A stretch of DNA of 64,000 nt, taken from positions 548 through 64,547 of the forward strand of contig CANGXU010000002.1 of the NCBI GenBank assembly GCA_947457885.1, written 5' to 3'. Source of the stretch: Betaproteobacteria bacterium (GTDB lineage: Bacteria; Pseudomonadota; Gammaproteobacteria; Burkholderiales; CAIKXV01). The position numbers were made by a program, and so were the translations under genes. Every line of letters begins with the position of its first letter. Within the stretch, counting starts at the first letter, position 1. Positions 1-64,000 of this stretch are shown here, in pieces. Below the pieces are notes generated by a model. The model saw only the letters and a program-made list of their open reading frames with translations. It did not search any database and had not been told where the DNA came from.

Positions 1-1009
1 GCTGATCCGATCCGTGGGGTCGTTGGCCGAGGCGGGTCCTGGCGCTATCGGCTTTCTCGCCAATCCGCGTTATCGTGGCCAGCTCGCTTCGACCCGAGCC
101 AGCGCGGTGATCGTCGCAGATTCCGAGCGCGAGTCGACCGGACTGCCACGAATCGTCGCGTCTAATCCGTACGCGTACTACGCCAGGGTTGCCCAGCGGC
201 TGAATCCGCCTGCGCCGGTGCATCCTGGCATCGATCCGTCCGCGTCGGTCGATCGATCGGCGCAGGTCGATCCATCGGCGTTCATCGGTGCCGGCGCCTC
301 GATCGGTCCGGGCGCCGTGGTTGGGGCTGGCGTTTCGATAGGTCCAGGCTGCCGGGTGATGGCGAACGCCGTCATCGGCAGCGAGACGAGACTCGCCGCG
401 AACGTCACTCTCTGCGAAGGCTGCCGGCTCGGTACGCGCTGCGTAGTGCATCCCGGCGCCGTGATCGGTGCGGACGGTTTCGGGTTCGCGCCTGACCAGG
501 GCCGCTGGGTCAAGATCCCGCAGGTGGGTACCGTCGTGGTGGGCGACGATGTCGAGATCGGCGCCAACACCACCATCGATCGCGGTGCGCTCGACGACAC
601 CGTGATCGGCGAGGGCTGCAAGATAGACAATCTGGTGCAGGTCGGGCACAACGTGCACATCGGGCCTTTCAGCGTGATCGCCGGCTGCGTCGGCATCGCG
701 GGCAGCGCGCGCATCGGCAGCGGGTGCCGCATAGGCGGTGCCGCAGGCATACTCGGCCACCTGGAGATTGCCGACGGTGTCGAGGTGTCTCCGTTCACTC
801 TGGTCACCCGCTCGATCCACGAGCCGGGGAAGGTGACCGGATACATGCCGGTGCAGGCGCATGACCGCTGGCTGCAGAACGCAGCCCAGGTACGGCATCT
901 CGCGCGCATGGCCGACCGGATCAGGGAACTCGAAGGGCGGCTGTCCGCCCTCGAATCGAACATGGGGGACGACCGACCGGCTCGCCGGAAGGCTTCGGAG
1001 GGGGAGTGA
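1..1009 (+). CDS. lpxD: UDP-3-O-(3-hydroxyacyl)glucosamine N-acyltransferase LpxD, 5' end cut by the window edge
   Basis: ORF 14..1009 shows hexapeptide beta-helix repeats ([37 protein letters not shown]). It sits in the conserved lpxD-fabZ-lpxA-lpxB order. The frame is open to the window start. Confidence 0.85.
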
Positions 1010-1022
1010 AGTGAGCGAATCG

Positions 1023-1460
1023 ATGGACATACACGAGATATTGCAGTATCTGCCGCACCGCTTTCCGTTCCTGCTGGTCGACCGGGTACTCGAATGCGAA
1101 CCGGGTGTACGCATCCGCGCCCTCAAGAACGTGTCGATCAACGAGCCGTTCTTCCCTGGTCATTTTCCGCACCATCCGGTGATGCCGGGCGTGCTGATCG
1201 TCGAGAGCCTCGCCCAGGCGGCGGCAATCCTGTCGTTCAAGACGGTCAAGGCGCGTCCGGACGACGGGTCGGTGTACTACCTTGCCGGCGTGGACGGTGC
1301 ACGCTTCAAGCGCCCGGTGCACGCGGGCGACCAGTTGCACCTGGAGGTCGAGCTTTCCAGGCACATGCGAGACGTCTACAAGTTCAAGGGCGTGGCGAAG
1401 GTGGACGGCAAGCTTGCCGCCGAGTGCGAAGTCACCTGCGTGCGGCGGGCGATCGCCTGA
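1023..1460 (+). CDS. fabZ: 3-hydroxyacyl-ACP dehydratase FabZ
   Basis: Translation [22 protein letters not shown]...[16 protein letters not shown] is the FabZ hot-dog signature. An alternative GTG start at 1011 has a GGAGG upstream. Confidence 0.9.
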
Positions 1461-1479
1461 TCGGGGCCGGGAGCAGGAC

Positions 1480-2259
1480 ATGAGCACACGTATCCATCCG
1501 ACGGCGATCGTCGAACCCGGGGCGGAACTGGCCGGTGACGTCGAGGTCGGCGCGTATACCCTGATCGGCCCGGGCGTGAAGATCGGGGCCGGATCCTCGA
1601 TCGGTCCGCACTGCGTGATCCGCGGGCTGACCGAGATCGGCGCCGGCAACAGGGTCTTCCAGTTCTGTTCGATCGGCGAGGTCCCGCAGGACAAGAAGTA
1701 CGCCGGTGAGCCGACGCGCCTGGTGATCGGCGACCGCAACACGATCCGGGAGTTCTGTACGTTCAACTGCGGCACGGTGCAGGATGGCGGCGTCACCCGC
1801 ATGGGCAGCGACAACTGGATCATGGCCTATGTGCACGTCGCCCATGACTGCATCGTCGGCGATCAGGTGATCATCGCCAACAGCACGCAGCTCGCCGGCC
1901 ACGTGTCGATCGGAGACCATGCCATCCTCGGCGGCTTCACCGGCGTGCACCAGTTCTGCAGCATCGGCGCACACTGCATCACGTCGGTGGGCAGCGTTGT
2001 GCTGCAGGATATCGCACCGTTCGTGATGGCCGCCGGCAATCCCGCGGCGCCGAAGGGCATCAACGGCGAGGGCTTGCGCCGCCGCGGCTACGACGCGGGC
2101 ACCGTGCAGGCGGTGAAGCGTGCATACCGCACGCTCTACCGGTCCGGACTGCCGCTGGAGGAGGCCGTGGCGGAACTCGAGCGCCAGGCCGCGGAAGTTC
2201 CCCTGATCGGCCTGCTGACCGCGTTCATCGCGAACCAGCGGCGCGGGCTCGCCCGTTGA
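1480..2259 (+). CDS. lpxA: acyl-ACP--UDP-N-acetylglucosamine O-acyltransferase LpxA
   Basis: MSTRIHPTAIVEPGAELAGDVEVGAYTLIGPGVKIG hexapeptide repeats and the typical LpxA C-terminus, in conserved operon position. Confidence 0.9.
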   Translation: MSTRIHPTAIVEPGAELAGDVEVGAYTLIGPGVKIGAGSSIGPHCVIRGLTEIGAGNRVFQFCSIGEVPQDKKYAGEPTRLVIGDRNTIREFCTFNCGTVQDGGVTRMGSDNWIMAYVHVAHDCIVGDQVIIANSTQLAGHVSIGDHAILGGFTGVHQFCSIGAHCITSVGSVVLQDIAPFVMAAGNPAAPKGINGEGLRRRGYDAGTVQAVKRAYRTLYRSGLPLEEAVAELERQAAEVPLIGLLTAFIANQRRGLAR

Positions 2260-3395
2260 CGACGATCGCACTGGTCGCAGGCGAGCCCTCGGGCGACCTG
2301 CTCGGGGCGGAACTGATGGCCGCGGTCAGCGTGCGCCGTCCTGATGTTCGCTTCTGCGGCATCGGCGGCCCGAGGATGCGCGCGGCCGGACTTGACTGCT
2401 GGCATCCGATGGAGACGCTCGCGGTACGCGGCTACGTCGAGGTGCTGCGCCGCTATCGCGAGATCCTCGCCGTACGGCGTCGGCTGGTGTCGCGGCTGTC
2501 GCGCGAGAAGCCGGACCTGTTCATCGGCATCGATGCGCCTGACTTCAACCTCGAGGTCGAGCGTCGACTGCGGTCGAGGGGCGTTCGTACGATCCACTAC
2601 GTCTGTCCTTCGATCTGGGCATGGCGTGGCGAGCGAGTGAAGCTGCTGAAGGCGGCAGCCGACCGTGTGCTCGCGCTGTTCCCTTTCGAGAAGCCGTTGC
2701 TGGAAGGGCATGGCGTCCGCGCCACCTACGTCGGACATCCGCTCGCAGACCTTCTGCCCTCGTTCCCCGATCGAGGTGCGACCCGCGATCGCCTGCGCCT
2801 GCCGGCGGTGACACCGGTGATCGCACTGCTGCCGGGTAGCCGGGAGGGCGAACTCGAGTACATGGCGGACCTGTTCGTCGAGACCGCGCGCCGGCTGCAT
2901 GCCCGGCTTCCGGACGCACAGTTCCTGGTACCTCTGGTCAGCCGGGAAACGCGCACCCGCTTCGAGCAGGCGCTCTACGACCAGGACGCGCAGGAATTGC
3001 CGTTGCAGATCCTGTTCGGCCACGCACACGCTGCCTTGACCGCGGCCGATGCCGCGCTGGTGGCCTCTGGCACTGCCACGCTCGAAGCGGCACTGTTGCG
3101 CTGCCCGATGGTGATCACGTACCGGATGGCTAACTGGTCGTGGCGGCTGATGCGCGGCAAGGGCTACCTGGCTTATGGCGGTCTGCCGAACATCCTGGCC
3201 GGGCGTTTCGTGGTGCCTGAACTGATCCAGGAGCATGCGACCGCGGAGAATCTCGCGCAGGCGCTGGCCAACCTGATCGGCGATCAGGCGGTGCGGCGCG
3301 ACCTGTCTGAACTGTTCGCGCGGATGCACAGCGACCTGCGCCTGGGTAGCGCGCAGCGCACCTCGAACGCAGTGCTCGAGGTGCTGGAAGGCTAG
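2256..3395 (+). CDS. lpxB: lipid-A-disaccharide synthase LpxB
   Basis: [19 protein letters not shown]...GIGGPRM N-terminus typical of LpxB. TTG start overlaps the lpxA stop by 4 nt. Confidence 0.9.
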
Positions 3396-3396
3396 C

Positions 3397-4050
3397 GTGC
3401 CACGCGACCGCGTGATGCCTGCGAGCGGACGCACGGCCCGGATGGATCCGCTCGGATGCCTGCCGTCCGGACTCTGCGGGGTCGACGAGGCCGGGCGGGG
3501 TCCGCTCGCCGGACCGGTGCATGCCGCCGCCGTCGTCCTCGACCCGGACCAGCCGATCGCCGGGCTTGCCGATTCAAAGGTGCTCTCGGCCGCGCGGCGG
3601 GAGGCCCTCGCGCTGCAGATCCGGGAGCGGGCGCTCTGCTGGTCGGTGGTTGCAGTCGAACCGGCGGAGATCGATGCAGTCAATATCCTGCGCGCCAGCC
3701 TGCAGGCCATGCGCCGGGCGGTGCTGGCGCTGCAGCCGCTGCCGCAGGTGGTCTGGGTCGATGGCAACCAGTTGCCCGATTTCGACGACCATCGGTTCTC
3801 CCTGCGCGCGGTGGTCGGCGGCGATGCCCGGGTGGCGGCGATCTCCGCCGCGTCCATCCTCGCCAAGACCGCCCGCGATGCGCGGATGCGCGAACTCGCG
3901 CTGGAGCATCCCGGCTACGGCTTCGAGCGCCACATGGGGTATCCGACGCGCGAACACTTCGCCGCGCTGGAACGTCTCGGGCCCTGTGCGGCGCACCGCC
4001 GCTCGTTCGCCCCGGTGGCCCGCGCATGTGAGCGGATCCGCGGCGCCTGA
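3397..4050 (+). CDS. rnhB: ribonuclease HII
   Basis: [14 protein letters not shown] and ADSK motifs of RNase HII. Start is ambiguous: GTG 3397 has a GGAAGG RBS, ATG 3442 is also possible. Confidence 0.85.
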
Positions 4051-4090
4051 CCTGCAGCGGACGCCCCGTCCGGCCCCCGGCCGGGACTGC

Positions 4091-4117
4091 TCAAGTCGCC
4101 CGGAAAGCGTCCGTTAA
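4091..4117 (+). promoter_or_regulatory. candidate sigma-28 (FliA) promoter for motAB
   Basis: TCAAGTCG-N11-TCCGTTAA compared with the consensus TAAAGTTT-N11-GCCGATAA. Spacing is exact, and it lies about 66 nt upstream of the motA ATG. Confidence 0.4.
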
Positions 4118-4182
4118 CGGAGGGCTGCTTGCACCCACGGGCTGGGTGCACGGACGCGGTTATCGGACGAGGCGGAGCGCGC

Positions 4183-5043
4183 ATGCTGGTCATTGTCGGC
4201 TGGATCGGAGTTACGGTGATGGTGCTGGGCGGCTACATGCTGGCCGGAGGCAAGCTCGGCCCGCTCTGGCAGCCGGCGGAGCTGGTGATCATCGGCGGGG
4301 CCGCCTTCTTCGCGTTCCTGGTAGCGAATTCTTCGAAGGTGATCAAGGCTACGTTCGCCACGCTTCCGTCCTGCTTCAAGGGGTCGAAGTACACCAAGGG
4401 CATGTACCTGGAGCTGCTGTCGCTGCTCTACGACCTGCTGGCGAAGGTGCGCAAGGAAGGTCTGATGTCGATCGAATCGGACGTCGAGACGCCCGATCAG
4501 TCGCCGATCTTCACCAAGTACCCGATGATCCTGGAAGACCACCATGCAATGGACTTCCTGGTCGATTACCTGCGGCTGATGGTCGGTGGCAACCTGAACG
4601 CGTTCGAGATCGAGAACCTCATGGACAACGAGATCGAGACGCACCACCACGAAGGGGAAGCCCCGATCGGTGCCATCTCGCGGGTCGGCGATGGCCTTCC
4701 CGCATTCGGCATCGTCGCGGCGGTGATGGGCGTGGTGAAGACGATGGGCTCGGTCGGTGCGCCGCCCGCGGTGCTCGGCGCGAAGATCGGCGCCGCGCTG
4801 GTCGGCACCTTCCTCGGCATCCTGCTGGCATACGGATTCGTCGGCCCGCTCTCCAGCCTGCTCGAACAGAAGCTCTCGGAACAGACCAAGATGCTCCAGT
4901 GCATCAAGGTCACGCTGCTCGCCAGCCTGAACGGCTACCCGCCGCAGGTGGCGGTGGAGTTCGGGCGCAAGGTGCTGTACTCGACCGAGCGGCCGAGCTT
5001 CAGCGAACTCGAGGAAGAAGTGAAGCAGCGCAAGGGCAAGTGA
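4183..5043 (+). CDS. motA: flagellar motor stator protein MotA
   Basis: MLVIVGWIGVTVMVLGGYMLAGGKLGPLWQPAELVIIGGAAF N-terminus and GIVAAVMGVV / LVGTFLGILLAYGF plug-channel helices typical of MotA. Confidence 0.9.
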   Translation: MLVIVGWIGVTVMVLGGYMLAGGKLGPLWQPAELVIIGGAAFFAFLVANSSKVIKATFATLPSCFKGSKYTKGMYLELLSLLYDLLAKVRKEGLMSIESDVETPDQSPIFTKYPMILEDHHAMDFLVDYLRLMVGGNLNAFEIENLMDNEIETHHHEGEAPIGAISRVGDGLPAFGIVAAVMGVVKTMGSVGAPPAVLGAKIGAALVGTFLGILLAYGFVGPLSSLLEQKLSEQTKMLQCIKVTLLASLNGYPPQVAVEFGRKVLYSTERPSFSELEEEVKQRKGK

Positions 5044-5082
5044 CGCCCGACCGCCGCCGAACGACCGGATCCCGGGGACTCC

Positions 5083-6009
5083 ATGGCTGAAGAATCGCAG
5101 CGTCCGATCATCGTCAAGCGCATCAAGAAGGGCGGCCACGGCAAGCATGGCGGCGCCTGGAAGATCGCGTACGCCGACTTCGTGACCGCGATGATGGCTT
5201 TCTTCCTCCTTATGTGGCTGCTCGGTTCGGTCACCAAGGGCGATCTCAAGGGCATCTCCGACTACTTCAACACGCCGCTGAAGACCGCGCTGATGGGTGG
5301 TTCGTCGACCGGTGAAGCCCAGAGCGTGATCCCGGGCGGTGGCACCGACCTCAGCGCCAGCGCGGGCCAGGTGCACAAGGGCGAGAGTGAGCCGCGCCCG
5401 CGCGACGAGCGGGAACTCGAGGCCGAGCTGGAGGCCCGCGAGGCCGCCCGCCTCGCCGAACTGAAGGACAGGATCGAAAAGGCGATCGAAGCCAATCCGC
5501 TGCTCGCCCCGTTCCGCAAGCAGATCCTGGTCGACCTGACTCCGGAGGGCCTGCGCATCCAGATCGTGGACGAACAGAACCGGCCGATGTTCCCGACCGG
5601 CAGCAGCAACCTCGCCACCTACACCCGCGACCTGCTGCGCGAGATCGGTACCATCCTGAATGACGTACCGAACAGGGTCAGTCTGTCCGGTCATACAGAT
5701 GCAGCGAGTTTCGGCAGCGGCGACCGTGGATTCAGCAACTGGGAACTGTCGGCCGAGCGGGCGAACTCGGCGCGGCGCGAGATGATCGCCGGCGGCATGG
5801 CGGATGCCAAGGTGCTGCGTGTGGTCGGACTGGCCTCGGCGGTCGGTTTTCCCGGCGCAGCTCCGCTCGATGCGGTGAACCGCAGGATCAGCATCATCGT
5901 CCTCAACCGCAAGACGGAGAAGGCCATCACAGCCGAGTCGGCCGCATCGCCTGCGGCACCGATTCCCGCCAGCACCGGCGCTGCGTCAAGCATTTCAACG
6001 GCCCGATGA
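5083..6009 (+). CDS. motB: flagellar motor protein MotB (OmpA-like C-terminal domain)
   Basis: GGAWKIAYADFVTAMMAFFLLMWL TM segment with the conserved Asp, and a C-terminal OmpA-like region (SGHTD...NWELSAERANSARR..NRRISIIV). Confidence 0.9.
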   Translation: MAEESQRPIIVKRIKKGGHGKHGGAWKIAYADFVTAMMAFFLLMWLLGSVTKGDLKGISDYFNTPLKTALMGGSSTGEAQSVIPGGGTDLSASAGQVHKGESEPRPRDERELEAELEAREAARLAELKDRIEKAIEANPLLAPFRKQILVDLTPEGLRIQIVDEQNRPMFPTGSSNLATYTRDLLREIGTILNDVPNRVSLSGHTDAASFGSGDRGFSNWELSAERANSARREMIAGGMADAKVLRVVGLASAVGFPGAAPLDAVNRRISIIVLNRKTEKAITAESAASPAAPIPASTGAASSISTAR

Positions 6010-6833
6010 ACCTGCCTCCCGCACTTGCCGGGTTGCTGGTGCAGGCCGTCGCCACGGTCGGCACGCTGGTTCTGTACGGCCTTGCCGGAATCGCCGCGCT
6101 GGAAGCGCCCTGGATCTGCTGGGCCTTCGTGCAGGCTGCACTCGCCGTGCTGCTCGCGACGGCGATCGGGCAGGCGCCCTGGTGGATCGCGATACACAGC
6201 CTGTTCGTGCCGGCGGCTCTGCTGCTCGACCGATTCTCGGCGCCGACCTGGCTGTACCTGGCGGGTGCCGCGCTGCTTGCGCTGACCAACGGCAATGCGA
6301 TGCGGGAACGGGTACCGTTGTTCCTGACCAGCCGGGCCGCCCGCGAACGGCTTCTGGCATTGCTGCCCGAGGATCGTCCGATCCGCTTCGTCGACGTCGG
6401 CTGCGGGTTCGGCGGCGTAGTGTCCAGCGTCGGCCGGGAGCGCCCCACGCTGGAATGTCTCGGGCTGGAGACCGCATGGCTACCTTACCTGGTCAGCCGG
6501 CTCCGGTGCTGGCTGTCTCCCAACCAGGCGGCCGTGGCGCGGCGCGATCTCTGGACGCATGACCTGTCCGGTGCCGACGTCGTCTACGCCTATCTGTCAC
6601 CGGTGCCGATGGAGCGCCTCTGGTGCAAGGTGCTCTCGGAGATGCGCCCTGGCACGCTGCTCATCAGCAACAGTTTCCCGGTGCCGGGTGTGGAACCGCT
6701 CGCCAGTCATGGCGTGGAGGACGCCACCGGCTCCGTCCTGCATGTCTACCGGTTGGTCGGCGCGGGCGGCCCGCCCGCTCTTGACGAGGCGACCGCCGCG
6801 CCGATCGCCGTGGCGAGTGCGGCCTGCTCCTGA
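6006..6833 (+). CDS. membrane-anchored class I SAM-dependent methyltransferase
   Basis: About 100 hydrophobic N-terminal residues (several predicted TM helices) are followed by a VDVGCGFGG SAM-binding motif. The ATG overlaps the motB stop (ATGA). The 3' end overlaps the convergent gene by 88 nt, so the C-terminus is uncertain. Confidence 0.6.
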   Translation: MNLPPALAGLLVQAVATVGTLVLYGLAGIAALEAPWICWAFVQAALAVLLATAIGQAPWWIAIHSLFVPAALLLDRFSAPTWLYLAGAALLALTNGNAMRERVPLFLTSRAARERLLALLPEDRPIRFVDVGCGFGGVVSSVGRERPTLECLGLETAWLPYLVSRLRCWLSPNQAAVARRDLWTHDLSGADVVYAYLSPVPMERLWCKVLSEMRPGTLLISNSFPVPGVEPLASHGVEDATGSVLHVYRLVGAGGPPALDEATAAPIAVASAACS

Positions 6834-7774
6834 CCCGGATCCACGATCCAGGCCCGGGCACCGATCGCCGCACGCAGCCGTTCGACGAACGCCGGTTCCG
6901 CAGCCACGCGCGCGAGCAGCACTGCGAGTGCCGAAGCGTCTCCGACGGGGAAGGTCGCTGGCCAGTCGCTGCCGAGAAGGCCGAGGTTGCCGGGGATATG
7001 CGAGGCGATCACCGGTGTGCCGGCGGCGATGGCTTCGGACACGACATTGGCCCCGCCCTCCATCCGCGAACTGATGACCATTGCTCCTGCGCGTGCGATC
7101 AGTGCGCGGGCGCGCCCCGGCGTGACCTCTCCGAGCCATCGGTAACGCGTGTCGGCTGCCATTGCCAGGCGCGCCTCGTGTTCCAGCGAAGGGTCGAGCG
7201 CGCGCCCGACCTGGGTGACGCGCAGCGGCAGACCGCTGCCCCGGCTCGCCGGCAGCAGTGACAGTGCACGCGCGGCGAGCAGCGGGTCCTTCTCTTCGCG
7301 CAGGTGGCCGACGACGCACACCTCGAAACTGCGCTGCAGTGGCCGCGTCCGGCGCCGGGCGGGAGCGGACTGATGCACGACGAACGTCCGCGCATGCAGC
7401 GCCGGCGGCAGCTCTTCGATCGCGCAGCGCTGCAGGACAACCAGGCTGTCGGCAACGCGCAGCGACTGCTGCGCGTCGGGGTCGTCGATGATGTCGCGGT
7501 AGATGTCGGTCCCCGTCAGGGCCAGCACCAGCGGACGGCGTGGACAGGCCTCGCGGAAGCGCATGATCGACGGGTGGCTGCGTCTCGCATGCAGCGCCAG
7601 CATCAGGTCGGCGGGGGCACGTGCCTCCAACGGATCGTCGGTCGCCGGATGCCACTCGGTGCAGACACGCACGCGGTGACCGATCTGGCGCAGCAGGCGC
7701 GCCCAGCGCACGGCGGTGTTGCGATTTCCGGCGCGGGATGCGGGCGGGGCGGGGGTGACCAGGACGACCTGCAT
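6746..7774 (-). CDS. senB: GT-B glycosyltransferase resembling selenosugar synthase SenB (TIGR04348-type); tentative
   Basis: N-terminus VVLVTPAPPASRAGNRNTAVRWARLL...LMLALHARRSH...LALTGTDIYRD matches my recollection of the TIGR04348/SenB family. It is divergently paired with an EgtB-like gene. Confidence 0.55.
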   Translation of the reverse strand: MQVVLVTPAPPASRAGNRNTAVRWARLLRQIGHRVRVCTEWHPATDDPLEARAPADLMLALHARRSHPSIMRFREACPRRPLVLALTGTDIYRDIIDDPDAQQSLRVADSLVVLQRCAIEELPPALHARTFVVHQSAPARRRTRPLQRSFEVCVVGHLREEKDPLLAARALSLLPASRGSGLPLRVTQVGRALDPSLEHEARLAMAADTRYRWLGEVTPGRARALIARAGAMVISSRMEGGANVVSEAIAAGTPVIASHIPGNLGLLGSDWPATFPVGDASALAVLLARVAAEPAFVERLRAAIGARAWIVDPGQEQAALATAIGAAVASSRAGGPPAPTNR

Positions 7775-7861
7775 GGACGGACTCTCGAGCCAAGCGCGTA
7801 AACTCGCAAGTCTACGGGCGTTGAGCCGCCCGGGTACCTACGGACGCGGGGGGCGCAGCAG

Positions 7862-9331
7862 ATGCACAGCCAGCAGGGCGCGCAGGCATCTCGAGCCGCA
7901 GGAGGGGCTGCGTCTCCGGCTGCATCGACGCCGGTGATGCCGGGCCCGGCGGGGGACATCGCTGGCTGCCGGCACGAGCTGCAGATCGCCCGTGCACGCA
8001 CGCTGGCCTTGTTCGACGCATTGCCGGCCGACGGGCTGCTCGGACCGAAGCTCGCGATCGTCAACCCCCCGCTGTGGGAACTCGGGCATCTTGGCTGGTT
8101 CCAGGAGCGATGGCTGCTGCGGCCCCGGACGGACGGCACGCTCGCACCTTCGCTGTTGAAGGATGCAGACGCGCTGTACGACTCCGCCCTCGTCGCGCAC
8201 AGCTGTCGCTGGGAACTGCCGCTGCCGGGACCCGAGGCGACGCGCCGCTACCTGTCGCAAGTGCTCGAGCGGGCGCTGGAAAGGCTCGACGGCGCCGCGG
8301 GTCCGATATCGACGTCCGGTATCGGCGACCCCGATGGCCGCGGTCTCGCCTTCCATGCCACCGTGTGTGCGCAGCACGAGCAGATGCATGCCGAGGCCTT
8401 CGGCTACAGCCGGCAGACGCTCGGTTATCCGGCACTCCCGGGGGCTGGCCGCCGCGCGGCCAGCGGGTTGTCGGAGGCAGCGTATCCACGAGGCGCGCGC
8501 GTGGGCGACCGCAGTTCTGGGGCCAGCGACGCATGTTTGGCCGGTGGCCGGTTCCGGCTCGGTGCTGAACCGGACGCCGGCTTCGTGTACGACAACGAAA
8601 AGTGGGCGCATCAGGTCGCGGTGGCTCCGTTCGCAATGGCGCGGTACGCGACTGCCGCCACCGAGTTCGCGGCCTTCGTCGATGACGGGGGCTATCGGTG
8701 CCGGCAGTGGTGGAGCGATGCGGGCTGGGCGTGGCGCACGGCTGCCGCTGCGCAGGCACCCGTATACTGGCGCCCGATGCAGAGGCAGCAGGGGTGGGAG
8801 ATCCGTTGCAACGACGCCTGGCGGCCGCTCGCGCCAGGAGAGCCCATCCTGCATGTCAATGCCCACGAAGCCGAGGCCTGGTGCCGGTGGGCCGGCCGCC
8901 GCCTGCCGACCGAGGCCGAATGGGAATATGCAGCCTCGGTGGCCAGTGCAGAGACCGGGACGCGGCGGCGGCATCCGTGGGGTTCAGCGGTGCCCGAACC
9001 GGCCAGGGCCAATCTCTGGTTCCCGGATCTCGTCGCCGGACCGGTGGCCATCGATGCATTCCCGGCCGGCGACAGTGCGGATGGCTGCCGCCAGTTGACC
9101 GGTAACGTCTGGGAGTGGACGGCGAGTGCCTTCGACGCGTATCCCGGCTTCACGCCCGACCCGTACCGCGAGTACTCCCAGCCGTGGTTCGGCGGCCACC
9201 GGGTGCTGCGAGGCGGCAGCTTCGCGACGGCAGCCTCGCTGATCCGCAATACCTGGCGGAACTTCTTCACCCCGGAACGGCGCGACGTTTACGCCGGTTT
9301 CCGCACCTGCGCCCTGGATACGACGAAATGA
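7862..9331 (+). CDS. senA: EgtB-family sulfoxide/selenoxide synthase-like protein (DinB_2 N-domain plus FGE-sulfatase C-domain); candidate selenoneine synthase SenA
   Basis: NPPLWELGHLGWFQE and HEQMHAEAF (DinB-type His ligands), GNVWEWT and RGGSF (FGE-sulfatase fold). The neighbouring GT suggests SenA rather than EgtB. Alternative start at ATG 7937. Confidence 0.6.
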   Translation: MHSQQGAQASRAAGGAASPAASTPVMPGPAGDIAGCRHELQIARARTLALFDALPADGLLGPKLAIVNPPLWELGHLGWFQERWLLRPRTDGTLAPSLLKDADALYDSALVAHSCRWELPLPGPEATRRYLSQVLERALERLDGAAGPISTSGIGDPDGRGLAFHATVCAQHEQMHAEAFGYSRQTLGYPALPGAGRRAASGLSEAAYPRGARVGDRSSGASDACLAGGRFRLGAEPDAGFVYDNEKWAHQVAVAPFAMARYATAATEFAAFVDDGGYRCRQWWSDAGWAWRTAAAAQAPVYWRPMQRQQGWEIRCNDAWRPLAPGEPILHVNAHEAEAWCRWAGRRLPTEAEWEYAASVASAETGTRRRHPWGSAVPEPARANLWFPDLVAGPVAIDAFPAGDSADGCRQLTGNVWEWTASAFDAYPGFTPDPYREYSQPWFGGHRVLRGGSFATAASLIRNTWRNFFTPERRDVYAGFRTCALDTTK

Positions 9332-10278
9332 AGCACCAGACGCTCTGGTACGTGCGCCGCGATGGCAAGCTGCTCGGGCCCCACCCGCGGCAGGTGGTGG
9401 TCGACTGCCTGCTGCTGGGACGATTTTCATGGGACGATCCGGCGAGTCAGGATGGCCGCGTCTGGCAGCCCCTCAAGATGCATCCGGAAATCCTGTCCGC
9501 GATCGAGCCGCTGTCGCGCACCCGTGCGCCGGTGCCGGCGCCGGGTGAAGCGCTTCCGGTCAGCTGGCACAGCGAACGTCTTGCAGCGGCGCGGCGCTGG
9601 GCCGACGATCGCACGGGCATCGATCGTCGCACCGGAGAGGAAGCCAGGACTGCTGCCGGACTGGAAGCGGCCGGCGAGCGCCGGGCGTCCGACGAGCGGC
9701 GGCGGCAGCGCGAGCTGCTCCAGGTGGTGCTCTGGCGCCGGCTGCGGTGGAATCTCGCGCAGGCCTACGAGCGGTCGGCTTCGCCCCTGCCGTGGGCGAT
9801 CCTCGTCGTCGTCCTGGTGCTGGCTTTCGCGGCTGCCGCGTTGCTGCAGCGCTCGCCGGGCGCCATCGAGCTGTCGCTGGCCGCGCGCGCCGCGAACTGC
9901 AGTGCGCCTGCGGCGCCGGGCGTCAACTGGGCCGGGTGCGAACGTGGCGCTGCCTCGCTCGCCAGCGCACAACTGCAGTCCGCAAGGCTGTCCGGGGCGC
10001 GCTTTCCTGGTGCCGACCTGCGACGCGCCGACCTCGCCTATGCCGACCTGTCCGGCGCACAGTTGTCTGGCGCGCGGCTGCGTCAGGCCCGGCTTTTCGG
10101 TGCCAACCTCACTGGGGCCGACCTGGGGGCGGCCTCTCTCGAGGGATCTGATCTCGGCTTCGCCGACCTGCGCAATGCCCGGATAGACGGTACGCGTTTC
10201 GACGAGGCGCAGCTCGGCAATGCGATCTGGATCGACGGCCGCCGTTGTGCGCCTGCTTCGGTGGGTCGCTGCGACTGA
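9328..10278 (+). CDS. GYF_2-like N-domain / TM / pentapeptide-repeat protein
   Basis: WYVRRDGKLLGPHPRQVV..WDDPASQDGRVWQPL (GYF_2/DUF4339-like), TM helix WAILVVVLVLAFAAAALL, and C-terminal A(D/N)LxG pentapeptide repeats. The ATG overlaps the preceding stop (ATGA). Confidence 0.65.
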   Translation: MKHQTLWYVRRDGKLLGPHPRQVVVDCLLLGRFSWDDPASQDGRVWQPLKMHPEILSAIEPLSRTRAPVPAPGEALPVSWHSERLAAARRWADDRTGIDRRTGEEARTAAGLEAAGERRASDERRRQRELLQVVLWRRLRWNLAQAYERSASPLPWAILVVVLVLAFAAAALLQRSPGAIELSLAARAANCSAPAAPGVNWAGCERGAASLASAQLQSARLSGARFPGADLRRADLAYADLSGAQLSGARLRQARLFGANLTGADLGAASLEGSDLGFADLRNARIDGTRFDEAQLGNAIWIDGRRCAPASVGRCD

Positions 10279-10321
10279 CGCCAATGGTCCGATGCAGGCG
10301 TTGGACCGGTGCCGGGGTTGC

Positions 10322-10957
10322 CTATTGCGGGCGCGGCGCTGAACCTCCGGTGCCGAGCAGCGCCGAGACGCGGAGGCACACCTTCCGCAAGCCGCGCCAC
10401 AGCCGCGGCAACAGCCACAGCATGATCCCAACGAAAACGAGGAGCAGTGCGAGGAACGCTGCCGGATGGAACAGGGCCACCCACAGCCCGCCTATCACCA
10501 GCGCGTCCTCGGTGGTCGAGGCCGCCACGTTACTGAAGGGTTCGGGCGAAGTGTTGATCAGGGCACGGCTCGCAGCCTTCGTGAAGTGTGCGCCTGACGC
10601 GAGCGCGCCGCCGGACAACGCCGCTGCCAGCGTGACCCCGGCATCCTGCTGGCCGAGGGTGGCGGCCGCCAGCAGGGCCCCGGCCGGGATGCGGATGAAG
10701 GTATGGACCGCGTCCCACAGCGAATCGAGGCCGGGTACCTTGTCCGCGGCGAACTCGAGCATGCACAGCAGCCCGCTGACCGCGATCACCAGCGGATGGC
10801 CGAGCCACTGCAGCCCGCCAGGCAGATCGACGTATCCGAAGCGGCCGAGTGCCCCTGCGAAGAACAGCACCGCGTACAGGCGGATTCCGCTTGCCCAGGC
10901 GAGGCCCGAGGCAAGTGCGAGGGTTTCGATCAACTCGGGAGATCCCATGGCGGACAC
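10322..10957 (-). CDS. DUF4126-family inner membrane protein
   Basis: Polytopic membrane protein. ASGLAWASGIRLYAVLFFAG..EFAADKVPGLDSLWD resembles DUF4126. Confidence 0.6.
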   Translation of the reverse strand: MSAMGSPELIETLALASGLAWASGIRLYAVLFFAGALGRFGYVDLPGGLQWLGHPLVIAVSGLLCMLEFAADKVPGLDSLWDAVHTFIRIPAGALLAAATLGQQDAGVTLAAALSGGALASGAHFTKAASRALINTSPEPFSNVAASTTEDALVIGGLWVALFHPAAFLALLLVFVGIMLWLLPRLWRGLRKVCLRVSALLGTGGSAPRPQ

Positions 10958-10960
10958 CGG

Positions 10961-11791
10961 TCAGAATACGTGCCTGGTCAGGTTAGCATCATGCAGGATG
11001 GTCGAGGCGAGTTCCTCGATGGACTTGGCCGTCGCATCGAGGAACCGGATTCCGGCCTGGCGCATGAGGATCTCTGCTTCGCGGATCTCGTAGGCGCAGT
11101 TGTCGAGCGACGCGTACTGGCTGTCCGGCTTGCGCTCGGTGCGGATTCGGTGCAGGCGCTGGGGCGTTATCGTCAGGCCGTAGAGACGGTTTCGAAAACC
11201 GTGCAGGCTTTCCGGCAGGCCGCCCCCACGAGCGAAATCCTCGGGTATCAGCGGATAGTTCGCAGCGCGCACGCCGTACTGGAGCGCAAGGTAAAGGCAG
11301 GTTGGCGTTTTCCCGGAGCGGGAAACGCCGACCAGGATGATGTCCGCATCCTTGAAGTCGCGCGTCGAACTGCCATCGTCATGCATCAGGGAGTAGTTCA
11401 CGGCCTCGATCCGGCGGGTATAGCTGACCACGTCCTCGACGCTGTGCGTGCCGCCGACGCGATGGCTCGACTTGGTGCCCAGTTCGGCCTCGAGCGGCGC
11501 GATGAAGGTCTCGAAACAGTTGATCACCATTGCGTCGGTGGATGCGCGCAAGGCGCCCGCCAGTTCGTCGCGCACCAGCGTGCTGAACACGATCGGCCGT
11601 GCGCCGTCACGCTCGCCGGCCTCGTTGATCTGCCGGGCGAGGTGGCGCGTCTTCTCGATGCTGTCGATGAACGGTACCGTCACCTCGGAGAAAGCGACTT
11701 TGTCGAACTGGGTGAGCAGGCTGTGGCCCAGGGCCTCGACCGTGATGCCGGTGCGGTCGGACACGAAAAACGCGGTTCGGCGTGAGATCAT
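10961..11791 (-). CDS. ppsR: PEP synthetase regulatory protein (bifunctional kinase/pyrophosphorylase, DUF299)
   Basis: [25 protein letters not shown], the P-loop [15 protein letters not shown], and divergent placement from ppsA. Confidence 0.9.
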
Positions 11792-11891
11792 CAATGTGGC
11801 GTCCGTAAGTGATCGGCTACCATACGACCTACGGGGTCCCGGCACAACAATCGTGGCTGGGCGGCAGTTCGTGCGGGAACAAGGGGTGGCC

Positions 11892-14282
11892 ATGGACAAG
11901 TACGTTGTCGACTTCGCGCATCTGCGCATGTCCGATGTGGGGCAGGTCGGGGGCAAGAATGCGTCGCTCGGCGAGATGATAAGCGGCCTTTCCCACTTGG
12001 GCGTGCGCGTGCCCGAGGGATTTGCCACGACCGCCGATGCGTACCGCGAGTTTCTCGCCCACGGGGGACTGGCCGCACGCATCGTCGAACGGATGAAGGG
12101 CCTCGACGTCGACGACACCAACGCGCTCGCCGCGGCGGGTGCCGAAATCCGCGGCTGGATCACCGCGGCGCCGCTGCCGGCGGCCCTGCATGCCGCGGTC
12201 GTGGAATCGTACGAGAAGATGATCGCTGCAGCGGGCCCGAACGCGTCGGTCGCGGTGCGCTCGTCCGCCACCGCCGAGGACCTGCCGGACGCGTCGTTCG
12301 CCGGCCAGCAGGAAACGTTCCTGAACATCCATGGTGCCGACAGCGTGATCGACGCGATGCGACAGGTGTTCGCTTCGCTCTACAACGACCGGGCGATTGC
12401 CTACCGCGTGCACAAGGGGTTCGAGCATGCCGAGGTTGCGCTGTCGGCGGGTATCCAGCGCATGGTGCGTTCCGACACCGGTGCGGCGGGCGTGATGTTC
12501 ACGCTCGACACCGAGTCCGGTTTCGACAAGGTGGTGTTCATTACCTCGTCGTACGGGCTGGGCGAGGCGGTGGTGCAGGGCGCAGTGAACCCTGACGAGT
12601 TCTATGTCTACAAGCCGTCGCTCGCGGCGGGGAAGGTGTCGATCATCCGGCGTTCGCTGGGCGGCAAGGCGATCAAGATGGTGTTCACCGAGTCGCGCGA
12701 AGCCGGCAGGTCGGTGAAGACGGTCGACGTGCGCGAGGGCGAGCGCCGGCGCTTCTCGATCACCGATTCCGAAGTCGAACAGCTGGCGCGCGACGCGATG
12801 AAGATCGAGGCGCACTATGGCCGGCCGATGGATATCGAGTGGGCGCGCGACGGCGAGGACGGCAAGCTCTACATCCTGCAGGCCCGCCCGGAAACGGTGA
12901 AGGCCAATGCCGAGGTGGACACGCTGCGCCGCTATCGCCTGAAGCAGAAGTCCGAACTGCTGACCTCCGGCCGCGCGATCGGGCAGAAGGTCGGCAGCGG
13001 CCCGGTGCGGCTGATCGCTTCGGCAAAGGAAATGGACAAGGTCCAGCCGGGCGACGTGCTGGTGACCGACATGACCGACCCCGACTGGGAGCCGGTGATG
13101 AAGCGTGCGTCGGCGATCGTTACCAACCGAGGCGGCCGTACCTGCCACGCCGCGATCATCGCGCGGGAACTGGGCATCCCGGCGGTGGTGGGCTGCGGCG
13201 ACGCCACCACGGTGCTTCACAACGGCGAGCTGGTGACCGTCTCGTGCACCGAGGGCGATACCGGCAATGTCTATCGCGGTATCCTCGAGACTGCGATCAG
13301 CGACGTGCCGCTCGACCGCATGCCAGAGCCGCCGGTCAAGATCAGCATGAACGTCGGTAACCCGGAGCTGGCCTTCGAGTTCCAGCGGCTGCCCAACGCC
13401 GGCGTGGGACTCGCGCGCCTCGAGTTCATCGTCGCGCGCATGATCGGAATCCACCCGAAGGCCTGTCTCGATTACCCGCACCTGCCGTCCGATCTCAAGC
13501 GCGCGGTCGAGGAGCGCTCCGCCGGCTACGCCAGTCCGCAAGAGTTCTATGTCGAGAAGATGGCCGAAGGCGTCGGCACGCTCGGCGCCGCGTTCTTCCC
13601 GAAGCCGGTCATCGTCCGCCTGTCCGATTTCAAGTCCAACGAATACTCCGGGCTGATCGGCGGGCCGAACTACGAGCCGCATGAAGAGAACCCGATGCTC
13701 GGTTTCCGTGGTGCCTCGCGCTATGTCGCACCCGGTTTCCGCGACTGCTTCGAGCTCGAATGCCGTGCGATGCGCAAGGTGCGCAACGAGATGGGCCTGA
13801 CCAACGTCGAGATCATGATCCCGTTCATCCGGACGCTCGACGAGTGCCGCAAGGTGATCGCGCTGCTGGCCGAGAACGGCCTCGAGCGGGGCAAGGATGG
13901 CCTGCGGCTGATCATGATGTGCGAGATACCGTCCAACGCGCTGCTCGCCGACGAGTTCCTGGAGTATTTCGACGGTTTCTCGATCGGCTCCAACGACATG
14001 ACCCAGCTCACGCTGGCGATCGACCGCGATTCCGGCGGCGCCATCTCGGAGTCCTTCGACGAGCGCGACCCGGCGGTGAAGAAGATGCTGTCGATGGCGA
14101 TCAAGGCGTGCCGCAAGCAGGGCAAGTACGTCGGCATCTGCGGGCAGGGTCCGTCCGACCATCCCGACCTTGCGCGTTGGCTGATGGAAGAAGGAATTGG
14201 CAGCCTTTCGCTGAATCCGGATACGGTAGTCGATACCTGGTTGTATCTGGCGCAGGAGGCAGCCAGGGCCGCGAAGTCCTGA
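11892..14282 (+). CDS. ppsA: phosphoenolpyruvate synthase
   Basis: [31 protein letters not shown] (phospho-His swivel domain) and [10 protein letters not shown] motifs. 796 aa. Confidence 0.95.
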
Positions 14283-14319
14283 TTGCGGCCGGTTCAGGCC
14301 CGCGGTGGCGCCCGTCGCG

Positions 14320-15129
14320 TCACGAGCGCCATTTTCCGGTGAGCCCGTCGATGGCGTCCAGGCCCTTCGTGACTGCGATCCCCAGGGCGGCGAGGACCAC
14401 CAGCACGGCGAACACGGTTTCGGTCTCGAGGACCTGTCCGGCAAGGTAGAGGCGGGCGCCGAGGCCCAGCTTTCCGACCACCATCTCCGCCGCCACCACC
14501 AGGATGATCGACACGCCCAGGCCGAGGCGGGCGCCAGCGAACACCGACGGGATGGCTGCCGGCAGCAGCACATGGCGCACGATCTGCCGCTCCGACGCAC
14601 CGAGGTCGCGCGCGGTGACTACCAGCCCCTGGTCGCACTGGCGCACCCCGAGCAGCGTGTTGATGATGACCGGAAAGAGGGCGCCCAGCGCGCTGATGGT
14701 CAGCATGAACGGGCCGCCGGTGCCGAGCCAGATGATCAGCAGCGGGATCAACGTGATCTTGGGCAGCGGGTAGAGGGCGGCGATGAACACGTCGGCGATC
14801 GATTGCAGCCTGCGCGACACCGACATCGCGAGCCCAATCGCCACACCGAACACCAGCCCGATCGCGAAGCCGCCGAAGATACGGTAGAGCGTGACCGCGA
14901 GATCGGTGAACGCCTGCTTGTGCAGGAACAGGTCGACCAGCGCGACGGCGATCTGGCTCGGCCGCGGCAGGTACAGCGACGAGACCTCGAACAGCCGGCA
15001 CAGGGCTTCCCACGCCAGAAGCACGACGGCCACTGCGATCCAGCCGGTCAGCCGGTCGGCGGGCGCAGCGCCGGTACGCACAGGGCGCAGTGGGGCGACA
15101 TCGCCCTCCGGGGTGCGGCTCTGCATCAT
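14320..15129 (-). CDS. ABC transporter permease (NitT/TauT family)
   Basis: Six-TM BPD-type permease with the EAA-like loop ARDLGASERQIVRHVLLPAAIP. Confidence 0.85.
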   Translation of the reverse strand: MMQSRTPEGDVAPLRPVRTGAAPADRLTGWIAVAVVLLAWEALCRLFEVSSLYLPRPSQIAVALVDLFLHKQAFTDLAVTLYRIFGGFAIGLVFGVAIGLAMSVSRRLQSIADVFIAALYPLPKITLIPLLIIWLGTGGPFMLTISALGALFPVIINTLLGVRQCDQGLVVTARDLGASERQIVRHVLLPAAIPSVFAGARLGLGVSIILVVAAEMVVGKLGLGARLYLAGQVLETETVFAVLVVLAALGIAVTKGLDAIDGLTGKWRS

Positions 15130-15977
15130 CCGGCCTCCGCCTCCCCATGCATCGAGCGCAGTACCTCGGACTTGAGAAGCCCGTAGATGCGTTCGAAGTA
15201 GCCGGCGTAGCGGGGGTCATGGGTGCTCGCGACCGATCGTGGCTTCGGCAGGTCGATGCGGACTTCAGCCGCCACGCGGCCCGGCCGGGCGGTCAGAACG
15301 TATACCGTGTCGGCCAGCAGCACGGCTTCCTCGATCGAATGGGTGATCAGAAGCACCGTCTTGCCGGTGCGTTCGACCATTGCCGCCAGTTGCTCCTGCA
15401 GCACCAGCCGGGTCTGCGCGTCGAGGGCGCCAAACGGCTCGTCGAGGAGAAGGACGTCCGGATCCATCACCAGTGCCCGGGCCATGCCGACCCGCTGGCG
15501 CATCCCGCCGGAGAGCTGGCCGGGATACTTGCGCTCGAAGCCGGCCAGATCGACCATCCGCAGGGCTTCCTTCGCGCGAGCACGGCGTTCGGGGGGCGGC
15601 ATGCCGGCCATCTCTAGCCCGAACGCCACGTTGTCCTCGACCGTGCGCCAGGGAAACAGGTTGAACGACTGCCAGACGGTCGCCATCCGTGGCGGGCGTG
15701 TCATCGTTTGGCCGTCGGGACCAACGAACGACAACGTCCCCCGGCTTGCCTGCATGAAGCCGCGGGTGATCTGAAGCATTGTACTCTTGCCACAGCCGCT
15801 CGGCCCGATGATCGCGGTGACCTCGCCAGCGGCGAACGTGCAGTCGAGGTTGTCCAGTGCGAGTACGGTAGAGCCGCCTGCTTCATAGACCAGACTGATG
15901 CCTTGCAGCCGGATCTCCGGATGCACGGCTCCGACGGTGTCGCCACTGACCCGCTTTCCGGCCTGCGTCGTGTTCAC
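15126..15977 (-). CDS. ABC transporter ATP-binding protein (NitT/TauT family)
   Basis: Walker A GPSGCGKST, signature LSGGMRQRVGMARAL, Walker B LLLDEPFGALD. It overlaps the permease by 4 nt. Confidence 0.9.
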   Translation of the reverse strand: MNTTQAGKRVSGDTVGAVHPEIRLQGISLVYEAGGSTVLALDNLDCTFAAGEVTAIIGPSGCGKSTMLQITRGFMQASRGTLSFVGPDGQTMTRPPRMATVWQSFNLFPWRTVEDNVAFGLEMAGMPPPERRARAKEALRMVDLAGFERKYPGQLSGGMRQRVGMARALVMDPDVLLLDEPFGALDAQTRLVLQEQLAAMVERTGKTVLLITHSIEEAVLLADTVYVLTARPGRVAAEVRIDLPKPRSVASTHDPRYAGYFERIYGLLKSEVLRSMHGEAEAG

Positions 15978-15980
15978 GGA

Positions 15981-17081
15981 TCAGGCCGTCAGGGGGTTCT
16001 TTTCCTTCAGGCGGTTGAATGCTTCCTGCGCCGCGCCCAGCTCGAACACCTGTTCGCGCGTGATCTTGCCGCTGAACAGCTTCATCGTGTCGCGCCAGAA
16101 TTCGGCCTGGTACATCGCGGAGTCGACGTTCGGCAGACCGTTCTCCGTAAACCAAGTCCAGCGCGGAGCGGCGGCCGAGACCAGTGCCTCAGGGACCTTG
16201 GTCGCCTCCGAGATGGTCCGGATCACGGCCGGATCTTTCGCCGCTGCCGCCTCGTTGAAGATGCGCGCCGCATGAAGGTGGACCATCGAGAAGCGCACCG
16301 CGAGCGAACGATCCTTGCCGAGCAGCTTTGCCGGCGCTGCGAAGCACGCGAGCTGCGTGCCGGGCTGGATGTCGGAGCCGGGGAAGGCGATCTTCCCGGT
16401 GTTGTTCTTCTCGGCAAGGAAGGCCAGCGGCACGGGGATATTCGCCGCGTCGACCTGCCCGGCGCCGAGCGCGCGCACCAGGTCAGGATAGGCGAGACCG
16501 GTGACCCAGTTCACGTCCGTCAGCGGATTGAGGCCTGCCTTCTGGACGCCCAGCCCGAGCAGAAACTGGTCGATGCCGCCCGGCGCCTGCAGCCCGAGGC
16601 GCTGTCCCTTGAGCATCGACATCCGTTCCGGCGTGGTCAGACCGGCGGCATGGAGCTTGTTGTTGACGACAATGGTCATCGAGCCGGAACCGGGCCGCTC
16701 CGAGCCCCGATCGAGCATGAACTTGAACGGCGCGCCGCGGGCGATCGTGTTGAAGATGCCGGCGTTGCAGGTCGCGACGGTGAAGTCGAGTTCCCCGGCG
16801 ACCAGGGCGGGCACGGCCAGTGCCCCATCGGTGAAGTAGCGGTACTCGGCTTCGATGTTCATCCGATCCCAGAAGCCGCGCGCCTGCGCGATGAACAACG
16901 GCCCGGAAGAAATCAGCGGAACCACGCCGATGCGGATCTTCGCACGCGGCGCCTGCGCCAGCACGTTGACGAACGGTGCGCCTGCGAGCACCGGCGTCAC
17001 GGCGGCGGCGGCTCCGGCCTTGAGCAGGGTACGGCGGATGCCCGGGTGCCGGGCGGCTTTGGCGTGCGGTGTGCGGGACAT
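15981..17081 (-). CDS. ABC transporter periplasmic substrate-binding protein with Tat-type signal (NMT1/SsuA-like)
   Basis: MSRTPHAKAARHPGIRRTLLKAGAAAAV signal region, in the operon with the ATPase and permease. Start chosen at the ATG inside longer ORF 15981..17162. Confidence 0.75.
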   Translation of the reverse strand: MSRTPHAKAARHPGIRRTLLKAGAAAAVTPVLAGAPFVNVLAQAPRAKIRIGVVPLISSGPLFIAQARGFWDRMNIEAEYRYFTDGALAVPALVAGELDFTVATCNAGIFNTIARGAPFKFMLDRGSERPGSGSMTIVVNNKLHAAGLTTPERMSMLKGQRLGLQAPGGIDQFLLGLGVQKAGLNPLTDVNWVTGLAYPDLVRALGAGQVDAANIPVPLAFLAEKNNTGKIAFPGSDIQPGTQLACFAAPAKLLGKDRSLAVRFSMVHLHAARIFNEAAAAKDPAVIRTISEATKVPEALVSAAAPRWTWFTENGLPNVDSAMYQAEFWRDTMKLFSGKITREQVFELGAAQEAFNRLKEKNPLTA

Positions 17082-17269
17082 GGACAGGCCTTTCGCGGTA
17101 GGGACGCGGTTGTGCGCGCCGCTGAGTATACTTTCTGCGCAGCAAACGTCGGCAGAGCGCACCGCCGCCGCCGAACCACCGCCAGAACGCCAGGAGCCCG
17201 TCAGTGCCCAGCCATACGAAACCGTACCAGGTCTCGCCGTCGAACCCGGACGTCCAGGAAATCCAGACG

Positions 17270-17695
17270 ATGCCCTCGCGCCGGGTCGACATGCCCTATG
17301 CGCCTGCGATGCGCGTGACCGGTGGCGCCGACCTGCTGTTCATTTCCGGCGCCACGCCATCGCCGCTGTACCACAAGCATCCGCACGAACTTCACGAGCA
17401 CGACCATCCGAACGACATCGGAGAGCAGACGCGGCGCGCGCTGTCGGCGATCAAGTCGATACTCGATCAGGAAGGGCTGGTGTGGACCGACATCGTGAAG
17501 GTCACCAAGTACGTGACCGACATGCGCGACATGGACGGCATGGTCGCAGTACTGAAGCAGACCTTTGGCGACTGGACGCCTGCCAGTACCACCGTCTGCG
17601 TGAACCAGCTGTCTACGCCAGGCGCGCGTATCGAGCTCGACATGATAGCGGCCTACCGCAAGACCTCCGCAGATCCGGCAAAACTCAAGACCTGA
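17270..17695 (+). CDS. RidA/YjgF/L-PSP family protein
   Basis: LFISGATP...IGEQTRRALSAIKSILDQEGLVWTDIVKVTKYV...RIELDMIA is typical of the RidA fold. An alternative GTG start at 17204 has an AGGAG RBS. Confidence 0.75.
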   Translation: MPSRRVDMPYAPAMRVTGGADLLFISGATPSPLYHKHPHELHEHDHPNDIGEQTRRALSAIKSILDQEGLVWTDIVKVTKYVTDMRDMDGMVAVLKQTFGDWTPASTTVCVNQLSTPGARIELDMIAAYRKTSADPAKLKT

Positions 17696-17744
17696 CCCCC
17701 GGAACGAAGACCTGACCCCCGGAACGGACCGGCCCCCCCCCCCC
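17687..17744. repeat. perfect 2x20-bp tandem duplication (AAGACCTGACCCCCGGAACG) followed by a C12 homopolymer
   Basis: Copy 1 is 17687..17706 and contains the ridA stop codon. Copy 2 is 17707..17726. The C12 run is 17733..17744. Confidence 0.9.
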
Positions 17745-17756
17745 GGACCCCAGTCG

Positions 17757-17782
17757 CCGGGACGGCGCGACCGCCGTCCCGG
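17757..17782. terminator. GC-rich 11-bp hairpin between convergent ridA and pckG (possible bidirectional terminator)
   Basis: CCGGGACGGCG-cgac-CGCCGTCCCGG is a perfect inverted repeat. There is no clear U-tract on either strand. Confidence 0.35.
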
Positions 17783-17791
17783 TACGGGTCT

Positions 17792-19642
17792 TCAGGCCGC
17801 GTCGCGCCAGAGGTCGAGCTTCATCAGCTCGCGCTTGAGCACCATCTCCCTCGGCAGCCGAGCCTTCAACTGCTCGAACAGTTCGCCGTGGGACTCTACT
17901 TCCTTCTTCCAGAGTTCCGCGTCGACGCGGGTCAGCTGCTCGAACTGCTCGCGGCTGATATCCATGCCGCGGAAGTCCATGTCGTCGAAACGGGGGATCC
18001 AGCCCAGAGCGGTCTCGACTGCGCCGACGGTACCCATCGTGCGCTGGACGATCCACTTCAGCACGCGCATGTTCTCGCCGAAGCCTGGCCAGATGAACCG
18101 GCCCTGCTCGTCGCGCAGGAACCAGTTCACGCAGTAGATCTTCGGCGGCTGGCTGATCGTGTGCCCGATGCGCAGCCAGTGGTTGAAGTAGTCGCCGAAG
18201 TGGTAGCCGCAGAACGGCAGCATCGCGAACGGATCGCGGCGCACGATGCCCACGGCACCCGTGGCTGCAGCCGTGGTCTCGGAGCCCATGGTCGCTGCCA
18301 TGTACACGCCGTAGTTCCAGTTGAAGCCCTCGGCAACCAGCGGCACGGTATCGTTGCGACGGCCTCCGAACACGAAAGCGCTGATCGGTACCCCGTTCGG
18401 GTTGTCGTATTCGGGATCGAGGGTCGCGCAGCGCTCGGCGGCGACGGTGAAGCGCGAGTTCGGGTGCGCAGCCAGCCGGCCGCAATCCGGGGTCCAGGGC
18501 TTGCCCTGCCAGTCGGTCAGTTCGCTCGGCGGGGTGCGGGTCATGCCCTCCCACCAGACGTCGCCATCGGCGGTCAGTGCGACGTTGGTGAAGATCGTAT
18601 CCGCGTCCAGCATGCCCAGTGCGGTGGCGTTGGTGTCGGGACCGGTGCCCGGCGCGACGCCGAAATAGCCCGCCTCGGGGTTGATCGCATACAACTGGCC
18701 GTCCTTGCCGGGCTTGATCCAGGCGATGTCCTCGCCGACGGTGGTGACTTTCCAGTCATCCATCCCCTTCGGCGGAATCAGCATGGCCAGGTTGGTCTTG
18801 CCGCAGGCGCTCGGGAACGCGGCGGCTACGTAGCGCTTCTCGCCCGTCGGCGCGGTGATGCCGAGGATCAGCATGTGTTCCGCCAGCCAGCCCTGTTCCT
18901 TCGCCATGATCGAGGCGATGCGCAGCGCGAAGCACTTCTTGCCCAGCAGCGCATTGCCGCCATAGCCGCTGCCGAACGACCAGATTTCCTTCGTCTCGGG
19001 GTAGTGGACGATGTACTTGTGTTCGCGGTTGCTCGGCCAGGCGATGTCCTTCTCGCCCGCCTTCAGCGGCATGCCGACCGAATGGATGCAGGGCACGAAC
19101 TCGCCGTCGCTGCCGAGCACGTCATAAACCTTCTCGCCCATGCGGGTCATGATGCGCATCGACACCACGACATACGGTGAATCCGACAGCTCGACGCCGA
19201 TGTGCGCGATGTGCGACCCGAGCGGACCCATGCTGAACGGAATCACGTACATCGTGCGGCCGCGCATGCACCCCTTGAACAGGCCACCCAGGGTCGCGCG
19301 CATCTCGGCGGGCGCCACCCAGTTGTTGTTGGGGCCTGCATCGTCCTGGTCTTCGGTGCAGACGAAGGTACGGTCTTCCATCCGCGCGACGTCGGCCGGA
19401 TCCGAGCGCACGAGGAAGCTGTTCGGCCGCTTCTGCTGGTTCAGCCGGATCATCGAGCCGCCGTCGATCATTTCCTGGCAAAGCCGGTCGTACTCTTCCT
19501 TCGACCCGTCGCACCAGTAGATGCTGTCGGGTTCGCACAAGGCCGCCATTTCGCGGACCCATTCCACCAGCCGGGCGTGTTTGATGTAGGCGGGCTTGCC
19601 CGACCGGCTGATCAGTTCTGCTGCTGCATCTGGATGGCTCAT
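17792..19642 (-). CDS. pckG: phosphoenolpyruvate carboxykinase (GTP)
   Basis: [28 protein letters not shown] (kinase-1a P-loop), [24 protein letters not shown]. Start ATG at 19642 inside the longer ORF. Confidence 0.95.
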
Positions 19643-19877
19643 TGCTGCTCTCCTCGAGGTAATGCGGTTCCGCGCGCCTGCCGGGCCCGAGCGACGCCGC
19701 TGCCGTGCGGCAGCGGCGGAGGGTGAAACGAAAAAACAGGGCGCGAAAATACCCGTTTTCGAACCGGGTTGTTGCGCAATTTTGACACAACCCGGCGTGT
19801 CTGCCTCCGGCGGGGGCATCCTGCGCGTGCGAAGCGCATTCCCGGCGGGATTGTCGGCAACTTGCTGTCGAGTTCGT

Positions 19878-23793
<3,916 letters not shown>

Positions 23794-23851
23794 CGCTCGA
23801 CTGCCGCCCCCGGCCGCACGGGGCGGCGTTTTCCCGCATCGGGGACCAACG

Positions 23852-24193
23852 ATGAGACTGCTCAGCCTCGGGCTCGCCATGCTTATTGTCCTTCTGCAGG
23901 TGCCGCTCTGGATCGGCAAGGGCAGCTGGCTGCGGGTCTGGGAAGTCGATCGCCAGCTGGTGGCCCAGCGCGAGGTGAACGGGCGCCTGCTGCATCGTAA
24001 CGAGGCGCTCGACGCGGAAGTCCGCGATCTGAAGACCGGGTACGAGGCGATCGAGGAGCGGGCGCGCGCCGAACTCGGCATGATCCGGCAGGATGAATCG
24101 TTCATTCAGGTCCTGGGCGGTGATCCGGCGCCCGTGCCGCGCCCGGCGAGTCCCGGCAAGGGACTTCTGACCCCACCGACAGGGTCCCGCTGA
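23852..24193 (+). CDS. ftsB: cell division protein FtsB
   Basis: N-terminal TM plus coiled coil ([29 protein letters not shown]), in the conserved eno-ftsB position. Confidence 0.85.
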
Positions 24194-24274
24194 CGTTGGA
24201 ATGATGTAGTTTCGAGGCGCGCCGGGCCGTCTTTCGTCCGCCGTGCGCCTTTCCGACAGTTGCTGCCGGCCCGC

Positions 24275-24301
24275 TCAAGTTGTGCATCGCGCTGCCGCTA
24301 A
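24275..24301 (+). promoter_or_regulatory. candidate sigma-28 (FliA) promoter for the che operon
   Basis: TCAAGTTG-N11-GCCGCTAA compared with TAAAGTTT-N11-GCCGATAA. The -10 element matches 7 of 8 positions and ends 25 nt upstream of the ATG at 24327. Confidence 0.5.
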
Positions 24302-24326
24302 CAGGTCCACTTGATCTGGAGGCACG

Positions 24327-25535
24327 ATGCATTCTTCGTCCGTTTCCCGGCCATTGTCCGGCTATCTGGCGGTGAGCCTGGTGTGCGCCGCCGTGGCCTG
24401 CGTGGCTCAGGCCGTGTGGCTGGTGGCGATGTCACTGCCCTGGCAGGCCTTGCCCGGCCTGCTGGCCCTGTTCGCCGTGTCGACCTCAATGCTGCTGCTT
24501 CGGGCTGGCGCCCCGGTGCCGGCGGATCACGCCATGGCCGAGGACGACGGTGGCAAGCTCGCCGGGACCCCCCTCGGGCAGGCACTCTCCGTCCACCGCG
24601 ACGCAATCGCCCGCGGCGTGCAGGCCGTCGGTGCAGACATCGGCCGGACCAGCGGATTGTTGCAGGAAGCCGTGACCAGCCTGACCGACAGTTTCAGCGG
24701 GATGCACGAACTGACGCAGGAGCAGCAGCGAATCACTCTGGCGATCACCGCTGGCAGCCCGAACGGCGATGCGACCGGCGAGCGGATCACCTTCGAGCGG
24801 TTCGTCGAGCACTCCTCTTCTGCGATGCAGGCACTGGTCCAGAACATACTCAACAACAGCCAGGTCGGCATGAAACTGGTCGGGCAGATGGAGACCGTCG
24901 ACAGCCAGATCAAGAGCGCCCTGTCGATCCTCGCCGAGGTCGAAGGCATTTCCAAGCAGACCAACCTGCTGGCCCTGAATGCGGCGATCGAAGCAGCGCG
25001 TGCCGGGGAGGCCGGGCGTGGTTTTGCGGTCGTCGCGGACGAGGTGCGCAAGCTCTCCGGACGTACCCACCATTTCAGCGATCAGATCCGCCAGGAGATC
25101 GGGCAGGTCTGCGAATCGCTGAACGAGGCCGAGAAGGCAATCCATTCGATGGCCTCGCAGGATATGACGTTCGCGCTGCATGCCAAGCGCGAGGCCGACG
25201 ACATGACGACGCAGGTGGCACAGATCAATGAAGAACTGGCACGCGCCATGGCGCGTACCTCCGAACTGGCAGGCGACATGGAAGCGCGCGTCGGCAAGGC
25301 GGTCACCGCGCTGCAGTTCCAGGACATTACCACGCAGCTTCTGGCGAACTGCCAGGGCCGGGTGGCGGTGGTCGAACATCTGTTCGAGGCGATCGGACGC
25401 GAATTCTCGGCTGTACCGGGCAGGCTGCCGGTGCAGGACGTGGTGGCAGAGCTGGTCTCGCGGACCGATGCGATGGAAGCGCGCAACCCGGTCGCCCAGA
25501 AGCAGATGGCTGGCGGCGACATTGATCTTTTCTGA
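24327..25535 (+). CDS. methyl-accepting chemotaxis protein, short form (2 TM, no obvious periplasmic sensor or HAMP)
   Basis: MCP signalling hairpin [37 protein letters not shown]. The N-terminus has two hydrophobic helices separated by only a few residues. Confidence 0.85.
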
Positions 25536-25562
25536 GCAAGACTGGAGACGGGCAGAAACAAC

Positions 25563-25928
25563 ATGACGAAGATGATCCTTGCAGTGGACGATTCCGCATC
25601 GATCCGGCAGATGGTCGCGTTCACCCTGAAGAGCGCAGGGTATGACGTGATAGAGGCGGTCGACGGCCAGGACGGGCTGGAGAAGGCGAAGACGAAGGCG
25701 GTCAGCCTGGTGCTGACCGACCAGAACATGCCGAGGATGGATGGCATTTCGCTCGTCAAGGAGCTGCGCGCGCTTCCCCAGCACAAGAGCACGCCGATCC
25801 TGATGCTCACCACCGAGTCCAGCGACCAGATGAAGGCCCAGGGCAAGGCGGCGGGCGCGACCGGCTGGCTCGTCAAGCCCTTCGACCCGGCGAAGTTGCT
25901 GGAGGTCGTCACGAAGGTGATCGGCTGA
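25563..25928 (+). CDS. cheY: chemotaxis response regulator CheY
   Basis: Single REC domain of 121 aa: LAVDDSASIR, LVLTDQNMPRMDG, WLVKPF. Confidence 0.9.
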   Translation: MTKMILAVDDSASIRQMVAFTLKSAGYDVIEAVDGQDGLEKAKTKAVSLVLTDQNMPRMDGISLVKELRALPQHKSTPILMLTTESSDQMKAQGKAAGATGWLVKPFDPAKLLEVVTKVIG

Positions 25929-25981
25929 AGCGCGTACGCGCTCCGGACGTCTCGACCTCAAACCGACGACAGGAAAACCCG

Positions 25982-28276
25982 ATGTCGATAGACATGAGCC
26001 AGTTCTTCCAGGTGTTCTTCGAGGAATGCGCGGAACACCTCGCGAGCATGGAGAACCTGCTTCTCGAGCTCGATCCGTCCGATCCGGATCCCGAGCAGCT
26101 CAATGCGATCTTCCGCGCAGCCCACTCGATCAAGGGCGGTGCCGGGACGTTCGGTTTCACCGATATCGCGAACACCACGCACTCTCTGGAAACACTGCTC
26201 GACCGCCTGCGCAAGGAAGAGATCGCCTTGCAGCCGGAGATGATCGATGCATTCCTCCATGCCAAGGATGTGATCGCAGCCCAGCTTGCCGAGCGCAGGG
26301 GGGAGACGACCAGCGGACTCGATGGCGATGCGGCCGAGGTCGTGATGAAGTGGCTCGATGTGCTGGCAGGGGCCGATGGCCATTCGCCGGGCGATGCCAG
26401 CCCCGGACAGCTATCCCCACCGCCTGCGCCAGCAGCGCCGGATACGTCGCGTGCACCGCTCGCACGGTTCGACATCGTCGTGCATTCCAGTACGGTCGAG
26501 GAGGCCGCAATCGAGGGGTTGATCGGGGAACTGCGTTCGCTGGGCACGCTGGAAGTCACGTCCGAGCCGGATGGCAGCAATCCGCAGATGTCTCAGACGA
26601 CACCCCGTACCTGGCGCATGATCCTCACCGCCGCAGTGGCCGAAGCAGCCGTGCGGGACCTGTTCGAGTTCGTTGTTCCGCTCGAGGCTGTCGAGGTTGC
26701 GACCATGCTACCGGGCGACGTACCGCCTGCGTCCGATCTGCCCCAGTTGCCTGCCGCCGCGGAGGCAGCCTACGGTTTCTTCGACGACGACGAGTCAGGT
26801 CCTGCCATCGTCGGCAGCATGCCGGCGGTCAATGGCACCGCACAGCAGGACGAGGGCTTCGGCTTTTTCGACGATGCGCCCGGCGTGCCGGCGGCATCTG
26901 CCGCAGTCGAAGCTGCGACACAGGGTTTCGGTTTCTTCGACGATGCGCCAGGCGCGCCTGCGGCGGCCGCGTCCCATGCCGTTGCGGAAGCACAGGCAGC
27001 AGCCCCTGCGTCGGTCGGCCGGAGGGTGTCGGACCGGGCCGCGAACGCACCGATGCGCGCCGGGCGGCGGGCGACCGACAAGCAGGTGACGAGCGCAGGC
27101 GACAGTGCGTCGATCAGGGTCGGCGTCGAGAAGGTCGACATGTTGATGAACCTGGTCAGCGAACTGGTGATAACCCAGTCGATGCTGATGCAGTCGGCCA
27201 GCGTGATAGATCCGGTCGCAAACGAGCGCCTGCTCTCCGGGCTGGGCCTGCTCGGTCGCAATACGCGCGACCTGCAGGAAGCGGTGATGTCGATCCGGAT
27301 GTTGCCTATCTCGTTCGTGTTCAGCCGCTTCCCGCGCGTGGTACGCGACCTCGCGGGCAAGCTCGGCAAGCAGGTCGATCTGCGTACCCGCGGCGAGAGT
27401 GCGGAACTGGACAAGGGCCTGATCGAGAAGATCGCCGATCCGCTGACTCATCTCGTGCGCAACAGCCTGGACCACGGCATCGAGGCACCAGAGGTTCGCG
27501 TGGCCGCGGGCAAGCCGGCGACCGGCACGATCACCCTGAACGCGATGCATCAGGGCGGCAGCATCGTGATCGAGGTGAGCGACGATGGCGGTGGTCTCAG
27601 CCGCGAGCGGATCCTGCAGAAGGCGCGCGAGCGCGGCTTGCCGGCCAGCGATGCCATGACCGATGCGGAGGTGTGGCAGCTCATCTTCGAGCCGGGCTTT
27701 TCGACCGCCGATACGATCACCGACGTCTCCGGCCGCGGTGTCGGGATGGACGTGGTGAAGCGGAACATCGCCGAGATGAACGGCAGCGTGTCGATCGAAT
27801 CGAAGGCCGGCGAGGGTACGCGGATCGCGATCCGGCTGCCACTGACGATGGCTATTCTCGACGGGTTGTCTGTCAAGGTGGGCGGCAGCACGCTGATCCT
27901 GCCGTTGAACTCGATCGTGGAATCGATCCGGCCGAGCAAGGAAGCGATCCGTACCGTCGGTGGCCGGGCGCGGACCATCGCGGTGCGCGGCGAGTACCTG
28001 AACGTGATCGAACTGCGTCGCTTGTTCTGCGCAGCCGATGCGCCAGCGGCCGAGATGCCGGTGATGGTGATCGTCGATGCAGCGGGCCAGAAGGCGGCGC
28101 TGTGCGTGGATGAACTGCTGGGACAGCACCAGGTCGTGATCAAGAGCCTGGAGACGAACTACCGGAAGGTGAACGGGGTGTCGGGCGCAACCATCATGGG
28201 CGACGGAAGGGTGGCCCTGATCGTGGATGTACCCGGTGTGATGCGGACCGGAAACGGCTTTGCGCACGCGGCCTGA
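25982..28276 (+). CDS. cheA: chemotaxis histidine kinase CheA
   Basis: Hpt P1 motif [12 protein letters not shown], HATPase motifs ([27 protein letters not shown]) and a CheW-like P5 domain at the C-terminus. Confidence 0.95.
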
Positions 28277-28352
28277 AGTTGCGCCGGACACCGACGCCGC
28301 GCCAGCGGCAGTTCCGGAGCAGAACATGATCGTACGAAACGGAGAAGTGCAG

Positions 28353-30404
28353 ATGAAGATGCAATCGATCAAGGTGGGTACCCGGCTTGGGGCGGGTTTC
28401 GGTCTTGTACTGGTGCTGTGCGTGGTACTCGCCTGGGTGGGTTATGCGAGCATGGGGAAGCAGGCGGTCCTGCTCGAGGCGATCGGCGGCAACATCCTGC
28501 CGAGCATCAAGATGCTCAGCGACATGCAGGGCAAGCAGGACCAGTACCGGCGCTGGGGGCTGCGCGCCACCTACAGTTCGACTGACGAGGGGCGAACCCA
28601 GGCGATGCAGGAGATGGTCAGCGCACGGGAAGCGCTGCTCAAGCTGACCGCTGTCTACCGGAAGGATGGTTTCCTGCTGGTCGGTACTGCCGAGGAGCCG
28701 CTGTTCAAGGTATACGAAGAGGCGCTGCAGGGCTACTTGAGGATGGAGGAGCAGAAGCTGCTGCCGCAACTGGCCAGCGGCGCGAAAGGCCGGATGGAGG
28801 CGGAGGCCGTCATGACCGCGGAGTCCTTCACGATGTTCGGCCTCGTTTCGAAGGCGCTGACGGACGTGATCGTGTACAACACGAAAATCTCCGATGAAGC
28901 CGTGGCCGCCGCGCACGCAGCGCACGACGAGGCGGTACGAACGCTCTCGTATGTGTTGATCGCGACACTGGTGATCGGTCTGCTGGCCGCGTGGCTCATC
29001 ACCCGCTCCGTCACCCATCCGTTGCGCAAGGCGGTTGCCGCCGCGGACGCGATCGCGGCCGGCGACCTGACGACCCGCATCGAAGTCGATGGGCGCGACG
29101 AAGCGGCCGCGCTGATGCAGTCGATGCAGGCGATGACCGGCGTCCTCGAAGCGCTGGTGTCCGCACAGGCCGAGATGGCAAAACAGCACGAAGAAGGCTG
29201 GATCGATCACAGGATTCAGGCAGATGCATTTCCGGGCACGTTCCGGCAGGTTGCGGAGTCGGTGAACGACCTGGTGGCCGCACACATCGCGGTCAAGTAC
29301 CGGGTCGTGGAAATCATCAGCGCCTACTCGAAGGGAGATCTCACGCCGAAGATGGACCGTTTGCCGGGAAAGAAGGCCGAGATCACGGTGGCGGTGGACG
29401 CGGTTCAGAGCAGCCTGGTCAACATCGTCGGGCAGATCAAGGAAGCGACCGAGTCGATCAACACCGCCGCGAAGGAGATCGCGCAGGGCAACACCGATCT
29501 CTCCCAGCGCACCGAGGAGCAGGCGTCGAGCCTCGAGGAGACCGCTTCCAGCATGGAAGAGCTGACATCGACGGTGAAGCAGAACAGCGAGAACGCGAAG
29601 CAGGCGAACCAGCTGGCGATCGGCGCCTCGGATGTCGCGGTACGCGGCGGCTCGGTCGTGGGCGAGGTAGTGCGTACGATGGACGAGATCACCACGGCGT
29701 CGAAGAAGATCTCCGACATCATCGGCGTGATCGACGGCATCGCTTTCCAGACCAACATCCTCGCGCTGAACGCGGCGGTGGAGGCGGCCCGTGCCGGCGA
29801 GCAGGGTCGGGGCTTCGCAGTGGTGGCGAGCGAGGTACGGAACCTGGCACAGCGCTCGGCCGCAGCAGCGCGCGAGATCAAGACGCTGATCGGCGACTCG
29901 GTACAGAAGGTCGAGAGCGGGTCGAAGCTGGTCGGCGAGGCTGGCAAGACCATTCAGGAGGTGGTGCATCAGGTCAAGCGCGTCACGGACATCATGGCGG
30001 AGATCTCTGCGGCTTCGATGGAGCAGAGCGCCGGCATCGAACAGGTGAGCACCGCTGTCACGCAGATGGACGAGGTGACGCAGCAGAACGCAGCACTGGT
30101 CGAAGAGGCGGCGGCTGCGGCCGAATCGCTGCAGGAACAGGCAGAGGTGCTGGCCGATACGGTGTCCGTGTTCCGGTTGTCCGAGGATGCAGCGCCGGCT
30201 GCCTACAGCGGTGCCGAGCGCCGCGGCCCGAATCGTGCCACGAACGTTTCGCGCCTGAAGCCGTCGGCACCGGCACCGGCACGGGCACCAGCACCGGTAC
30301 CTGCACCGGCACCGGCGTCAGAGGCTGTCCGGCCGGTGGACGCGGCGCCCCTGCCGCGACCCGCCAGGGCCGTGAACGCCGATGAATCGTGGGAAGAGTT
30401 CTGA
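28353..30404 (+). CDS. methyl-accepting chemotaxis protein (4HB-type sensor, HAMP, MA domain, C-terminal SWEEF pentapeptide)
   Basis: TM / periplasmic four-helix region / TM / HAMP ([18 protein letters not shown]), then the signalling domain [34 protein letters not shown]. Start ATG 28353 has a GGAGA RBS. Confidence 0.9.
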
Positions 30405-30429
30405 ACAACCGCATCCAGGAGAAACGCAT

Positions 30430-30954
30430 ATGAGCAACATCAATCGAGCACCCTCGGCAACCGGAGCAACCCCTGGCACTGCTCCGGTCCCCTCGGGTAC
30501 CAGCGAGTTCCTGACGTTCAAGCTCGGCGCTGAGGAGTACGGGGTCGAGATCCTGAAGGTGCAGGAGATCCGCGGCTACGACGCGGTCACCGCGATCGCC
30601 AATACGCCGGATTTCATCAAGGGTGTGATCAACCTGCGCGGCGTGATCGTCCCGATCGTGGATCTGCGCATCAAGTTCAGCCTGGGCAGCGTCACCTACG
30701 ACCCGTTCACCGTGGTGATCATCCTGAACATCGCCAGCCGTGTGATGGGTATCGTGGTCGACGGGGTGTCGGACGTGCAGGAACTGGACGGGTCGCAGAT
30801 CCGTCCGGCACCGGAGTTCGGCGCCGGCCTGGATACCGAGTACATCATCGGTCTGGGTACGGCGGGCGAGCGCATGCTGATCCTGGTGGACATCGAGCGC
30901 CTGATGACCAGCCGAGACATGGCCCTGATCGACGAGACAGCCTCGGTCCACTGA
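30430..30954 (+). CDS. cheW: chemotaxis coupling protein CheW
   Basis: [23 protein letters not shown]...[14 protein letters not shown] is typical of CheW. Confidence 0.9.
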
Positions 30955-30980
30955 GCGGTACGAAGGGCGAAGACAGAACC

Positions 30981-31865
30981 ATGCCGATTGCGCCATCACA
31001 CTCCACCGAGCCGGAAGCCGACTCGCATCCGGTGCGGAAGGAGTTTTCGTTCACCCGGGACGACTTCGAGCGTATCCGCCGGCTGATCTACGACCACGCC
31101 GGCATACAGCTCAACCCGGGCAAGATGGAAATGGTCTACAGTCGGCTGGCGCGTCGGCTGCGATCCAACAATCTATCCAGCTTTCGTGACTACCTGGGTC
31201 TGCTCGAGGGGCCGCGCGGCCCCGAGTGGGAAGCTTTCACCAATGCGCTGACCACGAATCTCACGGCGTTCTTCCGCGAAGCCCATCATTTCGTGGAACT
31301 CGAGAGGCTGATCCAGCGGGTGAGTGCGACGCGCGAGGTTTCGCTCTGGTGTTCTGCCTGCTCTACCGGCGAGGAAGCGTATTCGATGGCGATCAGCGCC
31401 ATCGAGGCCTGTGGAACCATGGCGCCACGGGTGAAGATCATCGCGAGCGATGTCGATACCGCCGTCCTTGCGAAGGCACAGGCAGGCGTCTACACGATGG
31501 ATCGGGTCGATCGGATGGCACCCGAGCGTCTCCGGCGCTTCTTCCTGCGCGGTTCCGGCGCGAACGAGGGGATGGTGCGGGTACGGCCCGAACTGGCGGC
31601 GCTCGTCCGTTTCGAGAAGGTCAACCTGCTCGATGCGCGCTATCCGGTCACCGGTCCGTTCGACGCGATCTTCTGCCGGAACGTGATGATCTATTTCGAC
31701 AAGCCCACGCAGCGCGGCATCCTGCAGCGGTTCGCGCCGCTGCTCAGGCCCGATGGCCTGTTGTTCGCCGGTCACTCCGAGAACTTCTACCATGCGGTCG
31801 ACCTGTTCCGGCTGCGGGCCAAGACGGTCTACGAACTGGCGCACGCCCGCGCGGAGACTGCATGA
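30981..31865 (+). CDS. cheR: chemotaxis protein methyltransferase CheR
   Basis: FFREAHHF, WCSACSTGEEAYSMA and IFCRNVMIYFD motifs. Confidence 0.9.
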   Translation: MPIAPSHSTEPEADSHPVRKEFSFTRDDFERIRRLIYDHAGIQLNPGKMEMVYSRLARRLRSNNLSSFRDYLGLLEGPRGPEWEAFTNALTTNLTAFFREAHHFVELERLIQRVSATREVSLWCSACSTGEEAYSMAISAIEACGTMAPRVKIIASDVDTAVLAKAQAGVYTMDRVDRMAPERLRRFFLRGSGANEGMVRVRPELAALVRFEKVNLLDARYPVTGPFDAIFCRNVMIYFDKPTQRGILQRFAPLLRPDGLLFAGHSENFYHAVDLFRLRAKTVYELAHARAETA

Positions 31866-32476
31866 GCCATGAGCGCCCCGAGACCATCGAAGGATTCGCG
31901 AAGACTCTGTACTTCGACCATACCTTCGAGGCCCCTGCCGCGAAACTCCTGCCGGGCGAGTTCTATGTCACCGGCAGCGACATGGTGCTGGTGACCGTGC
32001 TCGGGTCCTGCGTGGCCGCGTGCATCCGCGATCCCCAGACCGGCGTGGGGGGCATGAACCACTTCATGCTGCCCGAAGGCGGAAACGCCGATGAGGTCGC
32101 CAATGCGTCCGCCCGCTATGGCACATATGCGATGGAGGTGCTGATCAACACGATCCTGAAGCAGGGTGCACGCCGCTCCAGCCTGGAGGCCAAGGTGTTC
32201 GGCGGCGGCAATGTGCTCGAAGGGCTTACGGTGGCTAACGTCGGGCCGCGCAATGCGGCCTTCGTGCGCGCATTCCTGAGTACGGAAGGTATCCCGGTCA
32301 GGGCCCACGACCTGGAGGACATCTATCCGAGGAAGGTTTATTTCTTTCCGCGCACCGGGCGGGCCATGGTGCGCAAGCTGAAGACCGCCAACGACAAGGG
32401 CCTGATCGCACGTGAGCGCGAGTACAGCCGGCGCCTGGTTACCCGGCCTGCCAGCGGGGCGGTGGAGCTTTTCTGA
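31862..32476 (+). CDS. cheD: chemoreceptor glutamine deamidase CheD
   Basis: [25 protein letters not shown] and KVFGGGNV motifs. The ATG overlaps the cheR stop (ATGA). Confidence 0.9.
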
Positions 32477-33591
32477 TGAATTCCGCGACGCCTTCTTTCC
32501 AGCCCGGGGTACGTTCCCGCATCCGTGTGGTCGTCATCGACGACTCCGCGCTGATCAGGCGCGTGCTGACCGAGATCATCAATTCACAGCCCGACATGGA
32601 AGTGGTGGCCCAGGCGCCGGATCCGCTCGTCGCACGTGAACAGATCCGGGCGCTCAACCCTGACGTGATCACGCTCGATGTCGAGATGCCCAGGATGGAC
32701 GGGCTGGCCTTCCTGGAAAAGCTGATGCGGTTGAAACCGACGCCGGTGGTGATGGTGTCGACACTGACCGAACGCGGGTCGGAGACGACGCTGCGCGCGC
32801 TGGAACTGGGCGCGGTCGATTTCGTCTCGAAGCCCCGGATCGATATCGTGCATGGCATGCAGGAATATGCTGGCGAGATCACCGACAAGATCCGTGCGGC
32901 TTCGGTCGCACGGGTGCGAAGGCTCGTGGGGCCGGCGTCCGAACCGGCCGGCGGCGCCGCAGACGCGCTGCCATCCCGACCGGTGTCCGGGTGGTCGACG
33001 GAGAAGCTGATCATCGTCGGTGCGTCGACCGGCGGCACCGAGGCCCTCCGCGAGTTGCTGGAGCCTCTGCCGCCGGACATCCCCGGCATCCTCATCGCAC
33101 AGCACATGCCGGAAGCGTTTACCCGCTCGTTCGCGCGCAGGCTCGACGGACTGTGCCGGATCACCGTCAAGGAAGCCGAGGACGGAGAGCGGGTGCTTCC
33201 GGGGCACGCCTACATTGCGCCCGGGCATTCGCATCTACTGTTGCGTAGAAGCGGCGCGAACTACATGACGACGCTGTCGCAGTCGGAGCCGGTCAATCGT
33301 CATCGCCCGTCGGTCGATGTCCTGTTCCGCTCCGCCGCGACACATGCCGGCCGCAACGCGATCGGGGTGATACTCACCGGCATGGGGCGCGACGGCGCGG
33401 CCGGGATGCGCGAGATGCGCGACGCCGGTGCCTGGAATATCGCGCAGGACGAGGAGAGTTGCGTCGTGTTCGGCATGCCGAAGGAAGCCATCAACGGCGG
33501 CGGGGTCGACGAGGTCCTGCCGCTGAAGTCGATCGCCCGCGCCGTCATCGGCCAGATCACCGCGAGCGGTGGTCGTCAGAACCGGGTCTGA
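32476..33591 (+). CDS. cheB: protein-glutamate methylesterase/deamidase CheB
   Basis: REC domain ([23 protein letters not shown]) plus methylesterase domain ([24 protein letters not shown]). Confidence 0.95.
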
Positions 33592-33675
33592 CCCCGGCCG
33601 CTCTACAGTCGTTATTCCATCGTCGATACCACCCGGCATCCGCCATCCTCTGCAGCATCGATCAAGGAGTTCTTC

Positions 33676-33981
33676 ATGCAGACCCGAGTCAGCGTCATCA
33701 ACGAACGTGTACGGATTTCGCTGTCCGGCCGTTTCGACTTCAACGCCCACCGCACGTTCAAGTCGGCCTATGAAGGCCAGATCGGCTCGAGCGAGGTCTC
33801 GGCGATCGAGATCGACCTCGGCAACGTCGACTACCTGGACAGCGCCGCGCTGGGCATGCTTCTGCTTCTTCGCGACCAGGCGAGCGGCGCCCACAAGACA
33901 GTGATCCTGAGCAACTGCCGCGGCGTGGTTCAGCAGATCCTCGACATCGCGAACTTCAAGAAGCTGTTCACGATCCAGTAG
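33676..33981 (+). CDS. STAS-domain anti-sigma-factor antagonist
   Basis: 101 aa. IDLGNVDYLDSAALGMLLLL resembles the SpoIIAA/RsbV phospho-Ser loop (DS..LG). Strong AAGGAG RBS. Confidence 0.8.
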   Translation: MQTRVSVINERVRISLSGRFDFNAHRTFKSAYEGQIGSSEVSAIEIDLGNVDYLDSAALGMLLLLRDQASGAHKTVILSNCRGVVQQILDIANFKKLFTIQ

Positions 33982-34044
33982 TCGGCACGGGCCGCGGCAA
34001 TGACTCCGATGCCGCCCGCCTGTCCTCACGAGGGTTGACCCAGG

Positions 34045-35805
34045 ATGGACCTGACATCGCCGCCGCTGCCTGCCGGCCACGCAGTGCCTGAGGAGGCCGC
34101 CGGTGCCGGCGTGATCCTCATCGACAGCGACCTGGCCGTACGGCGCGACCTGCAGGTGATGCTCGAGGCGAACGGCGCGCGGCTGTTGGCCGTATCGTGT
34201 GTCGCCGAGGCAGTGGAGCTGGCCGATCGCGGCGAGGCCGCGGTCGTGCTGTGCGCGATGTCGGAGGGAGATGGGGCGCTGCGTGCGCTCGCGGAACGTC
34301 GCCTGGACAGCCGGCCAGCGTGTCCGTGGACGCTGGTCGCGCTGGTGCCGGCGTCGGCCGTGGAAGCAGACATCGAACGCCTCCATGGGCTCGCGGACGA
34401 CTTCCTGCAGTTGCCGCTCAGCGTCGGATGGCTTGGTGCCCGGTTGCGGATGTACCTGCGCATGGGGGCGTATGTCGAGCGCACGCAGGCGCAGCGCACG
34501 ATGCTCATGCGCCATCAGGACGAGGCTGAGGAAGAGCAGCGTATCGCTAGCTACCTGATCTCCCGACTGGAACGCCTTGATCCGCTCGCCGAGCGCCTGA
34601 TGCATGCCTGGGTCTCGCCCGCGCACCACCTGAGCGGCGACGTCGTCGCCGTCGCGCGCTCGCCGGATGACCGGATCAACGTGCTGCTGGCCGACGGTAC
34701 CGGCCATGGCCTCGCCGCGGCGATTTCCGTGCTGCCCGTCAGCGAGGTGTTCCACCGCATGACCGACCGCGGCTTCGACATCGCGAGCATCGTCACCGAG
34801 ATGAACCGGAAGCTGCGCAGTTGCATGCCTGCCGACCGCTTCGTTGCCTGCGTGGCTGCCTCGATCGACATGCGCGATCGGGTGATCGAACTGTGGAACG
34901 GGGGTTGTCCGCCTGTCATGCTGCTGGGCAGCGACGGCAGCATGGAGCGCATCTGGCGATCTCGCCACATGGCGCTCGGCATCCTCGACGACAAGGACTT
35001 CGACAGCTCGATCGAGCGTTTTTCGTACCGGGAGCAGTCCCAGCTGATGGTCGTATCCGACGGTCTCTCGGAGGCGCTCGGGCAGGACGGCAAGCATCGC
35101 TTCGGCGATCGCGAACTGCTCGAGGCGGTACGCGGCGAGGCAGCGCCCCGGCTGTCCCGGGTCGTCAGCCGCCTGCAGGCGTTCACCGGTGGACGTGCCC
35201 TCGAGGACGATGCGTCCGTGCTGTTGGTCGACTGCCTGCTCGAGCCGCTCGCCGAGCCTGTCGTTGAAACGCCCGCAGCGACAGGTAGCGTGCGTACGTC
35301 GCACTGGGCACTCGAGTTGCGGCTGGGACCGACTCAACTGCGCAAGCTCACGCTGGCGCCGTTTGCCAGCAGCCTGGTCGAGCAGCTCGGCATTCCCCGC
35401 AGTCTGCGTTCGAACGTGTACTGCATGCTGTCGGAACTCCTCGCCAACGCGCTCGACTACGGCGTACTCGGCCTGGACCCGGCAGTGCTCGACATGCCCG
35501 GCGGCAGGGAGCGGTTTCGCGATGACCGGGCAGCCCGGCTGGCCGGGCTGTCTTCCGGCAGCCTTTGGATCAAGGCGGCCGTCGAGCCCTTCGGTGGTGG
35601 CGAGTACCTGCAGGTCGAGATCGAGGACTCCGGTACAGGTTTCGACATCGAAGGTCTGGAGGCCCGGCTGGCCGGGCTCGGTGCCGCGGATGCAGTACGG
35701 CGCGGCCGTGGTCTGGAACTCGTGCGGTCGGTGTGTACCGAACTGCGCTTCGACCAGCGGGGGCGACGCGTGGTCGCGATCATCGCGCTGTCCGCGGGCC
35801 GCTGA
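34045..35805 (+). CDS. three-domain partner-switching regulator: receiver-like domain + PP2C/SpoIIE phosphatase + RsbW-type HATPase (HsbR/CrsR-like architecture)
   Basis: N-terminal REC-like fold (VILIDSD...). SpoIIE motifs SGDVVAV, LLADGTGHGLAAA, VSDGLSEA, EDDASVL. C-terminal anti-sigma kinase motifs SELLANALDYG, IEDSGTGFD, GRGLELV. Confidence 0.8.
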   Translation: MDLTSPPLPAGHAVPEEAAGAGVILIDSDLAVRRDLQVMLEANGARLLAVSCVAEAVELADRGEAAVVLCAMSEGDGALRALAERRLDSRPACPWTLVALVPASAVEADIERLHGLADDFLQLPLSVGWLGARLRMYLRMGAYVERTQAQRTMLMRHQDEAEEEQRIASYLISRLERLDPLAERLMHAWVSPAHHLSGDVVAVARSPDDRINVLLADGTGHGLAAAISVLPVSEVFHRMTDRGFDIASIVTEMNRKLRSCMPADRFVACVAASIDMRDRVIELWNGGCPPVMLLGSDGSMERIWRSRHMALGILDDKDFDSSIERFSYREQSQLMVVSDGLSEALGQDGKHRFGDRELLEAVRGEAAPRLSRVVSRLQAFTGGRALEDDASVLLVDCLLEPLAEPVVETPAATGSVRTSHWALELRLGPTQLRKLTLAPFASSLVEQLGIPRSLRSNVYCMLSELLANALDYGVLGLDPAVLDMPGGRERFRDDRAARLAGLSSGSLWIKAAVEPFGGGEYLQVEIEDSGTGFDIEGLEARLAGLGAADAVRRGRGLELVRSVCTELRFDQRGRRVVAIIALSAGR

Positions 35806-35886
35806 CGCCGCCGCCGGGGCTGCAGTTGCCGTGACGCGCGCTTTTGCACTAAAGTCCGCGCGGATCGAACGACGGGACAGGCAAAG

Positions 35887-36729
35887 ATGGCTGCACAGCG
35901 GATTGACGGCAAGGCGCTCGCCGAACAGGTGCTCGCGGAGTGCCGGACCAGGGTGGACGCACTCGCAGAACGCGGAATCCGGCCGGGGCTGGCGGTGGTG
36001 CTGGTCGGCGACAACCCGGCATCGCGCGCCTATGTACGCAACAAGGTCAGGGCCTGCGGCACGGTCGGCGTGCATTCCGAGGTGGTCGAGCTGCCGGCCA
36101 CGGCGTCCCAGGCCGAAGTGCGCGAGGTGGTGCGGCGGTTGAACGATGACCGTTCGATCCACGGCATCCTGGTGCAATTGCCGTTGCCGTCCGGACTGGA
36201 CGAGGCGGCGATCCTTGCCGAGGTGATGGCCGCAAAGGACGTCGATGGCTTTCATGCGCTGAACCGCGGCGACCTGCTCGGCGGGCACACCCGGTTCCCG
36301 CCGTGTACGCCCGCAGGCATGATGCGCATGCTCGATTCGATCGGCGCGAAGCTCAGCGGCAAGGAGGCAGTCGTGGTGGGGCGCAGCAATACCGTCGGAA
36401 AACCGATGGGACTGCTCCTGTTGGGCCGGGACGCTACCGTCACCCTCTGCACATCGAAGACGCGCGACCTCGCCTCGCACACCCGCCGGGCCGATGTGCT
36501 GGTGGTGGCAGTCGGCCGTCCGGGCATTGTCGCCGGCGACATGGTGAAGCCGGGTGCGATCGTGCTCGACGTCGGCATCAACCGCACGACCGACGGCAAG
36601 CTGGTCGGCGACATCGATTTCGGCTCGGTCGAGCAGGTGGCCGGTTACGTGACGCCAGTGCCGGGCGGTGTGGGTCCGATGACGGTGGCGATGCTGGTGG
36701 TCAACACGATCGGGGCCGCGGGCGGCTGA
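35887..36729 (+). CDS. folD: bifunctional methylenetetrahydrofolate dehydrogenase/cyclohydrolase
   Basis: IDGKALAEQV...LAVVLVGDNPASRAYVRNK...HGILVQLPLP...VVGRSNTVGKPM...TPVPGGVGPMT. Confidence 0.95.
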   Translation: MAAQRIDGKALAEQVLAECRTRVDALAERGIRPGLAVVLVGDNPASRAYVRNKVRACGTVGVHSEVVELPATASQAEVREVVRRLNDDRSIHGILVQLPLPSGLDEAAILAEVMAAKDVDGFHALNRGDLLGGHTRFPPCTPAGMMRMLDSIGAKLSGKEAVVVGRSNTVGKPMGLLLLGRDATVTLCTSKTRDLASHTRRADVLVVAVGRPGIVAGDMVKPGAIVLDVGINRTTDGKLVGDIDFGSVEQVAGYVTPVPGGVGPMTVAMLVVNTIGAAGG

Positions 36730-36783
36730 CCAGCCGCGCCGCGGGGCACGGCTGGCACCTCAGCCGGGCAAGTACGGTACGGG

Positions 36784-39700
36784 TCAGGTCGTTGCCGGTG
36801 CCGGCTGGCGCTCCAGCCGGGCAAGGCAGCGGGCGATCCACTGTGCAGTGAGCTTCTCCTGTACCGAGTTCTGGCGCAGCCGCTCGTTCAGTGCCGGGAA
36901 GTCCACCTGGTCGAGCGACTGGTCCTGGTTGAAGCACGAGAAGACGTAGGTAATCCGGCCGGTCTCGCGGTCGCGGTGGGGCTGAAGGCACTGCGCGCAG
37001 ATCTCCTTCATCATGCACTGCATCGGCGAGTTGATCGAACCGATCGCCCGGTGGGTCGATTTCAGATGGCGTGCCAGTACGCCATGCCGCGCCGCGCCGA
37101 CGGCGGCCATCATCCGGTCGGAGCCGATCGCGATGATGCGGTCGACGTCGGTCACCTGGATCGATGCTTCGCCGAGCTGGCCGTCGGCATACGCTGCGAT
37201 CGCCTCGACGATGTTGGCGCTGATGGTCCTGTCCTGTGACCGGCTGGGCTCGAAACCCGGGGACTCGTCGCAGCACCAGATGACGGTATCGGCTGCAGCC
37301 TCGATCTCCTCGACCTTGTAGCGGTCGATGCGTTTCTTGTACCCCGCGAAGTAGAGCACCTTCGATCCGGCGGCGCGCAGCGCCTGACCGATCGAGAACA
37401 GCACCGCGTTACCCAGACCACCGCCCACCAGCATGACGGTTTCGCCCGCGACGATCTCGGTCGGCTCGCCGGTGGGCCCCATCAGCACGATCGGCTCGCC
37501 GGGACGCAGCGTCTTGCACAGGTCCGACGAGCCGCCCATTTCGAGCACGATGGTCGATACCAGCCCGCGCTGCGGATCGACCCATGCACCGGTCATCGCC
37601 AGGCCCTCCATCGCGAGGCGGGTGCCGTCGATCCTGGCGGCGTTCATCTCGTAGTTCTGCAGGCGATAGAACTGGCCCGGCCTGAACCGGGACGCAGCGC
37701 GGGGGGCCTTCACCACCACCTCGATGATGGTCGGCGTCAGGCGGTTCACCGCATGCACGGTCGCGCGCAGTTCGCCGTTCAGGCGATCGAGGAAGGCGGT
37801 TTTGTCCGGCGCCGGGCAGGCGGGCAGCGCGGCGAGCACGCGCGAGACGGTCGGGTAGCCCTGCTTGGCCGACCCCATCGCCTTCACCACGTTGCCGAAA
37901 TAGGACGGATGCAGGTCGCCGAAGAAGCTGATGAACCGGCCGTCGTCGCGGCGGGACATGAACACGTTGGGCTGCTTCGGCTTGGAGATCGATCGCTCGG
38001 GGCGCACGGGATTACCCTGTTCGTCGCAGGCCCTGAAGTAGCGGCCATCGAGCACGAACGTCTGCGCATCTTCGCGCGCCAACACCGTGTTCGGGTTCGT
38101 GCCGGCGGCTATCAGCACGGTACGGGCGGGCAGCGCCACGTCCCCGGCATCGGTCCATTGGCCATCGTCGGACCGCGACTGGCGGGTCATCGTGATCGAC
38201 TGCACATGCTGCAGCTCATCGACATCGATGCGCAGCGGCGACAGCCCTTCCGCGAACACGATGCCTTCCTCCAGTGCCTTGTGCACCTCTTCGTGGTTCA
38301 GCGTATAGGACGGCGAGTCGACCAGGCGCTTGCGGTAGGCCAGCGTGACGCCGCCCCAGCCGGCGATCATCGCGGCCAGCCGCGGAGGGCGGCCCTCGGT
38401 GGCGGCCGAGCGGCGTTCGACGCGGATCGCCTGTGCATGGGCGATGAATTCGTCGGCGATCGCGCGCTCCTCCGCGTTCCAGCGTGCGCGCACTGCGTCA
38501 CTGCCCTGTTCCGCGGCCAGCGTCTCGTAGCGGGACAGGAACTTCTCGACCTGCACCGGATAGTAGGCGAGCGATTCGGTCGCCGTGTCGACGGCGGTGA
38601 GCCCGCCGCCGATCACCACCACTGGCAGGCGCAACTGCATGTTGGCGATGGAATCGGCCTTGGCGGCACCGGTCAGCTGCAGCGCCATCAGGAAATCGGA
38701 AGCGGTACGCACGCCGCGGGCGAGGCCGTTGGGCATGTCGAGGATGGTCGGCCGGCCGGCACCGGCGGCCAGCGCGACATGGTCGAAGCCGAGGTCGAAC
38801 GCATCCTGCGCGGTGAGCGTGCCGCCGAAGCGAACGCCGCCGAACATCGCGAACTCGGCGCGGCGCTCGAGCACGAGCCGGATCACCTTCAGGAAGTTCT
38901 TGTTCCAGCGTACGGTGATGCCGTACTCGGCAACGCCCCCGAAACCGGCCATGACCCGGTCATCGAGCGACTCGTACAGGTCCTGCACGTCGCGCACCGG
39001 ATGGAAGGGCACCCGCCGACCGTGGCCATCCACGCCGGACAGTTCCGGCGGCAGCGGCTCGATCTTCAGGCCGTCGATGCCGGCCACCACATGGCCGTCG
39101 TTCATCAGGTGGTGCGCCAGCGTGAAGCCGGCCGGACCCAGGCCGACCACCAGGACCTTGCGGCCGGTGGAGGCGCGCGGCAGCGGCCGCCGGAGGTCGA
39201 GCGGGTTCCAGCGCGTCAACAGGCTGTAGATCTCGAAGCCCCAGGGCAGTTCCAGAACGTCCTTCAGCGTCCGCGTCTCCGATTCCGGGATGTTGACCGG
39301 TTCGGTCTTCTGGTAGATGCAGGCCTTCATGCAGTCGTTGCAGATCCGGTGGCCGGTGGCCGGCATCATCGGGTTGTCGATGGCGATCAGGGCCAGTGCG
39401 CCGATCGCATGGCCCATCGCCTTCACCTCGTGGAACTCGGAAATGCGCTCCTCGAGCGGACAGCCGGCCAGCGCCACCGCGAACGGGGACTTCTTGTACT
39501 GCGCGGCCGCGGGCAGTGCATCGAGGGTGGCTGCATCGCCCTTCAGCTTTTCCTTCAGCCCCTTCGAGCAGGAGTCCTTGCCCTGGTGGTGGCACCAGAT
39601 GCAGTAGTGCGCCTGGTCGAGTGCGCCGACCAGGTCGGTGCCGCGATCGGTCAGCGCGAATCCTTCGCGATGTCGCTGGTGCGCTTCGCCAAGCGTGAAT

Positions 39701-40320
39701 GCCCGGTAGCCGCCAGAGGTATCGGCCTCGACCGGGACGAGGTGCAGCGGATCCGTCTTGTGCGGCGTCTTGAACAGCACGCCGGCAGCGTGCCGGCGGC
39801 GGCCCTCCGGCGTGGCCAGCGCCCAGGCAGCGTAGTGCAGGGCGAGGACGACGCGGTCGGCGTGCGCCGGCTCGGCCTGCCAAGCGGACACGTGCCGTGC
39901 GAACGCGGTTTCACCGAAGGGTTCGCCGAACCACTGCCCAAGCGTGGACGCTGCCGCGTCCGCGTCAAAACCGACCAGCGCCTCCGGCTTTACCTTGGTC
40001 GCTGCCTGGCGCTGCACGAACTGCCGCTTGCATTCGTACAGCGGCGCCAGTTCGCTGTGGCGCGCCGAGAGCGCGCGTACGGCTTCGCCGATGCCGAACA
40101 GCTCGCCGACGAAGTCGTCTACCCAGGGCGAAAGCTCGATCAACAGAGCAGCCTCGGCCGCTGCGTCCAGTGCGTTCGGGGCCTCGCGCGCACAGCGCAG
40201 CCGGGTACCCAGCCCGGCATCGCCGGCGTGGAGCCATTCCAGGAAGGCGGCGTCGAGTGCGATGAGGCCTTCGTGTTGATACAGTTGTTCGAAGCGGAGC
40301 CCGTGGGCGAGAGAAAGCAT
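36784..40320 (-). CDS. large multidomain flavoprotein: unknown N-domain + GltD/NfnB-like Fe-S/FAD/NAD(P) oxidoreductase + PyrK/NfnA-like ferredoxin-NADP reductase module
   Basis: Cys clusters (CIWCHHQGKDSC, HRICNDCMKAC), Rossmann motifs VLVVGLGPAGF and VVVIGGGLTAVD. The C-terminal FNR-like module has RFRPGQFYRL, MLVGGGLGNA and a PyrK-type 2Fe-2S motif (SPMQCMMKEICAQC...FSC). Start ATG 40320 inside the longer ORF. Confidence 0.75.
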   Translation of the reverse strand: MLSLAHGLRFEQLYQHEGLIALDAAFLEWLHAGDAGLGTRLRCAREAPNALDAAAEAALLIELSPWVDDFVGELFGIGEAVRALSARHSELAPLYECKRQFVQRQAATKVKPEALVGFDADAAASTLGQWFGEPFGETAFARHVSAWQAEPAHADRVVLALHYAAWALATPEGRRRHAAGVLFKTPHKTDPLHLVPVEADTSGGYRAFTLGEAHQRHREGFALTDRGTDLVGALDQAHYCIWCHHQGKDSCSKGLKEKLKGDAATLDALPAAAQYKKSPFAVALAGCPLEERISEFHEVKAMGHAIGALALIAIDNPMMPATGHRICNDCMKACIYQKTEPVNIPESETRTLKDVLELPWGFEIYSLLTRWNPLDLRRPLPRASTGRKVLVVGLGPAGFTLAHHLMNDGHVVAGIDGLKIEPLPPELSGVDGHGRRVPFHPVRDVQDLYESLDDRVMAGFGGVAEYGITVRWNKNFLKVIRLVLERRAEFAMFGGVRFGGTLTAQDAFDLGFDHVALAAGAGRPTILDMPNGLARGVRTASDFLMALQLTGAAKADSIANMQLRLPVVVIGGGLTAVDTATESLAYYPVQVEKFLSRYETLAAEQGSDAVRARWNAEERAIADEFIAHAQAIRVERRSAATEGRPPRLAAMIAGWGGVTLAYRKRLVDSPSYTLNHEEVHKALEEGIVFAEGLSPLRIDVDELQHVQSITMTRQSRSDDGQWTDAGDVALPARTVLIAAGTNPNTVLAREDAQTFVLDGRYFRACDEQGNPVRPERSISKPKQPNVFMSRRDDGRFISFFGDLHPSYFGNVVKAMGSAKQGYPTVSRVLAALPACPAPDKTAFLDRLNGELRATVHAVNRLTPTIIEVVVKAPRAASRFRPGQFYRLQNYEMNAARIDGTRLAMEGLAMTGAWVDPQRGLVSTIVLEMGGSSDLCKTLRPGEPIVLMGPTGEPTEIVAGETVMLVGGGLGNAVLFSIGQALRAAGSKVLYFAGYKKRIDRYKVEEIEAAADTVIWCCDESPGFEPSRSQDRTISANIVEAIAAYADGQLGEASIQVTDVDRIIAIGSDRMMAAVGAARHGVLARHLKSTHRAIGSINSPMQCMMKEICAQCLQPHRDRETGRITYVFSCFNQDQSLDQVDFPALNERLRQNSVQEKLTAQWIARCLARLERQPAPATT

Positions 40321-40589
40321 CGGAGATCGTTCGCAGTTGCGGTTGGGCGGGGATCCGGCGGCACCGGGCAGGGCGACGTACATTCGCCCGCACGACGGGT
40401 CGTGCCGAGACCCGCGCCGATCGGCAATGATAGTGCGGATCAGGCGACTGCGACCTGCAGGCGCCGTGCGTACCACGGACTGTCCCCGATGCCGGCCGGA
40501 ACCGAGCCGTCCCGGCCAGACGGCTGGCAGCAGGCGTGGACGCGCGGTAAGCTCCCGGACCGCACTCCTCAAGCGTTCCCATTGCCGTG

Positions 40590-41648
40590 ATGTCCATACC
40601 CGAATCCGATCATCCCGGCATTGCCCTGTGCCTTTCCGGTGGCGGCTATCGCGCAGTCCTGTTCAATGCCGGCGCCGTGCTGCGACTCGCCGAGGCTGGG
40701 CTGCTCGTGCGCGCGACCCGCGTCTGCGGTGTGTCCGGTGGCGCGATCGTTGCCGCACTGGTCTCGGTGCAATGGTCGCGGCTGTCGGCAGACGGCTTTG
40801 CTCCGGCTGCGGTCCGGCGCGAGATCCTCGGCCCGCTGCGCGCGCTGGCCAGCCGGACGCTGAACGGGCGCTCCGTGGTCGGCGGCCTGCTGTTCCCGCG
40901 CTCGCTGAGCGAATGGATCTCACATAACCTCGACCGTGAGCTGTACCGCGGTGTCCGGTTCGGCGACCTGCCGCTGGGGCCGAGGCTGTCGATCGGCGCC
41001 AGCCAGCTGAACTCGGGCAGCCGCCTGGTGTTCGGCAACGAAGTACGCAGCCGTGCGGGGGCGATATCGATCGGCGACCCGAGCTACCCGGTGACCGATG
41101 CGGTCTGTGCATCGATCGCGATGCCGCCTGCGTTTCCGGCGCTGCGCGTGAGTGGCAGCGCCATCGACGGCGACTCACATGCGATGCAACTGGCCGACGG
41201 CATGCTCTGCGATCCGCTCGCACTGGCCGATGCACAGGGCTGCAGGACGCTTTGGGTCAGCGACGGGGGCGGCGCGCTGGTCGATCAGACGTCCATCGAC
41301 GGCAGGAGCGAGCAGGCCGCGCGCGCCATAGAAGTGTTGCAGCATTCATTGAGCGTGGCGCCCAGAAAAGGGTTGTTGTCGGCCTTCCGGGAGGGGCGAC
41401 ATGCCGGCGCCTACTGGTCGCTGCGCGCGGCCACCGCCGACTACCCTGCCGACACCTGCCTTGTCTGCCCGCCAGCGCGCGCGGCCGAACTGGCGGCGCT
41501 GCCGACCCTGTTCACCGCGATGCCCGACGAGTTGCAGGAGCGACTGATCAACTGGGGCTATGCGATATGCGACATTGCCCTGCGCTCCTGGTACGACGAG
41601 GCGCTGCCGCACCCCGCCGAGTTCCCGTACCGCGACCGGGGCCTCTGA
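40590..41648 (+). CDS. patatin-like phospholipase
   Basis: Oxyanion hole LSGGGYRA, nucleophile elbow GVSGGA, catalytic Asp in VSDGGG. A GTG at 40587 is an alternative start. Confidence 0.8.
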   Translation: MSIPESDHPGIALCLSGGGYRAVLFNAGAVLRLAEAGLLVRATRVCGVSGGAIVAALVSVQWSRLSADGFAPAAVRREILGPLRALASRTLNGRSVVGGLLFPRSLSEWISHNLDRELYRGVRFGDLPLGPRLSIGASQLNSGSRLVFGNEVRSRAGAISIGDPSYPVTDAVCASIAMPPAFPALRVSGSAIDGDSHAMQLADGMLCDPLALADAQGCRTLWVSDGGGALVDQTSIDGRSEQAARAIEVLQHSLSVAPRKGLLSAFREGRHAGAYWSLRAATADYPADTCLVCPPARAAELAALPTLFTAMPDELQERLINWGYAICDIALRSWYDEALPHPAEFPYRDRGL

Positions 41649-41688
41649 ACAGCGCCTCGGCCCGTACCGTGGGCACCTGCCGCCGCGT

Positions 41689-42933
41689 TCAGCCGGCGTG
41701 GTACACCGCACGTGCCGCATCGACGCCCGCACCGCGCGTGAACCGGTGGTGCTCGCCCGCGAGTACCGCTTCCAGGGCCGCCAGGGTGGTCAGCACCGCA
41801 TCGCGACGTGCGTTGTAGCCCATCGCGCCGATGCGCCAGATGCGTCCGTGCAATGGACCGAACGAGGTGCCGATCTCGATGTTGAACTCGTCCAGCATCG
41901 CGGTGCGTACACGGTCCCCGCTGACGCCTTCCGGGATCCAGACGCCGGTGACGTTCGGCATCTTGTTGGCCTTGTCGCCGAAGATCTTCAGGTTCATCGC
42001 CTCGAGCGCTGCGACGATCGCGCGGCTGGCAAGGGCGTGCCGTGCGTACACTGCCGCATGGCCCTCCTGCAGGAAGATGCGCGCGCATTCTCGGGCTGCA
42101 TAGAGCATGGAGGTGGCTTCGGTGTGGTGGTTGAGCGCTCGCTCGCTCCAGTAGTCGATGATCATCGCGAGATCGAAGTAGTTCGACGCGATGATGCCTC
42201 CGGCTCCAGGCTGGTAGTCGGCCGGTCGCAGGCCTTCCTCGACATGCCGGCGTCGCATGATCACTTCGCACAGCGAGTCGGACAGCGTGATCGGCGCGAT
42301 GCCCGACGGGCCTGCGAGGCATTTCTGCAGCGCGCCGGTCACGCAGTCGATCTGCCATGCGTCAACCGGCAGCGGGGTGCCGCACAGCGATGCAGTGGCA
42401 TCGACCTGCAGCATCACACCATGGCGTCGACACAGGGCTCCCAGTTCGGAGAGTGGCTGCAGCATCGTCGTCGAGGTGTCGCCCTGGCAGCAGGCCAGCA
42501 GCTTCGGGGAGAAGGCGCGGATCTCGGCTTCGATGAGTGCGAGGTCGAACACCGTGCCCCATTCGGCCTCTATCACCCGCACTTGCGCGCCGACCCGACG
42601 CGCGATCTCGGCCTTCAGCTGGCCGAATCGTCCGAAGCTCGCCACCAGCACACGGTCGCCCGGCTCGATCAGCGACACCATCACGGTCTCGATCGCCGAG
42701 CGGGCCGTACCATCGATGCACAGCGTCTGTGCATTAGACGTCTCGAACACGCCGCGATAGAGGTCCTGCGTATCGCGCATGTACTGGCGGAACTGCGGAT
42801 CGAACTGGCCGAGCAGCTGTGCCGACATCGCGCGCAGCACGCGCGGATCGGCATTGATCGGGCCCGGTCCCATCAGCAGGCGGGGCAGCGGATTGAGCTC
42901 GGACAACGCCTGCGCGGGTATCGAAGGTGACAT
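41689..42933 (-). CDS. class V aminotransferase (alanine/serine--glyoxylate aminotransferase family)
   Basis: LLMGPGPINADPRVLRAM N-terminus and the PLP-Lys region CVTGALQKCLAGPSG, typical of AGXT/SPT-type enzymes. Confidence 0.8.
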   Translation of the reverse strand: MSPSIPAQALSELNPLPRLLMGPGPINADPRVLRAMSAQLLGQFDPQFRQYMRDTQDLYRGVFETSNAQTLCIDGTARSAIETVMVSLIEPGDRVLVASFGRFGQLKAEIARRVGAQVRVIEAEWGTVFDLALIEAEIRAFSPKLLACCQGDTSTTMLQPLSELGALCRRHGVMLQVDATASLCGTPLPVDAWQIDCVTGALQKCLAGPSGIAPITLSDSLCEVIMRRRHVEEGLRPADYQPGAGGIIASNYFDLAMIIDYWSERALNHHTEATSMLYAARECARIFLQEGHAAVYARHALASRAIVAALEAMNLKIFGDKANKMPNVTGVWIPEGVSGDRVRTAMLDEFNIEIGTSFGPLHGRIWRIGAMGYNARRDAVLTTLAALEAVLAGEHHRFTRGAGVDAARAVYHAG

Positions 42934-43196
42934 GGGTTCAACCGTGTTGTGAGAAGTTCAGGAAAGAAGCTGCGTCGGCCAAGTGTAGAACAGCGTCGCG
43001 CCGATCGGTCGAAATCGGCCTGCGCCCGTGCCGGACGCCAGCCGCCGTCACGGGCGGGAGAGGGGCGGGGGGCTACAATGGCACATTGCGGTCGTCGAGG
43101 CAGGGGCCGCAATCTGCGCGATGCCTGTGTCTGCCCGTCACCTCTCCGGCCTTCCATGCCCGACCCGTCCATCCTCTGCTGCCTGGCGGAGCGCGC

Positions 43197-45416
43197 GTGC
43201 AATTGAGCGACGCCGCCCGCGCGGCCGGCATCTCGACCGGTTACCACGATATCTGGGGGCAATGGCGCGCCGCGCCTGACGATACGTTGATCGCGGTGTT
43301 CGACGCCCTCGGTTATCGCGGTGCACCCGATGCAGCGGCGCTCGCGCGGTCGGTCGAGTCGCGGCGGCGCTCCGAAGAGCTGCGTCTCGTCGCTGAGACG
43401 GTGGTGGTGGAGGCAGATGTGGCGGTGGCGATCCCGCTGTCGCGAGCAGGCTTGCGCGCGTTTGCGGGCGATGACTGGCCGGCGGTCGTCGACCGGGTCG
43501 ACTGGACCGTGTTGACCGAATCGGGTGCGCGTCTGTCGGGCTCCTGCATGCCGTTCGAGCCGGATCCCCTGCTTGCGCTGCCGGCACTGCCGGCGGGTCG
43601 GCACCGGCTGTCCGTGCGCGTCGAAGGCATGCCGGTGCCTCCGGACGGCGTGCCGTACCAGCCTGCCGCGTCTGCAGTGCTGCTGTGTGCGCCGCCGCGC
43701 TGCCATCTTCCGGAGCCCCTGCGCGACAACGGCCGGCAGTGGGGCATCGCGGTGCAACTCTACGGCCTGCGTTCGCTGCGCAACTGGGGCATCGGCGACT
43801 TCACCGACCTGCTCATGCTGGCCGACTCCGCCGCTGCGCTCGGGGCGGGAGTGGTCGGCCTCAACCCGCTGCATGCGCTTGCACTGGACCGCCCCGAACA
43901 GGCCAGCCCATACTCGGCCGTGAGTCGCCTGTTTCTGAACCCGCTCTACATCGATCCCGAGCGCATCGACGTGTTCACCGATCCTGCGGTCGTGCCTGCG
44001 CTCTGCCGGCAATTCGCACCCGAGGTGGAGCGCGCCCGGCTGCGTGCCGCCGAGCGGGTCGACTACCCGGGCGTCGCACGATTGAAGCTTGCGGCGATGC
44101 GCGCGATCTACGACGCATTCGTGCGCGACGAGTGCGCCGGGACGAGTCTGGGCACGACCGTTCATGCGCCAGGCCGATGGCAGCGCGAATTCGAGGCGTT
44201 CGCCACGTCGAACGATACTCTGCGCCTGCACGCTACCTACCAGTCGATCCAGTCCGCGCTGCATCAGGCGGACCCTTCGGTCTGGGGCTGGCCCTGCTGG
44301 CCTCTGCCGCTGCGCGATCCGTCGGGTGAGGCCGTTGCACAGTGGCAGCGGGAGCATGCGCACGACACCGGGTTCCACGTGTTCCTCGAATGGCAGGCAT
44401 CGCGCCAGTGGCAGCAGGTGCGTGCCTGCGCCACGCGCGCCGGCATCCTGCTTTACGGAGATGTGGCGCTCGGCGCCGATCGTGGCGGTTCGGAAGTCTG
44501 GGCCGCGCAGGGCGCGCACGCGCTGGCCATCAGCGCCGGGTGCCCGCCGGACGACTTCAACCTGCAGGGGCAGGACTGGGGCCTGCCGCCACTGCGGCCC
44601 GACCGCCTGCGCGCCGACGGATGCGCGGCCTTCCGGTCGGCGGTCGCGGCCAGCATGGCCCGCTTCGATGCGCTGCGCCTGGACCATGTGATGAGCCTGA
44701 TGCGGCTGTTCTGGATACCGCCGGGCCCCGGTCCGACGGCCGGCGCATACGTCGACTACCCGTTCGATGCGATGCTGGCGACGCTGCGCATCGAGAGCGA
44801 GCGCCATGCATGCATGGTGATCGGCGAGGACCTCGGTACGGTTCAGCCGGCGGTGCGCGATGGGCTGCAGTGCGCCGACGTGTTGTCCTACCGGTTGCTC
44901 GTGTTCGAGCGTGACGGGACGGATCATTTCCGGCGGCCGCACGAATACCCGCGCCTGGCGCTGGCTTCCATCGGCAGCCACGACCTGTCCCCATTGCAGG
45001 GGTGGTGGGTCGGAGATGACCTCGCCCAGCGGCGGCGCCTCGGCCTGCTCGACGAGGGCCAGTACGAGCGCTTCGCCTCGGATCGCAGGCAGGCGCGCGC
45101 GGCGCTGCTCGGCGCGCTCGCCGAAGCCGGACTGATGCCGGAGGGTGAGTCCACGGATGCCGGTCGTTATCCGACGTTACCGTCTTGCCTGGTCGACGCG
45201 GTGCACGCCTTCCTCGCCCGTACTGCCTCGATGTGGACGATGGTCAATCCGGAGGACGTATTCGACCTGGTCGATGCGACCAACCTGCCCGGGACGACCT
45301 TCGAACATCCGAACTGGTCGCGCCGGCTGCCGGTGCCGGTCGAGGCGTGGCTGGCGCATCCACGCTGGCGGGCCATCGCCGGAACCCAGCGCGAGCGCTC
45401 CGGCGGGCTGCGCTGA
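43197..45416 (+). CDS. malQ: 4-alpha-glucanotransferase (amylomaltase), long MalQ type
   Basis: The N-terminus LSDAARAAGISTGYHDIWG parallels E. coli MalQ. GH77 motifs: NWGIGDFTDL, SPYSAVSRLFLNPLYID, LRLDHVMSLMRLFWIP, IGEDLGTV. GTG start inferred inside the longer ORF. Confidence 0.85.
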   Translation: MQLSDAARAAGISTGYHDIWGQWRAAPDDTLIAVFDALGYRGAPDAAALARSVESRRRSEELRLVAETVVVEADVAVAIPLSRAGLRAFAGDDWPAVVDRVDWTVLTESGARLSGSCMPFEPDPLLALPALPAGRHRLSVRVEGMPVPPDGVPYQPAASAVLLCAPPRCHLPEPLRDNGRQWGIAVQLYGLRSLRNWGIGDFTDLLMLADSAAALGAGVVGLNPLHALALDRPEQASPYSAVSRLFLNPLYIDPERIDVFTDPAVVPALCRQFAPEVERARLRAAERVDYPGVARLKLAAMRAIYDAFVRDECAGTSLGTTVHAPGRWQREFEAFATSNDTLRLHATYQSIQSALHQADPSVWGWPCWPLPLRDPSGEAVAQWQREHAHDTGFHVFLEWQASRQWQQVRACATRAGILLYGDVALGADRGGSEVWAAQGAHALAISAGCPPDDFNLQGQDWGLPPLRPDRLRADGCAAFRSAVAASMARFDALRLDHVMSLMRLFWIPPGPGPTAGAYVDYPFDAMLATLRIESERHACMVIGEDLGTVQPAVRDGLQCADVLSYRLLVFERDGTDHFRRPHEYPRLALASIGSHDLSPLQGWWVGDDLAQRRRLGLLDEGQYERFASDRRQARAALLGALAEAGLMPEGESTDAGRYPTLPSCLVDAVHAFLARTASMWTMVNPEDVFDLVDATNLPGTTFEHPNWSRRLPVPVEAWLAHPRWRAIAGTQRERSGGLR

Positions 45417-45423
45417 GAGCGCC

Positions 45424-46518
45424 TCAGTCAGCCTTCGCGCCGGCCACGCGCGCGACTTCCGCCCATCGGGCGATCTCGCGCCGGATGAAGGCGCCGAACT
45501 GTTCCGGGGTCTGCGCGGCCGACGGCGTGGCACCCTGCTGGGCGAATCGTTCACGCACCTCAGGCGATGCAACGGCTTTGATTACCTCGAGGTTCAGCCG
45601 CTGCACCACCGGCCGCGGCGTGTCGGCCGGGGCCAGCATGCCGAACCAGATCGTCAGTTCATAGCTGGGCAGGCCCGCTGCCTCGATGACCGTCGGCACC
45701 TCGGGAAGTATCGACAGCCGGCCACGCGAGGTGACAGCCAGCGCGCGCACCTTCCCGGAACGGATGTGCGGAATCGCCGTGGGCAGCGGTTCGATCTGGA
45801 TCTGCACCTGGCCGCCGATCAGGTCGGCGATCGCGGCCGCGCCACCCTTGTACGGTACATGGACCATGTCGATCTTCGCCAGTGCCTTCAGCAACTCGGC
45901 ACCCATGTGCTGCGAGGTGCCGGTGCCCGCCGATGCGTAGTTGAGAGAGCCCGGTTTCGCGCGGGCCAGCGCGATCAGCTCCCGCATCGAGCCGGCCGCA
46001 ACCGAGGGCGTGACCAGCACGACGCTGGGTACTTCAGCCAGCGGGGCGATCGGTGCGAATGCCTTGACCGGGTCGTAGGGCAGGTTGCGGTACAGCGCCG
46101 GGCTGACCGCGACAGTGCTGGTCGCGCCGAAGGCGAGGGTGTAGCCGTCCGGATTGGCGCGCGCCGCGATGCCCAGCCCGAGCGTGCCGCCGGCGCCTGC
46201 CCGATTGTCGATGATGACCGTCTGCTTCAGTTGCTCGCCGAGACTCTGGCCGATGATGCGCGCGACCAGGTCGTTGATGCCGCCCGGCGGGAACGGCACG
46301 ACCAGCCGGATCGGGCGGTCGGGATAGGTACTTGCGGCCGGTGACTGCGCGGCAGCGGCCGGCCCCCCCGTGCTGAATGCGGCAAGCACGACGAGCCCGG
46401 CAATCCACCCGGTGGCCGCTGCCAGTGGCACTGCGCGGGCGCAGCGATGCCGACCGCTCTTCGTGTCGACACAACCGGTGACGCTGCTGTCTGCTGCCAT
46501 GCCCATCTCCATGTCCAT
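45424..46518 (-). CDS. Bug-family tripartite tricarboxylate transporter substrate-binding protein (TctC-like)
   Basis: YPDRPIRLVVPFPPGGINDLVARII...NRAGAGG...NYASAGTGTSQH...VPYKGGAAA is the Bug/TctC signature. The start lies among clustered ATGs at 46506-46518. Confidence 0.85.
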   Translation of the reverse strand: MDMEMGMAADSSVTGCVDTKSGRHRCARAVPLAAATGWIAGLVVLAAFSTGGPAAAAQSPAASTYPDRPIRLVVPFPPGGINDLVARIIGQSLGEQLKQTVIIDNRAGAGGTLGLGIAARANPDGYTLAFGATSTVAVSPALYRNLPYDPVKAFAPIAPLAEVPSVVLVTPSVAAGSMRELIALARAKPGSLNYASAGTGTSQHMGAELLKALAKIDMVHVPYKGGAAAIADLIGGQVQIQIEPLPTAIPHIRSGKVRALAVTSRGRLSILPEVPTVIEAAGLPSYELTIWFGMLAPADTPRPVVQRLNLEVIKAVASPEVRERFAQQGATPSAAQTPEQFGAFIRREIARWAEVARVAGAKAD

Positions 46519-46659
46519 GCAGTTTTCGGTGGAACGCGATCCCGCGCGGCGCCGGGTGCAGGCGCACGTGCATCGTGCGGTGCCCAGCATGGCACACTTG
46601 GAACCCTTCGGCGAACCCTTGCAGCGATCCTGCGCGGGGCCGGTTTCAGGGAGCAGCAT

Positions 46660-47475
46660 ATGCGGGTGGCGATCATCGGGGCAGGAAGCATCGCGCGCAT
46701 CGCGCTGGAACACACCCAGCGCGGGACGCTGGGCGATGTCGAGGTGGTGGCGCTGATGGGGCGCAGCATGAACTCGCGCGGCCGCGCACTGGCGGAGGCG
46801 AATGGCTGTGCGTTCGTCGCCGATATCGACGGGCTGCTGGCGACCGCGCCGGACGTGGTGGTCGAGGCGGCCGGCCATGAAGCGGTACGCCTCTACGCGG
46901 AGGCTGTACTGGCGCGTGGTCTCGCGCTGGTGGTGCTTTCCTGCGGCGCGCTCGCGGATGACGCGCTGCGCGGCCGGCTGGAGGGAACGGCCCGTGCCGC
47001 CGATGGCCTGCTGTACGTGCCCTCGGGCGGCATCTGCGGGCTCGACGGGGTCAAGACGATGGCCCTTGCCGGCATCGACGAGGCATCGATCGCGGTGACC
47101 AAGCCGCCGATCGCATGGAAGGGTATCGCTTATGTCGACCAGCTGGGCATCGATCTGGCGGGCCTGCGCGAGGCGACCGTGCTGTACGACGGACCGGTGC
47201 GGGAGGGTGCCGGCCACTTCCCGGCGAACGTGAACATCGCAGCCGGGCTGGCGCTGGCCGGTATCGGCTTCGATCGCACGCGGCTGAAGGTGGTGGCCGA
47301 TCCTGCGCTCACGCGCAACACCCACTTCATCGAGATCCGCGGCAAGGCGAGCGACATCTCGATCCGGCTGGCGAACGTCGCCGATCCTGAGAATCCGAAG
47401 ACTGCGTGGCTTGCCTGCTACAGCGCGCTGTGTGCGATTCGAGAGGCGAAGAGTAACGTCCGTTACGGAACCTGA
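46660..47475 (+). CDS. nadX: L-aspartate dehydrogenase
   Basis: MRVAIIGAGSIARIA Rossmann N-terminus, and FPANVNIAAGLALAG...NTHFIEIRG typical of NadX. Confidence 0.75.
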   Translation: MRVAIIGAGSIARIALEHTQRGTLGDVEVVALMGRSMNSRGRALAEANGCAFVADIDGLLATAPDVVVEAAGHEAVRLYAEAVLARGLALVVLSCGALADDALRGRLEGTARAADGLLYVPSGGICGLDGVKTMALAGIDEASIAVTKPPIAWKGIAYVDQLGIDLAGLREATVLYDGPVREGAGHFPANVNIAAGLALAGIGFDRTRLKVVADPALTRNTHFIEIRGKASDISIRLANVADPENPKTAWLACYSALCAIREAKSNVRYGT

Positions 47476-47504
47476 GGAACCTGAACCGGTCGCACCGGGG
47501 GCGG

Positions 47505-48098
47505 TCAGGCGTACAGACGACTGTGCTTTGGCACCCTCGCCATCAGGTATTCCATCTGGTCGACGAGGATGCGGCGGTTCTGCAGGATCATGTGCTCATG
47601 GCGGTTGGGCACATACGGCAGGTAGAGCAACGGCATGCGTGCGGCCTCGGGCGTACGGTTGTCTTTCTTGCTGTTGCAGGTCCGGCAGGCGGTCACCACG
47701 TTCATCCAGCGGTCTTCGCCGCCGCGCGACAGCGGCACGATGTGGTCGCGCGACAGTTCCCGCTCGCGCAGGCGATCGCCGCAATACGCACAGACCTGCC
47801 GGTCGCGCACAAACAAGGCCGCGTTGATCAGTGCCGGTTCGCGCTGGAATTCCTTGGCGAACGAGCCCGCCCCCTTGATCGCGATGATGCTCGCGGTCGA
47901 GAGTTCGGAGCGCTCGCCGGTGCTGCGCGACAGCCCGCCATGGTAGGTGCGCACGATGCTGCCGATCGACCATGCCACCTGATGCTTGGCGTGGTAGGTG
48001 ATCGCCTCTTCGACCAGCAACCATCGACGCGGTAGCCCGCCCGGATCGACTTCCAGGATCAGCGGCTCACCTCGGGCGCGACTACCGAATGCAGTCAT
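47505..48098 (-). CDS. HNH endonuclease family protein
   Basis: CAYCG...SRDHIVPLSRGG..WMNVVTACRTCNSKK is an HNH/zinc-finger motif. It lies immediately 3' of tRNA-Sec. Confidence 0.75.
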   Translation of the reverse strand: MTAFGSRARGEPLILEVDPGGLPRRWLLVEEAITYHAKHQVAWSIGSIVRTYHGGLSRSTGERSELSTASIIAIKGAGSFAKEFQREPALINAALFVRDRQVCAYCGDRLRERELSRDHIVPLSRGGEDRWMNVVTACRTCNSKKDNRTPEAARMPLLYLPYVPNRHEHMILQNRRILVDQMEYLMARVPKHSRLYA

Positions 48099-48107
48099 GG
48101 TTCCCGA

Positions 48108-48136
48108 ACATTAGGAACGATGGCGCGTGATGTCAA
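48108..48136 (-). promoter_or_regulatory. candidate sigma-70 promoter for the HNH gene
   Basis: On the minus strand: TTGACA-17 nt-TAATGT, ending about 9 nt before the ATG, which gives a very short leader. Confidence 0.25.
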
Positions 48137-48195
48137 GCCGGATCGGCGTGGCAGGCCAGGCAGGAGCCCGGTCTGCGGCCAGGTCCGAGGCCGCC

Positions 48196-48291
48196 TGGCG
48201 GAAGAGAGTGCGAGTCGAACGCACGGAGGACTGGATCACAGCCCTCACCGGGTTTGAAGTCCGGCCGTCCCACCGGGGACGTTTCCCTTCC
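48196..48291 (-). tRNA. selC: tRNA-Sec (UCA anticodon)
   Basis: Minus-strand sequence GGAAGGGAAACGTCCCCGGTGGGACGGCCGGACTTCAAACCCGGTGAGGGCTGTGATCCAGTCCTCCGTGCGTTCGACTCGCACTCTCTTCCGCCA. It folds with an 8-bp acceptor stem, a 6-bp D stem with a 4-nt loop, a CUUCAAA anticodon loop, a long 8-bp variable arm, a 5-bp T stem (GTGCG/CGCAC) with a TTCGACT loop, and an encoded CCA. It is collinear with E. coli selC and lies 20 nt after the selB stop. Confidence 0.93.
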
Positions 48292-48311
48292 CGTGCTGCG
48301 GATGAATTATC

Positions 48312-50264
48312 TCACGCGTCCGGCTGTGCGTCCGTCTGCGCGGCCTCGCGGTAAACGTCGGACACCTTGCGCCGGAGCTTGCGTGCGTCGCCGACGCGCA
48401 ACGTGAGCCCGGCGCTGTCGAAGTGTTCCAGGATCTGGATGGCGAGGCTGCGGCCGATGCCTGCCTGATCGCGGTACTGCGCCGCATTGAACTGGCCACC
48501 TGGGACAGCCTGGGCAGTGGCCTCCACCAGCCGGGCGAGCGCGACGATCGCCGCCCGCAGGTACACGCGCTGCGGGTCGATGCGCACCAGTTCGCCGCGC
48601 TTGATCCGACGCTGGAGCATGGCCTGCAGGGCCTTCTCGTCGAGCTTCAGCGTGGCGGCAATCTCTCTCACCTGCGGTGGCGCATTCGGGGTCTTCGTCA
48701 GCAGCGGCCTGACCCGCTTCCACATCGCCTCGTCGGCACTGTTTGCGGACGCGTCGAAGCCCGGCAGGCGGGCGAGGCCTCCGGTGAGTTCCAGCGTGCG
48801 TGCCTGTACCGCATCGCGCAGCACCGCCTGCAGGATCTCGTCTGGCAGCGCAAGGCCGGCGTTCTTCTGCAGCACGGCCAGTTCGATGCCGGTCGCCTGC
48901 GGGGATTTTGCGTGGAAGCTGCGCACCTCTGCGAGCAGGGCCTCGCGCATTGTTGCGAGCCGGGCGGGTTCGAATGCGCGCCGCAACTCGCGCCCGAGTA
49001 CCTGCAGCCCGGCCGCCTTGTACAGCCGCTGCGCGGCTTCGGCTGTGAGGTTGAAGCGGCGCTCGAACAGCGCGACATCGATGCCGGCCGCAGCGTGCGG
49101 CAGCAGGGCCTGGAGCACGTCCGGCGGCGCGCCGCCGTCGAGCGCAGCGAGTTCCAGCTGGCGCTCGGCCATCCGCCGGCGGCGCGGTGGTGGGAACGGA
49201 TCGATCACATGCCCGCCGCCGATCGTCCGCTGGGCGGAGAAGTCGCGCACGATGAAGCGGTCCCCGGCGATCGCACCGACCGGCTGGTCGAGCACGAGTT
49301 GCGCGACCTCTGCAGTGCCCGGCGCGACGGACAGGTCGCGCCGGGTCGAGAGGCGGCCGGTGACATCGGCGGTGCCCAGGTGCAGGTGCACCGGCGTCCA
49401 GTGGCGCAGCGGGTTCGGTTCCGTCGCCAGCGCGCGCAGGTGCACGTCGATGCGGCTGGTCGGCGCATGGATGGCGGGGTCGACCAGCCATTCGCCCCGC
49501 GTGATCGCGTCTTTCTGCAGGTCGGCGCCGGTAAGGTTGACCGCGCACCGGGCACCAGCTGCCGCCTGTTCTACCGTCCGCCCCTGGACCTGCAGCCCGC
49601 GCACTCGCACGGCAACGCCAGACGGTGACAGGGTCAGGGTATCGCCGACCTTCACGCGGCCGGCGAAGATGGTTCCGGTGACCACGGTGCCGCTGCCGGC
49701 CACCGTGAAGCAGCGATCGATCGCGAGCCGGAAGTGCCTGCCTTCGGAAGCGCCCAGCCGCTGGGCGGACAGCCGTGCCACGAGCGTCTCTCGCAAGGCG
49801 TCGATACCATCGCCGTTCATCGCCGACACCGGCAGCACTGGGGCGTCGCGCAGCACGGTATCGGCGACCAGCGCGCGCAGCTCCGCGGTCACGGCCTCGA
49901 TCCGTTCGGGCGCAACACGGTCGACCTTGGTGATCACGAGCAGGCCCTGGCGAACGTCGAGCAGGTCCAGGATCGCCAGGTGCTCGCGCGTCTGAGGCAT
50001 CACGCCGTCGTCGGCGGCGACCACGAGCAGCACGAAATCGATGCCGGATACGCCGGCGAGCATGTTGCGCACGAAGCGTTCATGGCCCGGCACATCGATG
50101 AAGCCGATCGCGCTGCCGTCGGGCAGGCGCAGGTGCGCGAAGCCGATGTCGATCGAGATGCCGCGCCGCTTTTCCTCGGGCAGGCGATCGGTATCGATCC
50201 CCGTGAGCCGCTTCACGAGCAGCGTCTTGCCGTGGTCGATATGGCCTGCGGTGGCGACGATCAT
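48312..50264 (-). CDS. selB: selenocysteine-specific translation elongation factor SelB
   Basis: GTPase motifs [19 protein letters not shown] and ITKVD, plus a long C-terminal winged-helix extension. It sits between selA and selC. Confidence 0.93.
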
Positions 50265-50271
50265 CGTGCGC

Positions 50272-51657
50272 TCAGCCAGCCAGCAGCGGCAGTTGCGCGA
50301 GCAGCACTGCCTCGCCGTCGGCTTCGAGGCAGCGCAGGTCGAGCAGCAGGGCGTTGTCGTGGATGCGGCCCACCACCGGCCGCGGCAGGGCGCGCAGCCG
50401 TGCCGCGAGGCGGTCCAGGCTGCCGCCCCGGCTGGCGAACCGGATCGACAGCGCGGCCGAAGGCAGGCGGTCGACCGGCAGCGACCCGCTGCCGATCTGG
50501 CTCGAGCATTCGACCACCTCGACCGTCGCGCGTTCGCCGAGTGCCGCAGCGAACGCAGGCTTCAGGCGGATCGCGCAGGCATGGATATCCTCGCGCGGGC
50601 GGGTGAGCAGCCGCAGCGCCGGCAGCCGCTGGCGCAGACGGTCGGGATCGAGGTACAGGCGCAGCGTGGCTTCCAGCGCGGCGATGGTCATCTTGTCGAG
50701 GCGCAGCGCCCGCTTGAGCGGGCATTTCCGGATGCGGTCGATCAGCGCCTTGCGGCCGACGATCAGCCCGGCCTGCGGACCGCCGAGCAGCTTGTCGCCG
50801 CTGAAGGTGACCACGTCGGCGCCGTCGGCCAGTGATTCCTGGGGCGTCGGCTCGTGGGGCAGGCCGTAGGGAGCCAGGTCGACCAGCGACCCGCTACCGA
50901 GGTCTTCCAGCATCGGCAGCTCGTGGGCGTGGGCGATGCCGGCGAGCGTTCGGGTGTCGACGGTCGAGGTGAAGCCCTCGACCTGGTAGTTGCTCGGGTG
51001 CACGCGCATCAGGGCAGCGGTCGAACGCCCGATGGCCTCTTCGTAGTCGCGACCGTGGGTACGGTTGGTCGTGCCCACTTCCCGCAGCTTGCAGCCGGCG
51101 CGGCTCATGATGTCGGGCATGCGGAACGCACCGCCGATCTCGATGAGTTCGCCACGCGACACGATGACCTCACGGCGCGCCGCCAGCGCGGTCAGTGTAA
51201 GCAGCACCGCAGCCGCGTTGTTGTTGACCAGGGTCGCGGCCTCGGCGCCGGTGATCCGGCACAGCAGCTTCTCGACGTGGCTGTCCCGTTCGCCGCGGCG
51301 GCCGGTGGCCAGGTCGAACTCGAGGTTGGACGGCTGGCCCATCACGGCCATTACCGCCTCGATCGCCTCCGGGGCTGCCCACGCACGGCCGAGGTTGGTG
51401 TGCAGCACCGTACCGGTCAGGTTCAGAACCGGCAGAAGCCCGGGCCGGCTGTCCCGCTCCAGCAGTCGTTCGCAATCGCCGAAGAACGCGGCGGGTTCGA
51501 AGACCGCTGCCGTCGTCCGCAGCCGGTCGATCCCGGCACGTACGGCATCGAGCGCGAGCGAGCGGCCATGCCGTTCGATCAACCGCTGGCCCTCGGGCGA
51601 CCGCAGCAGGCGGTCGACCGAGGGCGGATGAACTGTTGCAGCGGCTGGTTCGTTCAC
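50272..51657 (-). CDS. selA: L-seryl-tRNA(Sec) selenium transferase SelA
   Basis: PSVDRLLR N-terminal motif, [14 protein letters not shown], and the PLP-Lys region [16 protein letters not shown] start inferred at 51657, 9 nt after the upstream stop. Confidence 0.9.
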
Positions 51658-51665
51658 GGCATGGT

Positions 51666-52442
51666 CTAGTCTTCCCAGACCTTTTCGGGAAGCGGCAGTC
51701 CCTTCAGGTCTTCCGCCGTCAGCGGCTGGTCGGGCTCGATGCCCATCCTCGACAGCAGGAACTGCAGCTGGCGGGTGTGCTGGGCCGAATGCCAGGCGCA
51801 GCGCTCGAGCAGCACCGATAACGGCTGCGTCCCGAAATAGGTCTGCACGACCTGCTTCGCTGCCGGGTCTGTCTTCTCGTGCTGCGCCCACCAGTCGTGG
51901 AGCCGCTGGCGCACCTCGGCTGCGTAGTCGGCCACCTGCTGCGGGCGGGTGATCGAATCCTCCGGCGGCTTCACCGGCTGTTCGATCGTGAACTCGATCC
52001 CCTGCACCGCTTCCAGCATCGCTTCCTGGATGCGGACCAGATGGTGAGCCAGCTCGCGGTAGGTGCGCTTGCGGCCGGACATCGGCAGCAGTTCATTGAA
52101 CTTGTCCTGCGGCAGTTGCGGCACGAAGCGTTGTGCACCCGCCAGTACCACCTCGGCGCGCTGCACCAACTGCGCAGGGGTAAGTGCCGGACCGCCGTCG
52201 AACTGCAGGCCGAGGAACTTCGCCACTTCGGGGATCACCTGGCCGAGTACCCATTGATCGCCGCGAGCGACGACGGGGGTGGTCTTGGCGCCAAGCGCCG
52301 TCAGTTCGGCGAGCCCTGCGGGGTCGTTGAAGATATCGATGATGTCGAATTCGATATCGAGTCGCGAAAGAAACTCTTTCGTCCGGAGGCAGCTCGTTCA
52401 GCCGGGCTTGGTGAAGAAGCGTATGCGTTGTGCCTGGGCCAT
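51666..52442 (-). CDS. candidate selenoprotein: glutaredoxin-like domain with a U-x-x-C redox motif fused to a DinB-fold domain (in-frame TGA at 52398..52400 read as Sec)
   Basis: ATG 52442 (GGGAGA RBS) gives [70 protein letters not shown]. This continues in the same frame into ORF 51666..52238 (DinB-like: [15 protein letters not shown]). The TGA replaces the first Cys of a Grx CxxC. There is a SECIS-like hairpin downstream, and the gene is first in the operon with selA-selB-selC. Confidence 0.7.
52358..52397 (-). promoter_or_regulatory. candidate bacterial SECIS element
   Basis: The mRNA after UGA is ACGAGCUGCCUCCGGA-CGAAAGA-GUU-UCUUUCG-CGACUCG. It forms a perfect 7-bp upper stem (52365..52381) with a G/U-containing apical loop beginning 23 nt after the UGA. 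A lower CGAG/CUCG stem begins 1 nt after the UGA. Confidence 0.6.
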
Positions 52443-52656
52443 CGTGGTCTCCCTGGATCGGTTGCATTGCGGTATCCCGCAACGAGTCGGACATTTTAGT
52501 CCATCGCGGCATTCATCGCGCGTTCGCCGTGCGATCGTCGTCGGCAGCCGGTGCGGGACGGGCGAGGGCGGTGGATGGCGGCGGGGGCGGACGTATACTC
52601 GGGGCGGACCGCGGACGCACCGCCGCGTCGATCGACGACATGGGAGGAGTGTGAGC

Positions 52657-53460
52657 ATGCGCAGGAACCGGATCAAGCAACTGTGGCGCGAAGGAAAGCC
52701 GGCGGTCGGCGGATGGCTGTCGATCCCGCACTGCTTCGCGGCCGAAGTGATGGCTCATACCGGCCTCGACTGGCTGTGCATCGACATGCAGCACGGATGC
52801 ATCGACTACTCCGATGCGGTGCCGATGCTCACCGCGATCTCCACCACCGACGTGACGCCGCTGGTCCGGGTGCCGTGGAACGAGCCGTCGATGATCATGA
52901 AGGTGCTCGACGCCGGTGCCTACGGCGTGATCGTGCCTATGGTCAGCAACCGCGCCGAGGCAGAGCGGGCGGTTGCGGCCTGCCGCTACCCGCCGCACGG
53001 CATGCGCAGCAACGGGCCGAACCGGGTGCTGTACTACGCCGGCGCCGACTACCAGAAGCATGCGGACGAGGAAGTCGCCTGCGTGGTGATGATCGAGACG
53101 CCGGAAGGCATCGAGAAGATGGACGAGATCATTTCGACGCCCGGGGTCGATGCCGCCTACATCGGGCCGACCGACCTCGCACTCGCGCTCGGCCTGCCGC
53201 CAGTGATGGACAACGACGAGCCCAGACATATCGCGACGGTCGATGCGATCCTCGCGTCGTGCAAGCGCCACGGCGTGGTCGCCGGCATCCACACCAACAG
53301 TTCGAAGTTCTCGCAGCGCTACATCGACCAGGGCTTCGGCATGGTGATGCTGGCACCCGACCGCGTCGCGATGTCCAACTACGTGAAGGCCGAGGCCGCG
53401 CGGCTGACCGGCTGGTCGCCCATGAAGCCGGTCGGGGCGCCCTCCGGCGGCGGTTACTAG
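52657..53460 (+). CDS. HpcH/HpaI-family aldolase
   Basis: GGWLSIPHCFAAEVMAHTGLDWLCIDMQHG...VRVPWNE...VMIETPEGIEKMDEI..GVDAAYIGPTDLAL is typical of the HpcH/HpaI aldolase fold. Confidence 0.8.
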   Translation: MRRNRIKQLWREGKPAVGGWLSIPHCFAAEVMAHTGLDWLCIDMQHGCIDYSDAVPMLTAISTTDVTPLVRVPWNEPSMIMKVLDAGAYGVIVPMVSNRAEAERAVAACRYPPHGMRSNGPNRVLYYAGADYQKHADEEVACVVMIETPEGIEKMDEIISTPGVDAAYIGPTDLALALGLPPVMDNDEPRHIATVDAILASCKRHGVVAGIHTNSSKFSQRYIDQGFGMVMLAPDRVAMSNYVKAEAARLTGWSPMKPVGAPSGGGY

Positions 53461-53477
53461 GCCGAACGGATCCACCG

Positions 53478-54650
53478 ATGTTCCTGTTCGAACACGACGC
53501 GAAGTCGCTGCTCCAGGCGTTCGGCGTCGCGGTGCCGCTCGGTTGCTGGGTGGGCGCCGATGGCGCGCTCGAAGGCGTGATGCCTGCGGGCCCGCTGATC
53601 GTGAAGGCGCAGGTGGCCGCTGGCGGGCGCGGCAAGGCCGGCGGCATCCGGCCTGCCGCCGACGCAGTGGCTGCCCTCGAGGTGGCGCGTGTCCTGACGG
53701 CGGCCCCGCTTGCAGGGCATGCGGTCGCCGGCTGCCGGGTCGAGCAGGCCATCGCCGGTGCCACTGAAGTCTATCTGTCGCTCACGCTCGATGCGTCGCG
53801 TGCGCAGGTGCAGGTGCTGGCGTCCGACCACGGCGGAGTCGACATCGAATCGGCCGCGCCGGACGCGCTGGTGCGCGAGTGGGCCCCGATCAATGCGGCT
53901 GCGATCGCCGCGGCGGTGGGCCGCGCGGCGCAGCGGCTGTCGCCCGCGAGCCGCGAGGCGGTGGCCGATGCCGGCGAACGGCTGGCGGCGGCGTTCGTCG
54001 GGCTCGATGCACAGATGGTCGAGATCAATCCGCTGTTCGTGCTTCCTGCGGGCGAGCCGGCGCGATGGCTGGCGGCCGATGCGAAGCTCATCACCGACGA
54101 CAACGCCCTGTACCGGCAACCGGTCCTGTGCCGGCTGGTCGAGCGCGCGGCCACGCGCTATCCGGAAGCCGCACGCAAGTGGCGGCATGGCTGCGACTAC
54201 GTGGTGGTCGATCCGACCGGCGAGATCGCGCTGCTGACCACCGGTGCCGGCCTGAGCATGATGCTGATCGATGAACTGCGTGCGCAGGGTCTGCATCCGT
54301 ACAACTTTCTGGATGTGCGCACCGGAGGCCTGCGCGGCGATCCGCAGCGGCTGGTCGACGTGCTCGGATGGATGCGCGACGGCACGCAGGTGCGCGTGCT
54401 GCTGGTCAACATCTTCGCGGGCATCACCCACCTGGGTGAATTCGCGCGCCTGCTGGTGCAGGCGATGGACACGGTGCCGGCGTTCAGTGTGCCGGTGGTC
54501 GCGCGGCTGGCCGGTCCGGGTTTCGACGAGGCGGTCGAGGTGCTCGGTGCGCGGGGCTTCAAGGTCGAGACCGACCTGGCGCGGGCGATCGACGCAGTGC
54601 GCCACGAACTCGCCTCCCCCGATGTCCGGGTGCCCGGGGTGCTGCAGTGA
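53478..54650 (+). CDS. ATP-grasp CoA ligase beta subunit (SucC/malate-CoA ligase-like)
   Basis: MFLFEHDAKSLL..LIVKAQVAAGGRGKAGGI parallels the SucC N-terminus (HEYQAK...VKAQVHAGGRGKAGGV). EINPLF motif present. Start ATG inside the longer 699-aa ORF. Confidence 0.75.
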   Translation: MFLFEHDAKSLLQAFGVAVPLGCWVGADGALEGVMPAGPLIVKAQVAAGGRGKAGGIRPAADAVAALEVARVLTAAPLAGHAVAGCRVEQAIAGATEVYLSLTLDASRAQVQVLASDHGGVDIESAAPDALVREWAPINAAAIAAAVGRAAQRLSPASREAVADAGERLAAAFVGLDAQMVEINPLFVLPAGEPARWLAADAKLITDDNALYRQPVLCRLVERAATRYPEAARKWRHGCDYVVVDPTGEIALLTTGAGLSMMLIDELRAQGLHPYNFLDVRTGGLRGDPQRLVDVLGWMRDGTQVRVLLVNIFAGITHLGEFARLLVQAMDTVPAFSVPVVARLAGPGFDEAVEVLGARGFKVETDLARAIDAVRHELASPDVRVPGVLQ

Positions 54651-55540
54651 TTCCGCGCCCGCCCTTTGCGCTGTCGGTCGACCGCCACACCCCGGTGCTG
54701 GTGCAGGGCATCACCGGGCGCGCCGGGCAACGCCATGCGTGCATGATGCGCGATGCCGGCACCTCGATCGTGGCCGGTGTCAGCGCACGCGCCGACGCCC
54801 GTCCGGTGGATGGCATTCCGGTGTTCGTCGATTGCGCGTCTGCGGTGGCGGCCACCGGTGCGGTGGCCAGCGTGCTGCTGGTCGGTGCCGCGCAGGTCCT
54901 GCCGGCGGTGAGCGAAGCGCTGGCGGCCGGTATCCGGCTGCTGGTCACGCCGACCGAAGGGGTGCCGGTGCATGACGCCGTCGAGATCCGCAACCGCGTC
55001 GATGCGGCAGGCGCGACATGGATCGGCGCATCGACGCCCGGCATGGCGATACCGGGCGAGGCCAAGCTGGGTTTCCTCCCCGATGTGTCGCTGGCACCCG
55101 GGCCGATCGCCATGGCATCGAAGAGCGGCACGCTCTCGTACGAGGCGGGTTTTCGCCTCGTGCAGGCGGGTCTCGGGCAGTCGGCCTGGATCGGTGTCGG
55201 TGGTGACCCGGTGAAAGGCACGCGCTTCGCCGACCTTGCGCCCTGGCTCGCCCGGCACGGCCGCACTGAAGCGATATTGCTGGTCGGCGAAATCGGCGGC
55301 AACGAAGAGGAAGACTTCGCGCAGGCGATCGCTACCAGCGGGCTTGACAAGCCGGTGGTAGCGATCATCGCCGGACGCACGGCACCGGGCGGGGTCAGCA
55401 TGGGGCATGCGGGCGCGCTCACCTGGGGCAGCTTCGGCACCTGGGAAGCGAAGCGGGCGGCGCTGGCCGATGCCGGCGTGAACGTATGCGCGACGATCGA
55501 CGAGGCGGTACAGGCGCTGGCGCGCTCGCTCGGCCGCTGA
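54647..55540 (+). CDS. CoA ligase alpha subunit (SucD-like)
   Basis: VLVQGITGRAG, SKSGTLSYE, IGVGGDP and the phospho-His loop MGHAGAL. GTG start overlaps the beta-subunit stop. Confidence 0.8.
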   Translation: MIPRPPFALSVDRHTPVLVQGITGRAGQRHACMMRDAGTSIVAGVSARADARPVDGIPVFVDCASAVAATGAVASVLLVGAAQVLPAVSEALAAGIRLLVTPTEGVPVHDAVEIRNRVDAAGATWIGASTPGMAIPGEAKLGFLPDVSLAPGPIAMASKSGTLSYEAGFRLVQAGLGQSAWIGVGGDPVKGTRFADLAPWLARHGRTEAILLVGEIGGNEEEDFAQAIATSGLDKPVVAIIAGRTAPGGVSMGHAGALTWGSFGTWEAKRAALADAGVNVCATIDEAVQALARSLGR

Positions 55541-55577
55541 TACTTGAACAGCAACAGGCAGTTGAACGGAGGACACC

Positions 55578-56744
55578 TTGGATTTCCGACTGACCGCTGA
55601 ACAGCGGGCACTGGTGGATGCGGTGGCACAGGTCAGGCGCGACGTGCTGGAGCCGAACGCGATGAAATGGCTCGATGGCACCTGGCCCGCCGAGAACCTG
55701 AAGGCGCTGGCCGAGATCGGCGTGATGGGCATGGCGGTGCCCGAGGAGTACGGTGGATCCGGCATGGGCATCTTCGAGACTGCGCTCGCACTCGAGGAGA
55801 TCGGCAAGGCGTGCTACGTCACGGCCATGGCGGTGCTCGGCGAGGTCGGTACCCAGACGCGGATCATCTCGACCTACGCGCCGGAACATGTGAAGCGCGC
55901 GATCCTGCCCAGGGTTGCCACCGGCGAGGCCATCCTGTCGATCTGCATGACCGAACCCGATGCCGGCACGGACGTGGCGAACTACCGCACGAACACGCGC
56001 GTCGATGGCGAGAAGGTGGTGATCAACGGGGTGAAGACCCTGATCAGCCGCGCCGACATCGCCGACATGATGGTGGTGTTTACCCGGGTCGACAGCGTGC
56101 CTGGCGGCGCGGGCATCGGTTGCGTGCTGGTCGAGAAGGGCGCGCCCGGCGTCACCGCGACGGCCAAGTACCACACGATGGGTGGCGAGTACCTGTGCGA
56201 GGTGGTGTTCGACAACTGCGTGCAGCCACGCGAGCACCTCGTGATCACCGACAACGGCATCAAGCGCCTGATGAGCGCGTTCAACACGCAGCGCATCCTC
56301 AACCCGGCCATCTGTCTCGGCCTGGCCGAAGGTGCGCTCGAGGCGTCGGTCCGCTACCTGCGCGACCGATCCGCATTCGGCAAGCCGATCGGCGAGTTCC
56401 AGGGCATGCGCTGGAAGGCCGCCGACATGTTCGTCGACATCGAGGCTGCGCGCAGCCTGCTCTGGCGGGCCGCGCATTCCGGCGACCAGTTCCCCGACCC
56501 GACGCTCGCGGCGGCAGCGAAGATCTACTGCAACGAGATGGGCATCCGCGTCACCAGCGAAGCGGTCCAGGTGCATGGCGGCTACGGCTTCACCGACGAG
56601 TTCGCGGTGTCGCGCTTCTTCCGCGGCGTACGCTACGGCAGCCTCGGTGGCGGCACCACCGAGACGCTGCGCAACCTGGTCGCGCGCAAGCTGGTCGACG
56701 ACATGGACCTGGCCACCGGACTCGCGGGCCTCGGTACCTTCTGA
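55578..56744 (+). CDS. acyl-CoA dehydrogenase family protein
   Basis: LTAEQRALVDAV..., ICMTEPDAGTD, QVHGGYGFTDEFAVSRFFR. TTG start with a GGAGG RBS. Confidence 0.85.
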   Translation: MDFRLTAEQRALVDAVAQVRRDVLEPNAMKWLDGTWPAENLKALAEIGVMGMAVPEEYGGSGMGIFETALALEEIGKACYVTAMAVLGEVGTQTRIISTYAPEHVKRAILPRVATGEAILSICMTEPDAGTDVANYRTNTRVDGEKVVINGVKTLISRADIADMMVVFTRVDSVPGGAGIGCVLVEKGAPGVTATAKYHTMGGEYLCEVVFDNCVQPREHLVITDNGIKRLMSAFNTQRILNPAICLGLAEGALEASVRYLRDRSAFGKPIGEFQGMRWKAADMFVDIEAARSLLWRAAHSGDQFPDPTLAAAAKIYCNEMGIRVTSEAVQVHGGYGFTDEFAVSRFFRGVRYGSLGGGTTETLRNLVARKLVDDMDLATGLAGLGTF

Positions 56745-56775
56745 TCACCCGATTACACACTCTAGGAGAACGGCA

Positions 56776-57555
56776 ATGGATCTCGGACTCGGCGGCAAGG
56801 TCGCCATCGTAACCGGCGGCAGCGAAGGCATCGGCCGCGCGACCGCCATACGGCTGGCCGCCGAAGGCGCAAAGGTCGCCATCTGCGCACGCCGGCAGGG
56901 CCCTCTGGACGAGGTCGCGGCGACGATACGGGCAGCAGGCGGCGAGGTGACCGCAGTCAGCGTCGACGTGATGTCGGCCGAGGCGCTGAAGGCGTTCATC
57001 GACGGCGTTGCGGCCAAGTACGGCCGCATCGACATCCTCGTCAACAACGCCGGGACCTCGATCTCGAAGCACTTCAGCGAGATCGACGACGCCACTTGGC
57101 ACCTCGACCTGGAGCTGAAGCTGATGGGTGCCATCCGCGGCTGCCGCGCGGCAATTCCCTACATGCAGAAGCAGGGCGGCGGACGCATCGTCAACATCAC
57201 CACGATCGGCGGCAAGCAGCCGCGGCCGAGCTCGACGCCGACATCGGTCACGCGCGCCGCCGGTCTGGCCCTGACCAAGGCGTTGTCGAAAGACTACGCG
57301 AAGGACAACATCCTGGTGAACACGGTCTGCATCGGCCTGATCAAGAGCGGGCAGCACGAGAAGCGCGCCGATAAGGCGGGCACCCCGCGCGAGGTGTACT
57401 ACGCCGACAAGGCGAAGGCGGCCGGTGTTCCGCTCGGGCGCTTCGGCGAGGCGGCAGAGGCCGCGAACGTTATCGCCTTCCTGGCCTCGGATGCCGCCAG
57501 CTATGTCACCGGCACCAGCGTCAACCTCGATGGGGGTACCTCGGGCGCGCTGTAG
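56776..57555 (+). CDS. SDR-family oxidoreductase
   Basis: VAIVTGGSEGIGRA (TGxxxGIG) and the NNAG motif. AGGAGA RBS. Confidence 0.85.
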   Translation: MDLGLGGKVAIVTGGSEGIGRATAIRLAAEGAKVAICARRQGPLDEVAATIRAAGGEVTAVSVDVMSAEALKAFIDGVAAKYGRIDILVNNAGTSISKHFSEIDDATWHLDLELKLMGAIRGCRAAIPYMQKQGGGRIVNITTIGGKQPRPSSTPTSVTRAAGLALTKALSKDYAKDNILVNTVCIGLIKSGQHEKRADKAGTPREVYYADKAKAAGVPLGRFGEAAEAANVIAFLASDAASYVTGTSVNLDGGTSGAL

Positions 57556-57580
57556 GATCGGGCATCGGCGGCGCTCCGGC

Positions 57581-58879
57581 TCAGCACTCGCGAACGATCA
57601 GCGGTACCCACATCTCGGCCGGCGTGGTGCCGCCGTGCACGCCGATCAACCGATGGCGGTTCTCGCCGGGCAGCCAGTCCTTGATCGTCCATCCGGGACG
57701 CATCATCAGCAGGTAGTCGCCGATGCGACGGGCGAAGGCCGGGTGGTCGGCGCCGTTCGGTTCTCCGAACCATCCATCCGAGACCGCCTGGGCAGAAGGC
57801 AACAGGTCGAGTGCGTGCCCCAGTTCCGCGACGACTGCGCGCTCGAATGCTGCGCCCATCCCGGGCTTGACGTAGGCATACGATAGCCGCCGTTCGCCGC
57901 ACAGCGGATGCGCCAGCATCGCCGCGATGCCCGGATGGCGCTCGATCTCGATACCGCGCTCTTCCGGCGAATCGATGAATCCGTGGTCGGCCGTGACCAG
58001 TACCAGCGTATCGGTGCCGGCCAGCCGCTCGATCATCGAACGGAAGCCCTGGTCGAACCGCCACAGTTCCGAGGCCACCTCCAGGCTGTGCGTGCCGTGG
58101 TCATGGCTGTTGGCGTCGATCTCCGGGTAGTACGCGTAGATGAACTGGCGCTCGTCGGACGAATGGACCGCGCGCACCACCTGGTCGAAGAACTGGTCGC
58201 GCGTCTGGTAGGGGAAACGCAGTGCCGGACCGTTGTGCGCAAGGTTGTAGTCGGAATCGATGATCCAGCGCGGCGACACGGTGGCCGCGTCGCTGGCGAG
58301 ACGCGCCGCCAGCGGCACGGGATGCTCGAAGAAATGCAGCGGGTTGATGCCGATCTCGCGCAGGAAGCGGCGGTCGCCTCGGGTGCGGAACGGCAGGATG
58401 GTCGCCACTGCCGCGATCTCGTCGAGCCAGATGTTCCAGCCAGTCAGCCCGTGTTCGCGCGGCGAATGGCCTGTCAGGAAGGTGGTGATCGCCGTGGCCG
58501 TGGTGGACGGAAACACGGAATTGATCCGTCCTGCCCTGTGCCCCACGAACGCCGTGTCCCGCCCGTGCGCGCAGAGGTAGTCGTCGCCCAGGCCGTCGAT
58601 GACCATCAGCACCACCCGGCGCGCTGCCTGTACTCGTGCCGGGGGCAGCAGGTCGAGCACCGGATGCCCGGTTGCGTGCTGGCCGGGCCGGGTACCCATG
58701 CCGGCCTCGATCGAGGCCATCAGGTTGACGAGGCTGCCTCCGCGGTAATCGGGACGTACCGCCTCGGCTGCCTTCAAAGGGTCAGGGCCGCGTGGACGTG
58801 CTGCGCTCGACCGTACTGTCGGGCGCAGCGCTGCGGACCACGACCGGAATGGCATGTCGCCCGAGACGGACCTTGGCAA
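57581..58879 (-). CDS. alkaline-phosphatase-superfamily phosphodiesterase/nucleotide pyrophosphatase-like protein
   Basis: VIDGLGDDY, FPSTTATAITTFLTG (nucleophile Thr region), VTADHGF, HGGTTPAEMWVPL. These are maximal ORF coordinates. The real start may be TTG 58777 or ATG 58720, which would remove the 98-nt overlap with the upstream gene. Confidence 0.7.
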   Translation of the reverse strand: MPRSVSGDMPFRSWSAALRPTVRSSAARPRGPDPLKAAEAVRPDYRGGSLVNLMASIEAGMGTRPGQHATGHPVLDLLPPARVQAARRVVLMVIDGLGDDYLCAHGRDTAFVGHRAGRINSVFPSTTATAITTFLTGHSPREHGLTGWNIWLDEIAAVATILPFRTRGDRRFLREIGINPLHFFEHPVPLAARLASDAATVSPRWIIDSDYNLAHNGPALRFPYQTRDQFFDQVVRAVHSSDERQFIYAYYPEIDANSHDHGTHSLEVASELWRFDQGFRSMIERLAGTDTLVLVTADHGFIDSPEERGIEIERHPGIAAMLAHPLCGERRLSYAYVKPGMGAAFERAVVAELGHALDLLPSAQAVSDGWFGEPNGADHPAFARRIGDYLLMMRPGWTIKDWLPGENRHRLIGVHGGTTPAEMWVPLIVREC

Positions 58880-59318
58880 CCTGCGGTACCGGCTCCGCCC
58901 GGAACGACGGGCAGGCGTACAGATCGATGTCGCCCTTGCTTATCGGGTAATCCGCACAGGTAAGCTGTCTGAAGAACCAGTTGCCGTAGATCCTGCATCT
59001 GGAATGTCCCTGCTCGTCACTGTCGAGGAACACGCAGGCCTTGAACAGGCAGCATTCGCCGCAATGACTGCACTCACCCTCGATTTTCCAGGACGTGCTC
59101 TGCTCGGCGGCGCGCTTTTCGCTGTAGAAGCGACGAGCGATCACCTCGGCCTTCGCCATCGCCTGCAGCGTGCGCGCAAGCCGGCCAATGGTCTGCCGGT
59201 AGTTGCGCACATAAGCGCGATCCCAGGCCAACAGGCTCACGACAACAGGGGATACCGGGAGCCCGATCCACATCACCGAGAGGAGGATTGTTTCCACGAC
59301 GCGACCGAGGGCATGCAT
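58782..59318 (-). CDS. YkgJ-type cysteine-cluster (CxxCxxCC) protein with an N-terminal TM segment
   Basis: CSHCGECCLFKAC...RCRIYGNWFFRQLTCADYP resembles the UPF0153/YkgJ Zn/Fe-chelating motif. Confidence 0.6.
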   Translation of the reverse strand: MHALGRVVETILLSVMWIGLPVSPVVVSLLAWDRAYVRNYRQTIGRLARTLQAMAKAEVIARRFYSEKRAAEQSTSWKIEGECSHCGECCLFKACVFLDSDEQGHSRCRIYGNWFFRQLTCADYPISKGDIDLYACPSFRAEPVPQVAKVRLGRHAIPVVVRSAAPDSTVERSTSTRP

Positions 59319-59539
59319 CAGATTCAGGAGTTCCAGTGCCTGTCATTGCCCGGCGCGCAACACCGGGATGTCACGTCCGCGGGTGCGAGGCGACACTACG
59401 AATGGGCAGGATGATACCGATTGGGCGTGCATCCGGAAACCGAAATCGGCCTGCACGAACGCATGCCGCGGCGCAGCCACGGCATGCCTTAACCCCTGGT
59501 TAACGCAGCGGCGGCGCGTTTGCGTCTGGGTCAGGGCGG

Positions 59540-60241
59540 TCAGACCGCAGCACCGACCAGCGCCCCGATGGCCGCGGTGACCGCCATTGCCAGGGCCCCC
59601 CATGCGCTGACCCGCCATGTTGCGCGCCCGATCGGGGCGCCACCGATGCGGGCGGCCGCAGCGCCGAGCAGCGCGAGAGCGCCGAGCGAACCTGCAGCGA
59701 TGACTGGCATCGCGCTGGCTGCCGGGGCCAGCAGTGCGCACAGCAGCGGCAGGACAGCACCGGCAGCGAAGCTCGCGGCGGACGCGAGCGACGCCTGCAG
59801 CGGCCGCGCAGCCGTCAGGTCCGAAATGCCCAGTTCCTCTAGCGCGTGTGCCCCCAGGGCATCGTGCGCCATCAACTGTGAGGCTACCGTCCGTGCGACC
59901 TCGGGCTCCAGTCCACGACGAACATAGATTGCGGCGAGTTCGTCCTGCTCCAGGACGGGGTCGGCACGCAGTTCGGCGCGTTCCCGTTCGAGGTCGGCCT
60001 GTTCCGAGTCCGCCTGCGAACTCACCGACACGTACTCGCCGGCTGCCATGGACATCGCACCGGCGACAAGCCCAGCCACGCCGGTCGTCAGGATCACATC
60101 GGGTGCAGCCGAGGCGGCGGCAACCCCCAGCAGCAGGGACGCGGTGGACACGATGCCGTCGTTCGCGCCGAGCACGGCCGCCCGCAGCCATGTCGTGCTG
60201 CCGAATCGGTGGCGTTCGAGGTGCAGCCTGTCGTGACGCAT
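59540..60241 (-). CDS. VIT1/CCC1-family iron/manganese transporter
   Basis: WLRAAVLGANDGIVSTASLLLGVAAA...AGEYVSVSSQ is the VIT family signature. AGGAGA RBS before ATG 60241. Confidence 0.85.
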   Translation of the reverse strand: MRHDRLHLERHRFGSTTWLRAAVLGANDGIVSTASLLLGVAAASAAPDVILTTGVAGLVAGAMSMAAGEYVSVSSQADSEQADLERERAELRADPVLEQDELAAIYVRRGLEPEVARTVASQLMAHDALGAHALEELGISDLTAARPLQASLASAASFAAGAVLPLLCALLAPAASAMPVIAAGSLGALALLGAAAARIGGAPIGRATWRVSAWGALAMAVTAAIGALVGAAV

Positions 60242-60257
60242 GTCTTCTCCTGTCTGC

Positions 60258-61175
60258 TCACGCGTTAGCGGGGCGCTCGGCACGGATGGCGAGCCAGATG
60301 CCCGCCAGCACGATCGTACCCCCGGCGACCTGCAGCACCGCAACCGGTTCGCCGAGAACCTGCCATGCGAAGGCGGCCGCCACCACCGGCTGCAGCAACA
60401 GTCCGACCGACGCGAGGGTGGGCGTCAGGTGCGCGATCGCATGGGCGATCAGGCTCTGCCCAGCTACATGGGAGACCAGCGCGAGTCCGGCGAGGATTGT
60501 CCAGCCGTGCAGCGTCGCCGGCAGCAGCGGCTCTCCGCTCGCGACGGCCAACGGCAGCAGGACTGCTGCGCAGACGAGGCTGCTCCACGCCATCACGCTC
60601 GCGGTCGACACGGCGCTGCGCACCCGTGCGACGAACAGCTGGTAGGCCGCATAGAACATCGCCGTACCGATGCCCAGTGCGTCGCCGATCAGCCGCAGCG
60701 TGCCCTCCGTCGCCGGCGCACGTCCGGATGAGGGCGCGAAGGAGGTGGTGCCGATCGACGAGCCTACGAGCACGATGATGCCCGTCAGGGCCACGGCGAG
60801 CGCGAGCAGGAAGCGCGCGTTCGGCCGCCGCCCGGACATCAGCCATACGGCCAGTACGACGAAAACCGGCGCGAAGTTGGCGAGCAGCGTTGCGTTGGCC
60901 ACGGACGTGAGCACGATCGACCCGTGCCAGAGCGCGAGGTCGCCGGCGAAGCAGGCGCCGGCGGCAGCCAGCGGCCAGCCGAAGCGCCGGCCTGCTTCCA
61001 GGTGGTCTGGCAGTGATGCCCGCGCGGCCCATGCCCACAGCAGTGGCAAGGCGAGCGCCACCCGCCAGAAAGCCGTGGCGACAGGTCCCAGTTCGGACAG
61101 GCGCACCCAGATCGCGGACGAGGCGATGCAGAATGCGCCGACGAACAGGGCCAGCAGGCCCGCGCGAAGCCTCAC
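60258..61175 (-). CDS. DMT-superfamily (EamA-like) transporter
   Basis: About ten hydrophobic helices in two EamA-like halves. The GTG start overlaps the upstream stop (GTGA). Confidence 0.75.
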   Translation of the reverse strand: MRLRAGLLALFVGAFCIASSAIWVRLSELGPVATAFWRVALALPLLWAWAARASLPDHLEAGRRFGWPLAAAGACFAGDLALWHGSIVLTSVANATLLANFAPVFVVLAVWLMSGRRPNARFLLALAVALTGIIVLVGSSIGTTSFAPSSGRAPATEGTLRLIGDALGIGTAMFYAAYQLFVARVRSAVSTASVMAWSSLVCAAVLLPLAVASGEPLLPATLHGWTILAGLALVSHVAGQSLIAHAIAHLTPTLASVGLLLQPVVAAAFAWQVLGEPVAVLQVAGGTIVLAGIWLAIRAERPANA

Positions 61176-61795
61176 GCGGGCTTTGCGTTACGGCACTCGA
61201 CCAGGTACCAGAGCCCCAGGGGTGGCACGGTGGTGACGCGCGTCACCTGAAGCGGCGTGCCGGCCAGTACTGCCTCCAGTGAGAGATCGGTGCGCCATCC
61301 CAGGTGTTGCGTGATCGGCGAAAGCAGGCGCTGCCCGAACGCGATCAGCCGGTTGCGATGATGCAGATGGCTGACGATGACGATGCGTCCACCGGGCTTG
61401 CAGACGCGAACCATCTCCGCCATCAGTTGCCGGCAGTCGGGCACCGCTGTCACGACATAGGCAGCCATCAGGGCGTCGAAGCAGGAGTCGGGGAACGCCA
61501 TGCGCATGGCGTCCATGCGCAGGATGCAGGCATTGGTGACTCCGTGTGCGCTGATGCACGTCTGAGCCTCGCGCAGCATGCCGAGCGAGAAGTCGACCCC
61601 CACCACGAATGGGTCCGGGCCGTACATCGGCAGCGCGATGCCGGTGCCGACGCCGACCTCGAGGACTCGCTCGCCCGGACGGGCGTCCAGCCATTGCACG
61701 GCGGCCTTGCGCGGCCCGTCGAAGACACGACCGAACAGACGATCGTAGATCTTCGCGTACGCGTCGTAGATCCGCTCTAGGCGGGCAAGATCCAA
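61172..61795 (-). CDS. class I SAM-dependent methyltransferase
   Basis: VLEVGVGTGIAL SAM motif, and FDALMAAYVV...KPGGRIVIV. The start is uncertain; TTG 61795 is inferred because there is no nearby ATG. Confidence 0.65.
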   Translation of the reverse strand: MDLARLERIYDAYAKIYDRLFGRVFDGPRKAAVQWLDARPGERVLEVGVGTGIALPMYGPDPFVVGVDFSLGMLREAQTCISAHGVTNACILRMDAMRMAFPDSCFDALMAAYVVTAVPDCRQLMAEMVRVCKPGGRIVIVSHLHHRNRLIAFGQRLLSPITQHLGWRTDLSLEAVLAGTPLQVTRVTTVPPLGLWYLVECRNAKPA

Positions 61796-61880
61796 CGGAA
61801 GGCTCCGGGGTGGGCTGGAAAGGTGCGGATTATGCCATGCACGCAGCGCGCGGCCGCCGGATGCCGGGCGGCCGCACCGG

Positions 61881-63464
61881 TCAGTCCCGGTTGAGGTCGG
61901 GGCGGCCCGACTCGACGACGAACGACGCCACCGTACGGATCGCCGACTGATCGTCGGCCGCGTCGGCGATGCCAAGGAATCCGGTCTGCCAGCGCGAGGG
62001 GGTGACCTCGCAGCGGGCATAGCCGCGCTGGCGGCTTTCGAAGAACCGGACATGCGGATTGGCCGGCAGCACCTTCATCGTCGACTCGTAGGGTATGCCG
62101 CGCGAACTGATCGACGTGCCGACGAATTCCGGCATCACGACCGGAGAGCGCGGATCATCGAAGTCCTGCCTGAGTTCGTTGGCCCAGAACGAATGGATGT
62201 CGCCGCCGATGGTCACCGGGTTGGCGACCTTCGCGGCCGCGAGCCGGGCGAGGAAGCGCGCGCGTGGCGCCGCATAGCCGTCCCAGCCGTCGGTCCAGTG
62301 GACCGGCTGGCCAACGGCATCGCGGTAGGTCAGCTGGGCCATCATCAGCGACTGCGCAAGTATGTTCCATCGGCTGCGGCTCCCAGCGAGCCCGTCATCG
62401 AGCCATTTCTCCTGCGCGTTGCCCCAGAGTGTCGCCAACGGGTCGAAGCGCGCGCCGCAGTTGGGCACCATGTTGCCACCGCCGCGCCGTCCCTCGCCGC
62501 ACGGCTGATCGGAACGGTACTGCCGGTTGTCGAGTACATGGAAGGTGGCCAGATCGCCGAACGCCAAGCGACGGTACAGGAGCATGTCAGGACCGCGCGG
62601 CAGGCTCGCGCGCCGCAGTGGCAGGTGCTCGTAGTAGGCCTGGTAGGCCGCCGCGCGCCGCTGCAGGAACCACTTCGGATCGTCGCGGTTCTGCGACTGG
62701 TCAGCCGCATAGTCGTTCTCGACCTCGTGGTCGTCCCAGGTCACCACCCAGGGAAAGTTCCGGTGCGCGGCGCGCAGGTGCGGATCGGACCGGTAGCAGG
62801 CATAGCGGTTCCGATACTGCGCCAGGGTGACCGGCTCTTCCTTTGTTTCGTGCCGTCGGGCGACCTTGCCGGCACTGGAACCTTCGTAGATGTAATCGCC
62901 GAGATGGAGGACGAGGTCGAGGTCGTCCTGTGCCATGTGGCGGTAGGCGCCGAACAGGCCGTGCTCGTAGTGCTGGCAGGAGGCGAATGCAAAGCGCAGC
63001 CGCGCGGCTTGCGCCCCCGGCGCTGGCGACGTCCGGGTGCGTCCGGTCGGGCTGGCTGCGCCGCCCGCGGTGAACCGGTACCAGTACCACCGATCCGGAT
63101 CGAGTCCCTCCACCTCGACATGCACGGCGTGGCCCAGGCGCGGGTCGGCTGTCGCGCGGCCGCGGCGCAGGACGCGGGTGTGCGCTTCGTCCGCGGCGAC
63201 GGTCCAGTCGACGCCGACCGGCAACTCGGGCATGCCACCGCCCTCAGTGGGCCGCGGCGCGAGCCGGGTCCAGATGACGAAGCCATCGGCCGACGGATCG
63301 CCGGAGGCCACGCCGAGCGTGAACGGATCGTCCTGCGTTTTCCATTCGGCGGCTGCGGCCGGAGTGACCGTGCTGGCAAAGATGGCCGACAGGCCGATCA
63401 GGCAGCGCCGGCGTGCCAGGGAGTCGAGGGTTGCGTCTCGGAAGAGGCGGGGAGGCTGTCGCAT
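61881..63464 (-). CDS. phoD: alkaline phosphatase D (PhoD) with Tat signal
   Basis: Twin-arginine region SLARRRCLIGLSAIFAS. PhoD motifs: FTLGVASGDPSADGFVIWTRL, FASCQHYEHG, HLGDYIYE, WDDHEVENDY. Confidence 0.85.
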   Translation of the reverse strand: MRQPPRLFRDATLDSLARRRCLIGLSAIFASTVTPAAAAEWKTQDDPFTLGVASGDPSADGFVIWTRLAPRPTEGGGMPELPVGVDWTVAADEAHTRVLRRGRATADPRLGHAVHVEVEGLDPDRWYWYRFTAGGAASPTGRTRTSPAPGAQAARLRFAFASCQHYEHGLFGAYRHMAQDDLDLVLHLGDYIYEGSSAGKVARRHETKEEPVTLAQYRNRYACYRSDPHLRAAHRNFPWVVTWDDHEVENDYAADQSQNRDDPKWFLQRRAAAYQAYYEHLPLRRASLPRGPDMLLYRRLAFGDLATFHVLDNRQYRSDQPCGEGRRGGGNMVPNCGARFDPLATLWGNAQEKWLDDGLAGSRSRWNILAQSLMMAQLTYRDAVGQPVHWTDGWDGYAAPRARFLARLAAAKVANPVTIGGDIHSFWANELRQDFDDPRSPVVMPEFVGTSISSRGIPYESTMKVLPANPHVRFFESRQRGYARCEVTPSRWQTGFLGIADAADDQSAIRTVASFVVESGRPDLNRD

Positions 63465-63581
63465 GCGCAGGTCTGCATCCAGTGGGTAATGGAATTGTGT
63501 CGCTGCCACGCATGCCGATGCCTGGCACGATCCGCAGCAAAGGTATCATTGCGCAAAACAACTCAAGCGTACGGAAGAGTG

Positions 63582-64000
63582 ATGACGATTGATTGGCATG
63601 CATTCACACCCGGTGCCGCGCTGACCGGCGGACTGCTCATCGGGTTCGCTGCTGCCTTCCTGGTGCTGACCATCGGCCGGATTGCCGGCATCAGCGGCAT
63701 CCTCGGCAACGTGCTGCCTGGCGCGCTCGCGGGCAGGCCGGGGTCCGGCGGCGAGCGCGGATGGCGCATCGCCTTCCTGCTCGGGCTGGCGGCCGCGCCT
63801 GGCCTCGCCGCCGTGTCGGCAGTGCCGATGCCGCCAGTGGAGTCCCTGGTCGACTGGCCTTGGCTGGTCGCGGCAGGCCTGCTGGTCGGGGTGGGTACGC
63901 GCATCGGCAGCGGCTGCACCAGCGGGCATGGCGTCTGCGGCCTGGCGCGCGGCTCCCTGCGCTCGCTTGCAGCCACGCTGACCTTCATGGCGTTCGGCAT
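63582..64000 (+). CDS. YeeE/YedE-family (sulfur/selenium-compound transport-related) membrane protein, 3' end cut by the window edge
   Basis: Not in the ORF track because it has no stop in the window. My translation is MTIDWHAFTPGAALTGGLLIGFAAAFLVLTIGRIAGISGILG...GTRIGSGCTSGHGVCGLARGS, which carries the YeeE/YedE GxGCxSG motif. Confidence 0.65.
   Translation, partial: MTIDWHAFTPGAALTGGLLIGFAAAFLVLTIGRIAGISGILGNVLPGALAGRPGSGGERGWRIAFLLGLAAAPGLAAVSAVPMPPVESLVDWPWLVAAGLLVGVGTRIGSGCTSGHGVCGLARGSLRSLAATLTFMAFG

Follow-up and report, generated by a model that had tools for sequence, protein, structure and literature searches.

A predicted glutaredoxin-DinB selenoprotein of the 'Grx-like' family encoded beside selA, selB and tRNA-Sec in a freshwater Burkholderiales genome

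The frame at 51666..52442 on the (-) strand of the window (the whole stretch of 64,000 nucleotides that we analysed) is best explained as a genuine selenoprotein gene whose 258-residue product, here called Grx(Sec)-DinB, carries selenocysteine (Sec) in a glutaredoxin-like (Grx) domain fused to a DinB-type four-helix bundle, and which would act by the mechanism proposed below; we put the probability of this overall reading at about 0.85. That the locus is a real selenoprotein gene of the 'Grx-like' family, which was predicted in 2008 from GOS metagenomes (Zhang & Gladyshev 2008, PLoS Genet, PMC2398784), we regard as very probable.

Reading frame and coding status

The frame runs from an ATG at 52442 to a terminal TAG (51668..51666) and on translation contains a single internal stop, a TGA at codon 15. 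The features of the gene are as follows.

51666..52442, (-) strand: predicted Grx(Sec)-DinB selenoprotein coding sequence, 258 residues plus TAG, starting at ATG 52442, with Sec at codon 15
52398..52400, (-) strand: in-frame UGA read as Sec, residue 1 of a U-T-S-C redox motif
52448..52453, (-) strand: Shine-Dalgarno-like GGGAGA, 5 nt before ATG 52442

Translation and conservation both bear out the original prediction of one frame across the TGA and a 258-aa protein, and the GGGAGA that it had placed 5 nt before the ATG is found at 52453..52448, a site at which orthologues have AGGAGG or GGAG. Orthologues are 88% identical to one another from ATG to TGA and only 32% identical in the 60 nt upstream of the ATG. 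The ratio pN/pS is 0.19 for codons 1-14, 0.16 for codons 16-68 (from the TGA to the called GTG start) and 0.29 for codons 69-258, a pattern indicating that purifying selection acts on both sides of the TGA and that, as had been supposed, coding conservation spans it.

TGA is the usual stop codon here, ending 32 of the 38 gene-like ORFs of the window. GC content is 0.64-0.73 over 44-56 kb of the window, and base composition in that interval gives no sign of a foreign island. A promoter scan found no promoter, and a terminator scan returned only two terminator-like sites, both on the opposite strand and at or below chance expectation.

Linkage to the Sec insertion genes

The gene is followed by three components of the Sec insertion machinery.

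50272..51657, (-) strand: selA, L-seryl-tRNA(Sec) selenium transferase (TIGR00474, 583.9 bits, cut-off 267.9)
48312..50264, (-) strand: selB, Sec-specific elongation factor (TIGR00475, 430.1 bits, cut-off 242.25)
48196..48291, (-) strand: tRNA-Sec (selC), anticodon UCA, 20 nt after selB (ARAGORN; Rfam RF01852, 72.9 bits)

All four genes have the same orientation with gaps of 7-20 nt, and the matches to TIGR00474, TIGR00475, ARAGORN and RF01852 confirm that Grx(Sec)-DinB heads a selA-selB-tRNA-Sec series. The GTG start of selA (51657) lies 8 nt after the TAG; the predicted adjacency to selA is therefore correct, the distance of 9 nt is not. No selD was found among the window ORFs that we scanned, and the ORF at 36784..40572, considered as an Ndh-SelD fusion, was rejected as a GltD/PRK06567-like flavoprotein.

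Grx(Sec)-DinB is physically linked to selA/selB in three separate clades, and in two of them to tRNA-Sec. Other gene orders occur: selA-selB-selC-gene in a marine clade, gene-selC-selA-selB in the metagenome copy L055 and selA-selB-gene in a soil clade. Besides selA/selB, a search for conserved functional neighbours yielded only common families (SDR, acyl-CoA dehydrogenase, TctC), in a clustering of neighbour ORFs made noisy by shadow ORFs in the high-GC DNA.

A role in selenium metabolism itself, for example in the reduction of selenodiglutathione or selenite or in transfer towards SelD, as opposed to general detoxification or redox chemistry, would explain why the gene travels with selA/selB/selC. 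Linkage in three clades with differing gene orders fits such a role, and glutathione and thioredoxin systems have been discussed as selenium routes to SelD (PMC13188914). Against it, at least 10 other Sec-form groups with at least 2.5 kb of flank on each side are not sel-linked among the matches listed, which comprise 70 representatives at < 90% identity in 22 groups at < 70%; the Cys forms that we examined, with cysteine at the Sec position, also lie in unrelated gene contexts. The linkage is equally well explained if the gene is the main selenoprotein of the genomes concerned, in the way that fdhF adjoins the sel genes in other bacteria. We consider a dedicated role in selenium metabolism rather unlikely.

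Domain architecture

With U read as C, residues 9-63 of the window protein match Pfam Glutaredoxin (PF00462) at 44.8 bits (cut-off 22.9) and residues 114-226 match DinB_2 (PF12867) at 37.1 bits (cut-off 24.8). The two domains and the conserved histidines map as follows.

52203..52424, (-) strand: glutaredoxin-like (thioredoxin-fold) domain, residues 7-80 (PF00462)
51723..52181, (-) strand: DinB/YfiT-like four-helix-bundle domain, residues ~88-240 (PF12867, Foldseek)
52043..52041, (-) strand: invariant His134 (alignments)
51791..51789, (-) strand: invariant His218 (alignments)
51779..51777, (-) strand: invariant His222 (alignments)

The Grx-like domain contains the U-T-S-C motif and the cis-Pro motif TTPVV (residues 54-58), and its sequence matches in the PDB are NrdH and Grx. 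The NrdH and Grx models of NCBIfam score below their cut-offs, the NrdH-redoxin model TIGR02194 at 38.4 bits against 85.75, and NCBIfam has no model for the Grx(Sec)-DinB family. In the window protein, G61...Q68 stands in place of the classical GG-x-DD motif that binds glutathione.

For structure comparison we used an AF2 model of P0015, a Cys homologue 49% identical to the window protein (pLDDT 93.7, pTM 0.89). In Foldseek its N-domain aligns with 3zit and 7c10 at TM 0.86-0.88, which together with the PF00462 match upholds the glutaredoxin-like N-terminus of the original prediction. The DinB domain of the model matches 6iz2, 2p1a, 3di5, 2f22 and 1rxq with probability 1.00 and TM by target of 0.65-0.84. 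A canonical glutathione S-transferase fold was ruled out, the Foldseek GST matches of the same model having TM 0.25-0.39 and rmsd 8.6-16 A.

The triad H134/H218/H222 (H...H-x3-H) is invariant in the 70 Sec representatives among the matches listed and in 98 Cys forms. Together with the DinB_2 match, this agrees with the DinB domain and putative His ligands that had been proposed. W184-W185, E213-R214 and a GLPxP..W tail are also invariant, in the Cys forms and, among the matches listed, in the Sec forms alike.

Conservation of the UGA and Sec/Cys pairing

The TGA is kept in 14 of 14 species-level orthologues, all from independently assembled freshwater Burkholderiales MAGs, and a pattern search recovered at least 120 metagenome contigs with TGA at the codon-15 position. 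In nearly all of these contigs the frame stays open for ~240 codons 3' of the TGA; in three copies, L047, L052 and L132, it ends early. Homologues at 42-50% identity are full-length Grx+DinB proteins. The position of residue 15 is Cys in more than 100 full-length homologues (invariant across the 98 in alignment A2; Cys13 of P0015). As had been expected, residue 15 in homologues of the same architecture is thus either Cys or encoded by an in-frame TGA.

For relatives at 58-93% identity the gene calls without exception give truncated products, 201-237 aa long, with P0010 and P0013 being fragments, and in every case the DNA 5' of the truncated call encodes the upstream Grx region with an in-frame TGA. 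Every public call that we retrieved for a Sec form was truncated, as had been anticipated of standard gene callers, and was labelled 'DinB family protein' or left without a name. Among the best 150 representatives of 50%-identity clusters, ~60 are N-terminally truncated. We dropped the option of counting all of these as Sec forms: a check of three gave two Sec forms and one Cys form whose start had been mis-called, so ~60 is a rough upper bound.

The truncated public calls would be correct if translation terminated at the UGA, with a DinB-only protein initiated internally and the upstream ORF of 14 codons acting as a leader peptide. However, the called starts differ among orthologues (MVARG.., VKTTP.., MGVKT.., MRAGV..) and fall inside the conserved thioredoxin fold, the codons with pN/pS 0.16 lie upstream of the called start in the window, and in the Cys homologues both domains form one full-length polypeptide. 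A Grx domain that broke off after strand beta-1, with its active site missing, would not fold. We judge a DinB-only product to be highly improbable, and full-length translation through the UGA remains the preferred reading.

A conserved SECIS-like hairpin

Sequence just 3' of the UGA can form a short hairpin within a stretch of suppressed synonymous variation.

52365..52381, (-) strand: SECIS-like hairpin CGAAAGA-GUU-UCUUUCG, 7-bp stem with GUU loop
52362..52397, (-) strand: suppressed synonymous variation, codons 16-27, holding the SECIS-like element

Counting from the U of UGA, the hairpin occupies nt 20-36, and the spacing from UGA to loop is 23 nt (nt 4-26). The fraction of synonymous differences is 0.046-0.06 in codons 16-27 compared to 0.316 for the whole gene. 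Sec forms of the window clade use the codons ACG AAA GAG TTT CTT TCG here (A/T-ending, at a median GC3 of 0.83), and three Cys forms have ACC AAG GAR TTC CTC at the same codons. Among the matches listed, the identical 18-nt string recurs in 23 representatives belonging to 6 groups, between which protein identity falls to 38% (38-48%).

Among the matches listed, 65% of representatives form a stem of 6 bp or more around a loop with G27-U28, compared to 5% of synonymous-codon shuffles, and in the same set the mean stem length is 5.46, compared to 3.25 (sd 0.11) in the shuffles. The apical loop corresponds to the codons of Glu23-Phe24 (GAG-UUY), which places G27-U28 in the loop, and a loop G-U is accordingly seen in type A (GUU) and type B (AGUU) hairpins, in L005 (AGUU) and in L143 (GUA). 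The L143 element, GUGAAAGA-GUA-UCUUUCAC, differs by two double compensatory changes. About one third of the Sec-form representatives among the matches listed lack a simple hairpin and would need other structures, bulged or shifted.

In the consensus for bacterial SECIS elements (bSECIS), an upper stem of 4-16 bp bears an apical loop of 3-9 nt with a G in its first two positions that is mostly followed by G or U, the UGA is separated from the apical loop by 16-37 nt, and the minimum free energy does not exceed -7.5 kcal/mol (PMC13188914). The window hairpin falls within this description for loop and stem, G position and spacing. Its folding energy is -9.7 kcal/mol for the UGA plus 45 nt, and -5.2 to -6.3 kcal/mol for the hairpin alone. 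Its stability is not unusual against dinucleotide shuffles (z = -0.6), and across 69 genes the hairpin region averages z = -0.2 against synonymous-codon shuffles, the same as control regions. With E up to 10, tRNA-Sec was the sole Rfam match. Because these stability tests were null, we rely on position-specific conservation as evidence for the hairpin; judged from the alignments, it indicates an RNA element selected beyond the protein requirement. The SECIS-like hairpin that had been noted after the UGA stands as regards conservation and RNA-level selection, but not as a structure of exceptional thermodynamic stability.

Low-level UGA readthrough exists in bacteria, and with a hairpin this weak a near-cognate Trp, Cys or Gly might be inserted to give a protein without selenium. 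Against such readthrough, selA, selB and tRNA-Sec adjoin the gene here and sel linkage is seen in two other, unrelated clades, the UGA occupies the position of a redox-active Cys in a classical Sec/Cys pair, TGA is a normal stop in the window genome, and the conserved hairpin agrees with bSECIS in loop, G position and spacing. We therefore regard insertion of an ordinary amino acid as very unlikely compared to Sec. The possibility that the TGA is a nonsense mutation, or an error of sequencing or assembly, so that the gene is a pseudogene or the codon really one for Cys or Trp, is practically negligible: a lone in-frame stop is typical of pseudogenes and the three early-ending metagenome frames have that appearance, but the same TGA recurs across the 14 independently assembled species-level genomes and the metagenome contigs, with pN/pS of 0.16-0.29 on both sides and constrained synonymous sites just 3' of it.

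Relation to known proteins

Table 2 of PMC2398784 gives for the 'Grx-like' family pfam00462 (e>0.001), the motif UxxC and counts of 42 for Sec sequences and 255 for Cys homologues. Over 252 residues, the window protein shares 45% identity (E 1e-80) with JCVI_READ_1093016003158, a full-length member from Dataset S1 of that paper ('#Grx-like'). Both have the U-T-S-C motif, and they agree in length and in the C-terminal tail; the read has VRVFWQPGUTSCLRAKEFL, with PG-U-TSC aligned. By sequence comparison, the window gene belongs to this family. The original prediction had stated that no characterised Grx(Sec)-DinB fusion was known. As far as the sources cited here go, the protein has indeed never been characterised, but the family is not new: both Table 2 and Dataset S1 have it as 'Grx-like'. 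In its main text and fusion section, PMC2398784 treats 'Grx-like' only as a distant glutaredoxin homologue and does not name a DinB domain, nor is a link to sel genes noted in those parts of the paper. Its sequences are marine shotgun reads without genome context, whereas the window copy lies in a freshwater Burkholderiales genome within a sel operon. A 2026 inventory of 119 selenoprotein families has no entry of its own for the GOS 'Grx-like' family, and the supplement text of the Sargasso Sea paper contains no matching sequences.

Among better-known relatives are the single-domain selenoprotein glutaredoxins (PF00462, UxxC), of which Clostridium oremlandii provides an example (Kim et al. 2011, as cited in PMC13188914). 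These glutaredoxins share with the window protein the thioredoxin fold, the N-terminal Sec of U-x-x-C and the cis-Pro loop, but are stand-alone proteins of ~80-90 residues, whereas the window protein has the motif UTSC and adds a domain of ~170 residues. Some members of the DinB family are thiol S-transferases that depend on a metal (Newton et al. 2011, as cited in PMC4360819). Like the window protein, YfiT of B. subtilis, BstA of S. aureus and Mst of mycobacteria have the four-helix bundle, the H...H-x3-H triad and DinB_2, although identity is only 12-18%. These proteins consist of a single domain and work with a free thiol of low molecular weight, as far as the cited source describes them, whereas the window protein, as read from its sequence, has a redox-active Sec/Cys domain fused N-terminally. 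Prx-Grx and other bacterial Grx fusions likewise join a CxxC Grx to its presumed reduction partner (Alves et al. 2009, PMC2679010); the fusion types described there do not include a DinB partner, and the partners are enzymes of known function, e.g. peroxidase and methionine sulfoxide reductase.

Proposed mechanism and implications

We infer that Grx(Sec)-DinB functions as a selenol/thiol redox module for a metal-dependent DinB-type thiol transferase or reductase. In the mechanism that we propose, a ribosome reaching the UGA would have Sec inserted through binding of SelB·GTP·Sec-tRNA(Sec) to the hairpin. The Sec15/Cys18 pair would then cycle between selenol/thiol and selenenylsulfide, and would work jointly with the fused DinB-type four-helix bundle, in which a divalent metal is predicted to be held by His134, His218 and His222, by analogy with thiol S-transferases of the DinB family. 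On this view it would be a self-contained transferase or reductase, dependent on selenol/thiol, whose substrate is electrophilic or oxidised, with glutathione or thioredoxin reductase as candidate physiological reductants. The enzymatic part of this proposal is tentative, and we place it somewhat short of even odds.

A more speculative reading, which we think unlikely as a whole, is that Grx(Sec)-DinB and selA-selB-selC make up a compact, self-sufficient Sec module. The gene would then encode the main or only selenoprotein sustaining the Sec trait in freshwater Burkholderiales and, independently, in the marine and soil clades, and a selenolate beside the DinB metal site would replace the free thiol cofactor of other DinB transferases.

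These results do not overturn current understanding, as the selenoprotein status of the 'Grx-like' family was predicted earlier. Owing to the truncated or unnamed public calls and the lack of an NCBIfam model, this selenoprotein, widespread as it is, goes systematically unrecognised in data from soil, marine and freshwater sources. Recognition of the DinB/YfiT bundle gives an 18-year-old orphan selenoprotein a testable hypothesis, namely that a redox-active Sec/Cys domain feeds a thiol-transferase or reductase site that depends on metal. With their recurrent linkage to selA-selB-selC, these bacteria are candidate cases in which a selenoprotein distinct from formate dehydrogenase may keep the Sec trait in place.

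A single TGA interrupts a conserved Grx-DinB reading frame

The original prediction held that an unannotated glutaredoxin (Grx)-DinB fusion, with selenocysteine (Sec) at the first active-site position, heads a selA-selB-selC operon. We located the following features in the window:

52442..51666, minus strand: Grx(Sec)-DinB coding sequence, one frame of 258 sense codons ending with TAG
52400..52398, minus strand: TGA at codon 15, the sole in-frame stop before the TAG
52381..52365, minus strand: SECIS-like hairpin CGAAAGA-GUU-UCUUUCG
8 nt after the TAG, minus strand: selA (TIGR00474, 584 bits)
7 nt after selA, minus strand: selB (TIGR00475, 430 bits)
20 nt after selB, minus strand: tRNA-Sec

The proposed 258-residue frame, broken once at the Grx active site, is therefore present, as are the three downstream sel genes on the same strand and a GGGAGA SD motif 5 nt before the ATG. 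TGA is otherwise the ordinary stop codon in this genome (67% G+C), where 32 of 38 gene-like ORFs end in it. When 5.8 billion proteins were searched, the nearest relatives (58-93% identity) proved to be called at 201-237 residues, with starts at varying points within the glutaredoxin domain, and two others to be fragments; at 42-50% identity the relatives span both Grx and DinB at full length (250-260 residues) and have a Cys motif. Protein and DNA searches thus recovered both predicted kinds of homologue, carrying Cys (motif C-T-S-C) or an in-frame TGA in the same architecture.

We collected the DNA behind the truncated calls and from 12 species-level GTDB genomes and analysed 14 orthologues, all from freshwater or uncultured Burkholderiales/Betaproteobacteria MAGs. 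The motif region with its TGA lies in a single frame in every one. Among them pN/pS is 0.19 in codons 1-14, 0.16 in codons 16-68 (ahead of the start that gene callers would pick) and 0.29 in the remaining codons, giving the upstream coding conservation that had been proposed as a check. Moreover, identity between orthologues is 32% over the 60 nt ahead of the ATG and 88% from ATG to TGA. Coding constraint before and after the TGA therefore excludes an unrelated leader peptide followed by a product with DinB alone, and retention of the TGA across orthologues, with pN/pS of 0.16-0.29 on either side, excludes sequencing error and pseudogene formation. Judged from sequence, we put the probability at about 0.93 that Grx(Sec)-DinB is a true selenoprotein gene of the 'Grx-like' family of the GOS selenoproteome (PMC2398784), cut short by standard callers.

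All public Sec-form gene calls that we retrieved (proteins P0001-P0013; loci L001-L017) are N-terminally truncated, as anticipated, with start codons that vary between orthologues and the names 'DinB family protein', 'hypothetical protein' or none. The public call of one Cys form (L142:3001-3702) also begins inside the Grx domain, with an open and complete upstream frame (...VVKLFWQTGCSSCMRAKEFL), so truncation by itself is no marker of a Sec form. In three metagenome copies (L047, L052 and L132) the frame stops only 25-140 codons past the TGA, perhaps through decay of the gene or misassembly.

Sec forms are widespread

A degenerate DNA pattern for the TGA motif matched contigs in soil, marine and freshwater metagenomes, at least 120 in total. 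In almost all of them about 240 open codons follow the TGA, and a conserved (I/V)(K/R)V(F/Y)W(Q/R/H)PG precedes it. The matches listed comprise 70 representatives below 90% identity and 22 groups below 70%. Searching 1.84 billion 50%-cluster representatives with a profile gave 257 matches at E <=1e-30, and about 60 of the best 150 begin just past the active site. We checked three of these and found two Sec forms and one Cys form with a mis-called start, suggesting that Sec forms make up a sizeable fraction of the family, for which the figure of about 60 is a rough upper bound. On a rough neighbour-joining tree, at least five Sec/Cys switches are needed.

A conserved RNA element follows the UGA

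Among the 14 orthologues, synonymous variation falls to 0.046-0.06 in codons 16-27, compared to 0.316 for the whole gene, and stays low to about codon 39. The predicted SECIS-like hairpin lies inside this stretch. Its 7-bp stem, 3-nt GUU loop (first position G) and UGA-to-loop distance of 23 nt are within the bSECIS consensus (stem 4-16 bp, loop 3-9 nt, distance 16-37 nt; PMC13188914). Against the consensus limit of -7.5 kcal/mol the folding energy is borderline: the UGA with the next 45 nt reaches -9.7 kcal/mol and the isolated hairpin -5.2 to -6.3, with no exceptional stability relative to dinucleotide shuffles (z -0.6) or synonymous-codon shuffles (mean z -0.2). The case for an RNA element therefore rests on conservation.

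The window clade uses the codons ACG AAA GAG TTT CTT TCG, including A/T-ending ones, in genes with a median GC3 of 0.83; three Cys forms instead have ACC AAG GAR TTC CTC, from which this stem does not form. Among the matches listed, this 18-nt string is identical in 23 representatives from six groups, at protein identities down to 38% (median 48%), and a second design, ACY AAG GAG UUC CUU GGC (6 bp, loop AGUU), occurs in another 23. A loop containing G27-U28 and closed by 6 bp or more is found in 65% of listed representatives compared to 5% of synonymous-codon shuffles. The hairpin of locus L143, GUGAAAGA-GUA-UCUUUCAC versus ACGAAAGA-GUU-UCUUUCGU, has two pairs altered on both sides, and locus L005 has a bulged 10-bp version beginning 11 nt past the UGA.

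The simple GAG-UU hairpin is missing from about a third of the listed Sec-form representatives, which would require other structures, and SECIS designs may differ within the family. L144 (~738) would form GAGACUC-AAG-GAGUUUC in place of the simple form, and in several others a strong stem, UCGAUCC-GUG-GGAUCGA, lies some 34-50 nt past the UGA. In the window gene, codons 29-37 (52332..52358, minus strand) hold a second inverted repeat, GAUAUCGA...UCGAUAUC, where L005 has GGUGUCG-AGUU-CGACACC; this repeat may be a SECIS extension or a separate element.

Linkage to sel genes recurs in different arrangements

Gene order is gene-selA-selB-tRNA-Sec, then an HNH gene, in the window clade, selA-selB-tRNA-Sec-gene in a marine clade, gene-tRNA-Sec-selA-selB at L055 and selA-selB-gene-SDR in a soil clade. 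Linkage occurs in 3 of the 22 groups among the matches listed and is missing at 15 loci that have at least 2.5 kb of flank on both sides and represent 10 or more other groups. L005, the closest outgroup Sec form, shares upstream neighbours with the window clade and has no adjoining sel genes. The Cys forms examined lie in unrelated contexts, no conserved partner other than sel genes emerged around family loci, and the window region is even in base composition.

Other features of the window are:

47505..48098, minus strand: 197-residue protein with an HNH nuclease domain alone, directly after tRNA-Sec
24315..33591: chemotaxis cluster (MCP, CheW, CheB, response regulators)
33592..35805, plus strand: STAS-domain protein, then SpoIIE-phosphatase/HATPase_c_2 protein, just past the chemotaxis cluster
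36784..40572, minus strand: flavoprotein ORF of ~1262 residues, PRK06567-like (glutamate synthase beta/2-polyprenylphenol hydroxylase-like; 762 bits, below the 1072 cut-off)
41689..42933, minus strand: class-V aminotransferase

The HNH protein occupies the same position in nine window-clade loci (77-92% identity), is missing beside the L005 Sec form and in NCBIfam matches only the Cas9d and IscB HNH domains. The STAS/SpoIIE pair looks like a partner-switching module. Neither the flavoprotein nor the aminotransferase qualifies as SelD or a clear selenocysteine lyase.

Domain architecture suggests a possibly coupled redox and metal site

With U replaced by C, both predicted domains were recovered by Pfam: Glutaredoxin at residues 9-63 (44.8 bits, cut-off 22.9) and DinB_2 at residues 114-226 (37.1 bits, cut-off 24.8). 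No NCBIfam model matched the window protein at its cut-off; the NrdH and Uxx-star models match weakly. We modelled a Cys homologue (P0015, 49% identical) with AlphaFold2 (pLDDT 93.7, pTM 0.89) and compared it to the PDB with Foldseek. Its N-terminal domain matches the small glutaredoxin/thioredoxin-like structures 3zit and 7c10 (TM 0.86-0.88), and its C-terminal domain the DinB/YfiT structures 6iz2, 2p1a, 3di5, 2f22 and 1rxq (TM by target 0.65-0.84). A GST fold was rejected, as matches to GSTs were superficial (rmsd at least 8.6 A).

Residues invariant in Sec and Cys forms are P13, C/U15, S17, C18, the cis-Pro P56, R124, R126, H134, W184, E213-R214, W217-H218-x-x-Q221-H222-x-R224-Q225 and the C-terminal tail G248-L-P-x-P...W256. 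H134, H218 and H222 show the H...H-x3-H spacing of the DinB metal triad, and the DinB family is described as including metal-dependent bacillithiol, mycothiol and glutathione S-transferases (Newton et al. 2011, as cited in PMC4360819). From this spacing and these transferases we infer, as a hypothesis for the protein's function, that the Sec15/Cys18 redox pair would serve, or be served by, a putative metal-dependent thiol-transfer or reduction site.

A predicted selenoprotein family gains a description

The family falls under the '#Grx-like' heading of Dataset S1 of the GOS paper, whose Table 2 lists 42 Sec sequences and 255 Cys homologues with a UxxC motif (PMC2398784). Among the full-length reads in that dataset, one starting MGDIVRVFWQPGUTSCLRAKEFL shares 45% identity with the window protein (E 1e-80). 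The paper's domain-fusion section does not mention the Grx-like family, and DinB is not among the partners in a survey of glutaredoxin fusions. Glutaredoxin (PF00462, UxxC) is among the 119 prokaryotic selenoprotein families inventoried in 2026, none of which is entered with a DinB domain; full-text literature searches pairing DinB with selenoprotein or selenocysteine returned nothing relevant.

The window gene, which comes from a freshwater Burkholderiales genome, thus adds a new member to a selenoprotein family predicted before but never characterised. New with respect to the searchable literature are the assignment of its C-terminal domain as a DinB/YfiT, putatively metal-binding bundle, the description of its conserved SECIS designs and its recurrent linkage to selA-selB-selC.

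Follow-up and report, generated by a model that had tools for sequence, protein, structure and literature searches.

The hairpin that follows an in-frame UGA on the minus strand of the 64-kb stretch of DNA analysed here (hereafter, the window) is very probably a genuine bacterial SECIS element, embedded in the coding sequence of a glutaredoxin-DinB fusion selenoprotein whose UGA is read as selenocysteine. The predicted coding sequence (51666..52442, minus strand) begins with the ATG at 52442, carries the candidate selenocysteine codon (52400..52398) as codon 15, at a CxxC position where the aligned codon of relatives is either TGA or TGY, and comprises 258 codons, with the stop codon TAG at 51668..51666. 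It appears to present a case of a coding SECIS written almost wholly by synonymous choices on a pre-existing conserved peptide, for which the Cys-type paralogues of the family constitute a built-in negative control.

Read along the minus strand, the UGA is followed in the mRNA by A (52397), CGAG (52396-93), CUGCCUC (52392-86), CG (52385-84), GA (52383-82), CGAAAGA (52381-75), GUU (52374-72), UCUUUCG (52371-65), CG (52364-63), A (52362) and CUCG (52361-58), which is the string given in the initial annotation of this DNA, and the TGA is in frame with the ATG at 52442. The SECIS core, delimited by minimum-free-energy folds and by comparison, is the stem CGAAAGA/UCUUUCG with its GUU loop at 52374..52372 (52365..52381, minus strand); the perfect 7-bp inverted repeat and the loop beginning exactly 23 nt after the UGA are thus as first described. 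When the closing A-U pair opens, the loop becomes the pentaloop A-GUU-U, and the 23-nt hairpin RNA as a whole reads CGGACGAAAGAGUUUCUUUCGCG. RNAfold, the check that had been proposed for the hairpin, recovers the stem in contexts of 48, 61 and 161 nt, with a minimum free energy (MFE) of -9.7 kcal/mol over 48 nt and of -6.3 kcal/mol for the stem alone. In this sequence of 67% GC, the folding energy is no better than that of dinucleotide shuffles (Z = +0.59, -0.50 and +0.25); 14 perfect 7-bp stems with loops of 3 nt occur in the window, as do, counting both strands, 20 perfect 7-bp hairpins with a G in the loop and a TGA triplet located 16-37 nt upstream. The hairpin alone is therefore unremarkable, and its significance as a putative SECIS is a matter of comparative data.

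Searches with existing and purpose-made models of RNA structure gave the following picture. Rfam gave no SECIS match, either at the gathering threshold or, for positions 52250-52500, at E <= 10, a miss that says little because the published bacterial SECIS (bSECIS) elements are too heterogeneous for a single model (PMC13188914). In a covariance-model search of the window (model R1), the sole true match was the element itself, at 78 bits; a 22-bit match at 17601-17641 on the plus strand was rejected as a chance hit, its TGA being out of frame inside an ORF of the RidA/L-PSP type. A role as a terminator or at the DNA level was also rejected, as there is no U-tract 3' of the hairpin and positions 48000-52800 of the minus strand are devoid of terminator-like sites.

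According to the summary in PMC13188914 (Fig. 2A), Zhang and Gladyshev's bSECIS model specifies an upper stem of 4-16 bp capped by a loop of 3-9 nt, a G within the first two loop positions, mostly in the form N1-G-[G|U]-N-N2, a spacing of 16-37 nt between the UGA and the loop, and an MFE of -7.5 kcal/mol or lower. The model that the initial annotation applied agrees with this published one, and the fit claimed for the hairpin holds for all four of its elements: a loop of 3 nt on a stem of 7 bp, the loop sequence A-GUU-U, a spacing of 23 nt and an MFE of -9.7 kcal/mol. The GU of the loop is kept in all 19 distinct Sec-type sequences (as GUU, AGUU or GUG), and the 23-nt spacing in 17 of them. 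The geometric criteria discriminate, a qualifying hairpin of -6 kcal/mol or lower being found in 12 of 12 Sec-type versus 6 of 64 Cys-type sequences, whereas the MFE criterion does not. Since 63 of the 64 Cys-type homologues also pass the latter, the fit to the bSECIS model, taken alone, is weak evidence.

The DNA of 108 relative loci was compared with that of the window. The aligned codon is TGA in the window and in 33 of the fetched loci (Sec-type), and TGC or TGT in 74 loci (Cys-type), and the motif conserved around this column is PG-[U/C]-[TS]-S-C-L-[RK]-T-K-E-F-L; in Sec-type sequences, the nucleotide right after the TGA is always A. At least three deep lineages, 45-50% identical to each other at the protein level, can be distinguished among the TGA-type genes, namely lineage A, made up of the window's clade and locus L013, lineage B (L019 and L021) and lineage C (L025, L026, L072 and L100-L108). 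In the tree, these Sec-type lineages take basal or paraphyletic positions. The locus is present in about 20 independent DNA metagenome runs from lakes and other freshwater, so the TGA is no assembly error. Furthermore, four lake metatranscriptomes yielded contigs over positions 52315-52465, including the start codon, the TGA and the hairpin, and one of the four also contains a transcript of the lineage-C type that has just the 41-nt core in common. The metatranscriptome contigs cover the 5' part of the gene and stop short of its junction with selA.

In the register of the window, all seven pairs of the stem are present in 17 of the 19 distinct Sec-type sequences, and 16 of the 19 have an identical 17-nt core, while the two sequences that fall short have alternative hairpins; relatives that keep the TGA thus keep a structure, and the hairpin withstands the refutation by orthologues that the initial annotation had set out. 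Cys-type sequences form two to four of the seven pairs, and none of 63 distinct ones exceeds four (Sec-type versus Cys-type, Fisher p = 1e-15). The Cys-type proteins retain the same peptide past the active site (TKEFL), encoded by other codons. Because this peptide is conserved in Cys-type proteins too, amino-acid conservation is uninformative with respect to the RNA, and it is the choice of codons that is informative. Across 12 distinct Sec-type sequences, pairing within the inner helix, which comprises the two CG pairs and the 7-bp stem, reaches 92.6% of cells. Compensatory changes, which the initial annotation had proposed to look for in orthologous loci, turned out to be almost absent: among these 12 sequences, the only covariation seen in the 7-bp stem is an A-to-G change in L019 that gives a G-U pair. 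The case for the predicted structure is accordingly one of invariance and of the contrast between Sec-type and Cys-type genes, made without compensatory changes. Their scarcity probably reflects the fact that, as inferred from the codon map, most pairs have on one of their two sides the first or second position of a codon for K, E, F or L. These four residues are also conserved in Cys-type proteins, and in Sec-type genes their free synonymous partners are always set to pair. The codons that flank the stem are free to differ between lineages (CGG, AGA, CGA or AAA before it and CGA, CGC, AAA, CAA or CAG after it), and in relatives with Ala (GCG) in place of Thr, the stem gains an eighth pair.

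The codons that make up the stem differ between the two types of genes at nearly every position. Sec-type genes use ACG for T, AAA for K, GAG for E, TTT for F and CTT for L, followed by TCG (Ser), whereas Cys-type genes mostly use ACC, AAG, GAG, TTC and CTC, respectively, followed mostly by ACC (Thr). Elsewhere in the same genes of lineage A, AAA, TTT and CTT account for 12%, 7% and 3% of their own synonymous sets, and the chance expectation for the six stem codons together, calculated as a product, is about 3e-5. Among 16 distinct coding sequences of lineage A, synonymous variation is found in 111 of 142 (78%) of the columns in which the amino acid is invariant, compared with only 3 of the 12 columns just past the TGA (Fisher p = 5.5e-5 versus the gene), and the gene as a whole has its longest stretch of invariant codons at R-T-K-E-F-L-S, the site of the hairpin. 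The constraint on codon choice that had been proposed from the window sequence is thereby borne out, both by the rarity of the codons and by the suppression of synonymous variation. These two tests, of codon rarity and of synonymous variation within the clade, were used instead of raw codon identity, whose profile among the deep Sec-type lineages shows a contrast of only 0.66 versus 0.54, the baseline being raised by GC-driven codon bias. Some of the shared codons could in principle be ancestral but, given that the lineages are only 45-50% identical and that the codons are rare, this appears implausible.

Outside the 7-bp stem, the pairs by which the hairpin was initially extended to within 1 nt of the UGA do exist in the window, but they fare less well in the comparison. 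The CG/CG pairs that lie below the stem, around a 5' GA bulge, define an extended element of the window's clade (52363..52385, minus strand), recognised by its invariance there: the nucleotides from CGG through CGCG are invariant in the 16 distinct coding sequences of lineage A. Of 12 Sec-type sequences, 9-10 retain the two CG pairs; they are replaced in L072, L103-L108 and L019, the last of which has its GA paired with UC. Both the CG/CG pairs and the GA bulge are lineage-specific. The outer helix formed by CGAG (52396-93) and CUCG (52361-58), which would span 52358..52396 on the minus strand, is present in the window and unconserved. It is paired in 60.4% of cells in the 12 distinct Sec-type sequences, is broken within the window's own clade (in L008, L009, L011 and L012) and is absent in lineages B and C, and the pairing frequency together with the breaks in the clade rules it out as a part of the conserved element.

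Sequences that depart from the canonical form also appear to support the SECIS reading, as those short of seven pairs, L013 and L021, have alternative hairpins that qualify under the bSECIS model. In L013, the hairpin is re-registered and stronger but occupies the same place, with an AGUU loop, an MFE of -20.2 kcal/mol over the 48 nt from the UGA and a loop spacing of 19 nt by ungapped enumeration or 22 nt in the MFE fold that has the AGUU loop. The canonical stem of L021 is degraded, with 5 of 7 pairs, and a further 3' hairpin is available, with a 7-bp stem, a GUG loop, a spacing of 37 nt and -8.9 kcal/mol. In L019, the A-to-G change makes a G-U pair and the nucleotides of the 'GA bulge' are paired with UC, resulting in a 9-bp stem.

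The predicted product, with Cys substituted at the UGA, matches two Pfam domains, Glutaredoxin (PF00462, aa 9-63, E = 1.4e-11) and DinB_2 (PF12867, aa 114-226, E = 5e-9). The PF00462 score is 44.8 bits against a cut-off of 22.9, and U occupies the first position of the CxxC motif, which places the product among UxxC glutaredoxins; its active-site motif is U-T-S-C, and in an alignment with the NrdH-type redoxin 4fiw, codon 15 falls on the first Cys of CVQC. Across 12 genome loci, both the peptide encoded 5' of the TGA (RIRFFTKPG) and its frame are preserved through synonymous changes. None of the NCBIfam Uxx-star/UXX-star selenoprotein models matched at its curated cut-off (NF041212, 33.3 versus 66; NF041211, 26.8 versus 100; NF047338, 19.3 versus 97). 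A structure model was made for the full-length Cys homologue P0016, as a stand-in for the window protein. This AlphaFold model (pLDDT 94.9) combines a Trx/Grx fold with a DinB/YfiT four-helix bundle, with a TM score of 0.87 to the Trx-like protein 3zit and of 0.64-0.84 to DR0053 (6iz2) and YfiT (1rxq). Three His residues, H134, H218 and H222, are invariant across the alignment.

Public databases hold this family largely in a shortened form. In a search of 5.8 billion proteins, the nearest homologues (58-93% identity) were all about 200 aa long and devoid of the N-terminus, and homologues of 50% identity or less were full-length Grx+DinB proteins. A second search gave 5,418 family members, and many of the top-scoring matches are truncated by a cut just past the U position. 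The truncated public products, of 202-238 aa, are named 'DinB family protein' or 'glutaredoxin domain-containing protein'. The picture is that of a widespread gene family of Burkholderiales that has probably been truncated systematically in public annotation, its Sec codon having been taken for a stop, and recognition of the SECIS would give back a full Grx-DinB oxidoreductase with a predicted selenocysteine active site.

The genes for the selenocysteine machinery lie immediately downstream on the same strand, separated from the fusion gene and from each other by gaps of 8, 7 and 20 nt. They are selA, encoding selenocysteine synthase (50272..51657; Pfam SelA, E = 5e-165, and Se-cys_synth_N), whose likely start is the GTG at 51657, 8 nt past the TAG of the upstream gene, the longest ORF formally starting at 51891; selB, encoding the Sec-specific elongation factor (48312..50264; Pfam GTP_EFTU, Beta-barrel_SelB, SelB-wing_2 and SelB-wing_3), which begins 7 nt after selA and whose C-terminus, at about aa 510-650 of a 650-aa protein, corresponds, by Pfam, to the winged-helix SECIS-binding domains; and selC, encoding tRNA-Sec with the anticodon UCA (48196..48291; ARAGORN, and Rfam RF01852 at 72.9 bits versus a gathering score of 47). 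A probe for selD, an approximate E. coli SelD sequence, had no match in the 64-kb window or in the relative loci. Upstream of the fusion gene and divergent from it are genes for an HpcH/HpaI aldolase and for succinyl-CoA-ligase-like proteins, and an HNH endonuclease gene follows the tRNA gene.

Synteny with selA-selB is found in all loci of the window's clade in lineage A and in L100/L101 of lineage C, so that selA-selB(-selC) lies 8-34 nt past the selenoprotein stop codon in two deep lineages. It is absent in L013, L019, L021, L025 and L072, and the hairpin therefore travels with the TGA, independently of the operon. By analogy, the selenoprotein ORF could be a built-in sensor or leader that gates or tunes the expression of selA-selB-selC, a possibility that we consider unlikely. 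Under such a scheme, ribosomes would traverse the ORF only if UGA15 were decoded as Sec, with the result that polarity would be avoided and selA translation coupled, and the occupancy of the SECIS by SelB would tune the operon, much as the E. coli selAB 5'-UTR operator does but from within a coding sequence. That the selenoprotein-selA-selB(-selC) layout recurs in freshwater bacteria of high abundance suggests a dedicated Sec module, which may regulate itself.

Other explanations of the TGA and the repeat have to be weighed against the SECIS reading. The inverted repeat might be a by-product of the conserved TKEFLS peptide and of shared ancestry, devoid of any function as RNA, and there is something to be said for this, in that Lys and Phe codons, like Glu and Leu codons, are near-complementary, the same peptide is found in Cys-type proteins, the folding energy is ordinary and covariation is close to nil. 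However, Cys-type genes that encode the same peptide never form the stem, the stem codons of Sec-type genes are otherwise rare, synonymous variation is suppressed at this spot specifically, and lineages at 45% identity share an identical 17-nt core amid freely varying flanking codons. The Cys-type control would appear largely to refute a by-product, which we regard as highly improbable.

It is also very unlikely that the TGA is a true stop, which would leave a 14-codon leader peptide, a separately initiated DinB protein and a hairpin acting as a regulator or attenuator. The glutaredoxin domain match spans the TGA, the peptide upstream of it stays conserved and in frame while its codons change synonymously, and full-length Cys homologues exist; moreover, the called starts vary between relatives and would cut the Trx fold, the hairpin is not followed by a U-tract, and the Sec machinery adjoins the gene. 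Against all this stands the practice of gene callers and of NCBI, which annotate the truncated proteins of 202-238 aa. As for a readthrough of the UGA that is independent of SECIS, by a near-cognate tRNA for Trp or Cys and with a hairpin that just slows the ribosome, the modest stability of the stem alone would be compatible with it, but the codon occupies the position of the catalytic Cys of CxxC, where homologues carry Cys in the classic Sec/Cys signature, the G-U of the loop and its spacing match the SelB-dependent model, and selA, selB and selC are co-located in two deep lineages. We find this alternative very hard to credit.

If the hairpin is indeed a SECIS, its mode of action would follow the paradigm established for E. 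coli and Moorella. The complex of SelB, GTP and Sec-tRNA(Sec) would bind the G and U of the apical loop through the C-terminal winged-helix domain of SelB and would be tethered at the mRNA entrance of the ribosome once the UGA reaches the A site. There it would outcompete release factor 2, leading to the insertion of selenocysteine, and translation would run on into the remainder of the Grx fold and the DinB domain.

Like the SECIS elements of E. coli fdhF and fdnG, the predicted element is located directly 3' of an in-frame UGA within a coding sequence and has a small G-U loop. It differs from that of fdhF in its unrelated sequence, in a bulge that is unconserved across lineages and in a near-invariant stem that is locked by the K-E-F-L codons. 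The 5' bulge below the upper stem, as found in the window's clade, is reminiscent of the bulged U17 of fdhF. Independent support is provided by L108 of lineage C, which contains a second selenoprotein gene, of the UGSC family, also split at its TGA by gene callers. Its SECIS has an unrelated 8-bp stem and a GUA triloop that begins 19 nt after the UGA; the two elements have in common a triloop starting with G-U, a weak closing pair (U-G there, A-U in the window) and a stem of 7-8 bp, whereas the stem sequences are wholly different and the host proteins unrelated, which points to the apical G-U as the recognition feature common to both. The SECIS-like operator in the 5'-UTR of E. coli selAB is a non-coding repressor site located 3 nt from the Shine-Dalgarno sequence of selA (PMC13449736). 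Both it and the window hairpin are SelB-binding hairpins upstream of selA, by prediction in the case of the window, and that of E. coli is on the same transcript as selA; the window hairpin differs in being a coding SECIS about 710 nt upstream of selA.

At the protein level, glutaredoxin-type UxxC selenoproteins have been known since 2005 from the Sargasso Sea set (PMC1088965) and are included in a 2026 review, which cites a Clostridium Grx (PMC13188914). The window protein shares with the Sec glutaredoxins the Grx fold, the replacement of the first Cys of CxxC by U and the wide occurrence of Cys-type homologues. DinB is unmentioned in the selenoproteome reviews PMC9312934 and PMC13188914, and a literature search for DinB together with selenocysteine returned nothing relevant. 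The C-terminal four-helix bundle is shared with the DinB/YfiT proteins DR0053 (6iz2) and YfiT (1rxq), but these solved proteins stand alone, lacking both an N-terminal Grx module and a selenocysteine. As a SECIS, the element is an ordinary representative of the bSECIS class and leaves the understanding of how SECIS elements work unchanged; what sets the window protein apart from other Sec glutaredoxins is the fusion of its Grx module to a C-terminal DinB/YfiT four-helix bundle.

The base directly 3' of the UGA is A (UGAA; window position 52397) in 19 of the 19 distinct Sec-type sequences, those with TGA at the aligned codon of the glutaredoxin-DinB (Grx-DinB) fusion gene. Because this A opens a codon for Thr (ACN) or Ser (AGY), constraint on the protein and constraint on the UGA context are inseparable at this position. 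Hairpins that deviate from the window's canonical 7-bp stem were found in two Sec-type relatives. In L021 (3030-3080), the canonical stem is degraded to 5 of 7 pairs and another hairpin is located farther 3', in the region CGAUCC-GUG-GGAUCG, with a spacing of 37 nt, a change that, in the single sequence of this type, may represent SECIS turnover. The Sec-type gene of L013 (2636-2690; 58% identical), which selA does not adjoin, has a re-registered and far stronger hairpin with an AGUU loop (minimum free energy -20.2 kcal/mol over the 48-nt stretch that begins at the UGA), its stem being built with a Val codon (GUG) in place of a Ser codon.

Many Cys-type genes, with TGC or TGT at the aligned codon (for example, those of loci L023, L036 and L056), contain an inverted repeat that is weaker and of different sequence, GAGGA…UCCUC, at offsets of 13-33 from the TGC. 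This repeat consists of the Arg codon AGG and the Phe-Leu codons TTC-CTC. It lacks a G where the loop requires one and probably arises as a side effect of codon usage. A search of the window with a covariance model of its SECIS region also gave a 22-bit match at 17601-17641 (+), which was rejected as a chance match: the TGA is out of frame within an ORF of the RidA/L-PSP type (17204-17695), and just the string TGAACCAGCTG is shared with the SECIS region.

Two adjoining short "UGSC" ORFs in the lineage-C locus L108 (2428-3075, plus strand) are a single predicted UGSC-family selenoprotein gene, divided by an in-frame TGA at about 2749-2751. The peptide around the TGA is …ITASGD-U-GSCTTW…, and a SECIS-like hairpin with an 8-bp stem and a GUA loop is present 19 nt past the UGA. 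UGSC genes adjoin the Grx-DinB gene in L107 as well.

In the window, an HNH endonuclease gene (PF14279, PF01844; 47505-48098, minus strand) lies directly 3' of tRNA-Sec. The same gene is present in the sub-clade of L011, L014 and L017, with L017 sharing this neighbor; in this sub-clade, no tRNA-Sec was found after selB (for example, in L017, 8300-9700) using ARAGORN or Rfam at E ≤ 0.1, and its selC must be elsewhere or divergent.

The longest ORF of the window selA (minus strand, 51657-51891 for the 5' region) starts at 51891 and overlaps the selenoprotein gene over its final 225 nt. The true start is probably the GTG at 51657, 8 nt past the TAG, in agreement with gene calls in relatives, where SelA is 468-472 aa long. 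In L100 and L101 (1501-3717), selA and selB are directly 3' of a lineage-C Grx-DinB selenoprotein gene, which is about 45% identical to that of the window, with a gap of 34 nt; thus, the selenoprotein-selA-selB order recurs in two deep lineages.
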